Shown: positions 1 to 64,000 of the stretch, one piece after another | Layout of the letters: each line of letters starts with the position of its first letter | Numbering within the stretch: the first letter of the stretch is position 1 | Assembly: GCA_008632985.1 (NCBI GenBank) | Contig: QPGO01000005.1 | Span: 579,607 to 643,606, forward strand | Direction of reading: 5' to 3' | Length of the DNA stretch: 64,000 bases | Source: Psammoneis japonica | Taxonomy: Eukaryota | The notes under the pieces: model-generated | Told to the model about the DNA's origin: nothing | What the model saw: only the letters and a program-made list of their open reading frames with translations | Database searches by the model: none | Program-made: the position numbers and the translations under genes

Positions 1-633
1 CATGATCCGCGTACTGGCGGCTACGTGGTTTCTACGTAGTCCCAGAGATCACAAAACCGGGACACGTTTTTTTTCTGTTATCAAAACCTGACCAAAACAC
101 CGTTTAGCGTTCCTCGGCGCCAATCTCAATATCGTTTCGGAGGCTAACGACGTGATGAACTGTTGCGATACCGACAGGTGATGATTTGAACTACTGTGCT
201 TCCGACGTGTTTATCGTCCTACAACTTCTACTACCATTACAACCCAGGACAAACGTTCTCGGTATCATTGCCCTACAAATAGCTAGTAAATTACTCTTTC
301 AAACTTTTCATTATGTTCCTGTTTGTTTTGCTTAAAAGCACGAAAGCTAGAGCTTAAGCCAAGTTCCTGCTTGACTACATTCGTGCGGGATAGGAGCTAG
401 GAGCGAACGGTCTACGACTCATATGATACCTCATTAAGTGGACAAATGAAAAGCTATTGGTTCGAACGTACTTCACATACTTCAAGCTTGACTATTATTT
501 ACAACATTGTCAAGACTATTCTTTCTCTGAATATCATGGATATACACCAACACAAATACACATATACTTGGAGACAGATAGGATGATTCGTCCCCAGCTG
601 AAAGTGGCGTTGAAAGTATACGCAAGCTGGACT

Positions 634-3391
<2,758 letters not shown>

Positions 3392-4005
3392 GCAAGGTCA
3401 TGGACGTCAATACCCAACCCATTGCGCATTATGATTGTCATTATTCGTGTTATTATCAACTGTAGCTTGCTTGGTTTGGTCCGAAAGGGAGCGTAGGACA
3501 CGCCACAGCCCCATACCGACATAAGGAAGAATGTTAATTGAAACGAGATGGTGTCGATACCGACACGAAACTATCACCCATTGTTCGTCCTTGGGGGTGA
3601 TACATTTCTCAGTATCCTCTCTATATGAGTGATAAAGACGAGCATGTCAAAGAAAATAAGTGATATACTGAAACAAAAGCGCAATACAATTCGATAGCAA
3701 CAGAGAGCGATAATGAGTATCGAATCGTGGTGTAAATACAAAATCCATTTTTTCATCTTACAATTGGCCGATTTCCTTCAAATAAGCAGCATAAGTTGTT
3801 TCTATATGATGCAAAAGACTAGTAGATAGCGTTGTTATTGTTGAAAGGGTCGGCAATAGCCTAACAAGCCGCTCCGAATCTCATGGTGTGTGCTGTTTTG
3901 AGGAATAATGCGCACACGTGACTGAATCAGTCCCGTCTGACTTCCTTGAGCGGTGAGCGGCGCGCTCATCTCAGCCCAAAATAGTCCAACTCAACCTACT
4001 GTACC

Positions 4006-5270
4006 ATGGGATCTTTAGCGGAGTCACCGTCGCAATACGTTGTGGTCACCACCACATACCCAACCACCTATGGCTGTTACCGTGGAATACGCTGGTCTCC
4101 TCCCGAGCTTCTTGCCCGCACGGACAAGTCACGCTCCAACGAAACGTACTCCACTCATGCAGACGCTGTCGAGGCCGCACGCAAAGCACGAAACCGCAAC
4201 GAGTACTTTACGGATGCTTGTGAGCCGTCGGATGATGATGAAGAAGATGAGTATGACAGCGGTGACTATCGATTCACAAACACGGACCAGCCACCCTACA
4301 GATCGGCATTGTGGAGGACGATGCAGAAGAAGAATCAGATGATAACAAAAAGGAGGGGAAAGACGACGCAACTACGAAGCCATCTGTTGTCGAAATACCT
4401 TCCAATGCGTCAACCGTAAAAACGCTAATGTACAAGGGTGGCAAAGTTGATCTTGGCAAGTACGCCACGGATTGTAGCAGCGCCAAACCGGAACAAGTAC
4501 ACACTGCAACGGAGCAAGAATTGGCGACAGTCGGCCTACTCCGCATCTTGCGCGCCTCCACATCGTTGGAGGAACTTCACCTCCAATACAAGGATTGTTT
4601 TTGGCCTACCATTTCACCAGCCTTTATTGGAAAGATCCTTGCTGCCGCTCCTCATTTGCGAAAGACCCTCAAGGTGCTATCGCTCAGTCCTGGGCGAATG
4701 GATCCAGATGCTTTACCCCTTATTGGACAATTCAAGATGCTCGAACGACTGGATTTGAGCAATTGCTTTACCGCCGAATACTACCAAGATGAATATGATT
4801 ACGACGATTATGAGGAACCGAAACCCCTCCCGTACGACGCACCGCTGTCGGAATGCGTCAGTACCCTTGACCATCTTCAGCGTCTTGACTTGGGCCATGG
4901 GGATGGAGAATCCAAGCGCTACTTGCACGACTACATGGTGTCGGAAAATGTCGTGACGGACATTACCATGGATTTGTATAATGAGCGAAATGGCCGTCTG
5001 ACTATGGATGATTGCAACAAGCCAGAACGGTGGCCATCGCTAGAACGAGAGATTGCAGCTAAATGCCATGCCTTGGTGTGTATCATGCAAGACGAGGATG
5101 AAAACGAGGATATTCGAGCCATGGCAAAAGAAGAGGCCAAGACGTGTCCTACGTGTGAAACGGCGGCCAAGAAACGCTGCACCGGTTGCAAGAGGCAGTG
5201 GTACTGTTCGGAGGAATGTCAGAAAAAGGACTTTAGGATGCACAAGAGGGTTTGTATGGAGAAATTTTGA
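4006..5270 (+). CDS. MYND zinc-finger protein with LRR-like middle region; frame break near 4290-4310
   Basis: C-terminal CPTC...RCTGCKRQWYCSEECQKKDFRMHKRVC is a MYND finger. LEELHL/LERLDLSNC/LQRLDLG are LRR-like. The 5' part lies in ORF 4006-4419, a different frame. Confidence 0.7.
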
Positions 5271-5899
5271 AACTGACCGTTTGAGCCGACTCTCCCAAGC
5301 GAGATTTGCACGCAGTGACACTCTCACCCAATATACAGTTAATGTAGAAGTAGTTGAAATGAGAAGAAAGCAGCATAGTTATGGTTTCCATTTTGCAGAT
5401 GAACAACCAACCAATCGTCAGATCATTCGAAAAGTAACGAACGCAAACAAGAAAAAGTTCGTGACTGTAATCTTACGTCCCCGCTTTAGTAAGAACAAGA
5501 AGGGAAATAAAGTAGACCAGTGAACCCACTGACAGACTACAAAACGACAAACATCGGCGGCACGATGTTCAATGTGATGACGGAGGAAATAAGCTCGTGG
5601 GGCACGAACAGACATCGACGTTCTTCAGGTGAATCCACACATTACACTCAAATGGCACAACCCCTGCTGACCATTTTGTTCGAAGCACGGCTCGAGAGTC
5701 TTGAGCTAGTAGCTAGAGGTAAGCAAGACCCTGTTCATTCTAAAACATGTGTTACGTTGTGCGATCTATTCATCAAGCTCTCCCGCTCCAAAAGAGCGGC
5801 GCTCGAATACTGTATTTCGGCGACAATGACTACTGCATTTGGAACAGTCCATCATCCAAGCGAACTTACATCAACTACGCAGTGCCATATATGCTATCT

Positions 5900-6739
5900 C
5901 TAGACGTTGCAATGATGGTGGCTACACGCAACACTTCCGTTTGTTGTCGATCGGCAGCATCCTGCAATTTTGTGAGAAATATAGTTGGACGCGATCAGAA
6001 GCCCACACCCCACGACGTTTACTATTCGGTGCAATGCCGTTCCATGGTGCAACTTATGAGCCACATGATGAGGAAGTCGGGAATGTATGGGCCCAGAGCC
6101 GTGTCCATTAGCCAAATACACCTAGACATGGGGTATCAATGTGGAGAGAACTCCGATGGTAAGAAAACTAGCCATACAATACAGAAGCGTCTCCCCACTG
6201 GAAACACGTACCATGAAGAGACCTGACAAGGCCATGGCGACAATCCACGCTTTCTTATGCGACAAATAGTTCATTGCAGTCGCAAAGAATCCGACTACAT
6301 CAGTTGCACATACATCGAGATAATTGTGAGAGACATTGTCTAAGAAGAAAGCAAAGGCAACAACTGCAACAAACCTAACCACGTACCAGGAATAACAAAA
6401 TACATCGCGACATTGCAGCCTGAAATAAAAGTAAAAGAAGCGGTAACAACACCAGTAAGTTGAAAATGACAAAGGCATAGAAGAAGCGATGACGAATCCC
6501 ACAGTCGTCAGTCTCTGTAGCTTACCAAGTGTATGCATCCATTCAGCGTGCGACGGAGACGCCATACCAAACAGTGGAAGAAGAAAGGTCACAATTGGCA
6601 GGACCGTACAATCTAGCACGCACAATATGGACGCGAAATTGGATGCCTTTGTTAGTGTTTCTTTCCAGCTGGAAGAAACCACCAAGCGCCGACTTCCCAA
6701 TAGGCCATTCATGGTCTTGGTGCGACCGGCGTCCATCAT
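5900..6739 (-). CDS. MerC-family membrane protein, paralog 1 (spliced)
   Basis: ASILCVLDCTVLP is the MerC-type CxxxC motif. Introns at ~6420-6525, ~6295-6386 and ~6122-6210. The last exon (5900-6121) reads YLANGHG...HRIVNVVGCGLLIASNYISH with a His/Cys-rich tail. Confidence 0.7.
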
Positions 6740-7585
6740 GATTCAACAATGGTTGATGATTGGTACAGACACTTGCCAGTACAACGTCAAAAGAGGATGT
6801 TGCGAGGCCAATACAATTTGCTGTCGACAAGGGGCGACGGAGATGCTGACGTTCTTGTTATCTGCTTTGAGCGTCGTCCATCATTGCGAAGGAAACCAGC
6901 GGAAACACAAAACACAGCATGAAAAAAGAAAAACATGAAGAAATGCCGAGGGCCGGCGAGGGGGGCGCCGACTCACTCGACTATCTTCAACATGGAAAAG
7001 TATTATCGCGCGAACAGTACTTCTAGAAGAACAGAAAAACATTCAAGCTTGAATATTTATGATTCAACTTAATACATTTTTATCTACTAAATACAACAGT
7101 AGCAGCCAGTACAGATCCTACACACTGCGAACCGCAAGTGGTAGCATGCCGGTATCAAATTTTCAATTCTCTTCCTTTGTTTTTCCACCGCCGAATCTAC
7201 TCAGTAGGTGAGGAACATCTCTGGCAGCCACTAACTACCGGTATCCAAAGAAGATCTGCCCTCCATGCGTTCGATGTTCTTGCCATCACAGGCTGACGTA
7301 CGAAATAGATAGAGGCAGTCCAGCGATCACGAAAACCGAATAGTTGCACTGATTGACAGACTGCTTCAGTACAAATTCTACACAAGTTTCTTTGGACACT
7401 GCGAACCGCCATCAAATCTATCAACAAACAAGGTATTCTCAGTTGTCACATGAGCTGATGCAATTTGCGGTACTTACTACATTTCATATTTCTTTCGCCA
7501 TCGACTCTCTCTTCAATCCCCTGCTCTTAATGGAGCACACACACTCTGTGTGAATTTCGAAGAGTAGTCCTGAAAGAAACAAAAC

Positions 7586-9514
7586 ATGTCGAAACACCAA
7601 AGAAAAAACACCGCGGACACTTTGGACTCGAAGGATCTTATTGCACGGTCCTTTCCCACTCCAAAGTTTGTCTTCACAATTTGTGCTCCAACGGTTGTGA
7701 TAGCGCGCAGCACAGAAATTAGGAAAGAGTGGAAGGATGATGTAGTTGGGCGTACCTCTCGTGAAGATAAAGGGATTTCAACAAGCTTTCGAACCAACAC
7801 CAGCAACAGTACAGAGACGATCCAAACTACAAAGGTCAGAATGGCGTCTCTTTTGGTGAAGATGCTGAACCGACTCATTCGCGAAGAAATCATACCGTAC
7901 GAAGCTGTTTTCTTTATCTGCGGGCCAGAAATGATGTATGTTCGAATTCTTGTGCCATCGTCAGCCATACCAGCCATAGTGACCAGTTGTGAACACATTG
8001 GAGTTGGAAATGTGGTTGGTATGTGCTTTATCTGCCAACTCGAAGCCGCTTTGCTTCCTCCAGCCTTGGCAGGTCCTACGAAACAGATAGATATCATCCA
8101 TCTTGGAACGCTACCCTTGTCGACAAACTCCAAAGCAGAGAAAGGCGTCCTCACGATGGATTCTCGAATATCCTCTGCTGACGAAATTGCCGCCAATGTT
8201 TCGTGGGGGGAAGACTCGGTCAGCACTGTACTAGAAGAGCCTGAGTTTGAAGATGAGATGAGAAGTTCCTTGAAAGCTTCCGTGAATGTTCCTTTTATGA
8301 AGCCTGAGCGAAAGGAACAGCTCCAAGAAATGATTGAAGACGCACGGAAGGAGTGGCGAGATACCGCCTCTCGCGTGAGAGTTGCTCAAGTGGTCGAAGA
8401 AGTTTCGCAGAGCGCAGCGCTGACCTTGGATTATATTGCGTTTGTTATTTGTGCGGCAGTCGTTGCGGCGGTCGGTCTCGTGGCTGACAGCAGTGTCACC
8501 GTTATTGCGTCCATGCTCATATCTCCAATCATGGGTCCTGTGCTGGGGATCACGTTCGGCACTACCGTACGCCTCAAGAAGTTGATCCGGACATCTCTTC
8601 GAAATGAAATTTTGTCCATCGGAATTTGCATTATCGTGGGAATGATAGCTTCCGTTATCGCCACCGTCGCTGGTGTTCCAGCCGAACGAGACTGGCCATC
8701 CTTCGAAATTGTGACGAGGGGGGACTGGCATGCACTGGTTTCTTCGGTTCTTGTCGCGCTCCCTTCGGGTGTGGCTGTTGCTCTGAGTACCTTGAATAAG
8801 AACAGCAGTGGCATTATTGGTGTCGCGATCTCTTTGAGTCTTCTTCCCCCCGCCGTCAATGCTGGGGTTAGCTGGGCGTATGCGTTGATGCTCTTGTCCG
8901 ATAAGTATGATCCTAACGAAGGCGACACAACGAACTATGGTGGGAATGGCTTGGTTTCCATAGCAATAACCTTTGTCAACATTGCTTGTATATGGATCGC
9001 TGGTGTTGCAACGTTCAGGTTGAAGGAGGTTGCTCCAATTAAACAAAAGAATGCGTTCTGGACGAATGACATTGCTGTATATCGAAATGCGCATGATTCT
9101 CATATTGAACCAAACCTTGAGGTACTAAACGACGGTATAAAGGCAACAATTGAGCTGCAGGAAGCAGAGGCTGCTACAGATGATGTAACTTTGAGTGCCA
9201 GGGAAATAAAAATGCAGCGAATGAGAAAGATGCAAACACGGCGGAAAGCTTTTCGTCGTCGCTCTGCAGTAGGCGGACATGAACTTGATGATTCTTTTCT
9301 TCCCGATCACATTGATCTGTTTGGTTCTGTCGTTGGAGATGCAACGTCTACAGTGTGGCGACGAGGTGGGCAAGGTTCCCGCAGTGCGTTGAAGCGCGAG
9401 GAAACCAAGGCTGAGTTGCTCGAGAATGCGTACAAGCTCGGAGGCATCGAAGAAGCTGGCGAGGCTTTATTTGATGATGAGCTTACTGGCTATAAAGGAG
9501 ATGCCCAACCTTGA
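7586..9514 (+). CDS. DUF389 domain multi-pass membrane protein
   Basis: Contains GLVADSSVTVIASMLISPIMGP and GVAISLSLLPPAVNAG, typical DUF389 motifs. Intact 642-aa ORF; the start codon is uncertain. Confidence 0.85.
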   Translation: MSKHQRKNTADTLDSKDLIARSFPTPKFVFTICAPTVVIARSTEIRKEWKDDVVGRTSREDKGISTSFRTNTSNSTETIQTTKVRMASLLVKMLNRLIREEIIPYEAVFFICGPEMMYVRILVPSSAIPAIVTSCEHIGVGNVVGMCFICQLEAALLPPALAGPTKQIDIIHLGTLPLSTNSKAEKGVLTMDSRISSADEIAANVSWGEDSVSTVLEEPEFEDEMRSSLKASVNVPFMKPERKEQLQEMIEDARKEWRDTASRVRVAQVVEEVSQSAALTLDYIAFVICAAVVAAVGLVADSSVTVIASMLISPIMGPVLGITFGTTVRLKKLIRTSLRNEILSIGICIIVGMIASVIATVAGVPAERDWPSFEIVTRGDWHALVSSVLVALPSGVAVALSTLNKNSSGIIGVAISLSLLPPAVNAGVSWAYALMLLSDKYDPNEGDTTNYGGNGLVSIAITFVNIACIWIAGVATFRLKEVAPIKQKNAFWTNDIAVYRNAHDSHIEPNLEVLNDGIKATIELQEAEAATDDVTLSAREIKMQRMRKMQTRRKAFRRRSAVGGHELDDSFLPDHIDLFGSVVGDATSTVWRRGGQGSRSALKREETKAELLENAYKLGGIEEAGEALFDDELTGYKGDAQP

Positions 9515-9637
9515 GCAATGGTGAGATGCGACGTTCAAGACATTGTGACGGGGTTGACCAACAATTTCAGTCTGTATTTGTCAGTCATGATGAGCGCGCG
9601 TCTAGAGTAGTAGTCCTTGAATATTTTCTAGTGTTTT

Positions 9638-10587
9638 TTAACATCGACAATTCCATCCGTGCGTGCCTTCCTGTCCATGAGTGTATCGATGAGATAAATA
9701 GTTAGACCCAAGTAGTAGCGCGCACCCCATGATGTTTGTTGCTCGGTGGAGCAGATACCCGCAAGAATGTACAGCATGCAAAAGATTGTCGGGTAACAAG
9801 GAGAGAATCGGACCACCTCCATGCGCATTGGCAATGTAGACAAGAAATAGGCCTGCAAATGCAGAGAGTGTCAGCAGTGGTCGCTTGTGCGAGAAGGCAT
9901 TCAGCGTAGCCGTAGCGCTTCCCACTTCAGGCAGAAAAGCGCACCGAACCAAGTAAGTTGCAAGTAGAAATACCGGGTGCCAATTGAAATCTCTCGACAG
10001 AATGCGAACGTACCTGGTAAAACAAAGTTAATTGCGATGGAGTGTCCTATGCTATGCATCAGTTCCATCTGCGATGAAGAGGCGGCAACACCCAGCAGCG
10101 GTAGAACGACGGTGACCACAGGCAAGATGGTGCAGTCGAGCACACAAAGAAAAGATGCTGCATTGGAAAGGCTGCGCAGTCGTTTCAACCACGCAGGAGT
10201 AGAGCTATTTCTCATTCCAATATTGCTATTTTCGACTACTTGTTGTCCCATAGAAGTAGTTTCCGACTTCTGCCTTTTCCTTCTTGCCGACATGGAAGTG
10301 TTTACAATCATTCCAGGCGGAGTTTTGAAAGCGATATTGTCGATTGAAGAGTCGCGTGAGGTCGGAAGGAGCGTTCGTGGGTGAAGCGCAGGAAGATCAG
10401 AAGCTAGTCTACCCTCGACGAGGGTGCCAGTTGCCGGGAGCATCGTTTTTTGTTGTTGTTTCTTGGCTCCTTTGGTGTTGGAATCTGATCGTGGAGCAGT
10501 TGCATATCCAGCCGCCAATGAAACGAATGTTGCAGACCATACTAAACGACAAATCAAGAGGCGCGTGGATACGGTAGTAAGGGTCAT
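9638..10587 (-). CDS. MerC-family membrane protein, paralog 2 (spliced, N-terminal targeting-like extension)
   Basis: SNAASFLCVLDCTILP...MHSIGH, then YIANAHG...HRATNIMGCALLLGSNYLSH. Clearly homologous to 5900-6739. Start inferred at ATG 10587. Confidence 0.7.
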
Positions 10588-10904
10588 GGCGGCGATGCAG
10601 ATTTCCAACTCAACAACAGGCAATGACACTAAAGAATACAGTAAGCATGGCGCTGGAACGAACACGATCACCGCAAAATGGCCTATTGAGCTTTTGGGAA
10701 AGGAATTTCGAAATTCTGACACGTCATCGCGCATCCACCGGGATGGACGGACGGACGCACGAAAGAGAGCCACGGCGGACGGCGGACGCGCTCGTTGATT
10801 CGATTGACGCCCATTTGGGCAACTCGTGACTTCGAGATCCAAAATAGTGCGTGGGGGATATTTCGACAATACAAAGCTGCAAGTTCACCTTTATAATTTC
10901 GTGG

Positions 10905-12059
10905 CTATTCCTTCTCCCAAATTGCAACGCAGCGAACTTCAATACTTCTTCTTGGAGGTGCATCGGGTGAAGACGTGGGGTCCAGAAATGCGGAATGAAC
11001 GGTGAACGACGATGTTGCACTATCAACGTCGTTGCCAAGAGCAATACCGCCAACTGAATCCCACTGTTTCAACAACAGCGCTTCTTCTTTAACCATCTTA
11101 GGAAAATAACACCACTTGTGTTTTGACTGCGGACAGCAAAAGTAGTTCTCACCCACTCTATCTGAGTAGTGGATTTGAAAGGTTCGTAAGTCGCCCCACT
11201 CCACGGTTCCGGCATCAATGCATGCTAGAGGCATTTGCTGCACCGGTTCACCATTTGGACAAATATTTCTCCACACATTGATGAGTGCGAAGCGTCGCTT
11301 ACCAGCCATTGCTTCCTGTACCATGGCTGGGTCCAACAGTGATTTGTCCTTTAGTCTTTCCTTCAATACGTCGTTCTGCTTTGGTTTCTTTGCCAGATCC
11401 TGAACTCGTCTCGGTGCCGAGACACGTGTATAATCTGCATGAACCAGACTGGCAGGATTCTGTACCGCCGCTCCTTGCGAGTTTTTAATCCTGCCCTTGG
11501 AATTGCTACGGCTGCTTCTCACATTGTGATCAAAAGCTTTGACCAAGACCCTCGTGCCGCTCACGCTCGAATCTTCTAGCACCGATTGAAGTAAGTCTTC
11601 ACAGCAAGGATAGTACCTGTCTAGAACATCATTTTGATCCATAAAATCTATGGTGTCGTCTACCTTTTGCTCGCGTAGCTCAAATCCATTCTCATCGAGC
11701 GTGATTGACTCCCCGCGGACATTGTGAATTTGCGCACACGTGGGAAGCCAGATTGCTCCCTCCAACGTAGAATCAGATCCAGCTAAATTACGGCGTGTTG
11801 ACATCACGGTTGTTTCCGGATCGACGTAATTCATCATGGACGGCACCGACGAAAGCTCGCCATTTTCTCGGTACACCACGTTTGCGCTCTTGGGCACAGA
11901 AACCGTACTTGGCCAAGACGACGAGGTCGACGGAGAATGGACTGCCTTGGACATGGTGTAACAGCAGCAACTTTCAAGATAACAAGCGAGATACAAAATA
12001 AGACAAACGCGAGAGACAATGGAACCAACGACCAACAAACAACTTCTCCGGTGCATCAT
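10905..12059 (-). CDS. CmcJ/NvfI/AsaB-like oxidoreductase ('methyltransferase CmcJ' family)
   Basis: Contains FDHNVR, VHADYT, INVWR, PLACID, WCYFPKM..EEALLLKQWDS and HSAF.DP...RRSIEVR. Confidence 0.8.
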   Translation of the reverse strand: MMHRRSCLLVVGSIVSRVCLILYLACYLESCCCYTMSKAVHSPSTSSSWPSTVSVPKSANVVYRENGELSSVPSMMNYVDPETTVMSTRRNLAGSDSTLEGAIWLPTCAQIHNVRGESITLDENGFELREQKVDDTIDFMDQNDVLDRYYPCCEDLLQSVLEDSSVSGTRVLVKAFDHNVRSSRSNSKGRIKNSQGAAVQNPASLVHADYTRVSAPRRVQDLAKKPKQNDVLKERLKDKSLLDPAMVQEAMAGKRRFALINVWRNICPNGEPVQQMPLACIDAGTVEWGDLRTFQIHYSDRVGENYFCCPQSKHKWCYFPKMVKEEALLLKQWDSVGGIALGNDVDSATSSFTVHSAFLDPTSSPDAPPRRSIEVRCVAIWEKE

Positions 12060-12577
12060 CTTGCCCCGCTGATGCTTCTTCGACCGACTCCTCTCGTTTC
12101 TACATTTTGGTTAATGATAATATTCAATATCTTATATATTGTATTCAGAATAACGGCTTTTTATGAAATAATTCAATACGTCTTACATGAATGGATGTAA
12201 GAATGATTTTTCGAAATTCCTCGAATTTGTCGATGCTTTTTGAGTAAAAGGTTACATGTTGGACACAACAATGACGCTTCGCTAATCGCGTCATCCTTGT
12301 TGTTACGTATGGTGTATGGTGCTTGTGACGAGCCATGTGCTGCAAGTTGTCTAGTTCCCAACTCACAAGCCAAGATCAAGAAAAAATTGCGGCATGATTC
12401 ACCTGCCTCGTCAGTCTCGTCTGCAAGCAACGATCAGCATGTGTGAGATAAAATGTTGGAGAGATATTCTTCCGCGACCGCAGACATTTTGTAACATAGA
12501 AGTAACCAATGAATAACCAGCAACCAAGCCATTAGAAGAGAAAGTGAATCATCACCCATCATGCCTACTTACTACGT

Positions 12578-14263
12578 TTAGCTCACTTGATGGTGGTGGA
12601 CGACCGCCAACGCACCCATTTCGACACAGCACTTGGCATAACTGAGCAGGGTCAAGTTGCAAAGCAGTTCCTTGTTGCCGACACTTGATAACGACGGCAA
12701 TTCTGAGACTTTGCAATTCAGCTCGGGGTCACCCCGAAGTTTTCCTACAATAGCCATTATGGCGTCCGACGTCCCGGGCCGCACATGCAATCCTGGAGTG
12801 ATACTACGGCCCTGTAAAGCTGCGGCTTTCTCTTGCGGCGTCGCGACACGTAGGATACTGTCAAGTGAAATTCGCTTTGCTGCTTCGCGACCGACGACTG
12901 CCGAGGTGGAATGAGAGTCCTCGCATTCAAAACTGGCCGCGTGAATTCGCTGCATCCTATAAGGTAAGGCCCTTTGATTGTGTCGGGTATATTTAGTTTC
13001 CAAATGTCGGCTAATCGATTCAACAGTCAAACGTTTCTTGACAAGATCCAGAGCGTCATGGACTTGTTGTTGAATGCTCAGTACCTGAGCCGGTGGAATC
13101 GAGTCCAATGGCTGCATTCCAAGGGATATTGGTTCAATTGCTCGTCTATATTGCACAGTGCTATCCAATGATTGTTGAACAGCAGTGGTAATGATGCGTC
13201 CCAATGTCCAATCGTGTGTTGCTAGAGCAATGGTGGCATGAAACGAAAGGTTCGTATCGAGGGTCTTTGCCTCGTGGACGAAACCGCGTGGCATGTACAA
13301 GACATCACCAGGTTTTAAAATCGTATCAACAATACATGGACCATTCAGCACCTCTGGAGGTATCTCGAGCCCTTCCTTGCCTACTTGTTCACTAGGATAA
13401 GGAAACTGAATGGTTTCGCCGCGTCAGCAAAATCACAGCATTGAGAATAATTATAAAATCCAGAAAGCAAGCTTCTCTCTGGTGACACTTACTGGGATCG
13501 GTATTTTTTCATAGACTTTCCAGTGCTTCTCGCCTACAAGCTGAATTACGAGCACATCACGGTCATCGGCATGCGGAGGCACAGCCTGACTGGACGGCGG
13601 AGTCAGATAGGCGTTGGCGTAGGCATGAGGAAAGGATTTTTGCAGATCGAGGCAGAGCGAAGCCAGGTAGGGACACATCCAATCAGCATGGTTAATAACG
13701 ATTGAACATCCATCCAAATATGCCATGAACAACAGGTTTTCACACGCACTTCCGTAGACAGTTCGTACATGTTCGGGTGGAAGTGCCTGCTTCTCACTAA
13801 ACACCAATGGCAACATTGTAGACGGATCTTCTTCATTCTCGTTTTCTTTATAACGCCTTTGCGCTTCTTCCAATATGGAAACTAGACCAATCCAGCTGTT
13901 TCGAATCAGCTCTCGAAACGGATTTTCGTTCACACGTTCATCATTCCACCCAGAAGCAACTGCTTCTTCATTCACTGATTTTCCTCCGCCGCCAACACAC
14001 CGATATACTCGACAACACGTTTGCCATGTTTTATCCCAAAAATTACTCTCAGAATTGCCCACAATGGATGTCAAAGCAAGGCTCACGTTAGCCATATTTT
14101 TCTCGATAAACTCCCTGTCACAGACATCAGACGCATAAGCAACAGAGAATAATCGTTGCTGTCCGCAGTCGATATCCGCGCGAGCCCAACCCGCGCCCCC
14201 GCCCACCCGCCGTTGTGTGCTTGCGCTTGGAACTTCGCCAGTTCCGCGACTCCTCCTCGACAT
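12578..14263 (-). CDS. JmjC/cupin-4 2OG-Fe(II) oxygenase (NO66/MINA/ROXA-like), 1 intron
   Basis: NAYLTPP..QAVPPHADDRDVLVIQLVGEKHWKVY, then an intron at 13406-13492, then LKPGDVLYMPRGFVHEA and SFHATI. The HxD...H iron triad is present. The start codon is uncertain. Confidence 0.85.
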
Positions 14264-14274
14264 TAAAATTTAAA

Positions 14275-14623
14275 CCCCCATTTTTCACCAAGTGGAAGCA
14301 CAATGCTGTGCCGGCAGGCCCTGTGTAATCCTAAAAAACAAAGTTCCACTGAAGAGAAAATTTGGGTTGTTGCTGATGTGGTGGCAGCAGCAAAGCCGCG
14401 GCAGATGGCTGGCTCTGAGTTTCATGAGCTGTGCAGCTGACATGCTTTCCAATGCCTGCCTGATTTGCGCTTGCAAGACATTCTCATGAAGGGCAGCAGG
14501 TGATGGGCAAAGCTCATCTCCAAAGCCTTTCTGGCTCTGAGGGGGGTCAAATTTGGCTTGGCAGTTGGAGCCATGAGACTGCTGGCGATCCAAGATCATC
14601 CAAGTGACAAGACACCAACACCA
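14275..14623. mobile_element. TA-depleted degenerate repeat, probably the 5' part of the LINE-like remnant interrupted by the DNA transposon
   Basis: Abrupt onset of TpA and CpG depletion. Same composition as the sequence resuming after the TSD at 23431. Confidence 0.45.
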
Positions 14624-15155
14624 GGCCTGTTCCAGCTCCAGGTGCTCCGCTTTTCATCACGCCAGATTTTCTGCGCAGTTTTCAGTGCCAGACATTTTTG
14701 TCTCCACCCGGCAGAGCTTGCACTTTTTGGCTTTATGCAAACATTCATTGTTCCAATGACGCAATGTGTTCATGATGTCAATGCTCATGTGCAACAACTG
14801 AGGTGCATGATGTGTCACAGGAAGAATCGTGTCAGTTGGCATTTAATGTTTTTCTGGCGATGCGCAGAACAACACTGACTTCTACGAACACGTGCCGTCC
14901 ACCCAACACACACCAGCCATGATGCAGCGCACCACTGTCGCCGCTCCACAACCCCCTCTTCGCCCTTGCGGTTGCATGGAACCGCCTGTTCCTTTCATTT
15001 CAAAGTTGCGTCATTGTTGTCACAGTGCGATTGCAGCTCCAAAGAGTTGCTGTCATTGTGGATGACAAAAGAGTTGCTGTCATTGTGGATGACACCATCT
15101 CTTTGCATTCTCTCATTTCGAATTCGGCAAGTCGTTCCATCATGTTTTTTTTTAC

Positions 15156-18100
15156 GTGTCACCGCGCGCCTGCATTTTTCTGGTTGCTTCTCACGTGTCG
15201 TTTTATGGTTGTTTTGCACCAGGGCCTTCGGAACTTCTACAAAACTCAAGTGTTCGCCCGAGCATTCTCCGAGTGACAGTTTCTACTGGAACAAACTTGT
15301 CTTGGTTTGTTTTCACTGTGATGCTTGCTGTTTGTGCTTCTCAGCATCTGGAGCTGCCTCAGAGGCTGCCTCTGTTCATCCGCATCACTTTCGCGGCAAC
15401 TGATGTTGGCCCCCTCTCTGGAGTGCATTTGTCGTGCAAGCGGGAGCGCAGCTTGCTGTTTGACACTTTTCGGCATCTGGAACTGCCTTGGAGGCTGCCT
15501 CTGTTCATCTGCACCACTTTCGCGGCAACTGACGTTGGCCCCCTCTCTGGAGTGCATTTGTCGTACAAACAGGAGTGCAAAAGCAGTGCACTCGCCATGG
15601 ACACGTTGGCCAAAGTAGCCTCCCAGCAGCATCCCGTTGGTGGCAGTTCTCCTCAAGCTAACGATGACTCTTCCAGCACGTTGAAGGTTTCCTTTTGCAT
15701 CCAGTGTTGCGTCGAGGCACTCGCGGAACATCACCCACCGCAGGGCAAAGCCAAAACTTGGCACACTGTGCCTCTCCAAGATGCGGTTGATCCCCTTGAG
15801 TGCCCTCAAGGTCTTGTAGATTTGAGCATCTTGACCACAGAAGATCGTGGAACAAAGAAGACGAGCCCTCTCTTTCATGTTCTTCATCACAAGAATGGTT
15901 TGGATGGGTTCAACAGTGCCAAAAACACGGAGCACATTCCGCAACACTGTTGTCGATTGGTTTTGTGAAAAATTTAACTCCGAGAATCGACCGCAACCAA
16001 ACCAATGCATCAAGGACAAGAACCAGCACCTCTTGATGTTGGTTGTGGTGCCATCAGGAATGTCGATGAGGGACGCCGTGAAGGACAAGCAAAACATTGC
16101 TGCTGTTTTGATGCACCGTGTCAAGACAAACATTGGCCTGCTTGTTGATTACGTCCATGTGACAGAGTCTCTGGTTGTGTCAGTTGGGACGGGTGATGAG
16201 AGTCAATCGATCACACCGTCGAGTCAAGGCGCACGTCCTTTTTTGATTGGACTTGCCCAAGCCATTTGCTGTGGTGTTGTCAAGAAGATGGATGCATGTC
16301 TTCATTGTCAGAAGACTTTGAAGTCTCATTGCATGGGAGTGATGGGTTTTGAGGACATCACGGACACCATGAGTGATCGTTCCGATCTGGCGGACGTCCG
16401 CAAGCACTGGGGCTGGGATGATCTCATGATGAATGATCAAGGCAACACTGTTGCCCTGTGTGCAAAGGAGAGGATTGCTCCAATGAGCTCTGCAATTGTT
16501 TTGGCATTGCCTCATTCCAGCACCGAGCATCAGAACGTTGCAACAGAGATCCGCAAGGACGAAGACTGTTGGGAGGAACCGCTTGTTGAAGGAGGATGCA
16601 TTGCTGATCATTCGTGCATTGCCAAGCGCCGATTCCACTTGGCATCTTTGGTCAACATTCAAAACCTAGAATCGTGCGATGATGAAAAGTCGACCCAAGA
16701 TTTAAAGACGCATGCGTGGCTGCCTTTTGGCGAGGTCGTGTTTCAAAGTTGGCGGCGAATTGAGTCTCGAAAGGGGGTGAAGAACAATTTTGAAATGTTG
16801 GCTTTGAAGGGGTTGGACGTCAAGCTCAAATGTGAAACAAGATCTCCCGTTCTATCTGCAAAACAGCACTGGGGTTCAATCTGCAACCATCGCTCTGTTC
16901 CAAACGAAATCGCTCAGAGGAAGCAGGTGGACAAAAAGCCACGTCGAAAACCATGCATCAGCTACAAGAAGTTGAAGAAGCCCACTGTGGATCACAGCGA
17001 CAATTGTGTTTTTCATGACGAGCATTGCAAAAGGGAGAAGCTTGAACAGTCGGATGATGACATGCAGGAAGATCCCTGCATTCCCAAACTTCCCACCAAC
17101 GTGCCGTGCAAAGTGCTCATGAGTTGCACGAGTGGCTGCCGGAGGATTTTCTCATTTGGGCCATTCGACCCCGATGACAGACTGCCATCCAAGGCCTTGT
17201 TTGACATCATTGTAGGTTGGTGGCACAACCATGCATTGTGGATTGCCTCTGGTGGTGAACACAGAGGCAGCAGCACTTGTCCGCTGGACCAGTGGTGCAG
17301 GCCTTTCAAGCCGCAACGACACTCCGAGTTGGTGGAGGCCATCACTGAAGACAAACAAATGGTTGAAGTTAACTTCCCTGCCAGACCAAGCAGGAAGGAT
17401 TGTTTCAAAGAGCCGCTTGCTCACCTTGCTGATTGGTGCAAGGCAGCTCCTGGACTTGCATGGTGCAAGTTTTGCAGAAGGATTCGTTGCCATCGTCACA
17501 TGCATCACGCTGGTGCCCGTGATGCAGGGTTGAAGGAAGAGGTGGAGGAGGAGGAAGAGGAAGAGGGGAAGGAGGGCACTGAAGAGACGGATGACCTGCA
17601 AAAGGCCAAGGCTGGCACTGCAAGGTTGCAACTGCAAGACAAAAACCAGGAGGAGGAAGATGGGGCCATGGATCAATCGGCTGAGGAAGAGGAGGAAGAT
17701 GGGGCCATGGATCAATCGGCTGAGGAAGAGGAGGAAGATGGGGCCATGGATCAATTGGCGGAGGAAGAGGAGGAAGATGACGGTGTGCAAGACGAAATCC
17801 AGGAGGAGCAAGATCCAGAGGCAACTGAGGACGAGGAGGATGATGAATGCAAGGAAGAAGTTTCTGTGGCTGCAGAAGAGAAGAGGGAGAAATCCAAGAC
17901 TGCCAAAGAGAAGAGGGAGAAAGCCAAGGCAGCTCAAGAGAAGAGGGAGAAAGCCAAGGCTGCAAGAGACAAGAGGAAGAAAGCCCAGGCTGCAGAAGAG
18001 AAGCGGGAGACAGTGGGAGACGCTGGATGCAGACGTTCGCATGAGACCTTGAAATTGACGACTGGAGTGCACAAGGATGAGGATCTCATTGGCCTTCGCA

Positions 18101-19341
18101 GCTCTGTCCCAAAACCAAGGGCAAAAGGAGACACTTCATGGTGTCAGTTGACCAAAGCGCAGCAACACCAACAAGAAAGGGATCGACTCGAGCGTGAGTG
18201 CGAAGATGCTCAAGTGATGTTGCAGGTTAAAAAACTCATTTGGATTGATCCAAGTAAATGGAACAGCAGGCGTCAGCATCCTGGCGATTCCGAAGGAGAC
18301 GTTCCTCACTTGTTTGGTTGCTTTGAAGGGAAAAACAAGGGTGTCATGTTGTGTGAACCATGGTTTGACACGCGACACAATGAAATGAACGGCCATCCCA
18401 TGAACACACGTGCAGGCCTCATTTTACGTGCCAAACACAAACCAAATGTTCCCCAGCAACTCAATCGAAAATGCAGGGACAAGATTAAGAACAAGGTGGA
18501 ATCGATTTGCAACCCACCACAGATTGCCAAACTGAAGAGATTGACTGAAGCAGAGATTCAAAAACTTCCACCTGTTGGGCGGGGAGCTGATTTCATTGGT
18601 TGCAGCTTGGAGGGGAACCGTCCTGTGTGTGCAACCCTGGATTGGGCTGAGTGCAATTTTAAGTTTCAGTTTCCAGATGTGTGGAAAGATTTGAAAGAAT
18701 TGAAGCCATCGGATGGTTGTTGCTCCTTGCCGGAAGGAAACGTGTTGATGCCATCGAACAGCAACTTGCCGACGAGCGGTCCACCCGTGAAATTCCTGCA
18801 AGGACAAAACGACACTTGCGTTTTTTCCTCCCTGGCCAGTGTTCTTGATCATGCTGGCAACGTGGAAATGAGAGACTGCATTGCTTCTCACATTCAAACA
18901 TCCACCAACTGTGCTGACACCAACAACAAGCGCATGTTGTTTGCAAAGAACATGTTGGACAGTCGTTTGAAGGGAAAATTCCCGCCTGAGAACTCAAACA
19001 TGAAGTTTTGCGGCAGTGTGGATCGAACGATTTCCCTTGCAGCAGGTGATGAATTTGACGTGACGACCTGCAATGATGACTTCATGACTTTGTGCCGTCT
19101 TGTGAACAACCACTGCATTGCCTTGCACCGTGGATGGATCTTTGATTCCAACCACCCTTTTGCATTGCCAGCAAAGGACATTGAGTGTTTCAATTGGTGT
19201 CTTGGGAATGAGGAACATGAGGTGAAACACGTGGCAAAAAAGCGTCTGCAACAAGTGTTCATGGTGCACCAGTTCGAACTTCCCAGGGCGGTGCAGCAGA
19301 AGTTGCATGCAAAAAGGAAAGCTTTTGTGTTGGATGGTTGA
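15156..19341 (+). CDS. Transposon accessory ORF (>1100 aa): acidic and lysine-rich repeats, C-terminal putative papain-like Cys-protease domain
   Basis: The 1164-aa ORF 15847-19341, with an upstream ORF 15156-15968 in another frame. The C-terminus Q.QNDTCVFSSLAS...NNHCIAL..GWIFDSN resembles a Cys-His-Asp arrangement. Only 2 Tyr in 1164 aa. Confidence 0.55.
15344..15575 (+). repeat. Tandem duplication, 129-bp period, 2 copies
   Basis: gcatctgga.ctgcct..gaggctgcctctgttcat...gagtgcatttgtcgt(g/a)caa occurs twice. Confidence 0.9.
17650..18010 (+). repeat. Coding tandem repeats: 39-bp x3 (EEEEDGAMDQSAE) and 30-bp x~5 (EKREKAKAA)
   Basis: Visible in both the DNA and the translation of ORF 15847-19341. 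Confidence 0.9.
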
Positions 19342-19364
19342 TCTAGTTGCATGACATTGCCGTT

Positions 19365-22300
19365 TCATTTGTCAGAATTGTCACTGTCACTGTCCCCTGC
19401 CGCGCTCTCATCATCCTCCACAGTGTCTTCCATGTCGTCATTCTCTCCCCCCCACTCACCAGTTTCGATGTCTTGTTCCTCCACCTCGTCCAAACAGTCC
19501 TCAAAACAATCCATTGCCTCCCGCTGTCGGATGGCATCCAGAATTCTTTCATGCTCGTCATCCCTCAAATGATGTGGATGAAGAAGTGAAGCCTCATTCC
19601 TGTTGCACGCACTTGGCAGCTCCAGATTGGCTGATGGTTCATTGAGCTCAGTGTTGGCAATTGCAATTTGCTTGAGCAACACTCTTGTCTTACATTCCTC
19701 AGCATCACCAGGAGTGTGCCATCCTCTGGCCCGTGGAACAGGGTTAAGATGCATTCCCTTGCAAACCCATTCACCGGCCTTGACAGTTGTGGGCGGGTCA
19801 AACTCTTTCCAAACCTCATCCTCCTGTGCTTTGTGGGGGAGTTCATCCCATTGCAGCAGATGGAGTCCCTCCTCAGATTCACAAGACAAAGCGGCATGGC
19901 TGTTTGGAACAATTTCCTTGGCCATTTCCTCAGTCAGGAAGTCCAACACAGATTTGCAAACCAGCTGCACCTTGTTGGCGTCACTCTTGTCTGTTTGAAT
20001 CACCTGACACACTTGCCAATCGTTCAGCCCCTCAAAGATGGGCCACAGTTTGCAAGCTCGGTTGCCACCTGCACATCGTGGCTGCTCTGTTGGCTCACCA
20101 TTTTTAACCCAAGGCCATTTCAGCTGATTCAGGCAGGCTTCACAAGCACAAGGAATTCTTCGCATCGCAGCCCAACCAATGGGGAAAAGAGGTTCAAATC
20201 AGAAATGGTGCAAGGCTCCAATGCCACAATGGCGCGTGCACACTTGCACCAATCCAGTCAACTTGACTTTGATTGAAGAGCCAAGAACTTTGTCAGCTTC
20301 CTGCAGACAATGCACCCTTTGCATTGACTTTCGAAGGGATTCCCTCTTGGCATGTTTTCTGTCACCAACTGTGCCGAAAGCATTCTTGTTCTTTGTGAGC
20401 ATTTTGTGACATTCCTTTGCACAACTGTGTGCGGCTACAACACTGTTGTCATCCATGACCAAAGCTTCAGGTCTAATTTTCCCATCCTTGTCATTGACTC
20501 CTGCAACAGTTGTGGACTGCATTTCTTGACGTGTGAGTGATTTGATGTGGGCTCCAATGCCATCAACCTCTCCTTTGCCATGTCCAGGTGCTCCAATGGC
20601 GCGGTCAAACACAATGTTGCATTTGTGCGCAAAGACAGACAACAAGTGCAGTGCCAAAGCACATCGGCATTGTTTGGCACAACCATCAGTGTGATCCCAA
20701 ATCACAAGCCACGCCTTGTGCAGGTTGCGGTTTTTTAACCAGGTGACAAACTTTTACAAGTGAGCATTGGTGGTGGTGGCATCTTGCTTGGAAGAGTCAG
20801 AGAGATGTGCATGATGTGTTTTCTGAAGCTCATTGTCAACCATTGCATTGCAAACTCTTCCTTCGATTGACAATGTTCGGTTGTTGCCATGATGGTCACC
20901 CTGAACTTGTTTGTTGAACTCTGCCTTCTGACGCTCGGAGCAGTCATGAGACGTGAACAGGCTGTTGGGTGTTGACTCAAATGCTTTGCGACGCATTTCC
21001 ATGCAATGATTTTTCCCAAGAATGACCACGTGGGGAAGGTGGCAGCGGAGCTTCTCTAAACTTGGAATGCAGTGCTCTTTCACAAAGACACTGACTGGTT
21101 TTTGGAACCTTGTCAACAAGGTCCTACATTTCACCTTTGCGTCCTTGTTCCCGTCTGGATCTGCCTCACAAACAGGACATGCTTCCATGTGCACACCATG
21201 CTTGGAACAACTTTTTACAGTCAAGTGACATTGAAACAAAACTTGGGGCGCACTGGGACTTTCATTCTGTTCCAACAATGGAGTTGGACAGGATGGGCAA
21301 TGCTCGCATTCACCCAAAATGCATTTCCAATGAGGATGATCCTGACCATTGACACTTGCCACAAATGATGGTTGCAACTGCATCTTGGGCTTCAGGATGA
21401 AGGTGATGGCCGTTGGGGCCAAACGCTTCCTCTTGACAGACACGCATTGTTTCCTCCAATTTGCCAAGGGCACTGTCATGGTTCTCCAAGTTCTCAGGAT
21501 CCTCACTCGCAAGCTTCAACCGATTTTGCTGCACCTCCATCTCTTTTAAAAGCTTCCTTCGAAACCTGTTCAATGCATCTTGTAGAAAATTGGCATTGGT
21601 GCAATCGCTGCATTGACACATGCTGCGTTGACTTGCGCTCATTTTTTGACACTGCTTGGGAATCAAAAATCGAAACATCATGTCACCAATGAGGGTCTTG
21701 CCATTGGCATCACGTGCATGTTCGAATCCGCCAACAGACACAGGCTTCAACATGTCGTTGTGCAGCTCACGCATGGACACATTGCGCAGCCATTTGTTCA
21801 CTCGTTTCTTGTTTCCATCTTCATCTTTAATGAGAGTCATGTCTCGTGTGTTGGGAGACTGCACTGTGTCGGGATGATTTGACAACCAGTGCACAAATGC
21901 CTTTCGGATCTCAGGGGAAACTTTGTGAGGACGCCGACGGGGTTGCACTGAAGACCACATGACATCATCAGTGTTTGAAAGCAATGCCTCTCTGGCAATC
22001 TTTCCCTTCTTCATTTGGTGACAAACAGTGCTCCGTCTCAGGCCAAGTGCCTTGGCGCAGTCATGGGAAGACAACTTTTCCTCTTCAGCAGATTTTTCTG
22101 GTGAACCGGAGATTCCAGTTGCAAGAGCACGGACAAACGATTTTTTGTCGTCGGTGAGGTGTTGACCATTGCTGGTGTCGTTGGCACATGCCCACATTTT
22201 GCCCAACTGCTTGGTGATTTGCAAAGCCCCAGCATTTGTTTTCGGCAATGTCAAATTGCAAGCCTGAAGAAATGGGGCCATTTCGGGAAAATGCAAAGCA

Positions 22301-23162
22301 TGCACAAATGCACAGATTTGTTGTTCTTGAGTGGTGGCGCAAGACAACACTCCTTCTCTCACTTTGACCGCTGCACAACAAAGTGCCTGTTGGGGATCTT
22401 TGTGGGTTGCTTCGAATGCATGAGGATTAAAAGTGGGGCAACCTTGGGAGGCGGTGAGGTTGACAGCAGTTGGGTTGGCCGAAGCGACAGAGGGAGTGAC
22501 GGCGGCATTGTCAGAGTCAGGGTTGGAGGGAGTGGTGGCCGCTCCTGCAGTTTGCATTTGGGAGGGGCCTGGCAGTCTTGGCAAGGACGACCCTGGACAA
22601 TGAGTGGGGTGTTCCTTGGAGGGCTTCGGGTTGAAAGCAACCAGGTCGGTGGGAGCAACGGAGGGAGTGACGGCAGCATTGTCAGAGTCAGGGTTGGAGG
22701 GAGTGGCGGCCGCTCCTGCAGTGTGCATTTGGGAGGGGCCTGGCGGTCTTGGCAAGGACGACACTGGACAATGAGTGAGGTGTTCTGTGGAGGGGTTTGG
22801 GTTGAAAGCAGCCAGGTCGGTGGGAGCAACGGAGGGAGTGACGGAGGCAGCAGAGCCGGGTTGTTCGGATTGAAGGGAGTGGCTGCAGCTGCTTCAGCTG
22901 CAGCAATGACATGGTCGGAGACCGTGGAGTGTGTTTCAAGTTCACAACGAGGCTTCTTGTTTTTGCTGTTGCCAGTCCCTGACTTGTGTCGACAGCCAAC
23001 TCCATTTTGCTTCTTCCTCTTGTTGCCTGTGGTGCACTGGAAATTTGATTGAAAGTGTGCATTGAGAGGGCTGGTGGATGAGACGGATGGCAAGTCGAGA
23101 GGACACATTTTTTTGGCGCGCTTAATCAAATTAACTGCATTGTGTCTGTAGAAATGAGGCAT
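19365..23162 (-). pseudogene. Sola2-like DDD transposase, fragmented by frameshifts/stops and Tyr->Cys/His changes
   Basis: Successive ORFs carry HDCSE..Q.DHH, HLSDSSKQD, DHTDGCAKQCRC and APGHGKGEVDG. These match the D(F/Y)SE / SD..HD / DGC..QY / HGK...DG signature I associate with Sola2-type transposases. Also MCQCSDC and RRIPCACEAC Cys motifs. Confidence 0.7.
22480..22850 (-). repeat. ~180-bp tandem repeat in the transposase N-terminal region
   Basis: SSLPR.PGPSQM.TAGAA.TPSNPDSDNAAVTPSVA occurs twice plus a partial third copy. Confidence 0.85.
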
Positions 23163-23430
23163 GTTCGGACGTCAGTTGAGTTGAAGAAGACCAAACACAC
23201 GAGCTCCGAAAAATGAAAAAGTGAGTGATCACGAGCATTTTTCACGTAGAATGGGACACCAGCCGAAAATCACATTTAGCACAATTAACTCCTTCATTTT
23301 TGATCATTTCGAAAATCGAAAGGTGAGTGTACACCCGAAAACACATGTAAAGTGTGCACTTGCCCTTCGATTTGGCAAAAAACGGATTTTGAAAAAGTTG
23401 TTTGCGGAGCACCTGGAGCTGGAACAGGCC

Positions 23431-26400
23431 ACCACCACTGTGAAACAAGCCGCTGAAAAAACAAGTTTCATGGCTGTGCCACATTGCCAAAACAATGGCC
23501 GGTCTCTTTTCAATCACATTTGACCCACAGACACTCCTTTTCCGAGATCCTCCACAGCTTCTGATGGAGCATGCACTTGGTTTGGTCAAGGACAAATCAA
23601 GTGGGTTGGGCCCAGGCCATTGCAGATCAGGGGAAGGTGTGTCAGGGCACCAATTGTGTGTGCATGTGGGACAGCACACACATGAACTGTCACCTGCAAA
23701 CAGACTCCTGCAGATGACAGACAGTTTGGATGGTTGCAGAGCAGATCCTCGCGGATCTCCTCACTCTTTTTGGTGCACCAGTGCCTCATGTTTGCCGCGA
23801 TCTTAGTGTGAGCACCCCCAGCTTGCCGCAGCTTGCTGTTGGCACAAGCGCTGCCTCTGGTGTCAATTCTAAGAGGCACAGCTCTGAAACCATTGATGAA
23901 AGGTGCAGACATTCAGCGTCAATTTTGATGATGGGGGAAAGCATGGAAGATCATTGCACATGTCACATCCCCTTCCCCCTCCCCTCCTCATTTCTCTTGT
24001 CCTTTTGTTCAGCCATGAACATTTGAGAAACTGAGCAGGAGGGTGGATGAACTTGGGGCTTGTTGCACTCCACACTCATGTTGCATTGAACAATGTTTTT
24101 TTGTTTGACACACCAACCTGGGGGAACAAGTCTCCAGGCAGCTCCTGTTGGCCAAAAAAAGTCTGAGCATCCGTGTGGCTGTTTGGGGGTTTTGCCAGTG
24201 CAATTTTTACGTGCAGCTGGCTGGAGACTTCCCCCAAACTGGGAAATTGGTTTTGAATGCAATTGTTTTGTGTTCAGTCTTGTTTCTTTGCTCCTTCGCC
24301 AAAGTGGTGTCAACTCATGGAACACAAACAGCAGAGTGAAAGCATCACTGACAAATGAGGGAGAAAGAGAAAACAGATTGCTCTGACAGTGGAAAGAAAC
24401 AAGTTGTGGCCAATGAATGGAAAATGCATGATGGGGAAAAACAAGAACAAAGAAAACAGTGTCTCCTGCTCCAGGTGAAGGTGACCTCAAAGCACAACAA
24501 ACAACTGATGTTGCAGTGGAATGCACCCCTGCAAAGGGCAGCAATGAATCCAAGGATGATGAAGGAAACTGTGTGGGTGACCTGCTCCACCTGATGCAAT
24601 GGAAATGACACTGAGTGGTTCTTGCAATTTGTGCCCTGGCTGCCCTTGGCAGCAGTTGTTGTGATGGCTGTGTTGCTGTCACAGGCCAACCATGATGGGG
24701 CCTCTGACTCCACTTCCCAGATCAACAATGACTCTGAATCATGCAATGTGGCCTTTGGAGTTTGCAACCCTGAGACGAACAAAGGTTGTGATGATTGAAG
24801 CACTTGCACCCACCATCAGCCATCATCTGAACACAGTGCATCAAGTGTGCAAGGTGGATGAGAAACAACAGTGAGCACCAGTTGCATGTGCTGAAACAAC
24901 ATGGCATTGCCGTTGCCAACTCCAAAAGCATCTTGGATTGTTTGATTTCAAAATGCAGTCTCCTCACTTCTGTCAACTGCTTCCACTTGTTGAGTCACTT
25001 GTGGAGAGAGCAGTCATGTGTTGAGTCACTTGCAGAGAGAGTCAGATGGCTGCACTGTCAAGTTGAACCCAACAGAGTTCAGAGTTTAGAGCATGCCAAA
25101 TCTCTTCAATGAAGACTTCAGAGCAGCTTTGGTGTCTGAGCAGAGCTGCAGAAGTGTTGCTCAGTGATGGCACACTTCTGGCGCAAGTCAAACCATGCTC
25201 ATGACCAAAAAGCATCTCACCTGATGATCCCAAACAGACACACTGTGTCATCACTCACCTTGCTCAGAGTGTGGCTCATGACCCCCTCCTGTCCTTGCAT
25301 TGCACCACTGAGGAAGGAGACCAAAGAGGCTGCCAAGATCAGCACAAGCCTCGCACTCCACAAACTGACACCTTCTTGGAACAACTCAACATTGAGATGG
25401 ATCTTCTGGCAAAGCCAAGGTGTGCTGGGAATCTCTTTGTTGTCTCACTCCCCCCAAACTGAGCCCCACATTTCTCTTGAGATGCAACAGGAGAGTGCGT
25501 GGGCTGTCAAACCACATGGAAAACAGCAGCTGCTTGGGACAAACAGGCAATTTTGGAGATCACAACTCCAGGTCACTTGCAGCACAATGTTGGCTTCAAC
25601 CAAACCTTGACTTCTCCTTCATCCACATGAATGATTGGATGTGTGCTGGGACAAGCTGGTGCACAGCACTGCTCAATCTTCTGACAATTGCAGCAACCAC
25701 AGCTGGCTGCTGGATTTGTCCTTGCCAACAAAAGCTGGTGCCGTCAATGGCAGACACTTGAGAGCCCCACTTGCCTTCAACAATCAGGTGTCAAATGCAA
25801 AGATGACAAAGATCATGGTCTTGGATGCCAAGCCTGTTCAGCACAGGAGATCTGGACAGTTGAGAGTTGTTGCAAAACCCAAAAAATGACTGGAAGTAAC
25901 CAGCTTGCCCACCCTGGTGTGCACAATGGCCTTCTCTGCTTGATCCAGTCATGGCATGATGAGAAACCCACTTTTCTCTTGAGGGCAGAACATTGCCACA
26001 TCAAAGAAGCTTTCACAACCCAGGCATCTCTTGGCAGCAGCTCCTCACTCCAATGTTTCCTGTTTCAGCATGAATGCTGCAAATTCTTCAAGTGCAGGAA
26101 CACAGGTTTGTGTTGGGTCTTTGGCTTGATTCAACAGCTGTGGACCATTGTGTGGGATGTGTGGCATCACCCGAATCATGCAGAATCCGAAACTTCTGAA
26201 TCTCGCCTCACCACCATGTTCTGGACAGTCACATTGGGAGAGAGTTTGCTTGCTTTCCCAATCACCCCACCCCAGCTCCACCTCACTTGACAGTTCACTG
26301 GGTTGATGGAATCTGCACAATGTAGATTTCAAATGACTGTGGCTGGAGGCAGTGACAGGGACAAAAGAAGCGGCTGCTTTCCCAACACTAATTGAAGCCC

Positions 26401-26569
26401 TTCACCAACACCATGGCGAATGCATTCATTTGTACAGTGTTTTCCGCATTTGTTTGTGACACTTGGAAGCTCTAACCCTGTCCATAGTTGGGATTGAAAG
26501 GACACTCAGCTAATCTTATCATAGGCTAAAAAGAGCTTTGTCATTTTAGGATTGAATTGAATCGAATTG
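23431..26569 (+). mobile_element. Degenerate non-LTR retrotransposon (LINE) remnant(s) ending in an (ATTGA)n-like tail
   Basis: WVFGLIQQLWTIVWDVWHH.N (~26110-26175) matches the LW...W..W..RN motif of LINE C-termini. The tail attgaattgaatcgaattg is at 26551-26569. Strong TA and CG depletion. Confidence 0.6.
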
Positions 26570-26669
26570 CCAAACTGCTCTTAACGTGTTCTTTAGTATA
26601 ACGCCATGGCTCGGAAGCAGTCGACCAAGAGTCAGCAACACCCAATTGGAACATACCTGCACTCTTGGC

Positions 26670-29317
26670 TCATGACACAGGAGGGAAGAGTTGCTGATCA
26701 CTCCACATGAATGCTTCTAACAACGTCACACATTCAGAATTTCCGAGCAGCTGAAGACGTCGCAAGGGAGGAACGTCCTCTGCAGGATAATCAGGATCGC
26801 TGGCACATCCTTTCAACGAAACGAGGCATCCATTCTGCTCAAAGTCATGCTCCTCAATTCGTTTCTGAACGGCCCTCTCGACTGACTTCTGCGTGATCCC
26901 CACTTCATTCTCTCGATACCCCATCGCCCTCTCTGCTTCGTCCGGGGTGGGCGAAGATCGCACCGGATCGAGGCATTCATCCGTTTGTTCCCAGATGCAC
27001 TCGTTCCTCATGGGATTGGAGTTTAACTGGCATGGCAATTTCATCATATCCGGGTGTACCATCCGATTGGTCTTAACAATAGCGGCGGCACATAGACTCT
27101 GTTGGTTGCCATCAAGAGAAGGAGGTTTCCCAGGCTCACTATTGGGACCTGTGGAGCAAACAACCGGTGGCCTGTTCATGGCGAACTTTCGCTTCCGTAT
27201 GCATGGAGAGCACATGGAGGCGCATGCAGGAAAATATCTAGCATCTGGTTCTGGGAGGTACCAGTCAGATGTCTCATTAACTTCGATAGTCGATGGGACG
27301 TTCTCGGCAAGATAAGACGGCATTTCGCTCGAAGCCGACACGTTCCGAACAGCCGTGCAGCAGTCCCACAATAGCCGGCCACTTTCGGTGTTAAACCCGT
27401 CTTTCTTCCCCGCCAGTGAAAACGATTGGCATGGATTCGTGATGGAGATATGGTGGATGCCCCCGATCAAAACCTCTACTTCACGGACAACTTGCAAATT
27501 CGTCAGGATACGCACGTCCCCAGGTTTTCTTGGGCATCGACTGCTAGGCCTATCGATAACGATGCAGAACTCGACCTCCGGATGAGCGGCTACAGCAACA
27601 CCGACAGCGTGAAGATCAACCTCTTGAATTATTACCTTGCCCAACGGGGCTGCATTGAGTCGCTTGTACGCTGTAACCTCTGGGGCAAATCCTCCGCAAA
27701 GCAGCAATAGATTTGGATTGGGCAACCGATTTTTAATGTCAATGATTTGCCGTTTGAGGTCATGAGTTTGTTGCTGGGTATGTGCTTGGTTGCTTTCAAA
27801 ATCTTCTTGTAACCGTCCAAGAAGCGTCGCACATCGCTTCAGCAAGTTTGATTTCCCAGTGACGGTGAGAGAGATACCGTCACCATTACCATTTGCAAGT
27901 GTGCGAATCTGGGCTCGCTCAGCTATCTTGGCATCGAACTCTTTCTCGAATCTGAGAGCAGCCTCAGAGTTTGCCATCTTCCAAGCGCGAAGTAAGAAAT
28001 CGCCAGGTTTTGAGTAATCCTTCTTCTTTGGGAGGCCAGAGGCGTTTCTGCGGAAAAATGAAACAAGATCTACCGGCGCCCGCTTGTAACCGATCAAACG
28101 AAGTTTCCCGCTAGATACTGTCGTAGTTCGACCACTTCTGTCCCACACCTTGGCAAAGCCGAATTTATCTGGTTCTTCCGATAACGTTGCATTCCCAACA
28201 CCCAGAACGAATACAGGCTGAAGAGGCCGAAAGCGCAATGATGTAGCTCGTTGGGAGCCGTTAACGCATCGGTTGCTTTCAACCCAAGTTGCATAACTTT
28301 TCTCTCCACGCTGTCCATTGCGGATGCATTCGTTTTTATCATTTGATGATATAACCTGCAAATACTTCTGTTGCTGATAGCTGTACTCAAGATATTCAAC
28401 CGCAACCTTTCCGCCTGGAATAAACGTAACTGACTCTCCTTTCAGCAGAACTGGACGCGAGCCTTTTCCAATTTTTGCGAGCCTGCCTCTAATGTACCAT
28501 TTTCGGCCTTTGATGTCGGTCGCGGGAGAAGTGTAAACACCGCAATAACTTTTGACACCATCGCCAAAGATATAATCCTCGTCGCCTGTTGAGTCGTTCT
28601 CGCTTTCAGGAACGTTCTGGCCTTGCGGCTCTTTGTTCTCCTTTTTTCGCTTCCGTGTTGGCAAGGTGCGAAAGTTTTGCCTTTTCCTTTTCCTTCCCAA
28701 TCGATTTGGAGTTACCGCCGAGTTATGAGGAGTTATTCTGGTGTCTTCAAGCGGAGATTCCTTGCAAACACTGCTATTGTCGATGCGAGAGACTACATCC
28801 ATACTCCCTCCAACGAGAGGATCAGGAGAAATAAGTCGATCCTCTTGCTGCTCACCCTTTTCGTCAAAGTACATGACATAAACGCCTCCTGTTCTGACAT
28901 CAATTTTTGTTATCGTGCACCAGCGCTGCGCCAGCCAATCATAGCACGTTCTAAAAGGTGGGAAACACTGGCAAAGTCAGGGACTGTAGATAACAACACC
29001 AATCCCGTAGTCTTTATTATTGGTATGTACCTTCCCACTTGCAGATCTGTCCTTACACGAAAATGCATCGACTTGAAGTACTTCTCGCTGAGATGAAATA
29101 TTTGTTCGTAGGCACACGGTGCTCCATCTGTTTTGAATCCTTCAAAAAATCGAACAGTTCCGCCTTTGACAGTACACACCACACCCGTGCGATACATGCG
29201 TTCGCCCGTCTTTGCATCGTTATGCCACAAGTACGAAATCAGAGAGTGGCGTTCTGGCTTGACGTACTCATCGGATGGTTGAGGGTCGAAACGCGGAAGA
29301 ATTTTGTTTTGTTCCAT
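26670..29317 (-). CDS. C5-cytosine DNA methyltransferase, DNMT3/DRM-like catalytic domain with long N-terminal region
   Basis: Ordered motifs: I LLLCGGFAPE, II IQEVD, III GDVR, IV TNPCQSFSLAG...SGRLLWD, VI YLAENV, VIII SPCIRKRKFAMN, IX EAERAMGY, X RLQLLGNS. The core ORF is 26670-28874. A GTAAGG...CAG intron at 28968-29056 would join ORF 28910-29323 in frame (inferred). Confidence 0.85.
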
Positions 29318-30774
29318 TCTCAACTTTTCGATGACAGTATTTTTAATGGAGAAAACGAAGAGCCAACTCAGTGTGGGATGTGTAAATGGAGTGCCTTCAA
29401 AGCAAAACGACGAGAGAACTCCGACGCAACCGAAGAAGACAAGAATTGACAGCGTGTGTCATCACAGAGCGTTTTCAGAACGATGCGGTGAAAGTTTGGA
29501 AGTTGGAGGCAAAGATATATCTTGGAGTTCGAAGCTCGTACTTTTCTTATAATTTGACTGACGTCATTTGGGTTCGCAAAATCTCACAAAATGTGATAGT
29601 GAAATACCGTTGGTTTCTCTCTCCCGCCACGATTTCCAAAAAATTTGAAAACGTCGAACCCGGGAAAAGTCAATCACTTTCCCATCGTTGAAACACATCG
29701 TCGTCTTTATTGCCATGGTTGCTTCAGTTCTCTGCCAAAGGTGAGTCGATCGTCTCGTTCTCGTTGCGAATTAGATCTGCTGGAGTGAAGTCATTGAATG
29801 TCGTCCGCACACGATTACCTTGTAGACCTGAAGGCTTGGGTCCTTGATGGTTTTCCTCTGTGTGTTTGATTGCGTATATCTTTGGAAGTTGGTTCAAGAC
29901 GAAACGACGATTTCCTGTCAAAGTAGTCCGTGGTTCCGACGGAGACACACCACGATTGCCAGCAAACTCGCTCCTTGCGTGTGCGCTGCATGCTTGTAAA
30001 CGTTCAATGCGGCAGCAGTGAGAGCCAGCCAGTGCACTTTCATGTACACTGTGTTGTATTAGCTCTATCAGAGGAGGGCCAGCCCCTGCTTCATTTTTTG
30101 AATGCACGCTGAACGCCTGTTGACGTCGTGGACCAAGACGGTGTGCTTGACACCCCGAAGGGCAGCCTTTTTCGTGAATGTTGTAAGGTGGTTCAGGCCG
30201 CTTGAGTTGCTCATTGAGCATCTCATATCTGATCCCCATAGGTTTAATACTCCCATGGGTCGCCGGTTTGTTGTGTCAGCCATGTTCTCCACGTCCCACA
30301 GCGTTTGAAGATCTGTTTGTGTTGTTCGTTCGTTTTGATCTTCTCGCTGAGTTATTTCATAACTCACACTTTCTTCAGATTTTGATTTCTATTTTTGACA
30401 GACGAATGTGAATGAAGAAATGCAACAATGGTGCTCTGCATATTTACAAGGTTATCAATTGCTGGTCCATGTTGACGATGGCACGGCTGCAGTGTTGTCA
30501 TGGCTCTCTCTAGAGTCCTACCCGTACGAAGAAAGCGTGATGTCTCCGTCTCTCGAGCGATTCCTTTTCAGAAGTTCTTTTTTCAAGATATGTCGTCAAG
30601 ACCAGAAAGCATGAGCAGAACTCAAAGCTGTCACATGTATCGAGAAAGGATGTCCAAACATCCTCGTTGTAGCAGCATGCCGGCTGAAGTGCTCCGTCAA
30701 GCGCCATCTGCATGTCAATTGTATCTACGGTACCTTCAAGCTTTATATCGAGTCGTCCAACAAGGCGAATCTCA

Positions 30775-31222
30775 AGATGTGTCAAGTCAAAAGAGTTGAA
30801 GAATGACGCTTGCTTTTTTCTTCGGAAGCACTTCGTCGAAGGTAGCATTAGTCATGTACTCGATAAGGCCACGCTGCTGCTTCCAGCGAGTCTGTCGCAG
30901 GTTCATGCCGTGCTTCAAATAAACATGCATCGCAAGATGAATAAGGAAAGAAAAAGAGAATCGACGAAAGCTGCACTTCGATGGGATCTACCATTGCTAG
31001 GAGCCACTCGGACCGAACTATTTTTCTTCCCTTGTCATGCTACGACATCTGTTCTCGATAGTTATTTTCCAACTAAGATGTGTCGAGTTGAAAGAGTTGA
31101 AGAATGACGCTTGCCTTCCTTCTGATGCATTTCGTCGAAGAGCACAAGTCATTTCCTCGATATGGCTACACCGCTGCTTCCAGCGAGTCTGTCGCTCTTT
31201 CTTGTCATGCTTCAAATAAGCT
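30775..31222. repeat. Diverged direct repeat (~145 bp, ~300-bp period), probably coding on the minus strand
   Basis: aagagttgaagaatgacgcttgc...ctgcttccagcgagtctgtcgc...tgcttcaaataa at ~30790-30920 and ~31093-31220. The minus strand gives RQTRWKQ...QASFFNSF..THL twice. Confidence 0.75.
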
Positions 31223-32291
31223 GTGTGCTCGACGGTATCATGAATATCCTTCATTTTTGCTTCCAAGGCTTTCTGAGCATACCTGTACTTCTGATAGACT
31301 TCATAACAGAGCTGAAATGCGATACGGTAAACTATGGAGTAAATGATGAATATTCTAAGAAACGGCTCGCAGCGTTTCTCCCCGTGTCACAGCATAAGTA
31401 CCACGAGGTAACCAGTACACAGCTTTCAGTTTCTTATCGTTAAAATCGAGCTGAGAGCGCTTGAACTTAAACAAAGGTGAGCTTGAAAGCATATCTACCT
31501 CGAATCTTAATGAAATCTAAGCAGGAGACGACTTTCTTATGAAACAGGCGTCTCTGACCCTTGGCGGTTGTTGCGCTTGACGTGTTCTCCGATAGAAAGA
31601 TCTCTCTCGCGACACTCCTAAAACGAGGCGACTCTCTGAGCCTTGCTCAGCCCAAGCCATAGCATCATCGCATTTCATGTTGAAGATGGCGTTGCTCTTG
31701 CCATGGCTTTAGCTTTATTCCCTGTACGAGAAAGGCATGATGCTCCGTCTCAACGGTCTTCCTTGTTCCGTCGAAATGGTGCCCGTGACCTCCGACAGGT
31801 ATCTATATCACAAGACATTGTGCAGCCTCAAAGTTGTATCATTCAGCAAAAACGAAGCTGTGTCAAAAACAACGACGCGAAGCTTCAATCCTCTATTGTT
31901 GAACTGTATGAGTACTCCAAGATTCCATAATCCACTTCGCTGAGACAGTATTGAGATCAAGAGCAGCATTTTTCTTCAAGATTTATCAAGCCCGATAAGG
32001 CCAACTATCTCCAGAAAGAAGAAGATGGCGCAGCTTTGATAAACTACTGCAATGCCGCCTAAGATTTGGCGGCAGCTGTGTATTCCAAGCTCTCTAGCCA
32101 CATCGAATACCGCACCGCTCGCAAAGCGTTACAATCTGAAATAGGGACCTACTCTCTCAAGGATCCGCTGCTCAGTGCGTGCGGCTGGTCGCAACAACGA
32201 CGGTATTCCAAGCTTAGACCCCCTAATGCTCGCAAAGCGTTGGTGCGTAGATAACCTGTACTCTGAAGGTTCTCGTTGCTAAAACGTCAGA

Positions 32292-34597
32292 TCACCCATA
32301 CTCCTGGGACATTCGTTGATCGCCCTCTTCATTGAACGCGCTATTAAACATATCAAACAACTCCCTAGCTTCCTCCTCTTGCACGGCGTCGACGTCGCCA
32401 GCTTCTATAGCCTCTCTTTTCATAGAGCCGTAAAATGAGCAAAACTCAATCTCTTCATTGCTGAGGGGAGATTGCCCTCTTGCAGCGTTGACGCTCTCCA
32501 AGCGATCGATTCCGGTTTGTGACGTGTCTTCTTCTTCCTTGAACTCGTCGTGCATCGCTGCAAACAGCTCACGTGCGTCCTTCTCCTTGACTGGCATGTC
32601 ATCGCCGCTTTCCCTGACTTGCTGCTTGAGTCCTTCGTAGAATAGCTTGAATTCATCATTGTCTATCTCTTGACTATCAGAGTCTGTCAAAGTTCTTGGT
32701 GGCGGAGAAACATCTTTAAACGATTCGTTCGCCTTCGTCTCTTCATAAAATGCACGAGCATCTTCTTCGAGTACCTCGACCTCTTCTCCACTCTCCACAA
32801 CTTCATGCTTAAGTCCCTCAAAAAACAACTGGTATTCATTGTCGTCCAAAGCACCACCATCGCTATATGGCGTTTCGTGCTGCATTTGTTCAATACTCTA
32901 TGAGCGAAGCACGAAACAGAATCCAGCACGAGTTAGAATTGGAAAAAGAATAGCCATGTAAGAAAACTGCCTTGTTATTCCTCTCATCCTCCTGTCAAAA
33001 ATACACTCATAAAGGCAAGCCATAATCATTCAATTTACCCACGTTTCGATCCAGACGGAACAACCGTGATCATGATTACAAGACTTGTAGAAAGAGCTAC
33101 CCGTCCAGAACGCATCATGAAGTGTTAAGCTGGTAACGTGCAATAGACGCGGGATCCCAACCACGAGAAGCACCTTAAGAAACGATAAAACATAACGCAC
33201 CGTTTCATGTCTGTTGACTGTAAGAGCAGACTTGTCTGCTTCAGGCCGAGTTATCCATTTCCTCAGCGTTCTATCAAAGACGCATTCTTCTTCTGGCGCT
33301 CTTGATGATCACTCTTCTTACCAACCGTGGACAGACCTGTGTCTTGTTCGAATGAGATACTGGCACTGTTGTCAAAGTGCGATTGTTCAGGTACGCCACC
33401 GTGAGCGTCCCCAGAGCTAATCTTTCCCATCGCACTATCAAATGAAACAGTTGTACCTTCAATCCAGTCATCATTGCTATCATCGTCAAAGTATGATTGT
33501 TCCGTTGGTATGTCCCCGGTGTTGCTCGTGAAGCTTGTTCTTTCCGTGGCACTATCAAATGAAACGGTTGTATCGTCGACCCAGCCATGGTTGGTATTCT
33601 TTACCATGATAAGCTCCTGCGCGTCAACGTTGTCACTTCCATCAGCATTGGAAACCTGCTCGTTGCTGTCATTTGCAAACATGTGATACAGACTGTCATC
33701 TAATTCATCCAATGTAAATCCTGCATCCTCATCTATATCCACACCGCGGAACTTTGCTCGTCGCAAGCGTTTCCCCATGTGCTCCGGTTCTTCCTCATCC
33801 CACACCATGGCGCTGTGGGCTAGCTCTTGATACGACACACCAGGGATCCTCTCCTCGTTGTACTTTGGTGCTGGTCGTACGGTAATGAGACGAAGAGAGT
33901 TATCGCAAAAGTAGCCCTTGTTCTCTCTCCCTGTCCACATGTCGCCCAATGCACGATTCTCGGCGGCGCTAGAGCAAGCCAGTAGCAACGCCGACAACGC
34001 CCGTGTGTTCCGACCACCGTATTCCCGATCAGCAAAAGATGGGCGATAGTCGCGATGTGATTTTTGCTGAAGCATTGGGACTTGTGTATCTGCCTGGTGG
34101 CTTATTTGTCGAGCGGAATCATCAGATATGGACAAAGTGTCCTCTCCTCTCAACTGCTTCAAATGAGTGTCGGAACCAATAGTTCTCAAATGGTCCATTC
34201 ACCTAACGTCACTCGCCAAAAGTATTGCTTTGGCTGTTGCAGAGTCTCCAGCCGCCGCAGCACAGAGAATAAGTGCTGCTATAAACCCATCATCTTGGTC
34301 TACTTCCGCATTCTCTGCCAAAATGAGAATCGACCTTGCAAGTTTACCATGATGAGCCGTTTTAAGCTCTGGTCGTCGGTTCTTCTTTGAAAAGGCACGT
34401 TCATGTCGCACCGCAGTTTCATGACTCCGAGCAGTTGCCCGCAGCGCAGTTGTGAAGCACAGCATTGTTGGTCTGGCACCTTGAGTTTGCATTTCTTCCA
34501 ACAAAGTCAGGGCCCTTTCCGGATGTCCCAGAGCAGCGCAAATACGCAGCATGGCACCATACGCCATTACGTCTGGCTCTAATCCTATAATGCGCAC
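32292..34597 (-). pseudogene. Pentatricopeptide-repeat (PPR) protein fragment, 5'-truncated with an in-frame stop
   Basis: GLEPDVMAYGAMLRICAALGHPERALTLLEEMQTQGARPT is a PPR motif. An in-frame TGA at 34199-34201 separates ORFs 34199-34597 and 33263-34198. ORF 32292-32885, with three ~50-aa acidic repeats, may be a later exon. Confidence 0.65.
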
Positions 34598-34699
34598 TTC
34601 TTTCCATATGGACCATATCGTCCAGTATTACCCGAGAGCATAGAGACATTTGAGCAGGACAATTTCTTGATTGTATGCAAGATTTGTCAAGGTTGAGTG

Positions 34700-36290
34700 A
34701 TGATATGATCAAAAGTGGTTTTCAAAAGGTTCCGTACGAAGGCCGGACGATGAATGCCCCAGTGGATGGTGAAGAAGAAAAAATGCTGCTGAAGAGAAGA
34801 CATCTGAAAGAAAGAGAGCAGTGTGGCACAAAAAAAGAAACAATGACATCAAAGAACACAATGCCATCACAAGTGTGCCATGGCCACCATCACAATCATC
34901 TGTTGATGTGTGGTGTGGTGTGTGGTGTGTGCAGAATGAATCTCTCATCACAGTGCAAACAAAGATTGCTGCACCATGCTTTGAGTTCTTCCACCATTGG
35001 ATAAAATGTTTGAAGCATGTTTCAACAAAATTGAGATGGTGCATTTGCAAGTCTGTTGAGTCAGTTGCACAGGTGATGTTGCCTCAAGAGCTGTGCCAAA
35101 AGATGGCACACTCAAGCTTTTGCAAATCTTCAGAGCAAAGTGTTGCCAAGAAATGCAGGGGGGGGGGGGCACAGTGTGGAGACAACAAGAAAACTTTCAA
35201 GCCAACCATTTGCCAAGCTGCTCTGTTCCCTGTGAGCAAAAGCTCACCATGTTGCCATGTTGTTTGCGTGGCAAAAAAAAAAAACAGCTCAACTTTCCCA
35301 CATTGCCAACAGCAGCAGAGCCACATCCCATGAGCTCTTGCTGCTTTGCTGATGAGTGTCTGTTTCAACAGCCATGGTCTTGGACAACCAAGTGAGTGAG
35401 CAACGCAATTCCTGCTCTCAAAGACATGAGAGCACCAATGCAGGCAAAAGCCCGGGGAGACACGCTCGATCGGTCTTGACCTCCTCCACGTGCTCAACTC
35501 TGTGGCGCGCTGCCGCCAGCCTCAACAGCCACACAGTGCTGAGGCAACTTTGACAAAGAGAGAGAGAGAGAGAGAATGCAGAAATTTGTCATGATGGCTG
35601 TTGGTGAAAGAGTGGGCCAGCCAATGGTGGCAGCATGCTGCCCTTTTCAGTGCTCGTGATTTCCTTCTGGGTGTGTGTGGCTCATCCAGACACATGAAAA
35701 AATGCGTCATTGTGGAGCTCTGCTTTTTCACACAAATTTGGCACCAAATGCACAAGTCATGCTGAAACTTTTAGAAAGCCTTGTCATTTGTCCAGCAGTT
35801 TCTCACCTGGGATGAAAACACATTGCACACCAGAGACAAAGAAGGGCCCAATGACCGCCAGGCCGCTCGGCCGTGCGTGGGGTGTCTGAACAAATTGAGT
35901 CTGAGGAGGCAGTCACTCCTTTTGTCTGTCCATGGGAAATGTTTGTCATGCACGTTGAATGATGGTCCTTCTCTGTGGGTGGACAATGAGACATTGATTT
36001 GTGAACAAAATGCCTCTGCACTCCAGAGGGGCATGCACTCTCTCTCCTTTGTGCACATGATGGCTCTGCCACATCGTTCCCACACCAATCGCTGATGATT
36101 CCATTGCAATTGTGTGTGGATTGATGGGAATAGAATTTGTTTTTCACATGGCAAGTTTCACAACAGAGGAAAATGTGGAGGGAAAACCAAAAACCAATGG
36201 CATTTCCCTGTCACATCATGTGGTGCGAACCCCAGCCTTCTTTGTCTGTGTTGTTGTTCTGTCGGGATGGGAGAGTGGGGCTGCTGTGCG
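34700..36290. mobile_element. Unclassified TA-depleted insertion/repeat remnant
   Basis: Same TG/CA-rich, TA-poor composition as the recognisable transposons, and no credible ORF. It sits where the PPR 5' end should be. Termini not found. Confidence 0.5.
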
Positions 36291-36330
36291 ATACACGATG
36301 CATCATTATTTATTTTTCCCCACCACTACA

Positions 36331-36837
36331 ATGGCGTCCTCAAACGCCACAGAGCCGCCACCAGAGACAGGGAAATGGACGAAATATCTGCCAGAAGCTT
36401 TTGGAATAAGAGAGAATATTCAGAATTCGCCCTTCCGATGGTGTGTTCGTGAATCTGCAATGTGGGGGATTGCCACTGGCACCGCTATGGGCCTTCACCG
36501 GCTGCGAATGGGATCTCACCCTCGCCTTGTCATTAACGTAGCATTTGCGACAATGTTCCTGGTTACTGTTCCATCATACTATTTTTGCTATCGAAAACGT
36601 GAGCACAAGTATAAGGTGATTGAACTCATGATGAAAGCTAACGATTTTGCAACGAGTGATGAAATGCCACCTGAACCAGGCCCGACGGACCATCCATTTA
36701 TGGAACCGTCAGACAAGAAGTCGGGAGGAGAGAAAGAGTATCGAGGTATGCTCGAGGAACGAAAGGAGTGGCAAACGCAAACCCCGACACAAGATGCAAA
36801 GGACGTATTTAAAGAAGTGCGCAACAGGAAGGATTAG
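36331..36837 (+). CDS. COX20: Cytochrome c oxidase assembly protein COX20-like
   Basis: CVRESAMWGIATG...two hydrophobic helices...YYFCYRKR pattern; 168 aa from ATG 36331. Confidence 0.7.
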   Translation: MASSNATEPPPETGKWTKYLPEAFGIRENIQNSPFRWCVRESAMWGIATGTAMGLHRLRMGSHPRLVINVAFATMFLVTVPSYYFCYRKREHKYKVIELMMKANDFATSDEMPPEPGPTDHPFMEPSDKKSGGEKEYRGMLEERKEWQTQTPTQDAKDVFKEVRNRKD

Positions 36838-36960
36838 GGACGTAGTCCTGTTGATAAACCTAGTAGATCTTATTCTTCGTGGTGGGGTCTTATGTGACGA
36901 CGACTTTCGTGCTTAAGGTCGCAATCTGATTCCGTTATGTTAATCTGTATGACATGCCGG

Positions 36961-39533
36961 CTAGTAGCAATAGTCAGTTCCCCTTTTTTGAAGTCCTTTA
37001 CATCCAAACAACTCTTTTCCATCATCCTTCTTCTTCGTTTTGCGGCAAACGAGGCCGTCTGCACAATCGGAGTCTTCGTCACAGTTGCCTCTGTATCGTA
37101 ATGGTTCAACAAACGATCCTGTTAGACAGACCGATAGGTTACAGGTTCTCAAGTTTATGTTCAGAACAAACTTACTCGCACTTTCGCAACGGAAAGAACC
37201 TTTCGGGCCGGCCCTTGTTCACAATCCTCATCAATGTGTTTGGCGCCCGATTAAAGCAGTAGTCCTTGCCTCTCCTACCGGTGCCAACGCATCCAGGAAC
37301 TGTGTTAATTCAGAAATGATCCACAAGAAACGAATGTTAGTACGAAAGAAAACCTGGTGAAGATTCAGATTATCCCTATATACCTTCTTCTATCCGCTTC
37401 CGCTCGAAACAGTAAAGATCGCCCAGGCAATGTGAGTCGTCATCGCAGTCTCCGCCTGACACAAGACAGTAGATTACATTGCATGGAGTAAGCCAAGGTC
37501 CTCGTGAGGATCCAGGAACATTGAAAAGAAAATCAAACATCTTTTCTGATACTTACCGCACTCTGGATGAGGCTTGAAATTTGTCGCTCTCTTCCGTCCA
37601 GATATCCAAGTGAGTTCTTTTGGTACTTCTGCTGTCCCATCATCTTCAGCAATGTCTTCGTTCTCGTTGGGTGGCGAGAGTGCCCCGCCATCACCGCTAG
37701 GATGCGGCAGTGCTCCGCCTTCACCAGGAACCATTGGGTCCATTGGATCTGGAACGGGCGCCGGAGGAGGGTAAAGAACAGGATCAGCTTCCTCTCCATC
37801 GGGACGGGGCAGAGATCCATCGGGTATCATTGGATCTGGAACTGGATCTGGAACGGGCGCCGGAGCTGGGTCGGAGGCCGGATCAGTTACTGGAGCTGGG
37901 TCAGGGACAGGAGCTGGGACAGGAGCTGGGACGGGAGCTGGAGGGATGGGTGGTGCTTCATCAGGTGCATACCACGTCTTTTCTGGAACCTGAGGACAGA
38001 TTCCGTCACTATAAAGCCCTCCTCTTCTATCCGTTTGAAAGATGTGTTCTCCGGTCACCGGGTGTTTCACCACCTTTACCAGAAGAGGCCTTGCGAACAT
38101 ACCTTCGTCGACCATGAGCGTTGCGAAGTTCTGGTTTGATTCATATGGGTGGCGAACACAATACTCATGGCCATCTCCGTGGACGTACAGGACAGGTAGA
38201 TTAGGGTATTTGTTGTTGAGTAGCTCAACCAAGGGGTCTCCAAAGTAAAGCCGTCTCAAACCTGGCTTCAGAAACGCGTGCGCAAAGATGACAACAGCCT
38301 TCATCCCTTTGTCTTCATGGTATTCCAACTGTTCCTCTGTGAAATTGAAGTTCTAAAGAGAGGTCGAACTCTAATTGTTAGAAAAAGCATCCGAATAGTG
38401 AGTGAGCCAATCTATAAGATTTCAAAGCATGTACCTGGCCAAGGCGGACTTCCTCGTCTCCGTAATCTTTGCCTCCAATGATGTTCAACCCTAGAAAAAG
38501 CTTTTTGAATGGCAAATAAAGATTCGAAAGTTGTGAGAAGTAATAGGAAACAGACAGCCTGACAATGACTAATTCATGACGCACCACACTATCTCGAAGG
38601 AAAGCAAAATTCTCGCTTCGGTCGACTCCAGGTTTGCGTTCTTTGTTCCACTGTCTCACTACGTTCACGTTAGGCTTAGAAAATGTGGCAAAGCCATATG
38701 GATTTTTCGGACCAAGCCAGTTCTTCCAACGCTGCCATGCATCATCGTCATCCGGACACTTAATCTATCCATTGCACACAAGTGTTGTGAGCATAAAATT
38801 GATTTAGCTTGAAGGGAAATGTTGTGAAATTGTTGTTTGACTCACCCATTCACCGTCACCTGGAACGAAAATGACGTCCCGAGGATCTAAGCAGGCGGTA
38901 CGAAAGTGAGATTAGATAGAGACACAATTCAACAAAACACACAGGAACAACAAGCTTACCGTATTTCGCCGCATTAGAGGGGTTCGTGAAAATCTCTGCG
39001 ATGTCATTGTACGCATCGTCATCACATGGATAGGTTTTACTAGCTTTTTTGATGTCCCCGACGTGGATAATCATGCTGGGGCCGTCTGGAGAAGTAAGAT
39101 CAATGTCTCGAAGCTCTGAAAAATGGCGGAAACCGGTGAGAGAACTCCATACTATGATAGACACGCGTTCAGCACAATGCACAAAAATTAATGAGCTTAC
39201 CATAGTTTAAGCAGTAACGATCCTCGGTTGTGTAAGGGCTGCATAGAGCAAGAAGCGGTGTCAGACGAGATGGGGTAGAAGTCAAAGTCCAAGCCCAACA
39301 CAATGCAAGCTCGATCAGCTTAATGGCGAATGCCGATATACTCACGTATCGCCCATGCAATAGAAACTTATCACATGCTCTGGCTCAACACTGTCAATGT
39401 CACTGAACGTATGAAAATCTCTAGGTTTGCAACCAAGTCGACGTGAACGTAGTAGCGACTGTTGACTCTCAACCGTTTGTGGCGCGATGTGAAGCACAAG
39501 CAAGATTCCGTAGAGAAACTGTATCGAATTCAT
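36961..39533 (-). CDS. Secreted calcineurin-like metallophosphoesterase with Pro-rich linker and frustulin-like Cys-rich repeats (multi-exon)
   Basis: Signal-peptide-like N-terminus. Metal motifs across exons: MGDT|PY, HVGDIK, VPGD(N), FAH, YVHGDGH. Then a PAPV/PDP linker and a C-terminal CGGDCDDDSHC...VPGC.G...DYC plus GNCDEDSDC...GTDYCY. Confidence 0.75.
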
Positions 39534-39890
39534 GGTGTGAGGGTAGTCGCAGTGTGCTTGGAACAAATCTTGCCGAGGCTTCCACAATGAAGAGTCCTCT
39601 AAAGCAACAACGAAAATGAAGGAAGACCGCAAAATGAGGCGGTGGGCACTTGTTTCTGTGGCCGCCATGCTGGTCATTGTGGGAAAGGTCATAGAGACAG
39701 GACAAAAAATGTCTATGTGTACGACCAACACATAAGCCCTCGGATGGGTGGGGCATGCTGCAAGATAAAATAAATAAGCCCTTCAACACTTTACGCTTTA
39801 CGTAGTGCCCCCTCTCTCTGCGGAAAAGGCTACTGTACTGTACTCGAACTCTACTCTACTTACTCCTACTCTATGGTAGTACTCTCTCTA

Positions 39891-41778
39891 CACAGGAAAC
39901 GAGAATCCACGGAATCGCACGGAATGTGCGCTTTTTCTCCTTATTCCGTTTGTTTATTCCGTAAAAAATGAGGCCTTTTTTCGCACTCCGTTTTGGACTT
40001 TTCTAAGGAACATGCCCTCATGTTCCAGATGGAAGTGTCAGCAATCGGAGTGCGATGGTCACACTCCGTTCCGATCACCAAGACAAGTGCGTTCCGTTTT
40101 CGTGCGGGGAGTGTGAACTTGAAACTGGAACGACCGCTTCATTCCGTGCACAGACTGAGGTCAGCGGATTTCATTTTCAACAATGTGCCATTTGTGCTGG
40201 CACAGAGCGTGTGTTGAGGCGAAAAATTGCAGCGAACATTGTCCACATTGGCCAATGTCACTGCTCCATTGTTTGATGCTCTCTGTTCATCCCTCTGTGA
40301 TGATTCAAGCGACCAGCATCAAGAGTGACGGTGAGATGTTTGACGCTGCAATGCTGCAAGACCGCATTGTCATCATGGCATGCATGTTGTTGTCGTCTTC
40401 GATCGTGGAAATTGTCATGTGGGACACTCATGTCTTCATTTTTATTTTGACTCGTTGTGCAGCAAAGAAGATGGTGCAATGATGACAGCCAAAATGTTCA
40501 ATTGACATTGGAGTGAGAGCCCCAAAAGGGTCGCACATTTTGTTCTTGTTTTGACATTGCACTGTGTTGTCAACAAATTGAGGACTTTTAAAACAAACAA
40601 TTCAAGTCACACATGTGAAGCAATTGTGTCGAAAACAAAGAAGAAAACACTCAACAACCACACGCTGATTCATTTGACAGCACGTGGAAAGACGTCGTTG
40701 AATTCTGCGTGACTTTGATTGCTCTGCAGAAGGTGCGACGATTTGTGCCAGAGGAGAGGATTCGCATCGCAGCCACATCTTCTCACACTTCTTCTCGTTC
40801 GCTCTCATAAAAAACGCAGCACAGCCGGCGGCAGAGTGCATCTGAAGCAACAACAGCAAACAACGGGAAGAACAACAGGATGAGTGAGTGGCACGATTTG
40901 TGACAATTGCAGCACACATGATGGCAAGTTGTGATGTGATTGTGCAGCACTTCAAAGGTCGTTTGCACTCACATTTTCTTCTCTCTTTTTGCTGTTGGGG
41001 TTTGTTTCCAGAGTCCAGAGGGTTCTGGTTCCAAGTGCGGCTGCTCTGCTGCTGAGAGAGTGGCGCCGCATCATCGACCGCTCTGGTTTTTGGCAAAAGA
41101 GACATCTGCACCCATCAACGGCCCACAAGTGCAAGCTTCATTTTGCTTTTTCTGTCACATTGAAGGCGTTGCTCACTTTTGACTTTGTCACATGTTGCTC
41201 ATGTTCAGGAAAGGTTGAAGTGCCCCTTGTCATCCATTGGGCACCCAAGATGATCAAAAGAAGGAATGCATCATTCTGAGATTCGGCTGAGTGGTGCAGC
41301 AAAGCGATCGGTCGTGCAAATGCAGGCAGAGCACCAGCGTGGGTGGAGCAGGAGTTCTCACTGTGCAATGGAAATGCAGCAGCACAACAACCCCATTTTA
41401 GAATTTCACTTGATTCCGCAACGTGTTCCGCATCACAAGCTCTAGAGACAACATGCCACATTCTGACCACAACACGGAAAGTGAAGCTGTTGCATTCCGT
41501 GTCATTGGTTGAGCGAAAGGAATCCACAAACGGAATGTGGCAAAAGGAACAGCAAATGGAATTTAAAATAAATGGCCTCTTTCTAACAAACGAAATGGTG
41601 AAACGTAACATGCAAATTGCGTCTTGGGTGCGGAATGAGCACATGCGTCGGAATGTGATGCGGATTTTGATGAGGCTTTTTTCGTTTTGCACCGTGTTAT
41701 TCACATTCCGTTTTGAGGCTTTTCGCGACGGAGTCGCGCACACATTCCGTGCGATTCCGTGGATTCTCGTTTCCTGTG
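39891..41778. mobile_element. Non-autonomous TIR element (MITE-like, 1888 bp), CAC termini, TA target duplication
   Basis: Perfect 38-bp TIRs: CACAGGAAACGAGAATCCACGGAATCGCACGGAATGTG at 39891-39928 and its reverse complement at 41741-41778. TA on both sides (39889-90, 41779-80). Many subterminal ATTCCG/CGGAAT copies. Confidence 0.93.
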
Positions 41779-42010
41779 TATAGTGGGAGAGAGCTACTCC
41801 TACTGGCCATGTCCTACCAGGTAGTAGCTAGCTAGCTAGAGTAGTAGCTTGCTAATCTCATTTTTAAAAGGAGAGGGCAAAATACGAATGAAACATAGAT
41901 TGCATGCTGTTTCTTACTCTGATATAGCAACACTTACATTTGCAAGAACTGCTCCCTGCCACTAAGAGCCAATCGTCGTGCTCTGATAAAAAAGCGTTCT
42001 GATAAAACCC

Positions 42011-44279
42011 TTAGTCTTGGTTGCGAACCGACCGTGGAATTGTGATGACATAATCTGATGGATCGGATTGGTCCATCTTCATGAGAAGAAAAGATCCGAG
42101 GTCCTTGCGATTGGCTCCTGTTCTAGCATCTTCGATCCACATCTATCGGTATGCAGCGGTAGCACGCAAAGCAGGCGCAGTGTGTCGTGAGTCATCGCAC
42201 ATTAAGGCACAGATGGCCAGCATGAAGCCTTAAGAAAGCACTACTGGAGCGAGCCCAACAACTTACCAGTCCATCACATTGTAGTAGTTTGTCATAGCTT
42301 GACTTTATTTCATCAAGTTGTTCGTTGGCTTGTTCTAACATGGGGACTCCGAAGGAAGATCTCGTGGTTGGTCGTGACGATGGCATCATGAGACGTGTCA
42401 CATCTCCCTCCATGACAAGAATCCTTTCCTTGGCCGGAGGTACGACCAAACGAATACGCAGTTTTGCTCTTGAATCAGCAGATTCCTCGTCCTCTTCGTA
42501 GTTTTTCCACGTCCCTCCTGCTGCCTTGTGCATCATTTCACGATCAAGAATAGGTCCGCCGAAAGTCGTGCCATCCACTCGAAGGATAATGTTGTCACTC
42601 TTACTCTCATCTATTTCTCCATTTGTCAATTCCAGCTCAGATGGGATTGGTGAAGAGACAAGATTCCAAGCCCCAATAAATTCCTCTTCAGAAGGAATGC
42701 GTGGCAAAGACGTATCGCCCTTTTCTGAAGTAGTGCCGCTGGAATCTTCGCCTCGCTCGGCTGCACGACGCTTCTTGTCGCGTTCCTCGCGGTACTGTTG
42801 AAAAACTGGGTTTTCGTCCATGGGCGGTGGCTTCGTCGTTGGTTTGGACATAGTTCGAGCCTTGACGCTTTCCCGATCTTCAACAGCACGACGAATACGT
42901 TCCCTCGTCCACTCATCCAAAACTACTTCGTCTTGTTTACTGCTAGATGCTTCGATAGTGTTTGCTTTCTTCTGAGAAGTATCCTCCTCAGGATCGACAT
43001 TGTCAGTATCTATAATGGTGCCGTCGACTGGAATCGTTGCAACAAGTCCATCATCGTTCGGGGGCACGGCTTCTATGTTGGCAAACGCCGATTCGAGTTG
43101 TTCCCGTGCTTCCTGGACCGTCGAATCAGGAATGTCGTCGTCGTTGACAACTCCAGAAACTTCCTTTTCTGTCTCTTCCATGCGTGACTTTTGATATGCC
43201 TCATCCCGTGCCTCATCTTGTGTCAGTGCTGCATTGCCCTGAGGCAAGTCGACCGTTTCGTGCGCAACATAAAAGGCTCGCTCTTCATTGTCGTCGTTGG
43301 ACGACCTGGCATAAACACCGACTTGTCCGAGTCGAACATGCTCACCAAAGACATCATCCCACCACTGACACCAAAAAATTGGAGAAATTCCATTGCCGCC
43401 CTGTTCGGGTTTACGGTATATCTCTTCCTCCTCAATGGGCGGTAGCATTTCCTGATAGTTGCTTGGCAACCGCATAAAGGGAATCCTCGGTCTCCAATCA
43501 CCGGAATTGTTTTCTTCATCGGGTGGCAGTGACGTTTTGTACCCCAAGGCCTCAACTTCTCTTTGAATCTCTGCATGCAAATCCTGTAAAACTCGAGTCT
43601 GCGGATCGTTTTCCTTGGCGGCTGTAAGAAGCACGTCGTTGTCCTCTCCCTCGATTTGAAGTTTTTCAAACGTCAGAACCAACGGACGGTATCCACTAGC
43701 GTTGGGGCCCCTCATGACTTCAGCCTCTTCATCCATTGGACCCATTAGATTTTCGTCTTGAATGATATTAATACGCTTCTCCACAACGCGCTTCACGATT
43801 TTGTGCAGTTCTTGTGTCACAACGTCGGGCTGTGCGGTGTTCTGCTTTCCATTCTTGTATCGTGCATAGACATTAAACATTGGTAATCTCGTCATGGCGG
43901 GTACAATAGCGGATCTAATCAGCGTAGGACAGTGATGAATTACGGCTCGCTGAACCGATTCTAATTGAAGCAGCAATCCGTAGTTCTCCGACATGGGAAT
44001 TCCAATCATGTGAGTAGGTTCGTCGCTGTTGTCGTTTTGCTTGTCTAGAAACGACGCCATGTATCCAGGCATTTTACTTTTTCCCTTGCTGTTGAATGTC
44101 ATGTCCTGTTCGTCATTTTCGTTTATTTCTGCAAATAATCTGCAACTTCTTCGCTTTGGCCTCGCAGAACCGTGAACAAAAGCCTCGATCGGTTCAAGTT
44201 TGATCAGAAGCAACATGGTAACAGCGCTTCTCAGCCAAAAGTTACTCTGCGCTCTCTTTGATGATGAACTTCGTCTCAT
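42011..44279 (-). CDS. Hypothetical protein, probably plastid-targeted, possible AKAP7/2H-phosphoesterase-like N-terminal domain
   Basis: 707-aa ORF with a hydrophobic leader ending IEA-F. PTHMIGIP and PRIPFMRL are reminiscent of 2H motifs. A 3' intron from ~42265 leads to the last exon WIEDA...RNQD with TAA at 42011-42013. Confidence 0.65.
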
Positions 44280-44538
44280 GGTTTCTATTCTTCTAGTAAA
44301 TACAGGTGTGTACATGCAAGTTCGGCACTTGTTGCAACTGAATCACAAAATTCAGAAAAAATGATGGGTGGCGGGGGGGGGGGGGGGGGNGGGGGTGACG
44401 AAGATAACGGAGCTCGGAGCGCGCGGGCGACGTCAACGTGGTACGTATGTATGTCCGTCCATCATCCCGAGTCGTCCGTCCTCCCCACCCGCACCCCACA
44501 CACCTCTTTATTTCTCGAAGTCGCAACCGACGTCGACC

Positions 44539-46461
44539 ATGGCGTCCTCGGCGGCCGCAGCAACGACGGCTCGCCCAACCAGTAAATGGAATGAAATGTG
44601 GGAGAATTTTCAGGATCAATGGCGTCGCCTGGATGAACTCGAGGATCGTATGGACGAGTCCTCCATGAGAAAGCGTCGACGCGTCGCCAATTTGTTGGAT
44701 GAAACATCGACACACCGATTGTCGCATCTCCGGCTCTTCGTTACGCACCATGTGACTGACACTTCCAAAATGGTGCCGTCTCCTTCGCCCGTATGGACAC
44801 TTGTTGTAGAAGGAAGGCTGCTAGTGGGACATTTGGATCACGACAGTGTGGCGAGAGTCGAGCGTGAGGCTGCAGAGGCGGTAGGTGCGACGCTCCCAGA
44901 AAAGGAGACAACTCAAACCGGAGAAGCAGCTACCGTGGCAGGCTCAACCGACAAGGCAGCAGCTACACTACCTCCAAATGTGGCTTCGGCTGTGGCAGCT
45001 GTGGGTGGATCAACTTCAGCTTCCAATACGAATACCGCGCAGCAGCAGCAACAACAGAAAACCGTTCTAGTTCGTTCAACGGATCGCTCTCTGTACCGTG
45101 GACACGGGGAAAAAGAAGATCCGCCTGTGGAACCGATAAGGTTTACACATTTTTTTGATAAGATGAAAGTTACCTTCCAGACTATCCATCAGCCACGCCC
45201 ACCTCCATCAAGTGCTGGCGCTGCCGGTATGGCAACACCACCTGCAAAGAAGCAACGAGGCAAGAGCAAACGCAAATCAGAAGGAAAGAAATCGGCTTCA
45301 AGCGCTGCCGCAGAGCAGATGCGAACTTTAAAGTCCTTAACGACGGATACAGAGCCCATTAGCATGGTGTGGAATCGACAGGATTCTTCAGACTCGCACG
45401 CGTTTCATGTCAAGTATCAAGAACCACCGAAACCGCAAGGCAAAACTACGCATTCTGTAGTTGCAACCATTGAACTCTATCCTCGTCCAGGCCCTGACGT
45501 TCGGTATCAGCCATCTGCATCGTTGGCCAAGGCGCTCTTTCCTCAACACGAAGAATGGGTCGACCCCGAAGAGAAGAAGCAAAAGAAGCGGCGGCCTGAC
45601 ACTCCGACGCAAGAAGGAAAGCGGCAACGGATTGTCACTGACAATGACATTGTTGTGCAACCGTCCTTGACCATGAAAGAGATTGTATCAGCTATCTTCC
45701 TCTATGTCTCTGACAAGAAACTGTTGGATGAATCGGACCGGAGCATTATTGTCAATGATAAGGCACTCACGGATTTGTTTGGTGTGGAACGTATGAGCTT
45801 CTTTGAATTGCAACAAAGGCTCAAGTCACAGAATCTAATCACACCGCTTTTAGGTGATGCCGACGAAACCAAGAAACCCATTGTCTTGACCTATGTTATG
45901 AACAAGGACACTGCGTCAAGCCTTGCTGGTGAAGACACAGAAAAGGATGATAATGACGACTCTGAAGCCAATGGCCAGCAAAGCTCCATTATGACCTTTG
46001 ACACCAGTATTTACGTTTGTGGCTTGTTTCATTCCCGAGTCAGGGAACTGATGCGTCGCATTAAACTTCGAGAGTTTGAATACACATCTTCCCGAACTCG
46101 GGCTCGTAACATGTTGGCCACATCACGTTTGCTGGCGCCGCAAGAAGACATGTTGGTCAAGGCGAGAATCGAGCAGGCTGTCTGTGGTCGGGGATACACC
46201 ATGGACCACGTTCCCGTTTGGTTGGCCTTGGCCAAGGCGTCACCGCCGCAAAGTGAAGCACGGGCCGTGGCCTTGAGTGACGCAAGAACGTGCGTCTTGC
46301 TGGATCGATTGCAAGATCACATTCAAGCTGCCAAGAATGCCTGGAGTGTTGTGGATGCAATCACTGCTAATAGTGGTCAAGAACAAGGCGAAAGGAACAA
46401 GGGAGAGGAGTTGGTTCCGCCAGCTCAAGATCAGAACGAGGGCCCTATGGATGTAGAGTAG
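44539..46461 (+). CDS. SWI/SNF complex subunit BAF60/SMARCD-like (SWIB domain)
   Basis: LRLFVTH, WTLVVEGRLL and RFTHFFDK, then the SWIB domain TMKEIVSAIFLYVSDKKLLDESDRSIIVNDKALTDLFG. Confidence 0.8.
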   Translation: MASSAAAATTARPTSKWNEMWENFQDQWRRLDELEDRMDESSMRKRRRVANLLDETSTHRLSHLRLFVTHHVTDTSKMVPSPSPVWTLVVEGRLLVGHLDHDSVARVEREAAEAVGATLPEKETTQTGEAATVAGSTDKAAATLPPNVASAVAAVGGSTSASNTNTAQQQQQQKTVLVRSTDRSLYRGHGEKEDPPVEPIRFTHFFDKMKVTFQTIHQPRPPPSSAGAAGMATPPAKKQRGKSKRKSEGKKSASSAAAEQMRTLKSLTTDTEPISMVWNRQDSSDSHAFHVKYQEPPKPQGKTTHSVVATIELYPRPGPDVRYQPSASLAKALFPQHEEWVDPEEKKQKKRRPDTPTQEGKRQRIVTDNDIVVQPSLTMKEIVSAIFLYVSDKKLLDESDRSIIVNDKALTDLFGVERMSFFELQQRLKSQNLITPLLGDADETKKPIVLTYVMNKDTASSLAGEDTEKDDNDDSEANGQQSSIMTFDTSIYVCGLFHSRVRELMRRIKLREFEYTSSRTRARNMLATSRLLAPQEDMLVKARIEQAVCGRGYTMDHVPVWLALAKASPPQSEARAVALSDARTCVLLDRLQDHIQAAKNAWSVVDAITANSGQEQGERNKGEELVPPAQDQNEGPMDVE

Positions 46462-46596
46462 GGAAGATGTCACTGTTAACATTAAAGGCTAATCCTTTTC
46501 TTATTATGCGTGTGTCGCACAAGAATGACAAATAACATAGAAACAAATCTCGTAGCTCACATCGAGATCCATGTTGCAAGAAGCAATGCCGCCTTT

Positions 46597-48700
46597 CTAA
46601 GGTTCTTCTACGTCCACGGAAACCTCTGGTTCTTCGTTAGGCATTGCTTGCTCCTCCCCAGCTGGGGACTCTTCGGTTGGAACTTCGTTCTTTGACGACT
46701 TCTTTCCCCGCCGGGAGGAGCTGTCTTCCGAGGATCTCCTCCCGCGACGAGAAGAGCTGTCGCCAATTGACATCCTACGCTCGGTAAGCTCATCCACGTG
46801 TTCTTTCCTGGCGGATCCATGGTCGTATTCATAAGCAGCACCCTTGTGGCGACTAATGTCCATTCCTACCTCTTCCTCGAGGGGGTCGATGCGAAGACAA
46901 CCAGCGCGATTGAGGCACCAGAAGTAGACTCCCATAACAATAAAAGTCCAACCAAAGATAAAGAGGATAGCAAGGAGCTGGATTCCAAGAAGGGTGAAGT
47001 TGCCTAAGTTTTGAGGGAGAAACAAGAGGTAAGGCGAGGTTTGGCACAAATCATTTCAAGAAGACTTTCCCAAGTTGAATTCTCACCCGATCCCCTTCCC
47101 CACTCATAGAACCATCCAATGTTGTCATCGGTATCGTAGGCCGCAAAGAGGCGGTTCGCGTTAGTGAAAAGGCCTGTGGCAACCACGCCCCAAGCACCGC
47201 CAACCATGTGAACAGGAATCGCATCAACGGCATCATCAATCTTCCACCTGACGAGAAGGCTTGATCCAAGTAGGTAAAACCAGCCAGAACAGATACCAAT
47301 CACAACCGCTGCCCAGGGTTCGACAGTAGCACAACCGGCCGTGATCCCGACGAGTCCTGTTAGGCAACCATTCATGGTTTTTCCCAGGTCGTACGTTGCA
47401 ACTCCCGTCCTACAGGAAAAAGACAGACATCAATATATATTTGTGAGGAACGATTTCCTCGTTAGTACAACAAAATACAATAGTACTAGGTAAACTCACC
47501 TGCGCTCGTCGATCAAAGTACTGGTAAACATGGCAGATGCTGCGCCAGCACAAGCTGAGAGCGTGGTGTTGACGGCAACAAGCGAAGCAACGTTACCAGA
47601 GTTCTCGTCCGAAATTCTGAGTACCGAACCAGGGTTGAAACCGTACCAACCAAACCACAGACAAAAGGTTCCCAAAAACTGCATCCAGAGGGGTGTGCAA
47701 CAACGGCCTCATGATGTGAGTACTCGGTATGAAACAGATCGCTCTTCACCAGTTTCTTACGCGACATACCTGAAGTGCGACAGAATGGGGAGGAAAATCG
47801 TAGGGCTCGTCCAAAGGAACACCGTTTCTGTCGTGGAACCGACCCATGCGGGGACCGAGAATGATGGCAGCGACCAAGGCTGTGACACCACCCGTCATGT
47901 GTACTGGTCCGGAGCCGGCAAGATCAATGGCACCCGATCCCCACAGAGGATCGGCGGTTGTTGGAGAAAGAAATCCATTAACTGACCAGAAAGCATGCGC
48001 CACCTTGTGGGGACACAACCGAAGTAAAAACAAATCAGAAGAGAAACAAAGAGACTTTAGCGATTCTTGGCTTCAAGGTACTTACCACTGGGTACACAAA
48101 TCCAACAAGGAAGACGGAGTAGAAGAGGTAGGCTTTCATCTGGCATCGCTCTGCGACGGTACCAGCGACAATAGAGGAAAGGGCACAGGCAAAGGCAAAC
48201 TGGAAGAACCAAACCTCATAGTTGACCGTGTCGGTGTTCATAAGGAAAAAGTTGGTGTTGCCGATGAAGGTCTTGCCTTTCGTGATGTCGTCACCTCCAT
48301 AGGCAAAGGCATATCCACACGCCCAGAAAGCGAGACCACCGCCGCAAGAGTCTAAAAGGTTCCAGAGAAGGACGTTCTTTACGTTTTTGGCTCGAATGGA
48401 TCCGGCGCAGAGCATGGCAAATCCGGTTTGCATGAAGTACACCAGCGCACCAGCAAAAATGAGGAAGAAGGTGTCAACTCCACTGGCTAAGCTTTCGAGT
48501 TCGGTCGAAAACACCTACAATAGTGTGATGAAAAATGAAATGAACAATCAGTGTGATTGCGAAGCGTGAAACGGAATGCGACGGAAGGAAGCAAAACTCT
48601 ATTCTCTCACCTGCGATTGGCCTTCAGAAATACAATTCAAGAGGCCGTCCATATCTTGTTCCGGATCGAACTCGGCTTTGCATGCTTCGTAGATTGACAT
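46597..48700 (-). CDS. AMT: Ammonium transporter (AMT1-type), multi-exon
   Basis: FMQTGFAMLCAGSIRAKNVKN, WFFQFAF, DLAGSGPVHMTGG, LWFGWYGFNPGS, NGCLTGLVGITAGC and IDDAVDAIPVH across GT-AG separated exons. Confidence 0.95.
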
Positions 48701-49735
48701 GATATCGAAGAGAAGCTAAGGGATGAAACGTGTCTTGGAGGGTTTTATATCAATGTGAAAAGATGTGTTGCAAGATGCATTAGAATTTTTTTATGAGAAG
48801 AATTGAGTGGTGGAACTTTTGCCTTCCAAAGAATTTTCGGAGGGTTCTCAACCGGAGAAATGTGATTGGTTGCAGACACACTTTCACGATCTTTGAAAGT
48901 TCAATCTTGTGTCACCTCATCGAACTCCACGCAAAATGTGAGGGAGGAGTTCTCATTTTTTGACAGTCACTCTTGAACTGCAACGGTACATAAGGCGGAG
49001 AACAATTGGTGACGTCGAACCTGAATGCAAATACACCCCCTTAACTAATTATATGCACTATTGAATACCAATATACCCATAAATAAGAAATATTGTAAAA
49101 TATCCATGCTCGAATGTAAGCTAGTCGAACGATTCAACCTAGCGGTAATGTATGTATTATTTTTACCCTGACTTTGCTACGGTATGTTTTATGTTTTAGA
49201 GTTCAGAGTACCCCTACTCTAGTAGAGAGTAGCTAGAGAGTAGGTCCTCTCTAGCTAGAGAGTACCGGTAGCTAGAGAGTAGGGCCCTAGTCCTACATAC
49301 TCATAGTCGCAGCAGAGGGCTATACCACACTTTACTACGAGTACCAAACCAAAACCGTAACTCTAGCTAGAGTGTATTATAAGAGTGCTACCCTACATCA
49401 TTTTGGTTTGGTGATGCTGTAGGTAGCACCTATGTTTCAATCATGACCAGTTTATAAACTATAAGTACCAGGTAGAGGATCAAGCACATTGCAGCGCCAT
49501 GGCGGAAAAGATTCGTGTAGGGATGATTAACAGCGCTCATCTGCATTGCCAGTCGACCTCAGGAAGAAGTGGGACTGCAACTGCCCAGCAAGGAATCTCT
49601 TGATTATTCGGAGAAAGAAATCCAAGTATAAACGCACACTCTGTAAAGCACAAGCCAAGGGGAGCGGCTCGCAAAGACAATGAAGGTGAAAATGCCAAAC
49701 TAAGTTAGTCCTCAGACGTACGTAAAAGCTTTGTG

Positions 49736-51520
49736 CTAGCATTCATACAATTCGTCATCTTCCATTGTAAGAGGCGTTTCGGAGCGAGGAAGTGCGAGCG
49801 ACCGAAGTACATCTATATGATCGTCAAAGGAAACAGTGACGCTTCTGGCTGATAGTACTGCTCCAGAACCTGAATCTCCCGGAGTGTCGGCAGGCGCCAA
49901 CTCGTGTTCATTCATATGCCTAGAGTCAAATGTGACAACAAAATCGTCATGAGACTCCGTCTCAACAGGTGAATCCAAACCAAAAGCAACGTCGTGTTCC
50001 GTTGACGAGGAGCCGCAAAGTGAAGGAGGTAGATCGAACCCGTCTTTGGTATCTGCACGTTCAATGGATTCATCATCCAGCTTTAACAGCGAGCCTTCCT
50101 TTTGATGCACTTCGTGTGTATCGGGCTCATGATGAGACATCGAGAAAAAGTTCTTTACGCGGGAGCCCAGTTTTTCCTCGCCATGCTTAGAAGACATGAC
50201 TGGTGATACTCTTCGTCCTCGCTCTGTGGGTGTCCCAAACGTCAACGGCTTGTAGTTCCTCTTTTGCGATGGTGAATTTGTTTTGATTGACGGAGAAACT
50301 GCCCTCGCAACTCCTGCAATTTTGTGTGCTTTGCATTGACTGCGTTGTGGTGGACGAGACAAGGCCGCTGTTGTCCAAGACTTTTTCACTCCACGGGAGC
50401 CAGTTTCTCTTGAAGCTGATTGCTTGGACCATTGTACGTCGCCATCTTTCTTCTCTTCGATGTAATTCTTTCCAGATGCGTTTCTTGTCGGAACAGTATC
50501 AAAAGAGGTATCATTCATCGACAGATTCTCATCGGAGATTGTTTCAATAATCCCTGGTCTTGCATCTCCGGCAACATAATTTTCCTGTATATCTTTGGTA
50601 ATATCATCCGACGGCGTTTCTTTCCCGATCTCAGGCTGTGCGACCTTGGCTTTTGTCAATTGCTGCTCATGGATCTGAAGCGCACCCGCAACATATTCTT
50701 CCACCGCACGCAGCATCCCACTTCGCAAGGCCAGGCCCTCTTGCAGTTGAGATTTCGCTTGTTCGCTACGTAAGATCTTCACCTCTCTTTTCAAGACCTT
50801 TCTCTCTGCGTTAAGTCTCTCAACCTGCTTTTCGAGGGATTTGTTTTCTTTGTAGAGTCGCTTGACTAGGCGCTCTGCTTTTTCGGCGCGATTAGTGGCC
50901 GTTTGTTCCGACTTGTGAGCGGCTTGAACATCTTGCACCAAATCACTAGCTTCCCGAGACACCAAGCGGACATTTTCATTCACCATGTGAGCAGCATGAC
51001 TTAGACTCATCAAATCCACCCCTACCTCAGTTCCTTCCAGCTGGTGACTGATGATCAATATCTTTTGATCGTAGTCGCTTCCGTGTGATTGAAACGACGA
51101 TGAGCACGACGGAATTTGGTTCTGTTGCGATTCCTCATTGTTGCTGCTACGGGTTGAAGCGACAGAGCCTTGGTCTTCCTCTGATACGAAGCCTGCAGCA
51201 TGGCTATGACTCTGTTTGATTTGTCGCGTCACGAGGCGCATCCCTTGGGCTAAATGTCGAAGAGTCTCAAGTGCTTCGTTTCTTTCCCAACGGGCGACCT
51301 CGAGTTCTTCTTCCAGATTTTCTTCTCGGCTATCAGGCGATATTTGCACCGGTCCCGAGTCATGCTGATGGTGAGACGTTCCAACCATCAGTTGCGGTAC
51401 ATCCTTCTCCTCTAAGTAAGAAGAAAAGGAGCCCATGGAGCTTCCAGTCATTGTGCGAAATCGAGGCGGGTGATCACCATCGGTGTCCGCCGACCGCGTA
51501 GCTAATGACTGCTCTTCCAT
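49736..51520 (-). CDS. Hypothetical coiled-coil protein
   Basis: ~595-aa open frame of normal composition with a heptad-rich segment (AERLVKRLYKENKSLEKQVERLNAERKVLK). Confidence 0.7.
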   Translation of the reverse strand: MEEQSLATRSADTDGDHPPRFRTMTGSSMGSFSSYLEEKDVPQLMVGTSHHQHDSGPVQISPDSREENLEEELEVARWERNEALETLRHLAQGMRLVTRQIKQSHSHAAGFVSEEDQGSVASTRSSNNEESQQNQIPSCSSSFQSHGSDYDQKILIISHQLEGTEVGVDLMSLSHAAHMVNENVRLVSREASDLVQDVQAAHKSEQTATNRAEKAERLVKRLYKENKSLEKQVERLNAERKVLKREVKILRSEQAKSQLQEGLALRSGMLRAVEEYVAGALQIHEQQLTKAKVAQPEIGKETPSDDITKDIQENYVAGDARPGIIETISDENLSMNDTSFDTVPTRNASGKNYIEEKKDGDVQWSKQSASRETGSRGVKKSWTTAALSRPPQRSQCKAHKIAGVARAVSPSIKTNSPSQKRNYKPLTFGTPTERGRRVSPVMSSKHGEEKLGSRVKNFFSMSHHEPDTHEVHQKEGSLLKLDDESIERADTKDGFDLPPSLCGSSSTEHDVAFGLDSPVETESHDDFVVTFDSRHMNEHELAPADTPGDSGSGAVLSARSVTVSFDDHIDVLRSLALPRSETPLTMEDDELYEC

Positions 51521-51999
51521 TTTCCTCTCTAGGACTCTCGAAATAGAAATTCCCAACAGAAAAGAGGGCGGTGAGTTCGCCCCTGACTGCAACTAACTTT
51601 ATGTACTGAACGAGGAACGCTTTTCGTTGATGTTTGGCCTTGAGCATTGAGATCGGCAGCTCACAGAAGCAACATGCTCCTCCAGTCCAGACCCGACCGC
51701 GGCGGACCACACAATTCACAATTTTAACGTTTCATGTGGATCACAGACCGAAAAAATAACGGCATGTGGATTTGTACACCGAACATATGACAAACACCGT
51801 TGAATTATCATGACTTAAAATTGATAGTGAGAAATCAGTTGAATATGGCTTATGCGTTGGATAAAAATTTTGCAATTCTTTTAATTAAAACGATTTTATA
51901 TACAGGATTGAAACAGACTATGTACACATGAATTACTTAATACGTTTAATTAGAAGTAAAAGTTCTCTTCGAGAGAGTGTCCAAAACTATATTTTATGC

Positions 52000-54150
52000 A
52001 AGAAGGAAAGTAATATTTCAGCGGCAAGCTTCCAAGCAGAATTTGCTTTGAGAGCTTGACGACATGGGACAGCCTCAAATGCTAAAGCTGCAAAGAAAAC
52101 CAGTCTGAACATGTTGCCAAGATTGCTGCAGCAGAGAGAGAAATTCTCAGCTGAACTGTGTTTGTGACTCAATCTAAAGACCTCAATCAGGACCGCAAGA
52201 ACCTCGGTGTCCAGCTTTTCTAAAAAGCATTTTCTGCCTTGACTTGTGGCCCTGCAGAAGCACCCTGTAGAGCCAAATTTTCAAAGAGTCGGAAAAAAAG
52301 AAAAGACACATGCCAGCTCAAGTTTGCTTTCACAGCAAGATCCATTTAGAAAGGACATTCAATGGGAAGGTGCTGCAAAAGGCTTGTGCCGAGGATTGAA
52401 GCAAGAACATGTGCGAAGATTGTCGAGCCAAACACGTTGGCTTTGCAGAGGGTTTTTTCCCATGCAGCTGGTGCAAGCAGGGCCCATGTCAAGGTGTTCT
52501 TGAAGATGTGCACAAACCAGTGAATTTTGTGGCTTTTTCATGAGTTGCTGGTTTCCTGAAGCATCCGAAGTCACCACCATCTTTCTGGACTTGGATTCTG
52601 CGAGTTCACCGCCTCTGCTCAGATGCACATTTCTCAGAGACAAAGTGACCCCCATCAGTGGCACTTTCAGGCTTGAGGTGAAAATGAAAGAGAAATCTGT
52701 TGAACAAGCACTTTCAGGATGTGTGCACTTTTCTGTTTCTTTTTTGTCCTCAAAGTCTCCAAGGCTTTGTTGAATTGCACCACTCCTTGTCTGAGATTGA
52801 TTCATCCCACTTGCTGGGCTGCTGGTGCTGCAATTGAGCAAGCCTCCAAAGATTCACAGAAGACTCCAATCTGTCTTGTGCATCTTTGACTGTGACCATG
52901 AGGCAGAGAAGCATGTCACCACTGTGCTGCCAGTGTGCCAACAGCCAGTGGTCATGCTTTTAGCTGCAATTGCTTCAGTTGTTGGTGGCGGCTGGCCAGA
53001 TCTCTCAAAGTGAGGCCTTTTTGTGAAATGACAAAGTTGTCACTCACTTTAGAAACTTTTGAATGTTGTGGCATGGTCCAGTCTTTTCACCAAATGCAGA
53101 ACAAACCATGTTTGTGCCAGCTGGCAGTGGCAAGAAAAAGGCAAGCTCAAAACGGAAATGAAGAGCACCCACAAAAAGAAATCCAGCAAGCAGGCAGCCA
53201 GTGCAGAATTCTTGTTTGCCTCAATTGTTGATGTGTGATGTTCTCAATTGATCAAACCCCAAACATGATTGCCAAGTGAGCAAATTGTCATTCTTGTGGT
53301 GACTCACAATGGGCTCAGCACAATTTTCTGCTTGATTTGTTGAAGTTGGCACTTGCAGCTGGGCTTTGACAACGGAGAAGCTCTCTGTTTCATGACATGT
53401 TTTTGCCCAAACAATCAGCTGGTTCAAGAAAACTGTCTGGTGACTGGATGGCATGCTGCCAGGGACTTGAAACAAAAAGCACAGCTGGCATCAAGACAAG
53501 TGGACTGCTGCATGATTGCAGTCTTGAGTCTTGAGAGGGGTGGCGGCACACACCATCACAGGTGGAATGAAGCCTTGCCTGTGTTGCATCACCACAAATT
53601 CTCAAGTCATGTTCATCCGCTGCTGCAGCTCAGCACAAAACACATTCAAACCATCAAGGCTGAATTTCTAAAATGTGCCAAACTGTCTGAGACACAGCTG
53701 GCAGCTGTTTCTAAGTCTAGCACCTTGGCAATCCAATTGTCATCGCATCTCTCCCTTGTTGTTCAAACCACAAAACTGCAAATGGCAACTGACACTTGCA
53801 TGCTGGATTTGGAGTTCAAACTCATTGTTGTGAGGAAGAAGCATTCAATGAGCAATGATGGCAAGAGCCACATGACAGAAGATGGAGCAACATGGTCACT
53901 GGCTTCTTTCATTGAGTGTGGGACAGCAAGAGTTGTCTCTGAGAGGATCTTTGAGCTTCCACCCAAGGCTCAGACTGTGACTTTTGTTTTGGCTCTCATG
54001 ACAAAACAAGTGGTTGCCATGAGAGTGGCCAAATGGCATCCCTGGTGTGCTTCCTGTCTGGGGAGGGGGACAACACAAAGTTGGGTGGCAAACCCAGGCA
54101 TGTGTGGCTGTGCCATGTGATGTGTGAGGTCACAGGCATGTCTGCTTCAT
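52000..54150. mobile_element. Unclassified, heavily mutated repeat sequence
   Basis: TA- and CG-depleted, contiguous with the Copia remnant; no recognisable domain. Confidence 0.4.
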
Positions 54151-57100
54151 CAAGCCATTGAGTGCAAACTTGGTGACATTCAGAGCTTGTCTTCTCCTTG
54201 TTGTTCAGGGTGCAAATGTTTTGCCAAGCAATGCAAGAAACAAGTGATTTTTTGCAGATGTCAGCTGCGGAAACACTGGCACACTTTCTGTGCACCCCAT
54301 CACCCAAAATGCACTGAACACCATCTCAGCAGCACCACAGCCTTGGAAGCCAAAGTTGTTGAGATGAGTGTCCCAATCTGCAGGCTGCCAGATGCTGTGA
54401 ATGAACACGATGCACCAATGTGGGCCAAAACAATTGCAAGCTTTCTCTTCTTGTGGCGCTCCCCAATTGTCTCAATGGCATCTTGGCTTGCAAGGAAAGC
54501 ATGAGCTTTCAAAAGCATTGGATGTCCTGCCTCTTCAGCAAGATCAGAAACGAGGTCTGGGATGATCCAGAAGCTCTGCACTTCCCTTGCACCTGTTTGA
54601 GAAGCTTGCAGAGGGGGTTTTGCACTTCCTCCATTTGACTTGCAGAGTGGAAAAGCAGTCAGAAAGTCAGCAGCCATGAGGCTGGTTGCTTCTTGGCACA
54701 AGTGTCCACCCATCTTGTTGTCTTCTGCCTGAGATGTGACAAAGTGAGAGGGGTGACAAAGAGAAAAAAGCTGCAACTGGAACACAGCCATCAAGCAACT
54801 TCACACTGGCCTGGTTCAAAGAAAGGTTCTTCTGGTTGTTGAAAGTGCTCCTGTCTCTCAGCCTGTTGAAGAAATTTTCTTGGCTTTCAATGTGCTCAAC
54901 CCACCATGCTGCTCTTTCTTCAATGCAACAGACTTGAACCCACATGGTGGGTCACTCTCACTTTCCAAGACATGTGCTGGAACATCAGCTGAGCCTGCTG
55001 GGGTCTTTTTCTTTTCCAAGTGTTCTGGCTGGGTTTCCCTGCTCCTGAAACTTGACCAATTTGTTCAGCTGAGTGAGTGGCACTTGGACACCTTCCAATG
55101 TGTGGGATGTGAAATTGCGCCTCCTTGAAAGATGTGTTTTGATCAACACCTGATTTCCATCTGAAGCACACTCTGCATTTCTCCTGAACACATCTCAAAG
55201 GAGTGCAGAGCAGTGCCAACAAGTGTTCTTACACAAAGGGCCCCAAGAGTTGTTGTTTTGCCAGCCATGCTTGCACTTGACACAATGTGAGCACAGCTGT
55301 TGCAACAGAAACCATGTTTGTGCCAATTCCACAGCGCGCATGCCTCACAAAATGTTCAGCAAAAAATTGCAGAAGTGCTGCATGATGACAGCACCATCTC
55401 CAGACAGGCTCTCCAAAGAACATTGAAAATGTCTGGCTTTGATGTCATTGGGCAGTGCAGCCAAATGCATGGCACCAACAAACAATGCAATGCACTGCTG
55501 CACAGGTTGATTGCAATGAAGGTGGTGAAAGACCAAATCACAGAGACAGGCAACATTTGGTGCAATCCAATGATGCCAAGGGTGGCCTGATGGACAAACA
55601 AGAAACCTGCTTGCTTGTCAGAGAACACACATGTGGCATGGTGAGCACAGTCATGACGACAGTGAGGAGGTCAGCAGCAGTGCTGCAAGCCCAGCTGAGT
55701 GCCACAAATGCAGCGCTCTCACCTGAAAACTTGTGTGAGCAGCGAGAAAACACAGTGCTTGTTGTGTGCAATGAGAGGCCTCACCATGCCAAACAACAAG
55801 ACAGCATGTGCAAGGCTTTGCAAGTCAAAATGCTCCTGATGACAAGGATGCATTGTTTTTAGACCACCATGGAGTTTCAAGTGGATCTTCAAACTGTGGA
55901 TGTTGCATCAATGTGGCCAAGAACTCCATGACAGCTTCATTGCTCCCCAGACATTTCATCTTGTTGCTCAGTTCTGTCAGGGTCAACACAAAGTGCTGGG
56001 CGCCTGCGTGTTGGAGACCACGTGCCAAAGTGCAGGTTCTTCTGTTCTTTGGCTTTGTGCTGAAGCTTTGCAGATGTTTTGTGCGCAGATGCCACCTTAA
56101 AAACTGTGGCATCTTGGCTGTGCTGCAGAATTGTGCAGAAATCCCATGACTGGGATTTGAAGATTTGAATCTTTGACAAAGGATGAGCCTCACTCACCTT
56201 TTGTTTTCTCATTCCTTGCCTCCTTGGATTGTTGGTGGAACTGACTTCAGCTGCAAGGGCCAGCAGGTGCATTTCTTCAAGTGCACAGCTGTCTTCTTGA
56301 TTGGCCTTTTTGCAAAAGACATTCATTGTGGCATGCACAAGTTTTTTTGATCTGAGGGCATTGGCAACTCTTTCTCACTGCAGTGCCATCAGAAACTGCT
56401 TGTTTGATGTTTTGACTTGACGGAGCACTTGTGTGATTTTTGCAGGCTGTTGATGACTCAGGGGTTGGAACATGGATTTTGGCCTTCATCAATTCATTGG
56501 GTGATCAGGTTTCTTCACAGTTTGTCCATTTTAAGTGTGGGCAGCAACAGCTGGGGCATTGCAGCCAGCCAGCAAGTGGAAGAACAGGCTCTGCCTCATG
56601 CAGATCAGAATCAAAATCTGAATCTTCTGTCACTGTGATGCAGTCAATGCCAAAATCCATCCCCATGCATCATCCCCATTGCAAGAATTGAGACATGGTT
56701 CAATGGTGCAGACTCAGCTGCCTCCATGACTGCCAAGACCCATGTCACTCAGCCTTGATGTCAATGAGCAATTTTGCCTTGACTGGAGCCAAGGAATGAA
56801 CTTGACTGCACATGATGGTTCCCTCTGCAAACATGGCCTTTGTTCCATGTCAGAACAGCACTGCACTGGCAACCATCTGGCAGCAATGGATTGTTCTGTG
56901 AGAAAAGCACAGTTTGGACAACCATGGATGACATGATGCATCATGGTGCAGCTGTGAGAAGAGAGGCTGAGACAAATCTTTGCTCCATCTGCATCCTGTG
57001 TGATGAGTGCTCCACCCATGGACAAGATGAGCCATCCAATGATGCCAAGGAACACCTTGAACAGCCCCCACATGCAACACATTAGAAGCTTTCTCTGTGA

Positions 57101-60100
57101 ACATTTGGGCCCATGTTCCAGACAAGCAGGCAAAGTGCTGAAGCCACAGTGGGAGAGGGCACCCATTGACAGACTTTTTGGGACATCTGCAGCACTGCAA
57201 CAAGGTGACTCAATCCCAAACATGTTGCTGTCACTGCCACATGACTTGGTGTGTTCTGGGAATGTAGACTGCTTGCTTGGCCATGCCCAGGCATGTTCGC
57301 CAAACTCAAGCCACTTGTGGTCATGATTTTGTTCATCCAAAATCTGAGTCTTCAAGCAAGTTGTTGTGGTTGACAAGGGAAAGTGTGTTGCCACTGTCAT
57401 CACTGCCAAACTCATCAAACAGCAACCCCTCTGGAGACTCTGAAGTTGCAGATACATTCTGTCTGAGCATTGGAGTGGCAGATCCCAAGTTGACAAATTT
57501 CATCTCCCTCTGAAGCTGTGACAGAAGAGGCAGCAGTGGGAGCAGCAACAGGAGCATCCCTGCGGCAGTGCATTGTTGGCAGCACCATTGCCAGGCACGG
57601 CAGTGGTTGTCACAGTGACAACCCTCTTGGGGCATCAGCTGGTCATGGCAAAGGGCCGGAGGATGGTGAAAGGGTCCTTGGAGGGCTCAGAGTCAAGAGC
57701 TTGGCTGGCCATTGGGTCAGCAGTCAGCAGAGTCTCCCGTGCATTGACAGAGAAAGGTTTGCCATGATGGAAGAAACCACCTGGGTCACCACTGGGTGCT
57801 GTTGCAAAATGGTTGTCACAAACCAGCCACATGGCATTGAGGACCAACACAGCCTGCGTTTGAGTTCACAGAGTGAGACCAACATTGGTGGAACAAGAAG
57901 AAGACACACCAAGGTGTTGGCCACTGTGGCTCCTTGGACCCCATTTGGGGATCTTGTTGTCACCCCACAAATTGAAATCCAAAACATGTGTGGGACAACC
58001 CGGTGCGTTCAGATGCTGTGGATGTGCACAGCTGTCAAAGCACAGCTTCTTGGAAAAGAGGCATGGTTCAACCACTGGAAGATGACTTCAAAGGCAGACT
58101 GTGTGAGCAATGGCAAATGGCCAAAATTCCAAGTTGGCAGCATCTGGCCACACAAGGACAGAATGTAAGATCATGGCTCATGCCCACAAAGTGATGGTTT
58201 GAACAGATTGCTCAGCTGTGCCCACAATGGCTCTTGGCCAAGAGTGCTGTGATTTGATTGCTGGCCAAATTCACAAAGATGATGTTGCTGGCAACAGGGT
58301 CAGCAATGATGGCAGACTGCACTGGCGCACTCTTGTTTTTGCTGCCAACATTGTTGCGCCAGATGAAAATGCCAGAAATGCTGAGGAGAAGGTTGTTTCA
58401 AATGAAGATGGAAAACCATGTGCATGAGTGTGAGTGTGCACAAATTCTGAATGAGTTCACACTGGCTGTGCAGTGACACAGGCAAGTCAGAGCTGAGCAT
58501 GGGCAACACACTTTCTCAGTTGTTGCAAAGTGGTGCCATGGCAGCCACAGCAAACAACAGCACCAACTTCAGCACTGAGTTCTTGGGCCAAACAAGCTGG
58601 CATGTGTGGGTGCATGGGCCAAACAAGCTGGTGCATGTGTGGGTGCAGGAACCACAAAAGAACACAGGATGCATCCTTGCATGATCTTGAACAAGCTGGA
58701 CTGGAAAACATTGCAAATCACAAGATGTGCAAACCCAGCAGTTGCGTGCCTCTTGACATGATTTCCTCAGCCCCTTTTGGCAGTTGGCTCTCACCAAGAT
58801 GCAGCCCATGTGGTTGGCACCAAACATGGTGGTCATGCTGTGCGGGGGCTGCATTGTGAGTTGGCATGTTTGGTGTCATGGCATTGCAGCTCCAACTTTG
58901 ATGTGGATGGATGTGCTGTCTTGGGGCGGTGTTTCTCAAAGGAGCGTGCACAGCAACTTGTTTCACCACAGGCTGTGTGGGCAGCAACAAGAAGCAAGCA
59001 AGGCAGATGCATGGGAACGTCATTGCCTCCTGCACAACTGTTTGAAACTGTGGATTTGGCTGTGTGTACAACTTGGCACGCCTGCACGCTGTGAGCTGTC
59101 ACTTGAGAATGATTCATTGTCATTTGGGTGTCTTTGCAGCTCTCCTTTTTCATGGTGTTCAGTGGGAAGAGTGCCACATGAGCATGTCACCTTGTGCCAA
59201 GGGAGATGTTGGCATGACAGAGGTGAGAAACTTGTTGCCAGAGTTGTGGCATTGTCTTTGTGCGTGCCTTTTCTTCTCACTTGTGGCATCTTGTGCCATG
59301 CCGTGATTCAATCAGGTCTGTCAAGGCCGGGCTTTTTCTGTTGCTCTCAATTTTTTCCTTGTCAATCTCAAAGCATTTTGAGCCCAAACAGTGGCCTTGG
59401 CCATTTCCATGGATTTTTTGAGTCTTAGAGAAAGCTCATCTTTGATGTCAGCAGTTGTGAGCACCAGACTTCATTGCACTCTCATTTGGCCATGGGATGT
59501 GTTTGCAGTTCTTGCAGTGCATCTCTTGTCACTCAATCATGTGTGGAGACATTTGGACAGCCATGGCACACTTTTCAGCCCGGCTTTGTTGTGCATGGTT
59601 GGCTTTGGTCTTCCAAAGTGTGCGCCAGTTGACTGCACCAGAGATGTGCTCCAGTTGCAGCGGGGCTGGCATTTTCCCTCTTGACAAAAAATGCTGCCCC
59701 ATGGCCAAAGCAACACTTGCAACCTTGCAGTCAGATGTTGTGCAGTCAGTGCTCTTGACCTTGTGGCTGCAGCATTTGGATCCATGTGTGACTGACCAGC
59801 TTGGAGAACATCATTTTGTCTTGCTGGCCCTGTGCTTTTGGCATGTGGGGCCTGCTGTTGGCTGCTTTCTTGGGTGCAAGTGGCAACTGGTCAAATCCTC
59901 TGTGATGGACTTGGCATTCGTTGCTTTGCCATTGAGAAGAAATTGTTGCAAGCTGTGCACAGAGCAGGTCAAAGTGGTGGGTGTGTTGTGTTGTGCATTG
60001 CACACTTGCTTCACTTTGCTCACTTTTGTGTCATTGCTCTTGCAGCACATGTGACTGACTGTGCAGGACATTCTCCTTCGCCCTCAATTTTCCACACTTG

Positions 60101-60400
60101 CAATGTGCAAACATGATGTGTGCAGTGCTGTCCCTGCCATGCACTGACCTTCACAGGGAGGTCATTTCTTTTCTTTTTTTTTTTCATTCTACGTGCACGC
60201 GCCCAGCTGGCACTGTTGGTGCAGGAGGTCAGAACTCGTGGTTGGAGGGCAGCTCGGTGGTTGGGTGCACAGCACCCTCCTGCACAAAAACATGCCAGGC
60301 CTGCACAAAGCGCATGACGGCTCTGTGCACTGACCCAACGGCAGGAGGTCATTGTCTTGGTGCAACTCCATGCAATCCAATGCAGCACGTGCAATGGAAC
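54150..60400 (-). mobile_element. Ty1/Copia LTR retrotransposon (CoDi-like), highly degenerate gag-pol
   Basis: GCPTHVLDFNLWGDNKIPKWGPRSHSGQHLGVS (~57900-58000) matches the post-integrase FGCPVYVL...IPKW.PR..G.YLG motif. Also VPLTQLNKLVK (RT), LLDGCVPVAAFFSL, and ADICKK (~54250, RNase H ADIFTK). The order INT-RT-RH is Copia-type. LTRs not identified. Confidence 0.8.
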
Positions 60401-60919
60401 ATGTTGCAATGCCACGCATTAAATTTGTGTGGTGCTGCGCCGTTTCCAATCAACTCGCCCCACTCCAAAAAACACAAAACACAGCAGCGCCGCAACAAGG
60501 CCTTTGCCATCATCAATCAACCCCCAAACCCAGGCTGGCTCTGTGGAACACCTTTTTCATTCTTTGTTCCTCTGTGGAGGCTCTGCCATTTTGCTCTGTT
60601 GCCTTTTGTGTGAGTTTCTCTTGCTCTTCTTGTGGCTTGCTTTTTGGGGTGTGTTGGTGTGGTGTGTTGTTGCCATCTTGTCACATTCTGCATGCGGCTG
60701 TGTTTGTTGTTCTCAGCTGATGCCTTGTGCTCAAATGGGATCTCACATGCTCAGCTGAGAATGTTGTTGCTTGTTTTCCTCAGCTGGTTTGAAGATCTCA
60801 GCTGAGAAAGATCTCATCTGATGTCCCTCAGCTGAGATTGTGGCTCAGCTGAGACACCCTGTCATCCACCACACTCAGCCGACAATGTTGTTGTTTGTTC
60901 ACATTCTTTCAGGCCAAAA

Positions 60920-61863
60920 AAGGATGAATGGCATGCAGCGTGGCCTGGTGAGACTTGAAGAGGAGGTGGAGGAACAGCAGTTGAGAGAAGGCTTGGAAGA
61001 TGCCACCAGATGGAATGACCAAAGTTGCACCCTCCTTTTGGATGAGACGCCAGTGCGCCCCACTTTGTTTGGCCAAGCCCCACACCCAGCAGCAGCCAAC
61101 CCACCTGATGCAGCAGCTTCAGCCCCTGCCAACTCCTCCACATCCAGCTTGGTCCTTGCTCCTAGTCATGAAAACAGAAAGAAGCAAAGAGAGAGAGAGA
61201 GAGAGAAGGCAGAAGAAGGCTCTCAAACACTTCTGTCACTGCCTGAAGCACTGCAGGCACTCCAACATTCATGTTGAAGATCTCAGGCACCAAGACATCA
61301 GCGCCAACCTGATGGAGGGGTTTCTGGTCCATCTGGCCAATGATGCAAAGTGCCATTGCAGCAAGGCGCCCAATGCACAGAGCCTGTTGCTTGGGTCTGC
61401 AACTGGGTGCGCCAGTGAAACAAAAGTTTGCCTGATCCGGAGGCACCCCAACAAGCAAAGTCCTGCAGTGCTCACTGCTGAAAGGTGGTCCAAGCTGCTG
61501 TCAGACATGAAGACAACCATTGTTGACAGGCACAGAAAAGAAGGGATGGTGGTGGTGAACCCTCGGGAGGCGTCAACACAACAAGACAGGGAGGCTGCGG
61601 CATTCATTGTCATTTGGGTGGGTGACTCTGAGTCATTTGAGTTTCACTTCTTGGACATTTGCTTGTTCCAGGCTTCTGGCAGAGGAACTGAAGTGGCCAT
61701 TGGAGGCAAGCAGAAAATTTCTGTTGTGATGCAGCATGAAGAAACGATGGATCACCCAATCATTGTCCACAGCCTCATGAGGCACAAGACCAACAAGCAC
61801 CAGAATTTGAAAATGTGCCCTCACCAGGTGAGTGACAGATCTCAGCTGAGTTTCTGTGGATGA
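60920..61863 (+). pseudogene. Crypton-like tyrosine recombinase fragment
   Basis: FLVHLA...LGSATGCASETKVCL...WSKLL...LFQASGRGTEV...RHKT resembles the N-terminal and catalytic Arg (GR.SE) and KT regions of stramenopile Crypton YRs once C/H are read as Y. Truncated before the HxxR/Y motifs. Confidence 0.55.
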
Positions 61864-62031
61864 GTCGATTTGTTCAGCTGAGCATTTTGACTGACTCAAC
61901 CCCGGGTGCTGCCACCTCTGACCCATGCGTTCCTCTCCCTCTTCCATGATGCCAGGACAACTGGAAGCTTGACTGCTGCGTTGCCTTTGCCATGCAACCC
62001 AGAGTTTTACAACCAGCTCCAACTGGTGCTG

Positions 62032-62800
62032 TCAATCCTTCACCAGTTGGCACTTTAGAAGAATGACAAGGAATCTGCGATGCAGCAAACCCTTTCCAGG
62101 TGCATTGCAGCCATGAACACCGGGGGCCCAAAATTTGTCCTCCTTGATTGCGGTCTGAAGTCGGCCCCACCATGCCCCAAAACCCATGGAGCATCCCAGG
62201 CGAAAGTGCTTGTCTAAAACATTGAAATGCTTGGCACAGAGATGTTCATGATTGGCCTCAGTGTCCTCAGAACGAAGCCTCTTGACGTGGTCAGGCAGAC
62301 AGTGTGTTCCATGCATGTTGGCAAAAACCTTGCCAGGGACCTTCTGGCCAGATCCAAACACCGCCTTGAAGGCAAAAACAGCAGCCAAATTTTCAGCAAA
62401 ACTTTTGTGAGCAGCCTTGGGGTTGCTGCGCGCCATGCCTTCCCCAACAGTGGGTGGAACCTTCAGATCCATGGCTTCCTTGTGGCAAGCAATGAGGTGC
62501 TGCAACAGCTCCTTTTTGCCCTGAGGCAAGGGAATGATGCCAGGTTCCACAGCAGAAGCACAAGCAGGTGCAGCCTGGCATGCAGCCTTGCGCCTCTTGG
62601 GCTTGCTCTGGCCCTTGGCAGCCTTGCTGCTTGCCCTTGCCATGGGCTCCAGCGGTGCTGGCACCAGCGCCGTCACCGCCAACAGCTGTGGAGGCACCAC
62701 CAGGAGGAGGAGCTTGAGCAACACGTCTCCCAGCACTGGCAATCTCAGCAGTCCTCTGCATCGATGCCAAAGCAGCAGAACATCGCCCCGGTGGGGGCGG
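62032..62800 (-). other. Unidentified TA-depleted ORF remnant between CTCAGCTGAG clusters
   Basis: The 260-aa ORF has a protein-like central part (KKELLQHLIACHKEAMDLK...HEHLCAKHF) and no Tyr. It converges on the YR fragment. Confidence 0.35.
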
Positions 62801-64000
62801 AGATGGGTCTGCAACCAAAGGAAGAAAGAATCTCAGGTGAGTGAAATCCTTCAGCTGAGAAAAAATTTAACAAAAGGCTCAGCTGAACACTCAGCTGAGC
62901 CGATGAGGGATCATTGTGCTCAGCTGAGCAGGTGGGCTGAGCTGGAGAATGGGGCTCAGCTGAGCAAAAACCAACACCAAAAACCACCAGCAGTGTGTCG
63001 TGCACGTGCAGCAGTGCAGCTGAGAAGCAAAGACAAAACAACAAACCTCCTGTTTCCAAAGAGGAAGGAAGCCACGGTTCATGGCAACAACTCACCTCCA
63101 CTGTCTTTGAGATTTGCTCATCCAGTTGGGTGGGGCATGTTGACAGCAGTCGTTGTGGGTCGTCCGAGTGCGATGCGATGCGGTGTTTGCGTTTGGTCGG
63201 TTGTGTCTTTGTGTGTGTGTGGAGGAGGAGGAGGAGGAGCGAGCAAGCGATTCAAGTGAGTGAATGGTCAGAACTTTGGGGTTCGCTCTGGTGTTCGCGG
63301 ATGTCAGAATTCAAGTGATGCGCTCGGGCAATGTCACGCGCCGGAGCTCGCGGTCCGCATGTGGAGCGCACGGTTGTTTTTTCCGTGCTGCTGACGTGCA
63401 GTGCCGTGCACCATGGGATTGCATGCAGTGTCAGCCCGGGGTCAGCCGGGGGTCAGCGCGGTCAGCGCGGGGGGGGAGTGCAGTGCTGCATGAGTGCTGC
63501 ATGAATGTGCCAGTTTTTTTTCGATTTTTTTCTTCAGTTTCGTTTCTTTGGAGCTGCACACAATGTTTTTTGTTCGTCAACAAAATTACAATGTTTGAAT
63601 GTTTGGTTTTTCCGAAATGTTCACACGTTCATGTGTGTTTGAACAACCAGTTGTTTCGATTTTTTGTGCATTCATGGATGTTTGAATGTTTGGTTTTTTC
63701 GATTTTTTACCGCTCAAATTCCATTTTTCGATTTTTTCCAATTTTTTCACGCGCCACCGCACTCAGGACACATGACACCCGCACGACATCAACAAAAAAC
63801 AAAAAACAAAAGGAGAGATGAACATCACAGGCTCAGTTGAGTCTGTGTGAACATGGAGTGTCAGATCGACATCGCCACACACAATGGCAAAAGGCCGAAA
63901 GCGAGTTGATCAAAACATGGGACACTTTTCTCGTTTCACAGTAAACCGCATGGCATGGAATGATCCCATGAACATGCGACACGTTCCTTTTCAACAACAA

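Follow-up and report, generated by a model that had tools for sequence, protein, structure and literature searches.

Near-complete loss of TpA from mobile DNA in a 64-kb window runs ahead of CpG decay and points to TpA-specific A:T-to-G:C transitions

A mobile element that has kept many of its CpG dinucleotides and almost none of its TpA raises the question of whether the two are lost by one process or by two, and of which loss comes first. The question arises in a 64-kb stretch of DNA, here called the window and analysed over its whole length, in which an 8.8-kb element with terminal inverted repeats (TIRs) lies nested in an older one. The original prediction described the younger, Sola-like element as CpG-rich yet nearly TpA-less, and the element around it, as well as a region at 54–60 kb, as depleted in both dinucleotides, and the counts bear this out. 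The 8.8-kb element (14624–23430) holds 47 TA and 300 CG, giving observed/expected ratios (o/e) of 0.084 for TpA and 0.55 for CpG, whereas TpA and CpG o/e are 0.04 and 0.13 at 23431–26430, and 0.03 and 0.13 at 54150–60400. Stretches of host genes have a TpA o/e of 0.55–0.65 and a CpG o/e of 0.87–1.00. CA and TG are about equally frequent in the three regions (CA/TG o/e 1.63/1.50, 1.71/1.91 and 1.98/1.86, in the same order). CpG density changes at the TIRs, as the prediction needs it to, with 300 CG within them and 26 beyond (expected inside share 0.739, binomial p = 1.5e-16).

Segmentation by a two-state HMM divided the window into normal DNA and four TA-poor blocks (B1, B2 and B4 in Table 1, and B3 at 40013–41563), with a TpA o/e of 0.029–0.068 in the blocks against 0.55–0.64 in the DNA between, and a summed block length of ~26.7 kb, or 42% of the window. 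Block edges were sharp in a profile at 400-bp scale, two of the four blocks are bounded by TIR elements or lie within them, and TA is normal in the flanking P-type ATPase, JmjC, DNMT-like, PPR, Cox20 and ammonium-transporter genes. The DNMT-like gene lies ~350 bp from block B1; homologues of it were found, its TIGR00675 score was under the cut-off, and its ORF had no match among PDB sequences.

Table 1. Positions, strands and supporting values of features in the window (TA and CG values in sub-blocks are o/e).
Feature	Positions	Strand	Evidence and composition
TA-poor block B1, nested mobile-element pair	14344–26321		HMM and 400-bp profile; TpA 0.068, CpG 0.45, CA+TG 1.63 (o/e)
8.8-kb TIR DNA transposon, multi-copy family	14624–23430		putatively 'Sola-like'; TpA o/e 0.084, CpG o/e 0.55
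Left TIR, 27 bp, without TA	14624–14650	+	TSD ACCA just before, 14620–14623
1168-aa open frame within the 8.8-kb element	15835–19341	+	only 2 Tyr (read off translation)
Transposase-like gene remnant	19368–22893	−	527-aa ORF 21313–22893 plus 716-aa frame 19368–21515 with 2 internal stops
Right TIR, 27/27 identity to left TIR	23404–23430	−	TSD ACCA just after, 23431–23434
Older element, right part, single copy	23431–26321		TpA o/e 0.026, CpG o/e 0.13; left part 14344–14623
Host gene, divergent C5 cytosine-methyltransferase-like protein	26670–28976	−	PF00145, 34.1 bits (cut-off 22)
Multi-copy repeat, not TA-depleted	29342–30675		depth ~1300 vs 60; TpA 0.39, CpG 1.01
TA-poor block B2	34751–36287		HMM; TpA 0.029, CpG 0.25 (o/e)
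1.9-kb non-autonomous TIR element (B3)	39886–41783		46-nt TIRs 96% complementary; subterminal CGGAATG repeats
TA-poor block B4, reaches window end	52358–63991		HMM
B4 sub-block	52358–59999		TA 0.030, CG 0.12
B4 sub-block	60000–63199		TA 0.039, CG 0.30
B4 sub-block	63200–63991		TA 0.056, CG 1.04

The perfect TIRs and target-site duplication (TSD) ascribed to the 8.8-kb element were recovered: the 27-bp TIR (GGCCTGTTCCAGCTCCAGGTGCTCCGC) is repeated at the right end in reverse complement with 0 mismatches, a match seen in 0 of 100 shuffles, the 4-bp TSD is ACCA, and single-copy contigs from a public sequencing run end within both TIRs. The Sola label appears compatible with the 4-bp TSD, the TIRs and the large transposase, since, in the accessible parts of the two sources, a 4-bp TSD is a feature of Sola2 (PMC3627910) and the Sola superfamily is without a Pfam model (PMC5751038), as is the present transposase; the present TSD, ACCA, is however not AT-rich. 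At E ≤ 1e-3 the transposase remnant matched 1197 homologues, the best at 1.5e-117; its read-through translation matched 0 Pfam families, as did six of six members of the homologue family that were scanned, and its profile had 0 matches among PDB sequences. For the 1168-aa frame no homologue (lengths 642–2044 aa) and no Pfam match at E ≤ 1 was found. Two further labels are unsupported. The element surrounding the 8.8-kb insertion (14344–14623 and 23431–26321) had been called a LINE, but contains two ORFs without a Pfam match, no convincing motif, and no poly-A at either edge. The region at 54150–60400, labelled Copia, contains no long direct repeat by self-BLAST or a repeat finder and thus no LTR pair, 0 of its 55 ORFs of at least 90 aa match Pfam at E ≤ 0.01, and reverse transcriptase, integrase and protease motifs are absent even with Tyr read as His or Cys, at a level of decay that could hide them. 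A motif scan of blocks B2–B4 returned nothing convincing.

The direction of the TA change was read from the mass balance and from conserved tyrosines. With strands pooled, the losses of TA (−0.0369) and CG (−0.0342) sum to 0.0711, and CA+TG gains 0.0707. The transposase remnant contains 0 Tyr, 5.4% His and 5.2% Cys, against a normal median Tyr content of 3.39% in its homologues; at the 15 columns with Tyr in at least 60% of homologues it has His 8 times (CAC/CAT), Cys 5 times (TGC/TGT), Leu twice (CTC) and Tyr 0 times, while retention is 50–100% for the other conserved residue types that have 6 columns or more, and 25% for Met and Asn, with 4 columns each. Both strands are affected, as seen from the 8 His vs 5 Cys and from CA being close to TG in the blocks. 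As far as composition and aligned codons can tell, TA was changed by A:T-to-G:C transitions at TpA. In an internal duplicate of the 8.8-kb element (15323–15450/15451–15579), the older of two, the copies differ by 2 CA-vs-TG discordances and 1 TA-vs-TG difference, and these TA changes are independent events on copied DNA. Conversion has a context bias, TTAA being most resistant and ATAT fully converted. Local context as the determinant of the TG-vs-CA outcome was rejected, TAC yielding both CAC and TGC, and tetranucleotide TG/CA fractions within blocks are near the background fractions. TA is palindromic, and A-directed and T-directed chemistry are indistinguishable from sequence.

In coding DNA the TpA process is missense-only: Tyr codons become His or Cys codons, TAA and TAG stops are erased, and a stop is never created. 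The frequency of TAA plus TAG drops from 15–19 to ~2–5 per kb in TA-poor DNA. Long ORFs had been taken as a sign of youth; such frames do exist on both strands of the 8.8-kb element (1168 aa on the plus strand, 527 and 716 aa on the minus strand), but they are a weaker sign than assumed, because conversion of TA to CA or TG makes no in-frame stop and removes TAA and TAG, so that open frames left by missense-only change mislead annotation and age estimates alike.

TA loss and CpG loss were then compared across the window. In eight of eight TA-poor sub-blocks TpA o/e lies at 0.00–0.084 and CpG o/e at 0.12–1.04, and over all TA-free DNA CpG o/e ranges from 0.00 to 1.14. Of 159 bins (400 bp each), 14 lack TA and have a CpG o/e of at least 0.6, and a single one, at 49201, combines low CpG with normal TA, in unrelated TA-rich DNA. 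Since TA-free DNA spans this whole CpG range and the reverse state occurs in 1 of 159 bins, TA loss is supported as a process distinct from CpG decay, far more advanced, and running ahead of it. TA:CpG loss ratios, by our own arithmetic from block values with a starting TpA o/e taken as 0.6, are ~1.5 in the outer element and the first B4 sub-block, 3.3 in the 8.8-kb element, 7 in B3, and unbounded at 63.2–64 kb; simple exponential losses would give a constant ratio, and the variation therefore indicates that TA drops fast to a floor of ~0.03 while CpG keeps declining. The original prediction had called the two losses uncoupled, which holds for their distinctness and less so beyond it. Residual TpA o/e is threefold higher in the younger element than in the older (0.084 vs 0.026, p = 0.004), residual TA correlates with residual CpG across bins within blocks (Spearman 0.42, p = 6e-4), and both losses spare the same element ends. 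In the B3 element only the interior is TA-free (0.05) and CpG-reduced (0.70), and the ends retain TA at 0.44–0.49 and CpG at 1.6–1.7.

CpG o/e is 0.12–0.55 across blocks vs ~1.0 in genes, a CpG-specific loss in mobile DNA, and one of the stops in the transposase remnant, TGA at residue 439 (CGA→TGA), occupies a position at which Arg is found in 20 of 27 homologues. CpG decay still continues and differs from copy to copy. It would be a slower second process on the same DNA, presumably via 5-methylcytosine, with CpG o/e starting at ~1 in TA-free DNA and dropping to ~0.1 in the oldest blocks. Methylation-driven CpG decay of transposable elements (TEs) is alike in its CpG→TpG/CpA loss limited to mobile DNA, down to an o/e of ~0.1, and the window also carries a C5-methyltransferase-like gene; however, such decay accounts for only half of the CA+TG excess and lags TA loss in every block.

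The timing of TA loss was approached through copy number and differences between copies, using contigs from one public run, which may be the assembly's own sample and in which rare variants are dropped; another run contributed no contigs to the window. The 8.8-kb element belongs to a family at ~27–69 times single-copy depth (summed contig depth 1642–4154 vs ~60). CpG→TpG/CpA changes account for 9 of the 18 differences listed between this copy and others, and only 2 sites (4 rows) are CA-vs-TG discordant. Independent TA loss in each copy predicts discordance between copies at about half of ~350 ancestral TA sites. From the few CA/TG discordances, in a sample of 37 of 367 variant rows, the TA-free state would mostly be shared between copies and hence probably inherited at insertion, in which case the youth of a copy does not time its TA loss. 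The prediction that TA conversion saturates quickly after insertion is accordingly kept in one part, TA having reached a floor of ~0.03 before CpG decay ends, and not in its post-insertion timing. A multi-copy repeat outside the blocks (29342–30675) reads CA or TG in this copy at 6 listed sites that are TA in other copies, and the changes listed as private to this copy are evenly split, 6 hitting TA and 6 hitting CpG, in parallel there; as the repeat keeps most of its TA (0.39) at ~20-fold depth, repetition alone is no trigger.

That the 8.8-kb element was TA-free already when it inserted, with CpG decay as the only in situ record, is slightly favoured; its low TpA and high CpG would then be uninformative on the speed of TA loss after insertion, most of the loss going back to a single episode in the family's ancestor, after which TA-free copies with TA-less TIRs would have kept being mobilised in trans. 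The high family depth fits this, as do the preponderance of CpG transitions among the listed differences and the concordance of TA outcomes, which is a mark of shared ancestry given that the outcome is not fixed by context. In a younger internal duplicate (22483–22673/22654–22844) the two copies are free of CA/TG discordances, most of their differences being CpG transitions; the TIRs are without TA while element ends retain it, a pattern to be expected from continued mobilisation of TA-free copies in trans; and in one contig 14644 is joined directly to 23287, which fits a derivative copy with an internal deletion. Against it, the variant rows are a sample from contigs that lose rare variants, a Tyr-less transposase with stops cannot be an autonomous source, so that an intact copy, of which none was seen, is needed, and the older duplicate carries independent TA changes. 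Among relatives of the transposase at 41 metagenome loci, none of them closely related to the window's element, only one (L040, 1127 bp) has the joint signature (TA 0.10, CG 0.20, CA+TG 1.67), and a second (L022) is intermediate (TA 0.31, CG 0.63, CA+TG 1.56).

The closest parallel found comes from Bigelowiella natans, whose integrated viral DNA undergoes TpA→TpG/CpA hypermutation (Mettrop et al., bioRxiv 10.64898/2026.01.13.699255, 2026); no other report of TpA-specific TE hypermutation was found in the literature, and none for diatoms. According to the available text of that preprint, two integrated viral regions gained 231 mutations in mutation-accumulation lines, 230 of them A>G or T>C, and the GC-biased ones, arising at ~6e-7 per site per generation, were all at TpA; TA-poor CDS are enriched in TE-type Pfam families, and adenine deamination by an ADAT2-like protein is proposed (10.64898/2026.01.13.699255). 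As there described, the two cases share change at TpA only, to TpG or CpA on both strands, in foreign DNA beside normal genes, long-term TA depletion with a gain of CA+TG, and TE-type domains among TA-poor CDS. They differ in target and degree, the viral (NCLDV) region having a Rho of 0.45 and the window a near-total depletion (o/e 0.03–0.08) in transposons and repeats, and in density, with 124 clusters in ~95 Mb against four blocks making up 42% of 64 kb; the preprint's rate was measured, whereas the window carries a sequence signature with no de novo event. In transitions, both strands and confinement to mobile DNA, the window's signature appears to match hypermutation of the B. natans type. 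The preprint text contains 0 mentions of CpG, and its supplements may hold context or CpG data. Of the predicted separate and much faster process, the separateness and the lead (14 vs 1 of 159 bins) come from the window, and a high rate is suggested by analogy with the B. natans lines. The window's host is probably of another lineage than B. natans, and the closest named homologues of two of its genes are diatom or bolidophyte proteins at 42–48% identity, with no self hit among the matches.

The reading we judge likely is that mobile DNA in the window underwent targeted, TpA-specific A:T-to-G:C transitions, near to completion, with CpG decay as a second and slower process. Each TA would become TG or CA about equally, leaving ~3–8% of the expected TA, in a process restricted to mobile and repeat DNA that would spare neighbouring genes. 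A TadA/ADAT-like DNA adenine deaminase would convert A to inosine where T is 5', and may be guided to silenced mobile DNA by a signal also guiding cytosine methylation, shared targeting being suggested because both losses end before the element termini. Pfam scans of the window ORFs contained no deaminase gene.

Were the T of TpA the target instead, a TET/JBP-type dioxygenase, for example, could oxidise thymine to 5-hydroxymethyl- or 5-formyl-uracil, which mispairs with G, hence T→C. T in a TA context is modified in dinoflagellates, a T>C change before A is, on the opposite strand, an A>G change after T, and neither mass balance nor Tyr columns separate the two targets. This chemistry is nevertheless unlikely: no such enzyme or modification was seen in the window, and tRNA adenosine deaminases act on A34, directly after the conserved U33, which fits a 5'-T preference. 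Adenine is also the target proposed, for an ADAT2-like protein, in the available text of the B. natans preprint. Improbable, too, is a single deaminase of both A and C in DNA that strips TpA and CpG together, so that CpG loss is not passive 5-methylcytosine decay. The shared domains and spared ends would suit it, as would the TA-poverty of CpG-poor DNA (one exception among 159 bins, at 49201), and ADAT2 proteins deaminating A and C in DNA are cited in the accessible preprint text; but CpG o/e is 0.70 in B3 and, over 0.8 kb wholly free of TA, still ~1.0, and the two activities are therefore separable in time, C loss is CpG-specific by mass balance, as methylation predicts, and the window has its C5-methyltransferase-like gene. 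Highly improbable are an artefact, with modified TE bases misread as C or G, and selection, as adaptive TA avoidance or a TA-poor donor. The public run may be the assembly's own sample, and two single-copy differences between run and window, 23659 and 24887, lie at CpG sites inside the TE, which would suit misreading; a 6312-bp contig of depth 60, however, spans 23405–29717 with only 2 letters different, and real de novo mutations of the same type occur in B. natans Illumina data, according to the available preprint text. Loss of all conserved Tyr from a transposase is destructive, not adaptive, and homologues elsewhere have normal Tyr.

Like fungal RIP, TpA-specific transition as read here works at the level of DNA, mutates one dinucleotide by transitions and inactivates mobile DNA where it lies, and its outcome is the mirror image. 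RIP changes CpA to TpA, raises TA and AT content, and creates stops, whereas in the window TA is destroyed and nearly absent, GC rises, new stops are impossible, and TAA and TAG drop from 15–19 to ~2–5 per kb, so that RIP's signature is missing; nor is duplication by itself the trigger in the window, the repeat at ~20-fold depth being undepleted. ADAR hyper-editing and APOBEC editing of cDNA are likewise deaminase-based editing of repeats, and ADAR prefers a 5' U. These are heritable only via an RNA or cDNA intermediate, and ADAR-type RNA editing fixed by retrotransposition does not fit, since two cut-and-paste TIR elements bear the signature.

DNA-level A-to-G editing as a defence is not known to have been described before the one 2026 preprint, which showed it only for two integrated viruses in one chlorarachniophyte. 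The window has the same signature at saturation on ordinary transposons, in what seems another lineage, and adds to the preprint the relation to CpG (same domains, TA first, a TA floor), the effect on coding (missense only, Tyr erased, no stops) and the context bias (TTAA resistant, ATAT fully converted). A natural T-A-specific DNA adenine deaminase would interest base editing. It is possible, though we hold this tentatively, that a second algal lineage, ochrophyte or diatom-like, has a genome-wide, missense-only TpA-editing defence that acts on element interiors, shares its targeting with methylation but acts earlier, meets resistance at TTAA, and leaves TA-free copies that are still mobilised. 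Element families would then persist as edited 'ghosts', and if this is true, the B. natans case would be no viral oddity but part of a system widespread in eukaryotes that parallels RIP by the opposite chemistry.

Four TA-poor blocks (B1-B4) were delimited by a 1-kb profile and a two-state HMM on T followed by A. Observed/expected ratios (o/e) over the entire window are 0.37 for TpA and 0.71 for CpG, and those of the inter-block DNA are 0.55-0.64 and 0.89-1.00; the contrasts between blocks and inter-block DNA lie far beyond chance by Poisson limits, and the observation of TA-poor blocks is real and strong. The dinucleotide contrast of the original prediction, in which an 8.8-kb TIR DNA transposon keeps many CpGs and almost no TpA while the older outer element around it and an element at 54-60 kb have lost both, was borne out by the computed TpA and CpG o/e (0.08 and 0.55 at 14624-23430, 0.04 and 0.13 at 23431-26430, 0.03 and 0.13 at 54150-60400). 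Inter-block DNA carries ordinary nuclear genes (P-type ATPase, MerC-like, DUF389, JmjC, DNMT-like, PPR, Cox20, SWIB, zf-MYND, ammonium transporter), and for two host ORFs the closest named relatives are 42-48% identical and come from diatoms (Amphora, a Bacillariaceae MAG, Attheya, Thalassiosira) and the bolidophyte Triparma. Neither of these two ORFs found a match to itself in a collection of 5.8 billion proteins. Proteins of Bigelowiella natans are in NCBI, so B. natans is most likely not the source of the window, which probably belongs to an unannotated ochrophyte-like alga. A 768-aa ORF lying ~350 bp from the TE nest encodes a divergent C5 cytosine-methyltransferase-like protein, with a PF00145 match (34 bits) limited to the motif-IV region, best homologues at 48-58% identity, the sole named one from the diatom Amphora, and no relative found in the PDB. 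The sequence is complete apart from a single N at 44390.

Features of the window, with TpA and CpG observed/expected ratios
Feature	Coordinates	Strand	TpA o/e	CpG o/e
Block B1	14344-26321		0.068	0.45
8.8-kb element (TIR DNA transposon)	14624-23430		0.084	0.55
Transposase-like gene remnant	19368-22893	-
Outer element, left part	14344-14623
Outer element, right part	23431-26321		0.026	0.13
C5-methyltransferase-like ORF	26670-28976	-
Repeat not TA-depleted	29342-30675		0.39	1.01
Block B2	34751-36287		0.029	0.25
1.9-kb TIR element	39886-41783
Block B3	40013-41563		0.047	0.70
CpG-poor bin with normal TA	49201-49600		1.45	0.42
Block B4 (reaches window end)	52358-63991		0.034	0.23
B4, first part	52358-59999		0.030	0.12
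B4, second part	60000-63199		0.039	0.30
B4, last part	63200-63991		0.056	1.04
Palindromic motif cluster in B4	60700-63000

With both strands pooled, blocks differ from background by -0.0369 in TA and -0.0342 in CG (sum 0.0711) and by +0.0707 in CA+TG, so that TA to CA/TG and CG to CA/TG transitions together explain the whole excess. The transposase-like gene of the 8.8-kb element, a 527-aa ORF followed by a 716-aa frame with 2 internal stops, was used to follow the change into protein. The 716-aa frame, read through with X, has 1197 homologues at E<=1e-3 (best 1.5e-117 at 36% identity), which are proteins of about 1100-1200 aa; it lacks Tyr altogether and has His at 5.4% and Cys at 5.2%, against medians of 3.39% Tyr, 3.24% His and 2.91% Cys among the 150 homologues listed. 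Alignment with 30 homologues gave 15 conserved-Tyr columns (Tyr in at least 60% of homologues), at which the frame has His (CAC/CAT) in 8, Cys (TGC/TGT) in 5, Leu (CTC) in 2 and Tyr in 0. Retention of the other conserved residue types is 50-100% where a type is represented by 6 or more columns (for example Trp 7/7, Pro 12/13, Cys 13/15), and 25% for Met and Asn, with 4 columns each. At the level of the predicted protein, the comparison shows the direction of change as TA to CA/TG. TA loss affects both strands about equally, and residual TA is biased by context, with 42 TTAA retained of ~95 expected, 18 CTAA/TTAG of ~82, 0 ATAT of ~151, 1 ATAC/GTAT of ~166 and 2 ATAG/CTAT of ~130, the expected counts being crude since they were scaled from background.

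Such a process is missense-only: it removes TAA and TAG and no new in-frame stop is possible. The original prediction took long ORFs as a sign of youth; the ORFs are present, and a 1168-aa frame is still far beyond chance length at a computed one stop per ~44 codons, but because TA to CA/TG changes remove stops, they indicate only few frameshifts and CGA hits, not escape from editing. One internal stop of the transposase-like gene, a TGA, occupies a position that is Arg in 20 of 27 homologues and is therefore attributed to CGA to TGA conversion by CpG decay; the second is TAA.

Within the blocks, all 400-bp bins have TpA o/e <=0.21, with CpG o/e from 0.00 to 1.14. Among 159 bins of 400 bp, 53 are low in both TA and CpG, 91 are normal in both, and 14 are TA-free with CpG o/e >=0.6, against a single bin in the reverse state; the latter is locally rich in TA and has no relation to the blocks. 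The states are thus nested, with CpG decay found only where TA is already lost, and TA at its floor while CpG varies tenfold, which supports the prediction of TA loss as a separate process, far more advanced than CpG decay.

The two losses nevertheless appear to share their targeting, being confined in two cut-and-paste elements to the same part of the element, with both ending 125-310 bp inside the TIR ends. In the 1.9-kb TIR element, which has subterminal CGGAATG repeats, the terminal 127 and 220 bp have o/e of 0.44-0.49 for TA and 1.6-1.7 for CpG, against 0.05 and 0.70 in the interior, and 12 of its 17 TAs lie in the ends (expected share 0.195, p = 7e-6). In the 8.8-kb element, the last 310 bp (23121-23430) have TA o/e 0.31 and CpG o/e 0.97, compared with 0.06 and 0.51 in its interior (p = 5.5e-4). 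The spared ends reflect either a common targeting signal on the interior only or selection preserving ends in copies still mobilised. Residual TA is 3x higher in the younger 8.8-kb element than in the outer element (p = 0.004), and correlates with CpG across 64 in-block bins (Spearman 0.42, p = 6e-4). Given the apparently common targeting and a residual TA that continues to fall with age, "uncoupled" overstates the independence of the two losses. Repetition alone is not the trigger, since the repeat at 29342-30675 has ~20x single-copy depth and yet keeps most of its TA. Among the copy differences listed for this repeat, the window copy has CA/TG against TA in others at 6 sites, and TG/CA against CG at 6 with the reverse at 1; these parallel TA and CpG changes may belong to the background spectrum of mutations or to editing at an early stage. 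B4 also contains 8 or more occurrences of the palindrome CTCAGCTGAG, exact or nearly so, some of them arranged in short inverted pairs.

The 8.8-kb element is bounded by a perfect, unique 27-bp TIR (2 matches at 0 mismatches, 0 in 100 shuffles) and a 4-bp TSD, ACCA. Its ends were confirmed by contigs of a public sequencing run (X1) aligned to the window: a single-copy contig of 7296 bp ends at 14648, another of 6312 bp begins at 23405, and 9 loose contig ends with differing flanks fall at 14622. Summed contig depth is 1642-4154 across the element against ~60 for single-copy DNA, which places it in a family of tens of copies, and contig depth marks the 24.0-26.7 kb flank as single copy. One contig (depth 71) joins 14644 in the left TIR to 23287 in the right subterminal region, with the 8642 bases between them left out, and is probably an internally deleted derivative elsewhere in the genome. 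No Pfam domain was found in 6 of 6 scanned homologues of the 716-aa frame, and no PDB relative of the frame was found. As the available parts of two reports describe Sola transposases as being without a Pfam model (PMC5751038) and Sola2 as making 4-bp TSDs (PMC3627910), the sequence features are compatible with the label "Sola-like". The labels given to the other two elements found no support: the putative Copia lacks an LTR pair, with no Pfam match in any of 55 ORFs of at least 90 aa in 52.3-64 kb; the putative LINE (outer element) has no Pfam match in two ORFs and no poly-A at its edges; and no reverse transcriptase, integrase or protease motif was found in either, even with Tyr permitted to read as His or Cys.

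The original prediction further held that TA loss saturates quickly after insertion. Loss after insertion should make any two copies disagree, CA in one and TG in the other, at roughly every second ancestral TA site. Context does not decide between TG and CA: CAC and TGC both arise from TAC, and within the blocks the TG/CA fractions of tetranucleotides are near background. Of 367 copy differences, 40 were listed and 37 analysed, omitting three transversions at 30429-30434. The 18 listed within the 8.8-kb element comprise 9 CpG transitions (window TG/CA against CG in other copies at 6, the reverse at 3), 5 other transitions and 4 entries that amount to 2 CA/TG discordances, both from one contig. 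An older internal duplicate (88% identity) has 2 CA/TG discordances and 1 TA/TG difference, and a younger one (93%) has 0 CA/TG discordances and mostly CpG transitions. With CpG transitions making up half of the differences listed in the element and CA/TG discordances few, rapid loss after insertion is not shown by this element; most TA loss would instead predate the present copies of the family, the window copy having probably been TA-free at insertion, in which case the perfect TIRs and TSD give no timing of TA loss. The change accumulated in place appears to be CpG decay. The TIR itself is without TA, and together with the contig consistent with an internally deleted derivative this suggests that TA-free copies could still move in trans. 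The 6.3-kb single-copy contig differs from the window at only 2 positions, 23659 and 24887, both in the old TE part (window TG, run CG), which could reflect polymorphism, recent CpG mutation or a methylation read-out effect.

The best explanation is that mobile DNA underwent a TpA-specific hypermutation like that just described in B. natans, with a separate, slower CpG decay in the same domains. A full-text literature search returned one relevant report only (Mettrop et al., bioRxiv 10.64898/2026.01.13.699255). According to the accessible part of this preprint, mutation-accumulation lines of B. natans had 302 nuclear mutations, of which 231 fell within two integrated viral regions; A>G or T>C changes made up 230 of the latter, and each of these GC-biased mutations was on TpA, at ~6e-7 per site per generation; genome-wide, 124 TA-poor, CA+TG-rich clusters are described, TE-type Pfam families are enriched in TA-poor CDS, and an ADAT2-like deaminase is the proposed enzyme (bioRxiv 10.64898/2026.01.13.699255). 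CpG is mentioned 0 times in that part of the text. From its figures (211 mutations, 6169 TpA, 3132 generations), a rate of ~1e-5 per TpA per generation and a half-life of ~6e4 generations were computed, by which fast TA loss is plausible, though the rate is from another organism. TA-poor DNA makes up 42% of the window, far above what the 124 clusters reported in ~95 Mb of B. natans would give. Several of the 150 listed transposase homologues are also Tyr-poor (under 1%) and His- and Cys-rich (P0171, with 0.61% Tyr, 6.3% His and 5.1% Cys; P0271; P0270), and one of 41 metagenome loci encoding transposase relatives (L040, 1127 bp), only distantly related to the 8.8-kb element, has TpA 0.10, CpG 0.20 and CA+TG 1.67. 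A further metagenome locus with a distant transposase relative, L022, shows the signature at an intermediate level (TpA 0.31, CpG 0.63, CA+TG 1.56).
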